Shown: positions 1 through 32,000 of the stretch, one piece after another | Layout of the letters: each line of letters opens with the position of its first letter | Position numbering within the stretch: the stretch's first letter is position 1 | NCBI RefSeq assembly: GCF_003231495.1 | Contig: NZ_PQWO01000023.1 | Span: 24,931-56,930 of the forward strand | DNA length: 32,000 nt | Direction: 5' to 3' | Source of the DNA: Acaryochloris thomasi RCC1774 | GTDB lineage: Bacteria; Cyanobacteriota; Cyanobacteriia; Thermosynechococcales; Thermosynechococcaceae | Made by a program: the position numbers and the translations under genes | Notes under the pieces: model-generated | What the model was told of the DNA's origin: nothing | Seen by the model: the letters and a program-made list of their open reading frames with translations, nothing else | The model's database searches: none

Positions 1-120
1 CTCATACCTCACACCATAAATTGCTGTAGACATCAGAGAGATGTTGAAAAGCTTTCTGATGTTTACTCCTTCTTTCTCTATATTTGTTGTTCATCTAGCT
101 ACCATTCATCGCGCAACGTC

Positions 121-1950
121 ATGGGTTACACCACCGAAATAATTACTCGGCGCAACTTTATCCGGTTCTCAGCCGGAATGGGATTTGCACTGGGGTTTAA
201 CAGTCTTTCCCCAAGGCTACGGGCTGCAACAGCTCGTGAGGCAGAAGGAGGCCGTAATTATCCCGACGTAATTAACCTTCAGGTACAGAAAACCAAGCTT
301 GAGATTGGCGGTAAAGAGACTTCAGCCATCACCTCAAATGGCTCCATTCCTGGCCCCTTGGTGAGGCTTAGGGAAGGTCAAACCGCCACCATTCAAGTAA
401 CCAATCGGCTCAAGGAAGACACGTCAATTCACTGGCATGGCATTCTGCTACCACCTGAGATGGATGGCGTACCCGGAGTTAGTTTTGCGGGTATCAAACC
501 AGGAAAGACTTTTACCTATCGTTTCCCCGTCCAGCAAAGTGGAACCTATTGGTATCACAGTCACAGCGGTGTACAGGAGCAAATGGGGCATTTTGGACCC
601 CTAATTGTAGACCCTTTAGAGCCAGAACCGTTCGAGTATCAGCGGGATTATGTGGTGATGCTCTCGGACTGGACCTTTGAGAATCCTCATAGTGTCCTGG
701 CCAATCTAAAAAAGATGAGCGCCTACTACAATTACAACCGGCGCACGGTGGCAACGCTCGCCAAGGATTTACCCTGGAAGCGGATGCGAATGGATCCTAC
801 AGATATTGCGGATGTGACGGGGGCGACCTACACCTATCTCATGAACGGCAAGGCCCCTGGATCGAACTGGACAGGACTATTCCGTTCTGGGGAGAAAGTG
901 CGCCTGCGGTTCATCAACGCTTCAGCCATGACTTTTTTTGATGTGCGGATTCCTGGCCTGAAGATGACCGTTGTGCAGGCCGATGGTCAGAATATTCAAC
1001 CCGTCCCTGTTGACGAATTTCGCATCGCTGTGGCTGAAACTTACGACGTGATCGTTGAACCGCAAGACGAGCAAGCCTTTACCATTTTTGCCGAGACGAT
1101 GGACCGTAGCGGATATGCTCGTGGTACCTTGGCCCCCCGTCAGGGAATGACGGCACCTATTCCTAAGCAACGTCCCCGTGCCATGCGAACAATGGCCGAT
1201 ATGGGCATGATGCATGATATGTCGAGCATGGACTCAGGTGGCATGAATAATATGCCGGAGAAGGGGTCTAGTGGCATGAATAACATGCAGCACGACATGT
1301 CAGGCATGAATTCAAGCGATGTGAAAAATATGCAACACAACATGCCAGAGAAGGGATCTGGTGGCATGAGCAACATGCAGCACAACATGTCAGGCATGGG
1401 TCAAGGAACCCCTCACGGTCCAGATGGTCATGGCCCCGGTAATTCAGGTGTGCCGATGATGCTTCAAAGCCGCCTTGATGATCCTGGCATTGGCTTGGAG
1501 AATACGGGAACCCGTGTCCTGCTTTACAGCGACTTGCGAAGTCTCGCCCCCAGAGAGGACCAACGACAGCCGGAACGGGAGATAGAAATCCATCTCACCG
1601 GCAACATGGAGCGCTACATGTGGTCCTTTGATGGGAAAAAGTATTCGCAATCGAAAGAGCCAATTCCGTTCCGTAACGGGGAACGGCTGCGGCTCACCTT
1701 TATCAACGACACCATGATGGAGCACCCCATTCATCTGCATGGCATGTGGATGGAGCTGGTCAATGGGGCAAGGTCTCATCAGCCCCGAAAGCACACCCTC
1801 AATGTCAAACCTGCCGAGAAAGTGTCGGTGGATGTCACGGTAGATGCTCCCGGTAATTGGGCCTTCCACTGCCACTTGCTCTACCACATGGAAGTGGGAA
1901 TGTTCCGCATCGTTTCTGTCACTAACCAAATTGCAGAGGTAAATTTATGA
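121..1950 (+). CDS. copA: Tat-exported multicopper oxidase, CopA/PcoA-type copper resistance protein with Met/His-rich insert
   Basis: 609-aa ORF; twin-arginine leader (ITRRNFIRFSAG); four copper-ligand motifs HWHG, WYHSHSG, HPIHLHG, HCHLLYHMEVGM; Met-rich block MGMMHDMSSMDSGGMNNM...NMQHNMSGM. Confidence 0.9.
   Translation: MGYTTEIITRRNFIRFSAGMGFALGFNSLSPRLRAATAREAEGGRNYPDVINLQVQKTKLEIGGKETSAITSNGSIPGPLVRLREGQTATIQVTNRLKEDTSIHWHGILLPPEMDGVPGVSFAGIKPGKTFTYRFPVQQSGTYWYHSHSGVQEQMGHFGPLIVDPLEPEPFEYQRDYVVMLSDWTFENPHSVLANLKKMSAYYNYNRRTVATLAKDLPWKRMRMDPTDIADVTGATYTYLMNGKAPGSNWTGLFRSGEKVRLRFINASAMTFFDVRIPGLKMTVVQADGQNIQPVPVDEFRIAVAETYDVIVEPQDEQAFTIFAETMDRSGYARGTLAPRQGMTAPIPKQRPRAMRTMADMGMMHDMSSMDSGGMNNMPEKGSSGMNNMQHDMSGMNSSDVKNMQHNMPEKGSGGMSNMQHNMSGMGQGTPHGPDGHGPGNSGVPMMLQSRLDDPGIGLENTGTRVLLYSDLRSLAPREDQRQPEREIEIHLTGNMERYMWSFDGKKYSQSKEPIPFRNGERLRLTFINDTMMEHPIHLHGMWMELVNGARSHQPRKHTLNVKPAEKVSVDVTVDAPGNWAFHCHLLYHMEVGMFRIVSVTNQIAEVNL
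1252..1398 (+). repeat. Two copies of a 57-nt unit (period 90 nt) inside copA encoding MPEKGS(S/G)GM(N/S)NMQH(D/N)MSGM
   Basis: atgccggagaaggggtctagtggcatgaataacatgcagcacgacatgtcaggcatg at 1252 versus atgccagagaagggatctggtggcatgagcaacatgcagcacaacatgtcaggcatg at 1342; 51/57 identical by hand count. Confidence 0.8.
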
Positions 1951-2312
1951 CCGTTCAAAAAGTAAGTTATGCAACTACTGGATTGTTGTTGGTTACAGCT
2001 CTAGCCGTGTTTACCCCTCGGGTACAGGCAGAGGAACAGCGGCTCGACAATACCCAAACCAGTACTGAAGTACCTGCGGCCACGGGTTCAGAATCTCCAG
2101 CCCCAGAACAACCAAAAGGAAATGGGATGCAGCATAATATGCCCCACGACATGCCGGGTATGAAGTCTGGCAGCATGCAGCATGACATGCCGGGAATGGG
2201 TTCAGACAGCATGAACAATATGCAACACGATAAGGGAAATATGCAGCACGACATGCCGGGAACAGATTCGACAACACCGCCTAGCCCCAGTGGGCAGAGT
2301 CCTGCGAATTAG
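1947..2312 (+). CDS. Secreted Met/His-rich protein (MQHDMPGM-type repeats), probable periplasmic Cu(I)-binding module
   Basis: 121-aa ORF overlapping copA stop by ATGA; signal peptide ending VQAEE; repeated MQHNMPHDMPGM / MQHDMPGM / NMQHDKGNMQHDMPG motifs; composition mirrors the Met-rich N-terminus found in canonical CopB/PcoB. Confidence 0.6.
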   Translation: MTVQKVSYATTGLLLVTALAVFTPRVQAEEQRLDNTQTSTEVPAATGSESPAPEQPKGNGMQHNMPHDMPGMKSGSMQHDMPGMGSDSMNNMQHDKGNMQHDMPGTDSTTPPSPSGQSPAN

Positions 2313-2426
2313 ATTGGCTTTATACCCATAACTCGTACAGAACAATGTGCTTTTTGACAGCGAATGAAGCAGTCTTGCGGATTTGTGCTGTCTCTACTAT
2401 TGGTAAATTTGTAGAGGTAATTGTGA

Positions 2427-3587
2427 GTGAGGATTCAACATCGTTATTGGGCGACCGCTCTTTCTGGAACGTTGGTTTCGATGGTGCTTGGGGGTGGTCT
2501 TTCCCCGGCGCAGGCGGAGAAGACTAAAACGCAGCCAATTCATCAGGAGGTTGAAATCTTAGCAGCCCCCGATTCGCCACCAGCCGACCGTTTGGAAGAC
2601 CCCAATGAGACAGAATCCTCTGCAGAGGAAAGCGATCAACTGGCACCCCTTGCACCCAACCCTCGCGCTACCGTAGACGCCCTCAAACCGACAACGGCAG
2701 AAACCGCTAGTTCAGAAGCGTTGCTGCCCACCCACTCCAAAGGCTTTGAGGAGACAGAGGCAGGCAAAGTACAGCCTCCCATAACTTTTCTTGAGACCAG
2801 CAGGCAGACTCCCCAGCCTTCTTTTACAAATGGTCCTCTAGCACAGTCTCTAACGGAGGAATCGCCTGAAATGCCGCAGCTCTCACCTGCAGCTCCACAA
2901 CCAACGGACAAGGAGGACTGGCCATCGCCCGTTAAAGATAATCAAACTTTCTTCTTTGTCTTGATTGATCAGTTGGAGATTCGCACCGTTGATGGCCCAA
3001 CGACCCTGAATTGGGATGCAGTCGGATGGGTGGGTGGCGACTTCAGACGCTTCTGGTTCAAAACAGAGGGTGACGTGGGCCTCTCGGCAGACACTGGCGG
3101 AGAAGCAGAGGTGCAAGCTCTATACGGTCAACTGGTCGCACCCTTTTGGGATTTTCAGGCGGGCCTAAGGTATGACCGCTTATATGGTCCTGCTCCAGAC
3201 CGAGGGCGAGCCTTTGCGGTGGTCGGCATCCAGGGATTAGCGCCCTATCTGTTTGAGGTGGATGCTTCCCTATTCATTAGTGAGGATGGTGATGTCTCAG
3301 CTAGACTCACAGGTGAATATGAGCTGTTGCTGACCCAGCGATTGATCTTGCAGCCCAAGGCTGAGATTAACCTTGCCGCCCAGAGGGTCGAAAATTTTGG
3401 TGTTGGCTCGGGACTCAATGATATTGAGCTGGGACTGCGCCTCCGCTATGAAATTAGCCGCAAGTTTGCTCCTTATGTTGGCATCAACTGGCAGCGCAAA
3501 TTCTTTGAAACCGCTGACCTAGTCAGAGAAGAAGGAGAGAGCGTCGGGGACTTTTCAGTTCTAGCGGGTGTGCGGCTTTTATTCTAG
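2427..3587 (+). CDS. copB: CopB/PcoB-family copper resistance outer-membrane protein with long Pro/Glu/Ser-rich linker
   Basis: GTG start preceded by gaggtaa; signal peptide ...GGGLSPAQA; C-terminal ~230 aa show the CopB family pattern (DQLEIRT, WDAVGWVGGDFRRFWFKTEG, LYGQLVAPFWDFQAGLRYD, GLAPYLFEVDASLFISEDGDVSARL, LILQPKAEINLAA); position directly after copA. Confidence 0.8.
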   Translation: MRIQHRYWATALSGTLVSMVLGGGLSPAQAEKTKTQPIHQEVEILAAPDSPPADRLEDPNETESSAEESDQLAPLAPNPRATVDALKPTTAETASSEALLPTHSKGFEETEAGKVQPPITFLETSRQTPQPSFTNGPLAQSLTEESPEMPQLSPAAPQPTDKEDWPSPVKDNQTFFFVLIDQLEIRTVDGPTTLNWDAVGWVGGDFRRFWFKTEGDVGLSADTGGEAEVQALYGQLVAPFWDFQAGLRYDRLYGPAPDRGRAFAVVGIQGLAPYLFEVDASLFISEDGDVSARLTGEYELLLTQRLILQPKAEINLAAQRVENFGVGSGLNDIELGLRLRYEISRKFAPYVGINWQRKFFETADLVREEGESVGDFSVLAGVRLLF

Positions 3588-3679
3588 AGCTGAGTGTTAT
3601 TGGATAATGGGACTTTTATGGTGCGATCGCAAACTTACGTTGACACTCTCGAACCAAACTACGTCACGAGGGAATATGG

Positions 3680-4018
3680 ATGACGCTTCACGTCACAAAT
3701 GCAGAGCCGAATACCGGATTATTTTCTTTGGCTCACAGTGGCGAAAGTCACGATCGTTCAAGCGAGAGCCAAAAAACTGAAGCTTCAATATCTCATGGAT
3801 CAGAGACCGTGCCAGAGTCTCAACCTACCGCCCCTGCCAAGATTACCAAGCCGTCGCTCACTCCTGTAGAACCTTCTACAGCGTCAGTGGTCAGTAATCA
3901 AACAACGCTGGCAAGTTCCGTGATGGGCTTTCCCTTTGGTTTGGGTGAACTCTCCTTGGGTTTGATTCTAATCGGCCCAGTCTGTTTGTCTGCCATAAGA
4001 CGTTGGCTGCAGTCATGA
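3680..4018 (+). CDS. Hypothetical Ser/Thr/Pro-rich protein with C-terminal transmembrane anchor
   Basis: 112-aa ORF; C-terminal hydrophobic helix LGELSLGLILIGPVCLSAI followed by RRW; stop overlaps next ATG (ATGA), suggesting translational coupling; no family recognised. Confidence 0.35.
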   Translation: MTLHVTNAEPNTGLFSLAHSGESHDRSSESQKTEASISHGSETVPESQPTAPAKITKPSLTPVEPSTASVVSNQTTLASSVMGFPFGLGELSLGLILIGPVCLSAIRRWLQS

Positions 4019-4299
4019 GTTCTTTACGCTTGAACCTACGCCGCCTCCACAAGGCGACTGCCCCTCTGATGTGTGTTCCCCTTCTGCTAACGTTACTCAC
4101 TGGCGTCGGATTTCAAATGGCGGCTGTCAGCGGCAAGGGAGATCAGTTTCTTTGGCTGTTGGACCTCCATCGAGGAAGGTTTGGTCGGTTTGACTTGGAA
4201 TTGGTCTATCCCTTTCTCAATGCCCTCGGCTTGTTGGTGCTGGTGATTACGGGGACGCTTATGTGGTTGCAGCAATATCAACTTCGGGTAAAACGGTAA
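4015..4299 (+). CDS. Small membrane protein resembling PepSY-associated TM helix proteins
   Basis: ATG at 4015 overlaps upstream stop; LRRLHKATAPLMCVPLLLTLLTGVGF and LGLLVLVITGTLMWL helices match the LHrw...lTG pattern of PepSY_TM proteins; ORF track start (TTG 4003) is less likely. Confidence 0.5.
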   Translation: MSSLRLNLRRLHKATAPLMCVPLLLTLLTGVGFQMAAVSGKGDQFLWLLDLHRGRFGRFDLELVYPFLNALGLLVLVITGTLMWLQQYQLRVKR

Positions 4300-4307
4300 C
4301 GTTCAAA

Positions 4308-5018
4308 TCATTCAACTCTAATGATATTTTTCATCCCAAACCAGTTGTAGCGCCGAATGCCCCAGGGCAGACCCACCAACAGAACCAGAAAAATAGCCGC
4401 CAGTGCGAGGCTTTCAGGTAGCCCTATCGTAAATGCTGACCCCATGTAAGTTAGCAGAAGGGTTGAAGGAATCATGCCCAATAAGGTAGCGGTAGCGTAG
4501 ATAGGGAGTGAAAGTCCGGTGATACCTGCGCCATAGCTCATCAAATCAAACGATAAGACCGGAAGTAAACGAGTCAGAAAGATCAACCAGCCAAGATATA
4601 GCTCTCCTCGCTCCTTTGAAAAGTAGATGAGTTTGCCGGTGAGGGCGTAAACGGCGGAGCGTCCCAAAGTAAGGCCAATATAGTAGGCCGCTAAACTGCC
4701 AATAAATCCACCGATGACGCTATAGATCCCCGCCACTAGAGACCCCCATATTGCGCCAGCGGCCACTGCAATGGGGGCACCTGGAATCGGACTAATCACC
4801 ACGGATAGGGCAACGATCCCAATGTAGACGAACGGCCCCAGCCAGCCTGCGTTGATGACCGTTTGCTTGAAAGTTTCAGGGCTAGATAGATCGGGCGGAG
4901 AATAAATCCACCAGCAGACAAGCAAGCACCCAATAAGCACCAGAAGTGAGATCGCATTGGGTCGGCTGAATAGAACCCGCCATCGCCTAGATTGTCTGTG
5001 ACTTCTCCGTTTAGTCAC
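4308..5018 (-). CDS. TVP38/TMEM64 (DedA-related, SNARE-associated) family membrane protein
   Basis: 236-aa polytopic ORF; basic N-terminus then LGPFVYIGIVALSVVISPIPGAPIAVAAGAIWG motif typical of the family; 12 nt downstream of the oxidase gene on the same strand. Confidence 0.75.
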   Translation of the reverse strand: MTKRRSHRQSRRWRVLFSRPNAISLLVLIGCLLVCWWIYSPPDLSSPETFKQTVINAGWLGPFVYIGIVALSVVISPIPGAPIAVAAGAIWGSLVAGIYSVIGGFIGSLAAYYIGLTLGRSAVYALTGKLIYFSKERGELYLGWLIFLTRLLPVLSFDLMSYGAGITGLSLPIYATATLLGMIPSTLLLTYMGSAFTIGLPESLALAAIFLVLLVGLPWGIRRYNWFGMKNIIRVE

Positions 5019-5030
5019 TCAATACTGGCC

Positions 5031-6521
5031 TCATGCCTTCATCTCAATAGTTCCCATCATTCCCAGCTCTTCATGGTCGAGAATATGGCAGTGGTAGACC
5101 GTCTTCCCAGGAAAATCTCGGAAAGGAATCCGAATCCGAACCGTCTCACCTGTCGGAATTAACACCGTGTCTTTCCAGGCTTGATAAGGAACTGGCTGGC
5201 CGTTTCGAGCAATCACTTGAAACGGATTGGTGTGTAGATGAAACGGATGATCCATCACCCCTGTATTGCTAACTTCCCAATCCTCGACGGTGTCGAGAGA
5301 TACCTGAGTGTCAATACGTTGGTGATCGAAGGACTTGCCGTTAATTAAAAACACCATGCCCTGTCCAGGCACCATGCCATGATCAAGCTCAAACTGGCGT
5401 ACGGTTTGTGGCTCCGGTAGCGTCTCAACCTCAATCAATTGTTGAGGTATGGATTGAGGCTCCACTTGGCCGGTATAAGCCAGTGTCGCCAAGGTTTGAG
5501 GTGAGTCCTGATCATTACCCTCCATCATGCCTGGTCCCATTCGACCGCGGCCCATCATGCCTGGGCCTCCGCGATCTCGCCTCATCATGCCACCCCCCAT
5601 CATCCCCATCTGGCCTCGACTGTAGGGTAGATTCAAGAGACGGTATTGGCCCGCTTCCTGATCACCCTGCACCAGCACTTCGGCCCGTTCCCCTGGCGAC
5701 AAAAGCAGTTCCTGTATCTCTACTGGTGTCGATAAAGGATGGCCGTCAGTGGCAATCAGGTATAGGGGATGCTTTTCTAGAGCCAAACGATAGAACCGAG
5801 CATTCGAGGCATTCACTAGCCTCAGCCGCGCCAGTCCACCAGCGGGGATTGAAAACGAAGGGTTCACCTGCCCGTTCACCGTCACCAGATCGCCCTCACG
5901 TCCTGCCATTCGCCCCATCATTGGCTGTCTTTGCTCGACTACAAAATCTTTCAAAAACAGAAACGTTTGTTCTGCCGCCTGAATTTCGGGAATCTCATCT
6001 AGCGCCCCTCGGACGATGAACATGCCACCTAACCCACCCAGGATCTGATCAGCAACATAACCGTGCAGGTGAGGATGATAGTAAGCAATTCCTCCCGGAT
6101 GTTGCTGGGGAATCGAAAATTCATAGAGGGCGCTTTCCCCGCTATCAATGCGACGGAAAACGTCGTCTGCATTCCCCGTAGGTGGAATATGCAGTCCGTG
6201 ATAGTGAATGTTGGTCGGATCGCTCAGGTTGTTTTTGAAGCGAATCCGAACTATATCTCCAGGCTTTGCTTCTAGCCGGGGACCGGGAACTTGGCCGTTG
6301 TAGCTCAGTAAGTTAGTGGGTTTCCCATCCAGGTTAACTTGACGATAGCTGGCCTCCAACTCTAGGTCTAACAAGCCATCTTTGCTGGTGTACAGCTTTG
6401 GCAAACTGAGGGGTGCTTTGGGTACCGTTTGAGTTTGGCCGCGACTGCACTGCGAGAGCAACACGGCACCTGCACTACTGGCACTGAGAACCAAAAATTG
6501 TCTGCGGTTGAGCGATTGCAT
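5031..6521 (-). CDS. Second Tat-exported multicopper oxidase (CueO/laccase-like) with Met/Gly-rich loop
   Basis: 496-aa ORF; leader MQSLNRRQFLVLSASSAG; copper motifs HYHGLH, YHPHLHG, HPFHLH, HCHILDHEELGMMG; loop RGQMGMMGGGMMRRDRGGPGMMGRGRMGPGMMEG. Confidence 0.85.
   Translation of the reverse strand: MQSLNRRQFLVLSASSAGAVLLSQCSRGQTQTVPKAPLSLPKLYTSKDGLLDLELEASYRQVNLDGKPTNLLSYNGQVPGPRLEAKPGDIVRIRFKNNLSDPTNIHYHGLHIPPTGNADDVFRRIDSGESALYEFSIPQQHPGGIAYYHPHLHGYVADQILGGLGGMFIVRGALDEIPEIQAAEQTFLFLKDFVVEQRQPMMGRMAGREGDLVTVNGQVNPSFSIPAGGLARLRLVNASNARFYRLALEKHPLYLIATDGHPLSTPVEIQELLLSPGERAEVLVQGDQEAGQYRLLNLPYSRGQMGMMGGGMMRRDRGGPGMMGRGRMGPGMMEGNDQDSPQTLATLAYTGQVEPQSIPQQLIEVETLPEPQTVRQFELDHGMVPGQGMVFLINGKSFDHQRIDTQVSLDTVEDWEVSNTGVMDHPFHLHTNPFQVIARNGQPVPYQAWKDTVLIPTGETVRIRIPFRDFPGKTVYHCHILDHEELGMMGTIEMKA
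5520..5615 (-). repeat. Three tandem ~30-nt units encoding the Met/Gly-rich loop of the second oxidase
   Basis: On the + strand, units begin tccatcatgcc (5521), cccatcatgcc (5551), ctcatcatgcc (5581); units 1 and 2 roughly two-thirds identical by eye, unit 3 weaker. Confidence 0.6.
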
Positions 6522-6575
6522 ATGTCTACCTGGACTACGAAACTAAAATGCTTAGAGTTACGAACTGAGTAAAAC

Positions 6576-7205
6576 TTAAAGCTGCTTGGGAGTTGCCACT
6601 GCCGCCATCAGTCCCCAGATCAGGCCGAAGCGATCTTTTGTGGTTTGGCTAATCTCAAATTGAGCCGATGCCAGTAATTGATGAAATTCAGCTTGGGTAT
6701 AGCATTGCTGGTGGGCTGAGTCGAAAATTTTCAACACTGCATCACAAACCTTACAGAGCAAAAAATCGCGGCACCAATCTAAAATAATCAACTGTCCTTG
6801 GGGTTTAAGAACCCGCTTTACTTCTGCCAGGGCCGCTAGAGGTTGGTCGAAGTAGTGAAAGGCATTGGCAGACACAACAACATCAAACGTCTGCTTAGGG
6901 AAAGGAAGGGCTAAGACTGAGGCATGTTGAAATTGAACATTGGAATGGGAAGAAAATTTCTTTTGGGCGATCTCCAGCATATTCTCAGATAGATCAACCC
7001 CGACTACGTGCTGATCCGGGTGTTCCTTTACCAATCGCTGCTCAAATTCACCTGTGCCACAACCCACATCCAGGACATTCGCCGAGGATGAAATCTTTGC
7101 ACATGCTTGCAAGAAATCGAGGGTTTGAGCCGTGTAGCTCCGCCAACGCCAGTCATACTGACTGGCTACCTGGTCATACTGCTCTCGAACCTTAGCCTCA
7201 GTCAT
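6576..7205 (-). CDS. Class I SAM-dependent methyltransferase
   Basis: Motif I VLDVGCGTGEF, post-I VVGVDLSENM, motif II/III FDVVVSANAFHYF...LKPQGQLIILD; ATG at 7205 (MTEAKVREQYD) preferred over the ORF-track start at 7241. Confidence 0.8.
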   Translation of the reverse strand: MTEAKVREQYDQVASQYDWRWRSYTAQTLDFLQACAKISSSANVLDVGCGTGEFEQRLVKEHPDQHVVGVDLSENMLEIAQKKFSSHSNVQFQHASVLALPFPKQTFDVVVSANAFHYFDQPLAALAEVKRVLKPQGQLIILDWCRDFLLCKVCDAVLKIFDSAHQQCYTQAEFHQLLASAQFEISQTTKDRFGLIWGLMAAVATPKQL

Positions 7206-7377
7206 GGTGCAACGATTAGGTATACCTCTATTACGGCACATAATTATGAAATCAGGATGACATTCATTTCGTTTAAAGCCTTACTTAAAAAGCTAATATG
7301 AACTGTTGAACGCCAAAACAGGCATAATCATATGCATAATGTGATTCGTTTGACACGAACCTAAGCGGCAAACCAAT

Positions 7378-7515
7378 CTAAAAGCATGGCGTGGATTTTG
7401 CTGATGCTGAACGTGTTATCGTGGCGACGGCCACTCCAGTACGAGTTGCTAATTCGCCAATCTTCAACGGTGGATGGGTGGGCGGTACCGCTGGGGCTGT
7501 TGCGATCTGGCTCAT
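7378..7515 (-). pseudogene. Truncated MerR-family regulator gene (N-terminal HTH stump only)
   Basis: 45-codon ORF MSQIATAPAVPPTHPPLKIGELATRTGVAVATITRSASAKSTPCF*; LKIGELATRTGVAVATI matches the MerR-family HTH start (MKIGELAKRTGVSVETIRYYE), but the expected RYYE, dimerisation helix and metal-binding C-terminus are absent in all three frames before the methyltransferase gene. Confidence 0.5.
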
Positions 7516-7548
7516 CCTAACTTCTCTTGTGGTGCGTGAATTAGTTCT

Positions 7549-7580
7549 AAACTAAACTCTCAAGTCGGCTTGAGAGTCAA
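7549..7580 (-). promoter_or_regulatory. MerR-type operator-promoter, site A (reads leftward)
   Basis: Minus strand TTGACTCTCAAGCCGACTTGAGAGTTTAGTT: -35 TTGACT (7580-7575), 19/20-nt spacer holding a perfect 9-4-9 dyad ACTCTCAAG/CTTGAGAGT (7556-7577), -10 TTAGTT/TAGTTT. Confidence 0.55.
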
Positions 7581-7674
7581 GGATTAGCCTTCCCCCCAAG
7601 CGGTGAAATCTGTCTGCCTCCGAGCGTTATTGCTAGAGAAATTCAAAAGATTGTGATGGTCTCACTCCCAGTTC

Positions 7675-7706
7675 TTGACTCTCCAGCTAGCTACAGGGCT
7701 TAGGCT
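7675..7706 (+). promoter_or_regulatory. MerR-type operator-promoter, site B (upstream of thioredoxin-like gene)
   Basis: TTGACTCTCCAGCTAGCTACAGGGCTTAGGCT: -35 TTGACT, 19/20-nt spacer with partial dyad around AGCTAGCT, -10 TTAGGC/TAGGCT; GGAGAG RBS and ATG 7734 follow. Confidence 0.5.
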
Positions 7707-7733
7707 GTGTAAACAATTCTGGAGAGTTAAATA

Positions 7734-8006
7734 ATGACTCAGCGTTTAATTGAAGTGTTCACGGCGGATTGTCCTCTTTGCCATCCTACGGTCCAGCTCG
7801 TCCAGGAGTTAGCCTGCCCAGCCTGTGAGATCCAGATTTGGCATTTGGGTGCAGACGATGCCACCCAAGGTCGTGAGCAAGCTGCTCAGTATGGCATTCA
7901 TCGGGTTCCGGCAGTGGTGGTGGATGGCAAGTTGGCAGACTGCTGCCAAAATCAGCAACCCATTTCCCGCGAGTCTCTGATCCAGGCAGGGGTCGGGCAA
8001 GGGTAA
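7734..8006 (+). CDS. Small thioredoxin-fold protein (redox-active disulfide / glutaredoxin-like) with CPLC, CPAC and CC motifs
   Basis: 90-aa ORF; IEVFTADCPLCHP...GIHRVPAVVVDGKL pattern of Thioredoxin_3-type proteins; good RBS (ggagag) 8 nt upstream. Confidence 0.65.
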   Translation: MTQRLIEVFTADCPLCHPTVQLVQELACPACEIQIWHLGADDATQGREQAAQYGIHRVPAVVVDGKLADCCQNQQPISRESLIQAGVGQG

Positions 8007-8039
8007 AGTTTACGGCTCAAGCAAATGAATATCTGAGGC

Positions 8040-8071
8040 TTGACTCTCAAGTTGGGTTAAGGGTTAAGGCT
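8040..8071 (+). promoter_or_regulatory. MerR-type operator-promoter, site C (upstream of the RND efflux operon)
   Basis: TTGACTCTCAAGTTGGGTTAAGGGTTAAGGCT; same length and architecture as site B, sharing TTGACTCTC at the left and AGGCTGTG at the right. Confidence 0.5.
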
Positions 8072-8256
8072 GTGCATATTATGAAAAGCTGGTCTACCTT
8101 GGCAGCTATTTTTCTTCAGCTTACAGACCACATCGACGATGACTCAACCGGGTCATCTCACAACTTTTAGCATTCTTGGCTTCCTTCTCATACTGATTTC
8201 ACAATTGGTCGATAGGCTTGACTGAGGAAGCATTTTCTCATTTTAGTAATGCAATA

Positions 8257-10041
8257 ATGACCCAAGATAGCGTCAAATCCAAACCGGATGAATTAGTCTC
8301 TTCACCTATTGAAGTCGAGGAGACCCGAGAAGTCGAGGATGAGAGCAGTGATTCCCCGAGCACATCCTCAGTTCATCTCCCTGGCTTTCGTCCATTTAGA
8401 AGCGTATTGGCGCTGGGCATTTTTATCATTCTCTCCGGTGGCATTTGGTTTGTCGTCAAACACTTCGGTGGGATGGCAAATATGGGGATGGATCACGGAG
8501 CGATGGACGAAGGTTCCATGGATCATAGCGGTATGTCCATGGAGGATATGATGGCGGTAGAGGGGACATTCAACGCAGTGCCCGTCCAGGTGGAAGAGAT
8601 TCGTCCGCGTTTGGTGCAAGAAACAGTTCAATACACGGGGTCAGTGTATCCCTACCTAGAAGTTACTGTTTATCCCCGGATCGCCGGACAGCTCAGAGAC
8701 TATTCCATTTATCCAGGAGATCGCGTCCAAAAGGGCCAGCTCATTGCTCAGCTCGATGCCTTAGAACGGCGAACGGAGTTAGACGAAGCGCGGGCCGAGC
8801 GGAATGTGATGCAAGAGGTACTTGCCGCCAACGAAATTCAGGTGACAGAGCAACAGCGCGAGATTGATCGCCTGGTTGCTGAACTCGATTATATGAAGCT
8901 CAAGGCCAAGCGCTTTAAGGATTTAGTAGCTGGTGGAGCCTTAGCTCAAAATGACTATGATGCGATCGCTGCCGAGGTGGCAGCCAAGGAAGCTGCAATC
9001 TCAGGGGCCAGAACCAAGCTGGGGCGTATGCGGGCAGAGCTGGGGCGAGATCGGGCCATGATTAGCCAATCTCAAGCGAAGGCCAATACCGCCGTAGTGA
9101 TGGCTCGATACACTGTGATTACCGCCCCCATCAGCGGTATTGTCCAGTCCCGCATGGCTGATCCCGGCGTTGTGGTGCAGCCAGGGATAGGAATTCTCAA
9201 AATCGGCGACTATCGCCGGGTGCGGCTGCGGGCCAATGTCGCTCAGGCCGATGCGGTGGGGATTGGCAAAGGCACCCGCGTCAAAGCTAAGATTCCGGGC
9301 ACCGAGACGCCACCCATTACTGGCGAAATCACCAGCATTTTCCCCAACGCCGATCCCCAAACACGCACGGTCACTGTAGAGGCGGTGGTGAATAATCCCC
9401 AAGATCAGCTCCTGTCGGGGCAGTTTCTAGAGATGCAGATTATCAAAACCAGTAAACCCGCAACCCTATCGGTGCCTCAGATGGCCTTGCATCAGTATCA
9501 GGGACAGTCTGCAGCGTGGGTGGTGCAGGGCAGTGATGACGCAGCTATTGCTGAGCGTCGTTTAGTGAAACGGGGCTTAGTGAGTGGCGATCGCGTAGAA
9601 ATTACCCAGGGTTTGAGGGCAGGCGATCGCGTTATTACCACAGGCTTCTCCCGCTTGTCAGACGGCACTAAGGTGGCGATGGTCAATACCGCTGGCGAAC
9701 CCGTCGCGTCCCTCTCGGCTCCGGCAGCAGGCACGGTGGCGATTCAATTGATCAGTCCTGATCCCAAAACCGTGAAGATGGGGACCGCCGAGTTGACTCT
9801 GCAGGTGAGCGATCCGGCGTCCAAGTCGCCCTTGGCCGTAGACCAGTTAGCGGTGGATGTGACCATGCCGATGAAAAATATGGCTCCCATGACCACCATG
9901 GTCGATCTGAAACCCCTGCCGGAACCCGGTCGGTTCCGAGTCAAGACTCACTTTGGCATGAAAGGCGACTGGATAGTCAAAGCCCAGGTCAAGGACTCAG
10001 ACCACAAAGGCCGCGCTCAGTTTAAGCTAACGGCACAATAG
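8257..10041 (+). CDS. RND efflux periplasmic adaptor (membrane fusion protein, CusB/HlyD-like) with N-terminal Met/His-rich segment and C-terminal YtkA/FixH-like domain
   Basis: TM anchor VLALGIFIILSGGIWFVV; GGMANMGMDHGAMDEGSMDHSGMSMEDMM; barrel-sandwich/coiled-coil/beta-barrel pattern (YTGSVYPY...GQLIAQLD...ITAPISGIV...GQFLEMQI); ATG at 8257 preferred, TTG 8218 possible. Confidence 0.85.
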   Translation: MTQDSVKSKPDELVSSPIEVEETREVEDESSDSPSTSSVHLPGFRPFRSVLALGIFIILSGGIWFVVKHFGGMANMGMDHGAMDEGSMDHSGMSMEDMMAVEGTFNAVPVQVEEIRPRLVQETVQYTGSVYPYLEVTVYPRIAGQLRDYSIYPGDRVQKGQLIAQLDALERRTELDEARAERNVMQEVLAANEIQVTEQQREIDRLVAELDYMKLKAKRFKDLVAGGALAQNDYDAIAAEVAAKEAAISGARTKLGRMRAELGRDRAMISQSQAKANTAVVMARYTVITAPISGIVQSRMADPGVVVQPGIGILKIGDYRRVRLRANVAQADAVGIGKGTRVKAKIPGTETPPITGEITSIFPNADPQTRTVTVEAVVNNPQDQLLSGQFLEMQIIKTSKPATLSVPQMALHQYQGQSAAWVVQGSDDAAIAERRLVKRGLVSGDRVEITQGLRAGDRVITTGFSRLSDGTKVAMVNTAGEPVASLSAPAAGTVAIQLISPDPKTVKMGTAELTLQVSDPASKSPLAVDQLAVDVTMPMKNMAPMTTMVDLKPLPEPGRFRVKTHFGMKGDWIVKAQVKDSDHKGRAQFKLTAQ

Positions 10042-10098
10042 GATGCCTTTCGAGAGATCGAACTTGATCTAAATCTATTACTGACTGTGAGGACTAAT

Positions 10099-10581
10099 AT
10101 GAAAAAAACTTTTTTGGCGATCGCTGTCGTGAGTACCCTGCTCGTTGCCTGTGGTGCTAACTCCAATGAGCAAGCGACCCAATCATCATCGAACGGCTCA
10201 AGCGCACCCATCGCACAAACAGAGGCAAACGCTGAGAGCAACAGAGACAGTCAAGACCATAGCGAAAGGTCAGGCACGAATCCAGTCAAGGCGTCTGAGG
10301 ATATTCATCTGGTGAGTCCTGAATCTGGCGAGTTACCGATGGGCGACGCCGAAATTGTGGTTCATATCGAGCAGGAAAATCTTACGCCAGAGGACGTTTC
10401 CGCTGATGTCTCAATGCCCATGGCAGGCGAAGCAGATATGACATCTCTGGCGATCATTGAACCCGGTGACGAAGCCAAACAGTTCAAAATTAAAACTAAC
10501 TTTGGCATGGCGGGTTCCTGGACCATGGAGGTTAAGGCTAAAGATGCTGAACCCGCAACCCTAGCCTTCAATGTGAAGTAA
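10099..10581 (+). CDS. Lipoprotein with YtkA/FixH-like metal-associated domain
   Basis: MKKTFLAIAVVSTLLVACG lipobox; the C-terminal ~95 aa are paralogous to the C-terminus of the upstream adaptor (DVSMPMAGEADMT...FKIKTNFGMAGSWTMEVKAKD vs DVTMPMKNMAPMT...FRVKTHFGMKGDWIVKAQVKD). Confidence 0.7.
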   Translation: MKKTFLAIAVVSTLLVACGANSNEQATQSSSNGSSAPIAQTEANAESNRDSQDHSERSGTNPVKASEDIHLVSPESGELPMGDAEIVVHIEQENLTPEDVSADVSMPMAGEADMTSLAIIEPGDEAKQFKIKTNFGMAGSWTMEVKAKDAEPATLAFNVK

Positions 10582-10586
10582 GCACC

Positions 10587-13500
10587 GTGAAAGAATTCCT
10601 CACCCGCTGGTCGATCAAGCATCCGGTGATTGTGGCGGCGCTCTATATTGGCGTCTTGATCCTGTCTCTGCTGGTCTTGCTGGGTCTGCCGGTACGGATG
10701 ATGCCCTATGTCGAAAGCCCCCTGGTGGCCGTTATTACCCAAGCTCCCGGCACCGCCCCCGAAGAGGTGGAAGCCTATATCACCAAGCCCCTAGAGCAGC
10801 GGATGACGGTCCTGGAAGATGTGCGTTTTGTCCGCTCGACCTCCCAGCAGAATCTATCTTTGGTGACGGTGCAGTTTGGCTGGGGCGGCAGCATCGACAA
10901 GGCAGTCCAGTCCGTTCAAAGCCTGATGAAGGCGGCGGAGGGGGATACAGAACTACAGGGTTTAAATGCCCGCTCCTACTGGGTGCTGCCTATTGATCCC
11001 CTCAACCGACCTGTATTGACCCTGGCGCTGACAGGGGACCAGTGGGATCCAGTGCGACTGCGGGAGTTTGCCGATAATACCCTGGTGGATCGGCTCACCA
11101 AGCTGGACCAGGTGCAGGCGGTGTCGATTCTGGGGGGCTATCGACGGCAGCTCCAGGTGATTGTGGATCGCCAAAAATTGGGGGCCTATGGTCTTTCGAT
11201 TGTTCAGGTGCGCGATGCCTTAGATCGCAATAATTTGAGTCAAGGCTCTGGCATTCTGACGCGGGGAGATGCCGAAATTCTGGTGCGGACTGATGAGCGG
11301 GTCCAAAACGCGGAGGCATTGCTGACCTATCCATTGCTAGAGCGTCAGGGCCAAGTGGTGTATCTGCGGGATGTGGCCACGGTGCAAGATACCTTTGAAG
11401 AGCGTCGCAGTGGGTATCGCTACAACGGCCAAGCGGCCCTAGCGGTGAATATTATTCAAAAGCCGGATTCTAGCTCTCCAGCGGTGATTAAGCGGGTACG
11501 GGCCGAGCTAGAGAAAATCCAGCAGGAATACCCAGGGCTGGAATTTCAAGAAGCTTACGATAACTCCTTTTTAGTCAATATTATTGTGCAGAGCACGTTT
11601 AAGGAGTTGCTAATCAGTGTCCTGTTGGCCGGGGGCATTATCTTAATCTTCCTCGAAGACTTCCGCGCTACCGCGCTGATTATGATTTCCATTCCGACCT
11701 CGCTGGCCCTTTCAACGCTGCCTTTTGGCCCCATGCACATGTCCCTCAACTCTTCGACGTTGATTGGCATGACGATGGCCATTGGTAAGCTCGTGGATGA
11801 TTCCATCATTGTGATTGACGCCATTGAGCAAAAATTGCGCCAGGGGTTGCGCCCGCTGCAGGCCGCGATCAAAGGGACGGGGGAAGTCTTTTTGGCTAGT
11901 GTGGCCGCTAGTTGTGTCATGGTGGCAGCACTGCTACCCACCATACTATCGGGCGGGCTAACCGGACTAATGTTTGTGGGCCTGGTGTGGCCGATGGTTT
12001 TTGCTTTCGTAGCTTCAGTTCTGGTGTCAGTGACGCTGGTGCCGCTGCTGGCGGTGGTGTTCTATCGCTCCCGACCCCAATCCGGTCGAACTTGGCTGCA
12101 AAAACTGCTGACCCCAGTTAATTATGGTTTTCAACAACTCGTGCGGGGTTATAGTTGGCTCCTCCGGCTTTCGCTCCGCAATCGGGAACTGGCCTTGGCA
12201 GTCCTGGGTTCAACAATGGTGTTGGCGATCGCACTTTACCCCCTAGTTCCCCAGGAAATGATGCCGCTAGGGGATTCTGGTCAGTTCATGGTCACCTTAG
12301 AAATGGAAGCAGGCAGTTCCTTTGCTAAAACTGATGCCAGTACCGCTCAGCTCGAAACACTATTGCTACAACAGCCAGAGGTGGAAAAGGTCTCCTCTCA
12401 AGTGGGGTATGAGCTGACCCGCAACAGCACCTATTTCACCGGCTACAGTATGGGGAACGCCTATACCGCCTCGCTGACCGTCACCCTGAAGCTGGATCGA
12501 GATCGCGACATCTGGCAGGTCATGGACACAGTTCACACCGAAGCCCTGGCAACCATTCCCGGCATCCGACGGCTGGCGCTAAAGGAAATGGGCGTCGATG
12601 TGATGGCCACCTCTGCAGCACCGATTCAACTTGCCGTCTATGGTGATGATCTAGACATTCTTCACAAACTGGCGAACGATGTGCTGCAGATTGCCGAGGA
12701 TACGCCGGGGCTGATGATGGCCCAAACCAGCTCAGCCATGACCCAGCCAGAGTTAAGGCTCAATATTGATCGCCGCCGCGCCCAGGAGTTGGGTCTCAGT
12801 GTAGAAGCGATCGCCACCCAATCCCGGTTTGCACTCAATGGTGGTCTGACCCAGCGCTCCTACAACCGTCCCAATCTTCGGCAAAACTCGATTTTAGTGC
12901 GCTATGACGAAGCAGATCGGGGCACGACGGCTGACCTAGAGAGCACCTATCTGACAACTCCCAACGGTGGGCAGGTACCGCTTAATTCACTGGTGCAACT
13001 TGACTATCGACAAGGGCCGACGCTAATCGAACATATCGATGGTAAGCGGGTTGTCTATGTGAATGGTTACTATCGCCGGAATGGACCCGCTTCGATGGAC
13101 TTGAGCATGGCGATCGCAATGCGGGCCGGAGCTGAGCTAGAGATACCACCGGGCTATGGCATTGACTCCATGGGCGATATGACTGACATGATGATCGAGT
13201 TCGGACGCTTGCTCAATGGGCTAGCCGTTTCCCTAGTGCTGATTTACATCATCTTGGTGATTCAGTTCAACTCTTTTATTCACCCCTTGGTGATGATGCT
13301 GTCGGTGCCGCTGCAGTTGGTGGGGGTCTTTGGTGGACTAATCCTCGCGAATCAAACGCTATCCACTGTTTCCATTCTGGGGATTATCATTCTCTCGGGT
13401 CTGTCTTTATCAGCGGCGATTTTGCTTCTAGAGCTAATTATCACAAAGCGACAGGAGGGGTTACCTCGGGCAGCGGCGATCGCCCAGGCTGGACCCGTGC

Positions 13501-13766
13501 GGTTAAAAGCGATCGTGATGACCACCTTGACCACGCTGATTGTTGTCGTGCGGCTAGCCTTCTTCCCTGAAATTGGCTCGGATGCCTATTCTTCTATTGC
13601 CACAGTGATTCTGGGCGGGCTGGTGATTTCAACCCTATTGACGTTAATTGTGGTGCCGATTGTCTATACGTTTGTAGATGATGCCGTGATGTTAATGAAG
13701 GGTTTATCGCGATCTCAGCTCAGAATGGAATCATCTAGCGCTACAAGTTCCATTCCTCGTAATTGA
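10587..13766 (+). CDS. RND efflux transporter permease (AcrB/CusA superfamily)
   Basis: 1059-aa, 12-TM architecture with two large periplasmic loops; TM4 region GMTMAIGKLVDDSIIVIDAIEQ; GTG start 6 nt after the lipoprotein stop; no outer-membrane factor gene follows. Confidence 0.9.
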   Translation: MKEFLTRWSIKHPVIVAALYIGVLILSLLVLLGLPVRMMPYVESPLVAVITQAPGTAPEEVEAYITKPLEQRMTVLEDVRFVRSTSQQNLSLVTVQFGWGGSIDKAVQSVQSLMKAAEGDTELQGLNARSYWVLPIDPLNRPVLTLALTGDQWDPVRLREFADNTLVDRLTKLDQVQAVSILGGYRRQLQVIVDRQKLGAYGLSIVQVRDALDRNNLSQGSGILTRGDAEILVRTDERVQNAEALLTYPLLERQGQVVYLRDVATVQDTFEERRSGYRYNGQAALAVNIIQKPDSSSPAVIKRVRAELEKIQQEYPGLEFQEAYDNSFLVNIIVQSTFKELLISVLLAGGIILIFLEDFRATALIMISIPTSLALSTLPFGPMHMSLNSSTLIGMTMAIGKLVDDSIIVIDAIEQKLRQGLRPLQAAIKGTGEVFLASVAASCVMVAALLPTILSGGLTGLMFVGLVWPMVFAFVASVLVSVTLVPLLAVVFYRSRPQSGRTWLQKLLTPVNYGFQQLVRGYSWLLRLSLRNRELALAVLGSTMVLAIALYPLVPQEMMPLGDSGQFMVTLEMEAGSSFAKTDASTAQLETLLLQQPEVEKVSSQVGYELTRNSTYFTGYSMGNAYTASLTVTLKLDRDRDIWQVMDTVHTEALATIPGIRRLALKEMGVDVMATSAAPIQLAVYGDDLDILHKLANDVLQIAEDTPGLMMAQTSSAMTQPELRLNIDRRRAQELGLSVEAIATQSRFALNGGLTQRSYNRPNLRQNSILVRYDEADRGTTADLESTYLTTPNGGQVPLNSLVQLDYRQGPTLIEHIDGKRVVYVNGYYRRNGPASMDLSMAIAMRAGAELEIPPGYGIDSMGDMTDMMIEFGRLLNGLAVSLVLIYIILVIQFNSFIHPLVMMLSVPLQLVGVFGGLILANQTLSTVSILGIIILSGLSLSAAILLLELIITKRQEGLPRAAAIAQAGPVRLKAIVMTTLTTLIVVVRLAFFPEIGSDAYSSIATVILGGLVISTLLTLIVVPIVYTFVDDAVMLMKGLSRSQLRMESSSATSSIPRN

Positions 13767-13860
13767 GGAAGTCCTTCGGATTTTTGTCGGTTGATGCTTG
13801 TATGCGAAATGTCGAGTAGTAACTTACGATCAAGTTCAGATGAGTTGAGATCAAGCGCCA

Positions 13861-14073
13861 ATGCCAGATCAGATAGAAGAGAGAGTTGCCCTCTTAGAAG
13901 CTGAAGTCGCCCGTCTCAAAACGAAGGTAGAAGATAGTGCCTCTTCAAGACCCTGGTGGGAGAAAATCACCGGAACCTTCGCCAACAATCCAGCCTATGA
14001 CGAAGCGATGCACTTAGGGCAGGAGTACCGAAAGTCCCTGCGACCAGGCTCTAGTGAATCACCTGCCAGTTGA
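13861..14073 (+). CDS. Antitoxin partner of the PIN toxin (cyanobacterial VapB-like)
   Basis: 70-aa ORF with N-terminal coiled coil EERVALLEAEVARLKTKV and PWWEKITGTF motif; stop overlaps the start of the PIN gene. Confidence 0.6.
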   Translation: MPDQIEERVALLEAEVARLKTKVEDSASSRPWWEKITGTFANNPAYDEAMHLGQEYRKSLRPGSSESPAS

Positions 14074-14492
14074 TGTACATCCTCGATACCAATCACCTGA
14101 GCGTTCTAGATCGGGGAGGCACCTCAGCACAACGGCTATTTCAGCAATTAGCAACCATCAACCCCTCAGAAGTAACGACGACAATTATCAGCTATGAAGA
14201 GCAGATGCGAGGTTGGCTGAGTTACCTTGCCAAAGCAAAGACGATTGAGCAGCAAGTGAATGGATACAACCAGCTTAAGCGCCAATTGGCAAACTATTGC
14301 ACTATTCCAGTCCTTGAGTTTGATGAAGCTGCGGCACAGAAATTTCATCACCTCAAACAGCAATATCCTAGGTTAGGATCGATGGATCTGAAAATTGCAG
14401 CAATCGCCTCTGTCCAGGGGGCAATCTTGCTAACCCGAAACAGTCGTGATTTCAGCCAGATTACAGGCTTGTCCATCGAAGACTGGACGTGA
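14070..14492 (+). CDS. vapC: Type II toxin VapC (PIN-domain ribonuclease)
   Basis: MYILDTNHLS (first acidic residue), ISYEEQMRG, GSMDLKIAAIA, LLTRNSRDF: the usual four PIN acidic positions; overlaps the upstream small ORF. Confidence 0.8.
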   Translation: MMYILDTNHLSVLDRGGTSAQRLFQQLATINPSEVTTTIISYEEQMRGWLSYLAKAKTIEQQVNGYNQLKRQLANYCTIPVLEFDEAAAQKFHHLKQQYPRLGSMDLKIAAIASVQGAILLTRNSRDFSQITGLSIEDWT

Positions 14493-14549
14493 TCACGAAC
14501 AGCAGCGTATCTAGAGACCCGCAGCTAGCGATCAGAATGCTGTTCGGGT

Positions 14550-15071
14550 TTAGGAGTTATGTTCTGCAAATGCTGTGGTTTGTCCGGCCCGATCAAAGGA
14601 AAAAACCGTGTAGGGTTCTTTGACATTCCCCGATTCCATCCCCGGCGATCCAATCGGCATTCCAGGAACAGCAATGCCCACCACATCAGGCTTCTCAGTT
14701 AGCAGTCGCTTCACGTCAGCCGCAGGAATGTGACCTTCGATCACGTAGCTATTTGCGACTGCAGTATGACAGGAGGCAAGATCTTCAGGGACATTATGCT
14801 CCCGCTTCACACCGTCCATATCCTCGACAATATTGTCCTCAACCTGGAACCCCTGAGCCTGCATGTGTTTGACCCATTCTCCACAACAGCCACAGGTGGG
14901 GCTGCGGTAGGCCGTGATTTGACGTGCTTCAGGGGGGAGGGTGTCTGCGATCGCTTGATGCTGAACATCAGTAGGTGCAACCATGCTGTAAACGCCGATG
15001 CCAACGCCACCTGCGACCAGAATCGCAGCCCCAAAGCGCAGCCAAGGTTGCTTTAAAAGATTGCTTGCCAT
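14550..15071 (-). CDS. DUF411 (CopG-like) periplasmic metal-binding protein
   Basis: Signal/anchor helix, then YRSPTCGCCGEWVKHM...LASCHTAV...YVIEGHIPAADVKRLL...GIAVPGMPIGSPGME, the family signature including the CxCC motif. Confidence 0.85.
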   Translation of the reverse strand: MASNLLKQPWLRFGAAILVAGGVGIGVYSMVAPTDVQHQAIADTLPPEARQITAYRSPTCGCCGEWVKHMQAQGFQVEDNIVEDMDGVKREHNVPEDLASCHTAVANSYVIEGHIPAADVKRLLTEKPDVVGIAVPGMPIGSPGMESGNVKEPYTVFSFDRAGQTTAFAEHNS

Positions 15072-15132
15072 TTCAAATTATCAATGTATAGTGTCTTTTT
15101 CCCCGCAGCACTTTCGCGGAGTGTTTACATCT

Positions 15133-15164
15133 AGGATAGACTCTCTACCTAACTAGAGAGTCAA
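15133..15164 (-). promoter_or_regulatory. MerR-type operator-promoter, site D (upstream of the DUF411 gene)
   Basis: Minus strand TTGACTCTCTAGTTAGGTAGAGAGTCTATCCT: -35 TTGACT, 20-nt spacer with perfect 9-6-9 dyad GACTCTCTA/TAGAGAGTC (15139-15162), -10 TATCCT; about 60 nt upstream of the ATG at 15071. Confidence 0.55.
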
Positions 15165-15288
15165 ATACAATAGGTTCGACACCTCAAACAAAATGTAACG
15201 AGCAGAAGAGTTGCGATCGCCGTAGATTTAACCGTCAGAATATGCTAGAAGTTGCCTACCGCTTCCCAAAGCACAGGAGAATTGCAAT

Positions 15289-15795
15289 ATGAAAGCTAAG
15301 CTATTCCTTCCTTTAACCTTGCTAGCCGTTCTTGGAATCTCAGGCAAAACGCTAGCCCACGTCATTGAGACAGACTACCTCTTGCCCACTCCAATTGCTC
15401 CTGATGGAGTAACGGGCAGTGTTAGCCGTTCAGCCATTAAATTCACCGCTAAATTCAGCTCCGGTGAACCCTACCCCAATGCCAAAGTGACCATTTATGC
15501 CCCTGACGATCAAGAAAAACCCTGGCGTGTAATGCAGGCAAATGAAGAGGGCGAGTTTGAATTTCAGCCTGATCAGTCTAAACCAGGAGAGTGGACCGTT
15601 GATATCGGTGAGGGGAGCCACTGGGATAGCTGGACGGTGCCCGTGATGTCCACAGGAGGCAGCATCACCTATGGTGAACTGAGTGATGCCTCTTCTCATT
15701 TACCTAGCATTCCTCCACAGCTACTGGTGATTGGGGCTGCTTGCGTTTCGGGGAGTGTCGGTGCAGTGGCGTTGAGATCACGCCGTCGCCGTTAA
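15289..15795 (+). CDS. Secreted Ig/transthyretin-like (carboxypeptidase-regulatory-like) protein with C-terminal membrane anchor; predicted mature N-terminus begins with His
   Basis: Signal peptide ...GKTLA/HVIETDY; KVTIYAPDDQEKPWRVMQANEEGEFEF resembles CarboxypepD_reg-type beta-sandwich; C-terminal helix LLVIGAACVSGSVGAVAL followed by RSRRRR; function inferred only from context. Confidence 0.5.
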   Translation: MKAKLFLPLTLLAVLGISGKTLAHVIETDYLLPTPIAPDGVTGSVSRSAIKFTAKFSSGEPYPNAKVTIYAPDDQEKPWRVMQANEEGEFEFQPDQSKPGEWTVDIGEGSHWDSWTVPVMSTGGSITYGELSDASSHLPSIPPQLLVIGAACVSGSVGAVALRSRRRR

Positions 15796-15828
15796 AGCAA
15801 AGAATCCCCTCAATATTGAAAAGCAGGA

Positions 15829-16416
15829 GTGCTGATGATATCACTCAAGAGATTGATGCATGTGGCTCCTGCAGCTCTGTTTCTCTGTGTTTGGCAACCA
15901 AGTCTCTCGGTGCTGGCCCAACAGAGTGATACTTCCTTTCTGCAGCAGGCTCAGACTGCCATTGAGGAAGGACGCTACACCGATGCAGAGACAATGTTGC
16001 AGCAAGCGATCGCCCAACGCCCTGATTCGGCAGAAGCCTACTATTACCTGGGACTGAGCCTTCATCAACAGTTCCGCCTCAGAGAAGCGATTTTAGCCTA
16101 CCGAAATGCGATTCGGATTAGCCCTAAATATGACTTGCCCTATATCAACTTAGGTCTAGCCTGGATTGAGGGGCGGCGGTTAGACGAAGCCAGCAAGGTT
16201 TTTCGTCAAGTTTTGACGCTCCCTGACCGAGAAGAATCTCCGGCAAGCAACCACACGCTGGCCCACTACAACCTCGCCATTATTTTCAAGCGCGAGGATA
16301 ACCCGGAAGCAGCACTAAAGGAAGTCCAAGCGGCCTTGGACATCACACCGGACTTTGAATCAGCCCAAGAACTCCTTCAGGAGCTGCAGTCACCTGACCG
16401 CTCAAAAGGTGACTAG
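15829..16416 (+). CDS. Secreted TPR-repeat protein
   Basis: Signal peptide ...SVLAQQ; repeated A..Y..lG......eAi..y..Ai...P TPR pattern (AEAYYYLGLSL, LPYINLGLAW, AHYNLAIIF). Confidence 0.75.
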   Translation: MLMISLKRLMHVAPAALFLCVWQPSLSVLAQQSDTSFLQQAQTAIEEGRYTDAETMLQQAIAQRPDSAEAYYYLGLSLHQQFRLREAILAYRNAIRISPKYDLPYINLGLAWIEGRRLDEASKVFRQVLTLPDREESPASNHTLAHYNLAIIFKREDNPEAALKEVQAALDITPDFESAQELLQELQSPDRSKGD

Positions 16417-16557
16417 AAACGCGGTTCCATCTCAGTGCCAAGCTCTGACCCCCCATTCAGTCTGCCTCTAAGAGCGATCTGCGAGGAATTCGGTGATCGG
16501 TCGGCTATCTTAAAAGTGTGAGGGTGAAATCAAAAGTCGTCGTCGGCTATCGGACCT

Positions 16558-17361
16558 ATGAACTCTATTGTGCAAGCAGCTATATTGGGCAGTCTTATCC
16601 TGTATACAGGTACGGCACCAGCGATTTCAGGACGGTCATCATTCGTTGCGGCTGCCCCTTCATCCTCTGCCGAGAGCTTGCTAAAGCAGGGACAGGAGCA
16701 AGCAAAACAGGGTGATTTTCGGGGCGCGATCGCAACCTACAATCAAGCCTTGCAAGCCAATCCCCGCCTCACAGAGATCTACTTAGCTCGGGGGCTGGCC
16801 TATCACGATCTGCAAAATTACCCGCAAGCGATCGCCGACTTTAACCAAGCCTTAAAAATTGAACCCACAAACGCAGTATTGCTCTACAACCGAGGCGAAG
16901 CCCGCAGTGACGTAGGCGACCTTGACGGGGCCATGTCAGATCTCAGTCGGGCCATTGAGGTTGATCCCAACTATGCCCAGGCGTATAACTTCCGAGCGAT
17001 TCTGTATAGCACCAGACTCGGCAACTTGAAACTCGCTCTCGATGATTTACAGCAGGCAATTAAGTTGCAGCCCGACTATGCCAATGCTTACTACAATCGC
17101 GGCAATGTCCTCACGGCAATGGAAGATATTGAAGGTGCGATCGCAGATTACACCGAGGCGATTAAGCTAGAACCCGAGTTAGCAGAGGCTTATGGTCATC
17201 GAGGAATACTCCGCGCTCGAACTGGAGATAGCCAAGCGGGCATGGCGGATTTGCAGCAGGCCGCACAACTGTTTGAGCAGCAGGGAGATGAAGCGAACTA
17301 TCAGAAAACATTGATGTTCATTCAAGAGGTAGAGCAACAGAACCTTGTGCCGCTGTCTTAG
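16558..17361 (+). CDS. Secreted TPR-repeat protein
   Basis: N-terminal hydrophobic leader; about 6 consecutive 34-aa TPR units (GDFRGAIATYNQALQANP, YLARGLAYHDLQNYPQAIADFNQALKIEP, and so on). Confidence 0.8.
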   Translation: MNSIVQAAILGSLILYTGTAPAISGRSSFVAAAPSSSAESLLKQGQEQAKQGDFRGAIATYNQALQANPRLTEIYLARGLAYHDLQNYPQAIADFNQALKIEPTNAVLLYNRGEARSDVGDLDGAMSDLSRAIEVDPNYAQAYNFRAILYSTRLGNLKLALDDLQQAIKLQPDYANAYYNRGNVLTAMEDIEGAIADYTEAIKLEPELAEAYGHRGILRARTGDSQAGMADLQQAAQLFEQQGDEANYQKTLMFIQEVEQQNLVPLS

Positions 17362-17449
17362 GCACTCACAAGGACATCTGAACAGGCATTCAATCGGCAA
17401 TGATTATCAGTATCATAGAAGCTAATGCCGATCCTCAAATTCATTTGCA

Positions 17450-17842
17450 ATGGCTGACTCTAGCCCCCTGAAACGACAATCTCCCCCATCTTCTGATGCT
17501 CCTAGCTGCGATGAATCATTGGTACATCTGGACAATGTTCGCCAGGTGCAATCAGACGTTATCGAAACTGAAAAGGCTCAGCGGATGGCTGACTTTTTTA
17601 GTGCCCTCTCTGATCCCCATCGGTTGAAGCTCCTATCGGCGCTGGCCCAACAGGAGCTGTGCGTCTGTGACTTAGCTGCTGCTGTAAAAATGGGTGAATC
17701 GGCAGTGTCTCATCAGTTGCGTGTGTTGCGATCACAACGCCTGGTCAAATACCGACGCCAAGGTCGAAATGTCTGCTACAGCCTCGCTGATGACCACATC
17801 ATGACAGTATATCGAGAAGTAGCCGATCACCTGGACGAGTGA
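17450..17842 (+). CDS. ArsR/SmtB-family metal-sensing repressor (ZiaR/SmtB/AztR-like)
   Basis: ADFFSALSDPHRLKLLSALAQQELCVCDLAAAVKMGESAVSHQLRVLRSQRLVKYRRQGRNVCYSLADDH: winged HTH with the ELCVCDL alpha3 site and C-terminal alpha5-type D/H ligands; closely resembles Synechocystis ZiaR as I recall it. Confidence 0.9.
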   Translation: MADSSPLKRQSPPSSDAPSCDESLVHLDNVRQVQSDVIETEKAQRMADFFSALSDPHRLKLLSALAQQELCVCDLAAAVKMGESAVSHQLRVLRSQRLVKYRRQGRNVCYSLADDHIMTVYREVADHLDE

Positions 17843-17975
17843 AGGTTTTTCTGAATTAAACCGACCTCTATCAGGGGGGTGACGTCTTCAGCTAGTTCCA
17901 GTCCAACAATGAAAAGCTGACTGATTGAGCTTATAACTCTGATCAGATTCAGTGGATAAGAATATTTTTATGATG

Positions 17976-18011
17976 TATTATCTGAATAGTCTTTCAGATA
18001 TTCAGATAATA
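17976..18011. promoter_or_regulatory. ArsR/SmtB-type operator: nested inverted repeats overlapping the ATPase promoter
   Basis: TATTATCTGAATA-gtctttcaga-TATTCAGATAATA (13-nt perfect arms 17976-17988 / 17999-18011) with an inner TATCTGAA-tagtct-TTCAGATA dyad; TGAA...TTCA cores as in SmtB 12-2-12 operators; a TAATAC -10 candidate overlaps the right arm. Confidence 0.55.
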
Positions 18012-18031
18012 CTCTTGGCAGGTTTTTCTAA

Positions 18032-19963
18032 ATGTCAGAATCCCACGCCCGTAAAAATTGCTGCGGCAGCGGTCACGATCATAGCCATGACCACGGCTCA
18101 GGTGAATTTAGTCTCCGTAAAGAGCTGACACCAGTTGTGATCGCAGCCTTCCTCTTCCTTGTCGGCCTTCTCTTCAATGAGCCACTGCATAACACTCCCT
18201 TTGCCATTGCTGAATACGCCGTCTTAATACCTGCATACCTAGTCAGCGGCTGGAGCGTGTTGACAGCGGCAGGCCGCAATATCTTGCGGGGACGCATACT
18301 TGATGAAAATTTCCTGATGACGATCGCCACGCTGGGTGCGATCGCGATTCACGAGGTGCCCGAAGCCGTGGCTGTGATGTTGTTCTTCCAGGTCGGAGAG
18401 CTGTTTCAGGATTATTCGGTGGGGCGATCGCGCCGCTCCATCAAAGCCCTACTGGAGGTGCGACCCGACACCGCCAATCTCAAAGTGGGCGATCAGATTC
18501 GTGAGGTCGATCCTGAGTCCGTTAACATGGGTGATCTAATTCTGGTTCGCCCCGGTGAGAAAGTTCCATTAGATGGTGAAATCCTGGAGGGGCAATCCCA
18601 ACTCGATACCTCTGCCCTCACAGGGGAGTCGGTCCCTCGCACTGTTGTTCCAGGTGAAACTGTCCTTTCCGGCATGATTAACCAGTCGGGAGTGCTGACG
18701 GTGCGCGTCACCAAACCCTTTGCAGAATCCTCAATCTCCAGAATTTTAGAACTGGTGGAAAACGCCAGCAGTAAGAAGGCCGATACCGAAAAATTTATCA
18801 CCCGCTTTGCCCGGTACTACACCCCTGTCGTTGTATTCCTATCTCTAGCAGTGGCAATTTTGCCGCCGCTCCTTATTGCCGGAGCATCCCAGGCCGAATG
18901 GACCTATCGCGCTTTGGTGCTGCTGGTGATTTCTTGTCCCTGCGGTTTGGTGATTAGTATTCCGCTGGGCTACTTCGGGGGCGTGGGAGGAGCCGCCAGA
19001 CGCGGCATTCTCGTTAAAGGCTCCGTCTTCCTAGATGCGCTGGCCCAGGTGAAAACTGTCGTCTTTGATAAAACTGGCACCCTAACCCAGGGTAACTTTC
19101 GCGTCACAGACGTGATCTCTGAGAATGGGTTCACCCAACCACAACTACTGGAACTGGCGGCTCAAGTTGAGTCTCAATCTAATCATCCCGTCGCGCAGTC
19201 AATTCGACTGGCACATGGCAAATCCGTAGATGAATCAGGTGTTCAGGAGTACGAAGAGATTGCGGGGCACGGCATTCGTGCCCGAATAGAGAAGCGTACC
19301 GTTCTGGCAGGGAATGATCGACTGCTGCATCGAGAAAGCATTCCCCATGAGGTTTGCACCGTAGAAGGAACTGTTACCCATCTGGCTGTAGACGGTGAAT
19401 ATACTGGGCGCATCATCATCGAGGATGAATTGAAAGAAGACGCAGTGGCCGCGATTCAAGCCTTACATTCGCAGGGTATTCAAACGGTCATGCTTACAGG
19501 TGATAACCAAGCGGTAGCTGATCGCATTGCCAAAACCCTTGGTCTTGACCAATATCGAGCCGAACTGTTACCCGAAGATAAAGTCGAGGCACTAGAGGAA
19601 TTATTAGATCGGGCCAGTTCAACGAAAGACAAAGTGGCCTTTGTTGGGGATGGTATTAACGATGCTCCTGTGATTGCCAGAGCAGATGTAGGGATGGCAA
19701 TGGGGGGACTCGGCTCAGACGCGGCGATTGAAACCGCTGATGTGGTGATTATGACTGATGCACCGTCCAAAGTGGCAGAAGCCATTGCGATCTCCCAACA
19801 CACTCTACGGATTGTCTGGCAGAACATCATCCTTGCGATGACGGTAAAAGCTATATTCATCGGCCTAGGAGCCATTGGCGTTGCCACACTTTGGGAGGCC
19901 GTCTTTGCTGATGTGGGTGTTGCACTACTAGCCATTTTCAATGCGGGGCGCATTTTAAGATGA
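18032..19963 (+). CDS. P1B-type heavy-metal ATPase (Zn/Cd/Pb-type, CPC) with Cys/His-rich N-terminal tail
   Basis: CCGSGHDHSHDHGSGE tail; TGES, SCPCGLVISIPL, DKTGTLT, GDGINDAP, MTGD motifs; 643 aa with no ferredoxin-fold HMA domain. Confidence 0.9.
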   Translation: MSESHARKNCCGSGHDHSHDHGSGEFSLRKELTPVVIAAFLFLVGLLFNEPLHNTPFAIAEYAVLIPAYLVSGWSVLTAAGRNILRGRILDENFLMTIATLGAIAIHEVPEAVAVMLFFQVGELFQDYSVGRSRRSIKALLEVRPDTANLKVGDQIREVDPESVNMGDLILVRPGEKVPLDGEILEGQSQLDTSALTGESVPRTVVPGETVLSGMINQSGVLTVRVTKPFAESSISRILELVENASSKKADTEKFITRFARYYTPVVVFLSLAVAILPPLLIAGASQAEWTYRALVLLVISCPCGLVISIPLGYFGGVGGAARRGILVKGSVFLDALAQVKTVVFDKTGTLTQGNFRVTDVISENGFTQPQLLELAAQVESQSNHPVAQSIRLAHGKSVDESGVQEYEEIAGHGIRARIEKRTVLAGNDRLLHRESIPHEVCTVEGTVTHLAVDGEYTGRIIIEDELKEDAVAAIQALHSQGIQTVMLTGDNQAVADRIAKTLGLDQYRAELLPEDKVEALEELLDRASSTKDKVAFVGDGINDAPVIARADVGMAMGGLGSDAAIETADVVIMTDAPSKVAEAIAISQHTLRIVWQNIILAMTVKAIFIGLGAIGVATLWEAVFADVGVALLAIFNAGRILR

Positions 19964-19988
19964 CGCTCTTCATTTTGCTCAGATTGGG

Positions 19989-20018
19989 ATCATGCTGACA
20001 ATAGTCCTTCAGCATGAT
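19989..20018 (+). terminator. Hairpin 26 nt after the ATPase stop (possible terminator)
   Basis: ATCATGCTGA-caatagtcct-TCAGCATGAT, 10-bp perfect stem; no T-tract follows, so intrinsic-terminator function is uncertain. Confidence 0.3.
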
Positions 20019-20032
20019 GAACTGGTTGCAAG

Positions 20033-20437
20033 TCATAAAATCAAAGTCTCCACAATTTGGATGGGAAGCGGGATCGCTAACTCCAGTGGCTGCGGAACAT
20101 CAAGGACATCTACGACATAATCGTGAGCAATTACAAAATCGCTGTCAGAGTTGTGATGAACTCATTACCTCCCTCAAACATCGGTTATACCCCTACTGTA
20201 GGCAAGAATACAAGTTGCCTGAATCTCAAAGTTTGAAGTCTTAAAAAGACTACTAGATAACACTTTCGGCGATCCTGTGAGAAAAATTAGACGTATGTCG
20301 GCATAGCCCCGATCAAGTATCACCCGCTGCTGTTCTGGTGTCATGCGATCGCACTGCTGCGGAATTCGGTGGTTGGCGTAGGGGGTCATGGAGTTGCTAT
20401 AGCTGTGGAGCATTTTGCTAGATGGAAAAAGGCCCAA
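20033..20437 (-). pseudogene. Possible degraded HEPN/DUF86 (HepT-like) toxin gene
   Basis: Minus-strand fragments in two frames separated by stops: ...ILDRGYADIRLIFLTGSPKV...FEIQATCILAYSRG... and ...DFVIAHDYVVDVLDVPQPLELAIPLPIQIVETLIL*; the second resembles the (R)xxxxH.Y..vD...vw...lP.L C-terminus of DUF86, but the Arg of the Rx4-6H motif is missing. Confidence 0.25.
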
Positions 20438-20563
20438 AAACTAATATCACTACTTACCGGACAATTTTATGAATTATTACTATCGTAGAGTGTGTAAGCT
20501 ACTCTCTCTACAATGGGCACAATATAGCATCCCCTAATTGTAGTTAAATAGATCTGAAATACC

Positions 20564-20731
20564 ATGAGCATTGAGACTTGTGAAGGATGCCAGAAGGAAT
20601 TTAAGCTAGTAGTACATCCAATGTCTTATCCTGTTGGGAAAGAACTAGAAAGTTATTCCTGCCCATACTGTCATCATAGCTACAAGCGAAAAGTTCGTGG
20701 TACTTTTTCCACTAATAAATTAGAGAAATAG
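20564..20731 (+). CDS. Small (55 aa) Zn-ribbon protein, below the ORF-track length cutoff
   Basis: MSIETCEGCQKEFKLVVHPMSYPVGKELESYSCPYCHHSYKRKVRGTFSTNKLEK*; CxxC...CxxC spacing of a zinc ribbon; ends 11 nt from the convergent stop of the 354-aa gene; no clear RBS. Confidence 0.4.
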   Translation: MSIETCEGCQKEFKLVVHPMSYPVGKELESYSCPYCHHSYKRKVRGTFSTNKLEK

Positions 20732-20742
20732 ATCACTCAAAA

Positions 20743-21807
20743 TCAGAAAGAATCTGGCCGTATAAACTCTAGGCCAGTAATTTCAGAAGCAATTCCGTAA
20801 ACAAATTGACCTGCGGCAGATCTGATAAATTCCATTAAAAGCCAGTTATGGTTGACATTGAAGTGAGCCGCCAAGGCAATTGGATCATAGCGGCTTAATT
20901 CACTCAAACGATGCATTGCAGCAAAGATCAACACCAACTGCGAGTTAGAAAGATCATCGTGATTCGCAACTGACTTTTTTAGATACCAACGATTTTCATT
21001 AGAAAATATTGGAATGATGCGACGCCTGATTTGCTTATGATAGCTTATAAACTTAGAAATGCTATCTTCAATAGCTCTGCCAGACCATTTAAATCGCCGC
21101 TTTCTACGAATCAGAGTATGCCCATGCTGATTAAATAATTCAAAGCCGGGTTCTATGATACGTTTCGTATGGGCATTTAAATAACGCGGATGAACCTGTG
21201 CTTGAAACCAAGCCTCATAAGAACCGTCCTTTCTCATAAAGCAGTTTTCTGTAAGTGGAATAAATAGTTCGGTCGTACCCTTGTAAGACAAGCAATAAGC
21301 TCGATGAATAAATGGCATTTGCCACAAAATTTGTTTCAGAGTAAAACTCTTTCCCGCATTATCAGGTTCTGCTAAGTACTTGCACATAGCAGGTAAAATT
21401 CCACTTCCTTGAAAGTCTACAACCTCATTACTAAGTGATTTATTTCCTTCGATAGCTCGTCCTCCAACACCATGACTTTCAATAATTATGCAGTTCTTAG
21501 AAGATAGTAGCGCTTTGGTTGCGTTTAGGAAGCAGTAGTACGATGTAAGTGGAGCTGACACCTCTGGCAACGCAAGGGAAGCATTATAAAAATGCTTGGC
21601 CTGTTCCCAATAGAACAAAGCCTCATCTTGATGAGCACGCTTGAGCCAAAGGGCAACAAAATCCCAAGGGTCAGAGCAAAGAACCCTAGACGTTCGAAAA
21701 TCGGGAGATCGCAAACATCCATGTAAACGTACATTTTTCCCTGCTATATTCAATTTATGTAAAGGCATTGGTTCTATTAACCTAAAATAATTGCCGTCCA
21801 AAAACAT
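20743..21807 (-). CDS. YaaC-like family protein (function unknown)
   Basis: 354-aa ORF, lower GC than its flanks; DPWDFVALWL...ALFYWEQAKHFYNASLALPEVSAPLTSYYCFLNATKALL and HGVGGRA...NEVVDFQGSGILPAMCKYL align by eye with my recollection of B. subtilis YaaC (PLxxYY...KA; HGV...DEVKIQRNGLLPYFSKHL). Confidence 0.55.
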   Translation of the reverse strand: MFLDGNYFRLIEPMPLHKLNIAGKNVRLHGCLRSPDFRTSRVLCSDPWDFVALWLKRAHQDEALFYWEQAKHFYNASLALPEVSAPLTSYYCFLNATKALLSSKNCIIIESHGVGGRAIEGNKSLSNEVVDFQGSGILPAMCKYLAEPDNAGKSFTLKQILWQMPFIHRAYCLSYKGTTELFIPLTENCFMRKDGSYEAWFQAQVHPRYLNAHTKRIIEPGFELFNQHGHTLIRRKRRFKWSGRAIEDSISKFISYHKQIRRRIIPIFSNENRWYLKKSVANHDDLSNSQLVLIFAAMHRLSELSRYDPIALAAHFNVNHNWLLMEFIRSAAGQFVYGIASEITGLEFIRPDSF

Positions 21808-21818
21808 GAAACGGCAGC

Positions 21819-21824
21819 ATTATA
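21819..21824 (-). promoter_or_regulatory. Perfect TATAAT box 11 nt upstream of the YaaC-like ATG (near-leaderless transcript implied)
   Basis: Minus strand ...gaaTATAATgctgccgtttcATG; only a weak -35 (TTCGCA) at about 16 nt. Confidence 0.3.
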
Positions 21825-21899
21825 TTCAGTATTCCCTCAATGCGAATAGACTAACTTTTTACAAATATTGCTATCACATGCTGTATTGCAACCTCTCAC

Positions 21900-22105
21900 T
21901 CAGGAAAGTGCACGGTGGACAGCGGTTATCAGTTGGGCATAGCCTGCTTACCCTAGAGAGATGAGATCGCTCTTCTGCGGAAAACGCTCTTGACCAGAGG
22001 TGGCATCATCGGTCATCGGCGGTAGGACTCGGGAAAACGGGGGTGATATCAGCCAATCTTATCAGTGGCGGGAATGCTGACGACTTTAAAGGGCTTCAGC
22101 CGCTT
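21900..22105 (-). pseudogene. Possible decayed, N- and C-terminally truncated paralog of the FimB/E-like recombinase
   Basis: Minus-strand fragments in shifting frames: KRLKPFKVVSIPATDKIG* / LADITPVFPSPTADDR* / MTDDATSGQERFPQKSDLISLG* / AGYAQLITAVHRALS*, compared with intact RRLKGSKPSTHPLQEDEI...FLFPAERAEHLSPHAV...VHPHMLRHS; shared DNA strings gcggctgaag and gat(a/g)agattg. Confidence 0.3.
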
Positions 22106-22185
22106 GCTATCGATAAGGTTTGCTTAATCGAGGGGTCTTCAGGGGGCCATACCCCCACAAGCCAGTAAATTCGTTGTTAAAGGGG

Positions 22186-22270
22186 TTTATGGTGAATCGG
22201 TACAGGAAACAACGCTAAGCCTGTAACGCCCTGACAGCATGGGTTACAAGCGCTAATTTTGGTGTTTTTT
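22186..22270. repeat. Left arm of ~85-bp imperfect inverted repeat (IR-L)
   Basis: The reverse complement reads aaaattagcgcttgtaacccatgCTGTCAGGGCgTTaCAGgCTTAGcGTTGTTTcCTGTaCCGATtcACCaTAAACccctttaac and aligns with 23140-23225. Confidence 0.7.
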
Positions 22271-22814
22271 TGAAGGTGCGAATCGCTGAAACCTTTGCTG
22301 GTTATGCAATAGAAGGTTTTGTATTTTTTGCTTTAGGCTGTAATTGGCCTGTAATCCTTTTAAGGTAGGGTTTTCAGGCATTGTGTTTGAGTTTGGTCCT
22401 TGTTTTGCTTTAACTCATAGTCTGCTGGTCCAGAGTATCTTAACTACTCTGGAATACTAGCCATTAATACAGATTTATTGATGTTCTATTCATCACTTGA
22501 AGCGAAACGCTCTACTAAAAGCAACTTTTTAAAGTCTACTTTGTACCCCCTACTCTTCGGTAAGAATGTCGTATCTACCCATGCTTGTGGCTTAAAGATA
22601 CTGATTTGCAAACAGTACTCTCAGATCTTCAAAGTAAATCAAGCCAACGTGATCAGATACAAAGCCATAACGCAGATTTGAAAGCTAAAACCCTTTATTA
22701 TCAAGCATTACACTATTATGTTTTTTGCTACTCAGTCATAGCTCTAATGTCTCAGAGAGAGCTTCTGAAGTGCAGTACTGAAGCTTATTAGGCATTGATG
22801 ATGAAGCTCTTTAG

Positions 22815-22855
22815 GTCGATCTATATGTTGCAACTATTTCAATATATAGATCGAC
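22815..22855. repeat. Perfect 12-bp hairpin inside the IR-bounded segment
   Basis: GTCGATCTATAT-gttgcaactatttcaat-ATATAGATCGAC followed by ATTTT; could be a terminator or a protein-binding dyad. Confidence 0.6.
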
Positions 22856-23077
22856 ATTTTGACGAAAAATACTGAATCCTAGTTAGCATAAAGCATACTT
22901 ATTAATAGTGTTTTTAAAGCCGCTGTTAATGTCATAAATGGTAGGAACCCGTATGCTCCTGCGCCAAAATACCCTCCTTGGATGATTCCCTCTGCCTCCC
23001 CGACAAGCGACAAGAATATGCCTGTAACTCAATAGTAGCAATGCTTTTAGCGATATTGAACGTGAATATAAAAATGT

Positions 23078-23143
23078 AAAAACCTTAAAACCCTCTCTAG
23101 GCATATGTTTTAAGGTTTTTAGCACTCTAGAAAACCTTAAAAA
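23078..23143. repeat. Three copies of AAAACCTTAAAA (forward, inverted, forward) abutting IR-R
   Basis: AAAAACCTTAAAAC (23078-23091), its complement GTTTTAAGGTTTTT (23107-23120), and AAAACCTTAAAAA (23131-23143). Confidence 0.6.
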
Positions 23144-23225
23144 TAGCGCCTGCATCCCTTACTGTCAGGGCATTGCAGCCTTAGTGTTGTTTTCTGTTCC
23201 GATGTACCCTAAACACCTTAAACTG
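23140..23225. repeat. Right arm of ~85-bp imperfect inverted repeat (IR-R), ending 45 bp before the recombinase start
   Basis: aaaatagcgcctgcatcccttaCTGTCAGGGCaTTgCAGcCTTAGtGTTGTTTtCTGTtCCGATgtACCcTAAACaccttaaac; 44/53 identical to rc(IR-L) across the core by hand count. Confidence 0.7.
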
Positions 23226-23270
23226 TTAAAAATACGACCATTTTATTAACAGTTACAAGCTGAGCCGATT

Positions 23271-23852
23271 TTGACCGGATCCAAATTCATTCGCAAGCAG
23301 AATAAGCACTATCGCTCCAGGGAGCATCTGACACCCGATGAAATGGATCGGCTCATTGATGCTGCAGAGCTACGAGGACGGCACCCGATCCGAGATAAAG
23401 CACTATTTTTGATGATGTTCCGGCATGGCCTGAGAGTATCGGAAGCGATCCAATTGCAATGGGAAGCCGTCATGATTCCCACCCAGCAAATCTATGTGAG
23501 GCGGCTGAAGGGATCCAAGCCATCGACTCATCCACTGCAGGAGGATGAGATTGAGTTGTTAGTGGATTTGCGATCCGAATATCCAGAGAGTCGGTTTCTA
23601 TTTCCGGCAGAGAGAGCTGAGCACCTATCGCCCCACGCTGTCACCATGCTGCTGAAGCGCTGTGTAGATTTAGCAGAGATCGAAATCAAGGTGCATCCGC
23701 ACATGCTGAGACATAGCTGTGGGTACTACCTTGTAAACAAGGGGTATGACCTCAGAAAGATTCAAGACTGGCTGGGGCATCGCAACATTCAGCATACGGT
23801 TAGGTACACAGAGCTGGACTCTAAGAAGTTTGACCAATTTTTGTTTGAGTAG
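23271..23852 (+). CDS. Small tyrosine recombinase of the FimB/FimE (type 1 fimbrial switch) family
   Basis: 193 aa; REHLTPDEMDRLIDAA, FRHGLRVSEA (Arg I), RRLKGSKPSTHPL (Lys), HPHMLRHSCGY (His-x-x-Arg), IQDWLGHRNIQHTVRYT (His and the Tyr nucleophile); near-collinear with E. coli FimB/FimE as I recall them; TTG start uncertain. Confidence 0.85.
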   Translation: MTGSKFIRKQNKHYRSREHLTPDEMDRLIDAAELRGRHPIRDKALFLMMFRHGLRVSEAIQLQWEAVMIPTQQIYVRRLKGSKPSTHPLQEDEIELLVDLRSEYPESRFLFPAERAEHLSPHAVTMLLKRCVDLAEIEIKVHPHMLRHSCGYYLVNKGYDLRKIQDWLGHRNIQHTVRYTELDSKKFDQFLFE

Positions 23853-24020
23853 CCCAAGGGTTCAGCGACTTGCAGTGTAGAGTGGGAGGGGAGCTAGCGG
23901 ATCCAGCTACTCTGACTTTTGGGCAATCATTCAAACAACATTACATAAAAACCCAGGCATCAGCATCATAAGACTAAATCTATTCTAGAAATAGATAAAT
24001 ATTTACACAAATAAACCTTT

Positions 24021-24088
24021 ACATATTCACGTCATAGTCATATTGTGTAATTTGCTTTATACACAATATGACTATGACGTGAATATGT
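24021..24088. promoter_or_regulatory. 68-bp perfect palindrome (29-bp arms) in the AT-rich parA promoter region: candidate centromere/operator
   Basis: ACATATTCACGTCATAGTCATATTGTGTA-atttgcttta-TACACAATATGACTATGACGTGAATATGT; shares the 17-nt string TCATATTGTGTAATTTG with the palindrome at 25483. Confidence 0.6.
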
Positions 24089-24202
24089 TAATGTGTAATA
24101 TAATATTTTTACAAAGCATATATATTGTATTTTTACAATTGCATTATTTTTTTTTGTTGTATTTGTGATATAAAGCAATGACACCAATTAATCAATAGTT
24201 AA

Positions 24203-24973
24203 ATGCTTAATATTGCTTCTATGTCATTGAGTGGTGGCCAAGGCAAGACAACCGTAGCGGTTTTGCTGGCAAAATATCTGGCGGAGCAAGGCTCTAACGT
24301 CTTGCTCATTGATTCAGATCCACAAGCAAATGCAACTACTTTCTTGGGTCATTCTGTTGAGTCTGATGAACCAACACTTCTCGAAGCCATAAAAGGCACA
24401 GTAGACATTGAGGATGCAGTTTATGAAACGGAAATATCCAACCTATCCTTGATCCCAGCAGATGATGCATTAGACCAAGTTCAGGATTGGCTAAGTAGCT
24501 CAGGTGCTGGTGCAGTAATGCTACGAAAAAGGCTCAAACCTTTGAAAAGCCATGATATTTGCATCATGGATTCCCCGCCTCAACGATCTCAGATCTGTAA
24601 AACGATCATTGGTGCTTCTGACTATATCCTTATGCCTTGTGAATCAAGCGTTAAGGGTTTTGGTTCAATGGTGAGAACATTGTGTGCAGTAGATGAGTTG
24701 AATGACATTGAAGTTTCTTCTGCTCAGATTTTAGGAGTTATTCCTTTTCGTGATCGATGGGTGGGTAACAACAGGACTAATGAGTCTCAGCTGTGTATCT
24801 CGGCAATGGAAGAAGAACTTGATGGTGATGCACCAGTATTTCCCACGATACGGGAATCAGAGAGGTACAAACAAGCAATTAGCGGCAAAACCACCCTCAA
24901 GCAGCTTGGTTATCCAGATTTGGAATATCCCTTTGAAGTAATTTCAGACGTAATTAGGAGTATTAAACGGTGA
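24203..24973 (+). CDS. parA: ParA-family partition ATPase with atypical Walker A (SGGQGKTT)
   Basis: IASMSLSGGQGKTTVAVLLA...VLLIDSDPQANAT...ICIMDSPP: deviant Walker A, A-prime and B boxes; Ser occupies the position of the ParA signature Lys. Confidence 0.9.
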   Translation: MLNIASMSLSGGQGKTTVAVLLAKYLAEQGSNVLLIDSDPQANATTFLGHSVESDEPTLLEAIKGTVDIEDAVYETEISNLSLIPADDALDQVQDWLSSSGAGAVMLRKRLKPLKSHDICIMDSPPQRSQICKTIIGASDYILMPCESSVKGFGSMVRTLCAVDELNDIEVSSAQILGVIPFRDRWVGNNRTNESQLCISAMEEELDGDAPVFPTIRESERYKQAISGKTTLKQLGYPDLEYPFEVISDVIRSIKR

Positions 24974-25386
24974 GTGGGAATAAAATCTTAGACGGAATGA
25001 AGGGTAGTCGGAAGAGAGGCCGTCCAAAGGTTTCACGAGATACCTCTTTTACTGCACAAGATCATGAGTCTGCATCCAATACAAGTGCAATACCTAATGC
25101 GACTGAAGAAAATCAGATCACTCGAACTTTGTCATGGGAAGAGGAATTAAAAACGTTACCTGAAGTTGGAAACAGAAGGAACATTAGATTAGAGACCTCT
25201 ATTGATGAAGAGTTGTTCACAATGTGTAGAGATAGCCCTTTGACACTTGAAACCTTACTAGAAGGGTTCTACATCGTTTGCAAAGATAATCCAAAACTCA
25301 TGAAAAAAGTTCAGGAAGAAGCTGAGAGTCGATATAAACAAAGAAAACGCAAGGGGCAGCTCAGAAGGCTTATTAGTCAGGCTTAA
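24970..25386 (+). CDS. Putative partition adaptor / centromere-binding protein with AT-hook-like N-terminus
   Basis: GTG start overlaps the parA stop (GTGA); RKRGRPKV AT-hook-like motif in a disordered N-terminus; basic C-terminal helix EEAESRYKQRKRKGQLRRL; no ParB HTH recognised; role inferred from position. Confidence 0.5.
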   Translation: MSGNKILDGMKGSRKRGRPKVSRDTSFTAQDHESASNTSAIPNATEENQITRTLSWEEELKTLPEVGNRRNIRLETSIDEELFTMCRDSPLTLETLLEGFYIVCKDNPKLMKKVQEEAESRYKQRKRKGQLRRLISQA

Positions 25387-25482
25387 ATCCATTCATTAAC
25401 TCCATCAAAGCAATTCATGACCCAAGAATTTTGACTGGCATACTTCCAAGGCCCTCACCAAGGGGGTTATACTAATTTAACG

Positions 25483-25526
25483 ATAAATCATATTGTGTAA
25501 TTTGAATATTACACAATATGATTTAT
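25483..25526. promoter_or_regulatory. Second palindrome (19-bp arms) downstream of the par operon: candidate second centromere site
   Basis: ATAAATCATATTGTGTAAT-ttgaat-ATTACACAATATGATTTAT. Confidence 0.55.
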
Positions 25527-25766
25527 GTGTACTTTGAAATAATTGTTTTTTAGCGTAGATTTTCCACGTCTCCCTAAACCACCGCGACCCCAAGCCCTAC
25601 CCTCGCTCACCCCAGTTCCCCGAGCGACAACCTTTGACTTACCCCAGCCGGAAGAGTCGAGAGCATGGCTGCAGGAAACGCTGGACGGGCTGCTGTTGTC
25701 GGGGGATAGCGTATGTAAAACTTTAGGGTGCTAGCTGTGCAACTTAAAAAAGCACCAGCTCAACCC

Positions 25767-26069
25767 ATGTCCCTAGAACGCCACCGATATCCCGCTGATT
25801 GGAAAGCGATCGCAACGTCGATCAAAGAGGAGGCGGGATGGCAGTGCGAGAATTGCGGTAAAGTCTGTCGTCGGACTGGCGAGAGCCTGATGGACTACAT
25901 CCAACGCTCACAGTATCCTGCAGTGGAGGTACTGCTGCACCGCCAGCGGTATACCCTTGACGGCGCACATCTTGATCAGGATCCAGAGAACAACAGAAGA
26001 AGTAATCTCAAGGCACTCTGCCGCGTCTGCCATTTGAACCACGATCGCAAATGGTCAAGTTCAATATGA
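25767..26069 (+). CDS. HNH endonuclease
   Basis: YPADWKAIATSIKEEAGWQCENCGK...DGAHLDQDPENNRRSNLKALCRVCHLNHD: CxxC...H-N-H...CxxCH zinc-finger nuclease pattern; ATG at 25767 preferred over GTG at 25728. Confidence 0.8.
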   Translation: MSLERHRYPADWKAIATSIKEEAGWQCENCGKVCRRTGESLMDYIQRSQYPAVEVLLHRQRYTLDGAHLDQDPENNRRSNLKALCRVCHLNHDRKWSSSI

Positions 26070-26266
26070 TGCAACGGCGGGAGAGATTGGGGCAGTTGAG
26101 ACTACTGGCAGAACAGTAAACAGATAAGTGAGAAATTGTTGCTTGGAATCGAAGGGATTGCCAAATATTGAGTGAAAATGAAATGTTATACGGCAGCTTG
26201 TCGTCTAACCATAGTCGAGTTTTAGAATATATTGGGCAACGTTGTATCTATCAAGAAGGTTGATTC

Positions 26267-26614
26267 ATGAATTTAAAGCAGTTTATTTCTGAAACACTTA
26301 TTCAGATAACAGAAGGAATTGAAGAGGCACAAAAATCTCGCAGAACCGAGCAGATCAGAATCAACCCAAAATCTTCTGGAGGTATCAATGTTGTTACACC
26401 AACTCTCTATACAGATGAAAATGGTACTAGTGTTTTTCCTGTCACCTTTGATGTTGCGATCAGTGCAGGAGATAGGGATGGAGTAAAAACTCTTGGAATC
26501 AATGTTTTGAATGGCGGAGGGAATTGTAAGGATCCTCCTGAAGAATCAAAATCCAGCGTTTCCAGAGTGACATTTACTGTCCCAATTGCTTATCCCCTAA
26601 AAAAAGCTGAATAA
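26267..26614 (+). CDS. Hypothetical protein, possibly trypco2-like (conflict-system associated domain)
   Basis: 115 aa; N-terminal helix LKQFISETLIQITEGIEEAQKS followed by beta-rich VTFDVAISAG...LGINVLNGGG...VSRVTFTVPIAYP resembles my recollection of the trypco2 profile; unverified. Confidence 0.35.
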   Translation: MNLKQFISETLIQITEGIEEAQKSRRTEQIRINPKSSGGINVVTPTLYTDENGTSVFPVTFDVAISAGDRDGVKTLGINVLNGGGNCKDPPEESKSSVSRVTFTVPIAYPLKKAE

Positions 26615-26697
26615 GCGGAAAAGATCCTGGCTCTACCAAGTTTCTTCGCAGTGCTCCGTCTATACCCGCAGGGTTAGGGGGTGGAGAGGGCGATTAA

Positions 26698-27066
26698 GGG
26701 ATCTTATCGGGTGGGGTATTACGAGTTCATGATACTCCTGAGGCGGTTGATATTCAGTTGGGTCTCTATGATTTACTGCTCAAGCAAACTTATCAGCAAG
26801 CATTGAAGAAGCTCAGCCTGATTTATCTGCGGACCGGAAGGAAGGTTACCTATCAGGTGACACCTGAACATAGGAAAGAGTCAAAAAGGCTGATCGAGAA
26901 ACTAGCCGTCAGCTTGCAGAAGGAAAATGAATGGAGACCGCAAGAAGGAGAACAGTGCGATCGCTGTAGCTATCAGCGCTATTGCGCGGAGAAGGCAGAG
27001 GTGCCTGAGCCATTGCCGGAAAATGCCAGAAGGCCGAAGGGGATGCAGTTGTTGTTGCCGTTGTAA
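26698..27066 (+). pseudogene. C-terminal remnant of a PD-(D/E)XK (Cas4/RecB-like) nuclease
   Basis: In-frame stop at 26695 then GILSGGVLRVHDTPEAVDIQLGLYDLLLKQ...QCDRCSYQRYC: QLxxY motif and terminal CxxCxxxxxC cluster of Cas4-like nucleases, but no N-terminal Cys or catalytic D/E-K core; an upstream frame gives GWRGRLRDLI, suggesting a frameshift. Confidence 0.5.
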
Positions 27067-27072
27067 GGAGCC

Positions 27073-27501
27073 GTGCAAATGAAATCAATACTAAAATCGT
27101 TACTACCAACTCAATGGCAAAAGAGTCAAAAATTTAGTAGTGAACGACCTGATTTCAATGATCCTACGCTTTACTCTGATACAGATCTGCAACATTCTCA
27201 CTGTCAGGTTGGCCCGAGAGAGGTTGCAGAAGTCCTGAGAAAAATGATATCTGGAGAGAAGAACGCCCAGGCAGTATTTGATACTTTTTTCTTGAGCTGC
27301 ATATCTGGCGATCTATTTGATTTTACGATTGATGATTACAAGATCAGTTTGTTAATAGATGATCCAGGCACATTCGACTACATCGAATCTGTAACTATTG
27401 AAGGCAGGCGAGCTGCCTACGGTGACTGGAAAGTCGATCCTGAATTTCTCTTGAGTGATGAGGAACAGAATCAATTTCAGATGCTCTTGGAAAGCCTCTG
27501 A
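27073..27501 (+). CDS. Hypothetical 142-aa soluble protein
   Basis: Clean ORF with coding-like composition; no family recognised; stop overlaps the ATG of the next small ORF (TGATG). Confidence 0.6.
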   Translation: MQMKSILKSLLPTQWQKSQKFSSERPDFNDPTLYSDTDLQHSHCQVGPREVAEVLRKMISGEKNAQAVFDTFFLSCISGDLFDFTIDDYKISLLIDDPGTFDYIESVTIEGRRAAYGDWKVDPEFLLSDEEQNQFQMLLESL

Positions 27502-27650
27502 TGGATCTCTATACTCAAGAAGCCAGGGATGCGATCGCAGTACCAGAGACTTGGTATCTACCGCCGATGCCACTTGCTGCCTGGGGTTGTCTGGCAGGGA
27601 TGGTTGCGATCGTTGCACTCTACTATTGGGTGGAGAGGCGATCAGCTTAG
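27501..27650 (+). CDS. Small (49 aa) single-pass membrane protein, below the ORF-track cutoff
   Basis: MDLYTQEARDAIAVPETWYLPPMPLAAWGCLAGMVAIVALYYWVERRSA*; one TM helix followed by a basic stop-transfer; start overlaps the upstream stop. Confidence 0.35.
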   Translation: MDLYTQEARDAIAVPETWYLPPMPLAAWGCLAGMVAIVALYYWVERRSA

Positions 27651-27726
27651 TATTCAGAAGATGAATGGAGATCGCAGGAAGGGCAGCAGTGGAAATTATG
27701 GCCGCAGACACTTGGAGAGAAAAGCG

Positions 27727-27933
27727 ATGAATATTAAAGCTTCCGATGAGTTTCTAGCCTCAATGAAACACTTTGGTTCTACCACTCAAGAACAGATTGA
27801 GCTGAACCAGCTTCTGCTTGACAGAATCAAAGCACGGCAGGAGAAAGAGCTAACGCCCGGACAATTGCAGGAGCGGCGGGAAGAGTATGCGTTATTCGAG
27901 GAGAATCGGTCTAGGAACAGGCAAGAGATCTGA
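27727..27933 (+). CDS. Small (68 aa) charged helical protein
   Basis: MNIKASDEFLASMKHFGSTTQEQIELNQLLLDRIKARQEKELTPGQLQERREEYALFEENRSRNRQEI; the internal ATG of ORF 27529..27933 is chosen because the upstream part looks non-coding. Confidence 0.3.
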   Translation: MNIKASDEFLASMKHFGSTTQEQIELNQLLLDRIKARQEKELTPGQLQERREEYALFEENRSRNRQEI

Positions 27934-28080
27934 TAGATGTGATCGCACTTCCTACGGTCACAGCCCGAATAGTGCCAAATGGTGGTGATTCACCCTTCTT
28001 ATTATTGATAAGCAGTGTAGATCGATAACAAAGATTCAGAAGTAGCGCAGTATTGTCGGAATCAATAATAAGAATCTATT

Positions 28081-28108
28081 GCAGTGACGGCATTACCACC
28101 GTCACTGC
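28081..28108. terminator. Hairpin between convergent genes (possible bidirectional terminator)
   Basis: GCAGTGACGG-cattacca-CCGTCACTGC, 10-bp GC-rich perfect stem; A/T-rich flank on the left side. Confidence 0.4.
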
Positions 28109-28127
28109 GATCGCAATCGCGCCTTAC

Positions 28128-28631
28128 CTAAAACCATGAGCGGTGAGTAGTTACGTTTCTGCATGTAATGGCGGTATGAGTGCCTATCGCTCCAGGCCCA
28201 GTCAATTCTTCTACGTTCACATAGTCAGGTTTGCGAAGAAACTTACTAGCAACCCAAGCAACGTCATACGAACTGCTGTTTAGGATTGGATACGAAACCA
28301 TTGTCCAAGCGATACCACCGCGTTTGATACCGTTCAGTGGATGAGTGACAATCTCTACCCCTTCATTTCTACTAAAAACATACTCAACGGGTCGATCTAG
28401 CGGTTGATACTCACCTAACGATGTCACTGCTTTATGTAAATCAGCTCTATCGAAGGTGCGTCCCTGCATAAATGTTGCAGGGTTCTCGTGTTTCAAGGCC
28501 CAACGTGCATTGACATCTTCACCCGTGATGCAAGCTTGTCCGTACTTAGGAGGTTCAGCCTTCCCAGGTGCAGCAGATAAAATGATAATAGCTGCTGTGG
28601 CAAGTAGTTGATTGATCTTAAAAAGCTTCAT
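28128..28631 (-). CDS. Secreted protein of unknown function
   Basis: 167 aa; signal peptide MKLFKINQLLATAAIIILSAAPGKA; two Cys residues; no family recognised. Confidence 0.7.
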   Translation of the reverse strand: MKLFKINQLLATAAIIILSAAPGKAEPPKYGQACITGEDVNARWALKHENPATFMQGRTFDRADLHKAVTSLGEYQPLDRPVEYVFSRNEGVEIVTHPLNGIKRGGIAWTMVSYPILNSSSYDVAWVASKFLRKPDYVNVEELTGPGAIGTHTAITCRNVTTHRSWF

Positions 28632-28999
28632 TCTCTTTTCCGGTTAGCGTTTTTAGTAACCACAACTTACGTATACTGCGACTACCTATACAGCCGAAAT
28701 AGAGAAACTACTGAACTGTAGATCTTGTTTGAAGTGCTCTACTCCGTAGCTTCACTGAATAGAGCTGAAGGACTTTGTTGCTTTAATCGCTTAGAAGGCG
28801 CTTGAAAAAATTTAAGGGCAAGCTTCTCCCTGAGAGGGAGGCAGATCGGAGACCATCGCATCTCAAAGCAATATAGTTCTGCTCTCGTTAAGTCTCCCAG
28901 GGTATCAATAAACAATCCAAGCTAGCCTCAACAGGAGACTAAAGGTGCAATAAGAAGCAATACCACTGGAATCCTCAGAATACCTATGGTACTCTGAGC

Positions 29000-29013
29000 A
29001 GTACATAGATACC
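29000..29013 (+). promoter_or_regulatory. Candidate cyanobacterial LexA (SOS) box upstream of umuD
   Basis: AGTACATAGATACC fits the published RGTACNNNDGTWCB consensus (as I recall it) at 13/14 positions; an adjacent GTACT-N6-AGTAC dyad lies at 28989-29004; about 100 nt upstream of the umuD ATG. Confidence 0.25.
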
Positions 29014-29111
29014 AGCACCCTTCGAGTTCATCTATTTTTGAGCTTTTGCGTGGGCAAGCTTTGTATGTCTACTTGTTTGCCAGTGAGGTTTTCGGTCAAT
29101 GAACACTTAGT

Positions 29112-29540
29112 ATGCAAGTTCAATCTATCCACGAGCTGAAAGAGCTTTCTGAGCTAGAGCGACCGCTCCTCGGTTCCCTTGTACCGGCTGGATTCCCTTC
29201 GCCAGCAGACCAATACATTGAGTGTAATCTCGACCTCAACAAACTTGCGATCGCACATCCTTCAGCGACGTTCTTCATGCGAGTTTCGGGCGATTCGATG
29301 GTGGAGGCAGGCATCTTCGACCGGGACTATCTGGTTGTCGATCGGGCAGTCGAAGCGACGCATGGTTCTATCGTTATCGCAGAGCTGGGAGGAGAGCTGA
29401 CGGTCAAGCGCCTATACAAGCAAGGCAGAGTGTTGGAGCTGCGACCAGAGAATAGCCAGTACCAGCCAATTCGGATCCATCGAGAGTCTGAGCTAGAGAT
29501 CTGGGGGGTCGTCAGGGGTGTTTTCAGGAAAACGGTCTAA
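29112..29540 (+). CDS. umuD: UmuD-like S24 peptidase (translesion polymerase V accessory subunit)
   Basis: AGFPSPADQY...FFMRVSGDSMVEAGI (Ser nucleophile)...GELTVKRL (Lys): LexA/UmuD C-terminal domain. Confidence 0.9.
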   Translation: MQVQSIHELKELSELERPLLGSLVPAGFPSPADQYIECNLDLNKLAIAHPSATFFMRVSGDSMVEAGIFDRDYLVVDRAVEATHGSIVIAELGGELTVKRLYKQGRVLELRPENSQYQPIRIHRESELEIWGVVRGVFRKTV

Positions 29541-30807
29541 ACCCTTGCAGCAGATAGCTTTGGTGGACGCCAACAACTTTTACATTTCAGCAGAGCGCGT
29601 ATTCAATCCGGCCTGGAAACGTAGGCCCCTGGCTTGTTTGAGTAACAATGATGGCTGTCTTGTGAGTCGATCTAATGAAGTTAAAGACGCTGGTATTCCT
29701 ATGGGTGCCCCTTATTTCAAAGTTCGTGCTCAGCTAGAGGATATCAATGCGGTGATTGTCTCCAGCAATTACACGCTTTACGGGAATATGTCAGCACGGG
29801 TAATGGAGGTTCTAGGGCAATTCACCCCCGACGTAGAGGTCTATTCGATTGACGAGGCATGGCTTGATCTCTCTGGATTTTGCCATCTCTCGCTCGATGC
29901 CTATGCCCGCGAGATTGCGGCAACAACCTACAGACATACCGGCATCCCCGTCAGTATTGGTATCGCACCTACAAAAGTGCTGGCTAAAATCGCCAACCGC
30001 ATTTGTAAGCAGCGGAAGATTCCGGGACAGGTCTTCAATCTAGGCAGCGCAGACTCTCTCGATGATGTCCTTGCTTCCATTGAGGTGCAGGATATTTGGG
30101 GCATAGGACGGCGCTTGTCGAAGAAGCTCCAGGCCACTGGCATCCACACTGCTAAAGACTTACGAGATGCCGATCCTGACTCTATGCGAAGGCAATACAG
30201 CGTAGTGATGCAGCGCCTAATTCTAGAGCTGCGGGGTGTTCCGTGCATCGGACTAGAGGACATTCAGCCCAAGAAGCAAATCATCTCTTCAAGATCCTTC
30301 GGGCAGCGAGTAGAGGAGCTGGAGCCGCTGCTGCAGTCTGTGGCCATGCACGCGACCAAGGCAGGGGAGAAGTTGCGATCGCAAGGCTCGGCCTGCAGTG
30401 CGATACAGGTTTCTATTCGCACCGGCAGGCATAATCCCGATGAGGAGTACTACTCGCAGTCTGCATTAGCTAGGTTCCCGATACCCACGGCTGACACTCG
30501 TAAGCTGATTAATGCAGCAGGGCAAGCACTACGGAGAATCTATCGGAAAGGGCGACGGTATGCGAAGGCGGGGGTGATGCTGCTGGATATCTCCCAGGCT
30601 AATGCAATGCAGGGCCATCTCTTTCAGGAAAGGGATAGTGAGAAGGCGATCGCGCTAATGAGTGCGATCGATCAGCTCAATCGGATTTACGGACGGCGGG
30701 CGGTCTTTTTCGCTAGCGAGGGCTGCAGCAAACAGTGGGCGATGAAGCGCGAGAGGATGACGCAGGCGTTTACGACAAGATGGGAAGATGTGCCGGTGGT
30801 GCGGTAA
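29518..30807 (+). CDS. umuC: UmuC-like Y-family DNA polymerase
   Basis: IALVDANNFYISAERVFNP, SNNDGC, SIDEAWLDL, IGIAPTKVLAKIAN, IWGIGRR motifs; start ambiguous (GTG at 29518 overlaps umuD by 23 nt; an internal TTG just before IALVD is possible). Confidence 0.9.
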   Translation: MFSGKRSKPLQQIALVDANNFYISAERVFNPAWKRRPLACLSNNDGCLVSRSNEVKDAGIPMGAPYFKVRAQLEDINAVIVSSNYTLYGNMSARVMEVLGQFTPDVEVYSIDEAWLDLSGFCHLSLDAYAREIAATTYRHTGIPVSIGIAPTKVLAKIANRICKQRKIPGQVFNLGSADSLDDVLASIEVQDIWGIGRRLSKKLQATGIHTAKDLRDADPDSMRRQYSVVMQRLILELRGVPCIGLEDIQPKKQIISSRSFGQRVEELEPLLQSVAMHATKAGEKLRSQGSACSAIQVSIRTGRHNPDEEYYSQSALARFPIPTADTRKLINAAGQALRRIYRKGRRYAKAGVMLLDISQANAMQGHLFQERDSEKAIALMSAIDQLNRIYGRRAVFFASEGCSKQWAMKRERMTQAFTTRWEDVPVVR

Positions 30808-30840
30808 ACAAGATCTGTAATTTGATTTTGAGGATTGAAT

Positions 30841-31203
30841 ATGTCCAGTCGTTCTCCGTTTGTTGATCAAGCGGTTGCCCATCTCAATCAGGTTGCGCCG
30901 GTAACGGCACGGTTCATGTTTGGCGGTTATGGCTTATTTGTAGAGGGAGTGATGATCGCCCTGATTGCCGATGATGTCCTCTATTTCAAGGTTGATGATC
31001 AGAACCGAGAGGACTACATTGAAGCAGTCTCAGAACCTTTCACCTACTACGGAAAAGGCAAACCCATCCAGATGTCTTACTATCGTTTGCCAAGTGAGGT
31101 CTTTGATAATCTAGAACAGCTCGTGCAGTGGGTGGAAGCGTCCCAAGCTGCCGCTGCTCGGTCAAAGTCCAAATCTAAACGCACTCAGAAAGAATCGTTA
31201 TGA
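30841..31203 (+). CDS. TfoX N-terminal domain protein
   Basis: RFMFGGYGLFVEGVMIALIADDVLYFKVDD...YYRLPSEVFDN pattern of TfoX_N; GAGGA RBS 6 nt before the ATG at 30841; 33 nt after the umuC stop. Confidence 0.75.
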   Translation: MSSRSPFVDQAVAHLNQVAPVTARFMFGGYGLFVEGVMIALIADDVLYFKVDDQNREDYIEAVSEPFTYYGKGKPIQMSYYRLPSEVFDNLEQLVQWVEASQAAAARSKSKSKRTQKESL

Positions 31204-31211
31204 AAGCCCAA

Positions 31212-31715
31212 TTACAGTAAATTGAGAAACTGGGTGACGGTATACCCTTCGCGTCCGTCAGACAGCCGTACTTTTCTCCAGCGGTACGAATTACTTGTCA
31301 CTGAGAACTCTTGTGTCAGTGCGAAGATGCACTGGTTCTTATCCAGAGTCTGAACAACACTTGAGTCAAGGCTCGGCAGGCGGCGTACATTGACGGATTC
31401 AGCATTAATACATGCACTTTCGCTTTGGATTAATTTAGCCGACTTGGGATACGGTTCACTTACACGAGGGGCTGTGGTTCGACTGGGCGAGGAAGTCGGC
31501 GTCGATCGTCGTGGACTGCTGGGAGAGCTTGGTGCAGTGGGAGTACCTGAATTGTGGCAGTGATAACTCCCTGTCTTACTATTATTGTGGCATCCACTTG
31601 CATTGGTTCGGCCAGAATGAGCCAATGCACTGACGGTAGCTATGGCAAGGAAAGAGATTACAAGAGAACTAGCAGAAGTAATTTTTTGGCCTGTTGTCAA
31701 CTTAAGAGAGCGCAT
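31212..31715 (-). CDS. Secreted YHYH-motif protein with C-terminal SH3b-like domain
   Basis: Start at the internal ATG 31715 (MRSLKLTTGQKITSASSLVISFLAIATVSALA signal); AHSGRTNASGCHNNSKTGSYHCH (YHYH-type); Pro/Ser/Thr linker; VNVRRLPSLDSSVVQTL...WRKVRLSDGREGYV SH3b-like. Confidence 0.7.
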   Translation of the reverse strand: MRSLKLTTGQKITSASSLVISFLAIATVSALAHSGRTNASGCHNNSKTGSYHCHNSGTPTAPSSPSSPRRSTPTSSPSRTTAPRVSEPYPKSAKLIQSESACINAESVNVRRLPSLDSSVVQTLDKNQCIFALTQEFSVTSNSYRWRKVRLSDGREGYTVTQFLNLL

Positions 31716-31758
31716 ATTTTTACCCGAGCCATCAGCTAAATAGTGCCCATAATCATTA

Positions 31759-31998
31759 CTACCTCTCACAACCAACTCCATCCCGATTCCCATCAAACCG
31801 ATGGGGGTCAGCCCCTACCACCCGGAACCGACGGTAGCTGATATCCCCACAATCTAGATCAGGCGGAGCTGAGGGAATGCAAACATCTGGATAAGAGCGA
31901 TCGCATCCTGACCGCGAAGGAGTAGCAGTTTTGGGAACAGATAGGGTTGGCTTCGGCTGTACCTTTGCTCGAATACCTTTGCGAAAATCCCACGGCAT
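31759..31998 (-). CDS. Excalibur calcium-binding domain protein (possibly 5'-truncated by the window edge)
   Basis: CDRSYPDVCIPSAPPDLDCGDISYRRFRVVGADPHRFDGNRDGVGCE matches the Excalibur DxDxDGxxCE pattern; the ATG lies 2 nt from the window end, so the true start is uncertain. Confidence 0.65.
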   Translation of the reverse strand: MPWDFRKGIRAKVQPKPTLSVPKTATPSRSGCDRSYPDVCIPSAPPDLDCGDISYRRFRVVGADPHRFDGNRDGVGCER

Positions 31999-32000
31999 AA

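Follow-up and report, generated by a model that had tools for sequence, protein, structure and literature searches.

Predicted MerR-type operator-promoters of a cyanobacterial regulon beside a truncated merR gene in a copper-resistance island of Acaryochloris thomasi

The zntA promoter of E. coli, PzntA, has the −35 hexamer TTGACT, a 20-bp spacer, a 22-bp dyad of the form ACTCT...AGAGT and the −10 hexamer TATCCT; it sits 36 nt ahead of zntA, and a search of 5426 E. coli genomes found it in every one. Outten and co-workers are said to have established in 1999 that this promoter is activated by DNA distortion. CueR, the E. coli regulator of copA and cueO, recognizes the operator ACCTTCC-N7-GGAAGGT in a 19-bp spacer, and it binds Cu(I) via Cys112 and Cys120, with Ser77 nearby. 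In cyanobacteria, copper resistance has so far been explained by the CopRS two-component system together with CopBAC, and the promoters of copBAC and copMRS are reported binding targets of Synechocystis CopR (PMC4284471). Synechocystis also has MerR-family activators of metal-resistance genes, namely CoaR for Co and Slr0701 for Hg (PMC4284471; PMC6741143), and in a 2023 survey none of the representative cyanobacteria was reported to have a homologue of a one-component copper sensor (PMC10141476).

We analyzed a 32-kb stretch of A. thomasi DNA, hereafter the window, which carries four elements, sites A to D, built like PzntA. The setting is a plasmid-like copper-resistance island in which CopB, DUF411 and two multicopper oxidases are also encoded; a megablast search against a plasmid collection returned no match, and a more distant search matched the thioredoxin-like gene alone. 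On a matrix derived from cyanobacterial sites, PzntA scores 24.2 bits in the same register as A to D, and 23 of its 32 positions are identical to sites A and D. The local merR gene is truncated, and we consider it likely that the four sites are MerR-type promoters of a cyanobacterial regulon and that control comes from outside the 32 kb.

Site A occupies 7549-7580 on the minus strand (TTGACTCTCAAGCCGACTTGAGAGTTTAGTTT; 39.9 bits; 10 of 11 dyad pairs), with its −35 TTGACT at 7580-7575, dyad arms at 7556-7564 and 7569-7577, and −10 TAGTTT at 7554-7549, the two hexamers being separated by 20 bp. Site D, also on the minus strand (15133-15164; TTGACTCTCTAGTTAGGTAGAGAGTCTATCCT; 37.9 bits; 9 of 11 pairs), combines TTGACT with arms at 15139-15147 and 15154-15162 and a −10 TATCCT at 15138-15133. 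The 9-nt arms of both are perfect, with a gap of 4 nt in A and 6 nt in D. Site B (7675-7706, plus strand; 35.6 bits; 7 of 11 pairs) has TTGACT, a 20-bp spacer and TAGGCT at 7701-7706. Site C (8040-8071, plus strand) is degenerate and the lowest-scoring of the four copies (27.6 bits; 6 of 11 pairs); its −35 TTGACT is intact, G replaces a near-invariant C at column 17, A replaces the near-invariant T at the first base of the −10, and the −10 can be read as AAGGCT at 20 bp or TAAGGC at 19 bp. All four copies lie where the first-pass annotation had placed them, and its description of the dyad as perfect in A and degenerate in B and C agrees with these pair counts. It had given the spacer as 19-20 nt; an over-long spacer stands, and the length is corrected to the 20 bp seen in A, B and D, each with a TAnnnT −10, the −10 columns being informative at this fixed spacing.

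Chance can be excluded as the source of A to D on three grounds, namely how often the word occurs, the scan with the matrix, and the number of paired dyad positions. The word TTGACTCTC occurs four times in the 32-kb window against 0.32 expected, and 0 of 100 shuffles get to four. The matrix was seeded with 63 sites from related cyanobacterial loci, with the window left out. Run on the window, this independent matrix recovers at 8 bits or more only A to D and their palindromic echoes, with 27.6-39.9 bits for the four sites and 7.2 bits for the best of 20 shuffles. Among random 22-mers of the window, scored over the 11 pairs of the 22-bp dyad, at least 7 pairs arise in ∼0.7% and at least 9 pairs in ∼0.02%. 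Likeness between the copies is confined to the 32 bp, orthologous flanks apart, and an Rfam scan of the whole window matched no family. With −35, 20-bp spacer with dyad, and −10 all present, A to D are, as judged from their sequence, true MerR-type operator-promoters, the class to which they had first been assigned.

The family to which these sites belong has a simple layout, in which TTGACT is followed by a fixed 20-bp spacer with the dyad ACTCTnnAG-N4-CTnnAGAGT and then by TAnnnT. The 20-bp spacing is constant in 79 related sites, and the −10 columns (TTTA...T), which lay outside the seed search pattern, still hold 1.2-1.8 bits each. Covariation across the dyad is weak because most columns hardly vary; only columns 9 and 20 rise above expectation (0.62 vs 0.43). 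The right half-site is variable, with A in 44 sites and G in 28 at column 23, and G in 51 and C in 20 at column 24. At 24 bits or more, the loci fetched to that point and the window together hold 102 sites. Sites are found in 30 of 31 loci with merR vs 13 of 54 loci without it (Fisher p = 1.4e-11, a value that ignores shared ancestry), and merR stands directly behind ∼30 sites, at 11-44 nt and mostly at ∼30 nt. Polarity predicts gene direction; a gene starts 5-100 nt past the −10 at 65 of 89 sites, as against 8 of 89 on the opposite side. Thioredoxin-like genes recur downstream as well, following such sites in at least 7 other loci, and so do genes for small YtkA proteins, multicopper oxidases, P-type ATPases and RND pumps; DUF411 follows a MerR-type site in 10 other loci. 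Sites A to D thus appear to be part of a regulon that is widespread among cyanobacteria and seemingly unstudied, and the earlier suggestion of a single regulon is plausible, A to D being the sole matrix matches in the window.

To judge from its relatives, site A is the own promoter of merR. What follows it in the window is a 45-codon ORF (7378-7515, minus strand) of which codons 1-33 (7515-7417) and no more resemble MerR; the intact 153-aa merR of a related locus, L082, is homologous only as far as 7417/7418. Apart from these 33 codons, the 32-kb window has no MerR-like DNA, and an intact MerR gene is absent from it. A longer decayed merR, which default tblastn extended to 7297, was rejected; without composition adjustment all alignments stop at 7417. 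The truncation junction found no match in metagenome scans. L082, the adaptor of which is 88% identical, has the same merR / trx-adaptor-YtkA-RND order, site A being followed by an intact MerR of 153 aa, and L083, whose contig stops at trx, has the divergent trx / merR pair too. Bases 1-28 of the 32 in site A are identical in both relatives, each with an intact merR after it. The divergent arrangement noted at the outset is likewise kept; the A/B pair is common to L082 and L083 and recurs back to back in L081 and in the Acaryochloris marina plasmid L090. We infer that control of A to D must come from a MerR paralogue encoded beyond the 32 kb; related loci often have two or three MerR paralogues sharing the operator type. 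With the local regulator dead, expression of the island is not predictable from A to D alone.

Beyond the remnant lies a methyltransferase-oxidase-VTT module (4308-7241, minus strand), which the sequence indicates was joined to it by rearrangement and which consists of a methyltransferase (6576-7205/7241), a multicopper oxidase (5031-6521) and a VTT/TVP38 protein (4308-5018), all on the minus strand. A response-regulator-type box, GTCATCCTGATTTCATAATT (7242-7261, minus strand; 30.9 bits), abuts the first methyltransferase ATG at 7241, and because of this the start is probably ATG 7205. The first-pass annotation had site A driving both the merR stump and these genes; the link to merR holds, and the rest is not supported; the module was added by the rearrangement and has this conserved, putative response-regulator-type promoter of its own. 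A simple scan, which is weak evidence, found no terminator between the merR remnant and the methyltransferase, and some read-through is conceivable.

On the other side, site B lies 27 nt upstream of its first gene, which is thioredoxin-like (7734-8006, plus strand; 90 aa, Thioredoxin_3) and contains the motifs CPLC and CPAC. Site C sits in a 135-bp segment (8018-8152, plus strand) that is missing in L082, the closest relative, and partly common to Acaryochloris L086. A repeat or mobile-element source of this segment was sought and only the site motif matches elsewhere; the site-C pattern had no match in metagenome scans. We note that relatives that still have merR carry stronger orthologous dyads than B and C; B has 7 of 11 pairs and its orthologues in L082 and L083 have 9 of 11, while C has 6 and is homologous to a 9-of-11 dyad in L086 (8805-8840). 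Downstream is the RND efflux operon (8257-13766, plus strand), whose plus-strand genes encode an adaptor rich in Met that has a YtkA domain at its C terminus (8257-10041), then a YtkA-like protein (10087-10581) and lastly the RND pump (10587-13766). The same kind of simple scan, again weak evidence, detected no terminator between trx and the adaptor gene, and read-through from the one into the other may occur. Site D lies 61 nt upstream of its predicted target, a DUF411 (CopG-like) gene at 14550-15071 on the minus strand.

The RND operon also has a putative promoter of another kind. A direct repeat, CTCATACTGATTTCACAATT, and a −10 TAGGCT at 8213-8218, 39 nt before the adaptor ATG, make up this element (8187-8218, plus strand; 23.2 bits), which follows the motif ATTTCAT-N4-ATTTCATAATT, six variable bases and TAnnnT, of which we collected 66 unique instances; the repeats are 11 bp apart and the −10 begins 10 bp after the second TTTCAT. 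In many loci the box stands ∼70 nt upstream of the adaptor gene. It adjoins the RND genes in 48 of 81 loci, alone in 40 and together with a MerR-type promoter in 8, and it co-occurs with RppA-type regulator genes (31 of 48 loci vs 10 of 37; p = 9e-4). As with CopBAC under CopRS, the RND operon of the window may be under two-component control, its direct-repeat box being of OmpR/PhoB type, with a −10 ten bp downstream, and putatively a CopR-type site; unlike in that system, no response-regulator or kinase gene is found within the window. Both the RND and the methyltransferase-oxidase operons are therefore putatively also served by RppA/CopR-type response-regulator promoters. Site C had been thought to drive the adaptor-lipoprotein-RND operon; it does lie upstream, and the widely conserved putative promoter at this place is the box at 8187-8218.

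The regulators that accompany the sites form a distinct MerR group of ∼140-170 aa with an invariant Cys-Trp-Cys pattern, C93 and C142 being invariant in 38 members. It comprises two clades, of ∼160 aa and ∼140 aa, which often occur in one locus and are very alike at the start of the DNA-binding domain. NCBIfam equivalog models were run on nine members, and none passes the ZntR, CadR/PbrR, CueR or MerR model (69-102 bits vs 143-168). The scores are 80-95 bits with the ZntR models (cut-offs 143 for NF007069 and 168 for TIGR02043), 69-90 with CueR (147), 83-93 with MerR for Hg (151) and 78-102 with CadR/PbrR (151), the last being the best-scoring model for several members and still below its cut-off. 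With a ZntR sequence as the alignment reference, only Cys79 and Cys124 of the ligands Cys79, Cys114, Cys115, His119 and Cys124 appear to have equivalents, namely the invariant C93 and C142; Cys114, Cys115 and His119 appear to have none. Compared with Bacillus MerR (4ua1), Cys79 and Cys123 are matched and Cys114 is not, and CadR is the second-best solved-structure match, with its Cys77 aligned. In their right halves (CAGGG, AAGGG), sites B and C are similar to CadR and PbrR operators, but the clade differs from CadR/PbrR in its C-terminal ligand pattern, and a Cd/Pb-type target is absent behind the sites.

Gene content points to copper. Unlike in the ZntR regulon, the target genes of the cyanobacterial sites are of copper type, not zntA type. 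Sites in related loci precede genes for P1B-1-type ATPases and multicopper oxidases, which recalls the CueR targets. The ATPases directly behind sites in L029, L052 and L068 have CPCALGLATP, YN, MxxSS and an N-terminal GMSCASC; in the one behind a site in L078, YN, MxxSS and N-terminal CxxC motifs were found, and CPC was missed by the pattern search. Like E. coli CueR, the system is probably a cytoplasmic one-component switch for a Cu(I) ATPase and a multicopper oxidase, acting at an over-long spacer. The sensed metal is thus most likely cytoplasmic Cu(I), possibly Ag(I). This reading is weakened because the clade, aligned with a CueR sequence, appears to have Cys where CueR has Ser77 (and an invariant Trp where it has Cys112); a Cys at the Ser position is, according to Changela and co-workers in 2003, reportedly typical of divalent-ion sensors. 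Hg(II) also stays in contention because L086 has a MerF-like gene behind merR. The label "ZntR/CadR/PbrR-like", under which the sites were first described, is apt for the shape of the operator; it fits neither the proteins, which fall below the cut-offs and have two ligand Cys, nor the Cu(I)-type target genes.

In the mechanism that we propose, the −35 TTGACT and −10 TAnnnT, at 20 bp, would be too distant for efficient open complex formation, and a MerR-family dimer would sit on the dyad within the spacer. If it works as MerR, ZntR and CueR do, the dimer would keep the promoter closed when free of metal and, once metal is bound, would untwist the DNA such that RNA polymerase can use both hexamers. 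The sensor would normally be encoded directly behind one of its own promoters, and its targets would include small proteins of periplasmic or redox type (DUF411/CopG, thioredoxin-like, YtkA), multicopper oxidases, Cu(I)-type P-type ATPases and the RND pump. In the window, A would be the orphaned autoregulatory promoter of a merR truncated by rearrangement, transcription from B would serve the thioredoxin-like gene and may continue into the RND operon, C would be a weakened additional copy upstream of that operon, and D would drive DUF411.

The fixed register of −35, 20-bp spacer and −10 leaves little room for the reading that the repeats are binding sites of another factor or remnants of a mobile repeat. 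Palindromes are common to many regulators, and nothing specific favors it; the sites co-occur with merR and lie just upstream of it, their polarity predicts gene direction, the copies are alike only within the 32 bp, orthologous flanks apart, and the window has no Rfam match, all of which makes this reading hardly credible. A more serious case can be made that the sites are relics, that is, that the cell has no paralogue, that A to D are unregulated weak constitutive promoters, and that the island is run by the response-regulator-type promoters and an ArsR-family repressor. The truncation of merR at 7417/7418, the fewer dyad pairs of B and C than of their orthologues, the mismatches of C at two near-invariant columns and the response-regulator boxes directly upstream of the RND and methyltransferase operons are as it would predict. 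Against it, A and D keep near-perfect dyads and a full −35 and −10, the first 28 of 32 bases of A are identical in L082 and L083, and the two or three MerR paralogues often seen in related loci make control in trans plausible; we regard decay of the whole set as unlikely.

The variation in the right half-site raises the question of whether A and D (GAGAGT) answer to one MerR paralogue and B and C (AGGGC or AGGGT) to another, giving two regulons. The variation at columns 23 and 24 is systematic, and the ∼160-aa and ∼140-aa clades often share a locus; however, L082 and L083 each have one merR on a short contig and yet both A-type and B-type sites, each operator variant is found in front of merR genes from both clades, and the two clades start their DNA-binding domains very similarly, so that a split of this kind is improbable. 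We judge it just as improbable that a ZntR/CadR/PbrR-type sensor of Zn(II), Cd(II) or Pb(II) switches the whole island on. The operator is close to PzntA, the 20-bp spacer included, the regulators score slightly best on the CadR-PbrR, ZntR and MerR models, and the Cys aligned with CadR Cys77 and Bacillus MerR Cys79 is kept. These scores (69-102 bits) are nevertheless far under the equivalog cut-offs of 143-168, the first loop Cys position (MerR Cys114, CueR Cys112) is not Cys and an invariant Trp lies in that stretch, and targets elsewhere are of copper type. Moreover, the Zn/Cd-type ATPase of the window lacks a MerR-type site, and an ArsR/SmtB-family gene closely precedes it.

A single, cyanobacterial copper regulon controlled in trans is hence the reading that we prefer. 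Sites A to D and ∼100 related sites, by a conserved MerR clade, point to a one-component copper sensor, and the related sites supply its operator, likely regulon and candidate ligand residues. More tentatively, we suggest that many cyanobacteria may have an unrecognized one-component, two-Cys MerR copper sensor that is wired together with RppA/CopR-type systems onto the RND operon, a proposal about which we are somewhat more doubtful than confident. The metal site would consist of the Cys79-like residue and the last loop Cys, with the invariant Trp at the first loop Cys position, and the operator would be ZntR-like with its 20-bp spacer. Depending on the species, the RND operon would be under either promoter type alone or under the two in tandem, a case of regulatory exchange. 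In L081 and the A. marina S15 plasmid L090, the MerR-type promoter would drive two-component genes; if this is true, cytoplasmic and periplasmic copper signals would form a cascade. CoaR has a precorrin-isomerase-like domain, unlike the clade associated with A to D, and proteins of 364-369 aa in L037 and L068, which match MerR-family queries, could be of the CoaR kind and are separate from that clade.

Sites A to D, the four candidate MerR-type operator-promoters (-35 TTGACT, a dyad within the spacer, and a -10), lie at 7549-7580 on the minus strand, 7675-7706 and 8040-8071 on the plus strand, and 15133-15164 on the minus strand, respectively. The 9-mer TTGACTCTC, common to all four, occurs four times in 32 kb where 0.32 copies are expected, and 0 of 100 shuffles reach that count. 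Complementary pairs over the 22-bp dyad number 10/11, 7/11, 6/11, and 9/11 for A, B, C, and D, and random 22-mers of the window reach at least 7 in ∼0.7% of cases. The inverted arms are perfect over 9 nt each in A (4-nt gap) and in D (6-nt gap). We searched 80 cyanobacterial loci encoding adaptor homologues, later joined by ten more (nine cyanobacterial), with the loose pattern TTGAC[TC][CT]T, requiring a minimum of 7 dyad pairs as well; this returned 66 sites, and a matrix was built from the 63 unique ones with the window left out. In its consensus, TTGACTCTATAGTTGACTAGAGAGTTTAGCAT, the TTTA and final T columns, which are absent from the search pattern, each carry 1.2-1.8 bits and so reveal a -10 TAnnnT whose distance from the -35 is exactly 20 bp. 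On this matrix, A scores 39.9, B 35.6, C 27.6, and D 37.9 bits; a scan of the window returns only these four and their own palindromic echoes, with shuffled sequence at 7.2 bits or less.

In the window and the loci available at that stage, 102 sites score at least 24 bits. The gene just 3′ of them recurs, and merR itself takes this place ∼30 times (at 11-44 nt, mostly ∼30 nt). A DUF411 gene follows directly in 10 loci, and thioredoxin-like genes, small YtkA proteins, multicopper oxidases, P-type ATPases, RND pumps, and, just 3′, a 262-276-aa glutaredoxin/MauE-type protein also recur. Sites are present in 30/31 loci with merR versus 13/54 without it (p = 1.4e-11, phylogeny ignored). Read from -35 to -10, a gene starts 5-100 nt downstream of the site in 65/89 cases and on the opposite side in 8/89, so site polarity predicts gene direction. 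The E. coli zntA promoter, which precedes zntA by 36 nt and was present in every one of the 5426 E. coli genomes searched, aligns with the cyanobacterial matrix in the same register, scores 24.2 bits, and matches A and D at 23 of 32 positions. Together, the matrix, the co-occurrence with merR, the polarity, and the zntA match establish, at the level of sequence comparison, that A to D and their relatives are MerR-type promoter-operators with a 20-bp spacer. The first-pass annotation is thereby upheld on the four positions, by coordinates, 9-mer count, and independent scan, and on its core reading of a divergent hub of such promoters, the mechanism of which is textbook.

Its picture of the targets requires revision. 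Site A had been assigned to the minus-strand module on its left, which in the Pfam-based gene map comprises a methyltransferase (6576-7241), a second multicopper oxidase (5031-6521), and a VTT/TVP38 protein (4308-5018), and a working local regulator was implied. Directly behind A lies a 45-codon merR remnant (7378-7515, minus strand), of which codons 1-33 alone match MerR, and no other MerR-like DNA was found anywhere in the 32-kb window. The closest relative, L082, whose adaptor is 88% identical to that of the window, has the same layout, with merR on the minus strand and trx, adaptor, YtkA, and RND genes on the plus strand. Its merR is intact (153 aa) and lies behind a site that shares the first 28 of 32 bases with A. 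When the two loci are aligned, DNA homology from the RND side ends at 7418, with none to the left. A is therefore the orphaned autoregulatory promoter of the truncated merR itself, and the local regulator gene is broken. The relatives all differ in what lies 3′ of merR: L082 has a peroxiredoxin gene with a site of its own, L083 a string of five genes including one DUF411, and Acaryochloris L086 a MerF-like gene and a CopZ-like one. The methyltransferase-oxidase-VTT module thus marks a lineage-specific junction.

A second class of promoter was missing from the first-pass annotation. A conserved motif, ATTTCAT-N4-ATTTCATAATT followed by 6 variable bases and TAnnnT, has 66 unique instances (L005-L082) and in most loci precedes the adaptor gene by ∼70-160 nt. 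Its -10 begins 10 bp past the second TTTCAT, the geometry of OmpR/PhoB-type response-regulator promoters. Response-regulator genes track the motif (31/48 loci versus 10/37, p = 9e-4), and the single response regulator scored reaches 386 bits on the NCBIfam RppA equivalog, above the cut-off of 250. We regard the motif as a putative RppA/CopR-like response-regulator promoter. In the window, one box (8187-8206, plus strand) has its -10 TAGGCT at 8213-8218, 39 nt 5′ of the adaptor ATG, and lies directly upstream of the RND operon: a Met-rich adaptor with a YtkA domain (8257-10041), a YtkA-like protein (10087-10581), and the pump (10587-13766), all on the plus strand. The other (7242-7261, minus strand) abuts the first ATG (7241) of the methyltransferase ORF, which falls within the promoter, and the protein therefore probably starts at ATG 7205 (209 aa). 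No response-regulator or kinase gene was found in the window. At 3680-4299 (+), an ORF of 112 aa and a PepSY_TM fragment of 98 aa resemble, in size and Pfam hit alone, the 114-aa/91-aa pair after the L088 kinase gene, and may be remains of a lost two-component module.

Site C had been credited with driving the RND operon, which the box at 8187-8218 adjoins. C is degenerate, with a G at column 17, where 78/79 sites have C, and an A at the first -10 position, where 73/79 have T, and it makes the least convincing case of the four for a working promoter. It is carried by a 135-bp segment (8018-8152) missing in L082. The site and its flanks align with a 9/11 dyad of Acaryochloris L086 that is likewise followed by such a box and then the adaptor gene. 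C was thus inherited rather than newly inserted, and was probably lost in L082. A 29-codon ORF (MKSWSTLAAIFLQLTDHIDDDSTGSSHNF; 8081-8170, +), mostly within that segment, begins ∼3 nt past the predicted site C start site. Upstream of the thioredoxin-like gene (7734-8006, +), a palindrome, TGTGA-N5-TCAC (7652-7665, +), lies 10 nt 5′ of the site B -35 and could bind another factor; it is kept in L082 and L083 as TGTGACATTTTCACA, three sequences too close to judge.

The sequence available upstream of the adaptor operon was long enough to compare in 81 loci (L001-L088 plus the window). The operon is preceded by the box alone in 40 of them, by a MerR-type site alone in 11, by both in 8, the window included, and by neither in 22. 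Apart from one locus, a merR gene was found between site and adaptor throughout the group with a MerR-type site alone. This distribution looks like repeated exchange of regulatory input on orthologous RND operons. Back-to-back MerR-type promoters, 31-33 bp apart, occur in L081 (5023-5119) and in L090, an A. marina S15 plasmid (7727-7821). One promoter of each pair drives merR and then response-regulator and histidine-kinase genes, an arrangement in which a one-component sensor may control expression of a two-component system. The other drives a glutaredoxin/MauE-like gene. Next to this gene in L090 come the response-regulator box and then the RND operon, while the search of L081 turned up no box.

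The ZntR/CadR/PbrR-like label does not fit the regulators encoded beside these sites. Nine members of their clade score 69-102 bits on the CadR-PbrR, ZntR, MerR, and CueR models, far short of cut-offs of 143-168, and NCBI names them just "heavy metal-responsive transcriptional regulator". In 38 diverse members, C93, W128, P132, and C142 are invariant (alignment A4, numbering of reference member P0121). C93 and C142 correspond to Cys79 and Cys123 of Bacillus MerR (4ua1), whose Cys114 is unmatched, and C93 also aligns with CadR Cys77. In our alignment to reference sequences, W128 falls at the position of CueR Cys112, placing Trp at the first loop cysteine of CueR/MerR. The ligand pattern is a distinct one that matches no curated metal-sensor equivalog, so the protein by itself does not identify the metal; mercury stays among the candidates. 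The neighboring transporters are more informative. P-type ATPases directly behind sites in L029, L052, and L068 carry CPCALGLATP, YN, MxxSS, and an N-terminal GMSCASC, motifs that Arguello reportedly described in 2003 as the Cu(I)/Ag(I) P1B-1 signature; the L078 ATPase has YN, MxxSS, and N-terminal CxxC motifs, and its CPC motif was not picked up by a pattern search. The ATPase of the window (18032-19963, +) is a Cd/Zn-type enzyme by its match to TIGR01512 (550 bits versus a cut-off of 313), has SCPC and a His-rich N-terminus, and lies without a MerR-type site just 3′ of an ArsR/SmtB-family gene (17450-17842, +), as a separate Zn/Cd module (17450-19963). Our best guess for the sensed metal is thus copper, or Cu/Ag.

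For cyanobacteria, a 2014 review lists CoaR as the MerR-type metal regulator and attributes copper resistance to CopRS-CopBAC (PMC4284471). In Synechocystis, the MerR protein Slr0701 responds to mercury (PMC6741143), and a 2023 survey of representative cyanobacteria reports finding no homologues of one-component copper sensors there (PMC10141476). We found no description of this regulon in the literature searched, a negative result that does not prove it unpublished. The clade of cyanobacterial regulators, its operator, and the interplay with two-component control appear undescribed.

The remaining gene content concerns the setting. A multicopper oxidase (121-1950, +) and CopB (2427-3587, +) open the window, a short ORF and a PIN-domain gene (13861-14492, +) lie between the RND operon and DUF411 (14550-15071, minus strand), and plasmid-like genes (integrase fragment, ParA, UmuD/UmuC, TfoX) occupy 23271-31203. 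The adaptor has its nearest named relatives in Acaryochloris (identity of 76% across the full protein and 79% across the tblastn match), and their genes are on plasmids with a similar backbone; integrase, ParA, and a DUF4113 fragment are present in the L090 region too. This content suggests that the window belongs to a plasmid or mobile island.
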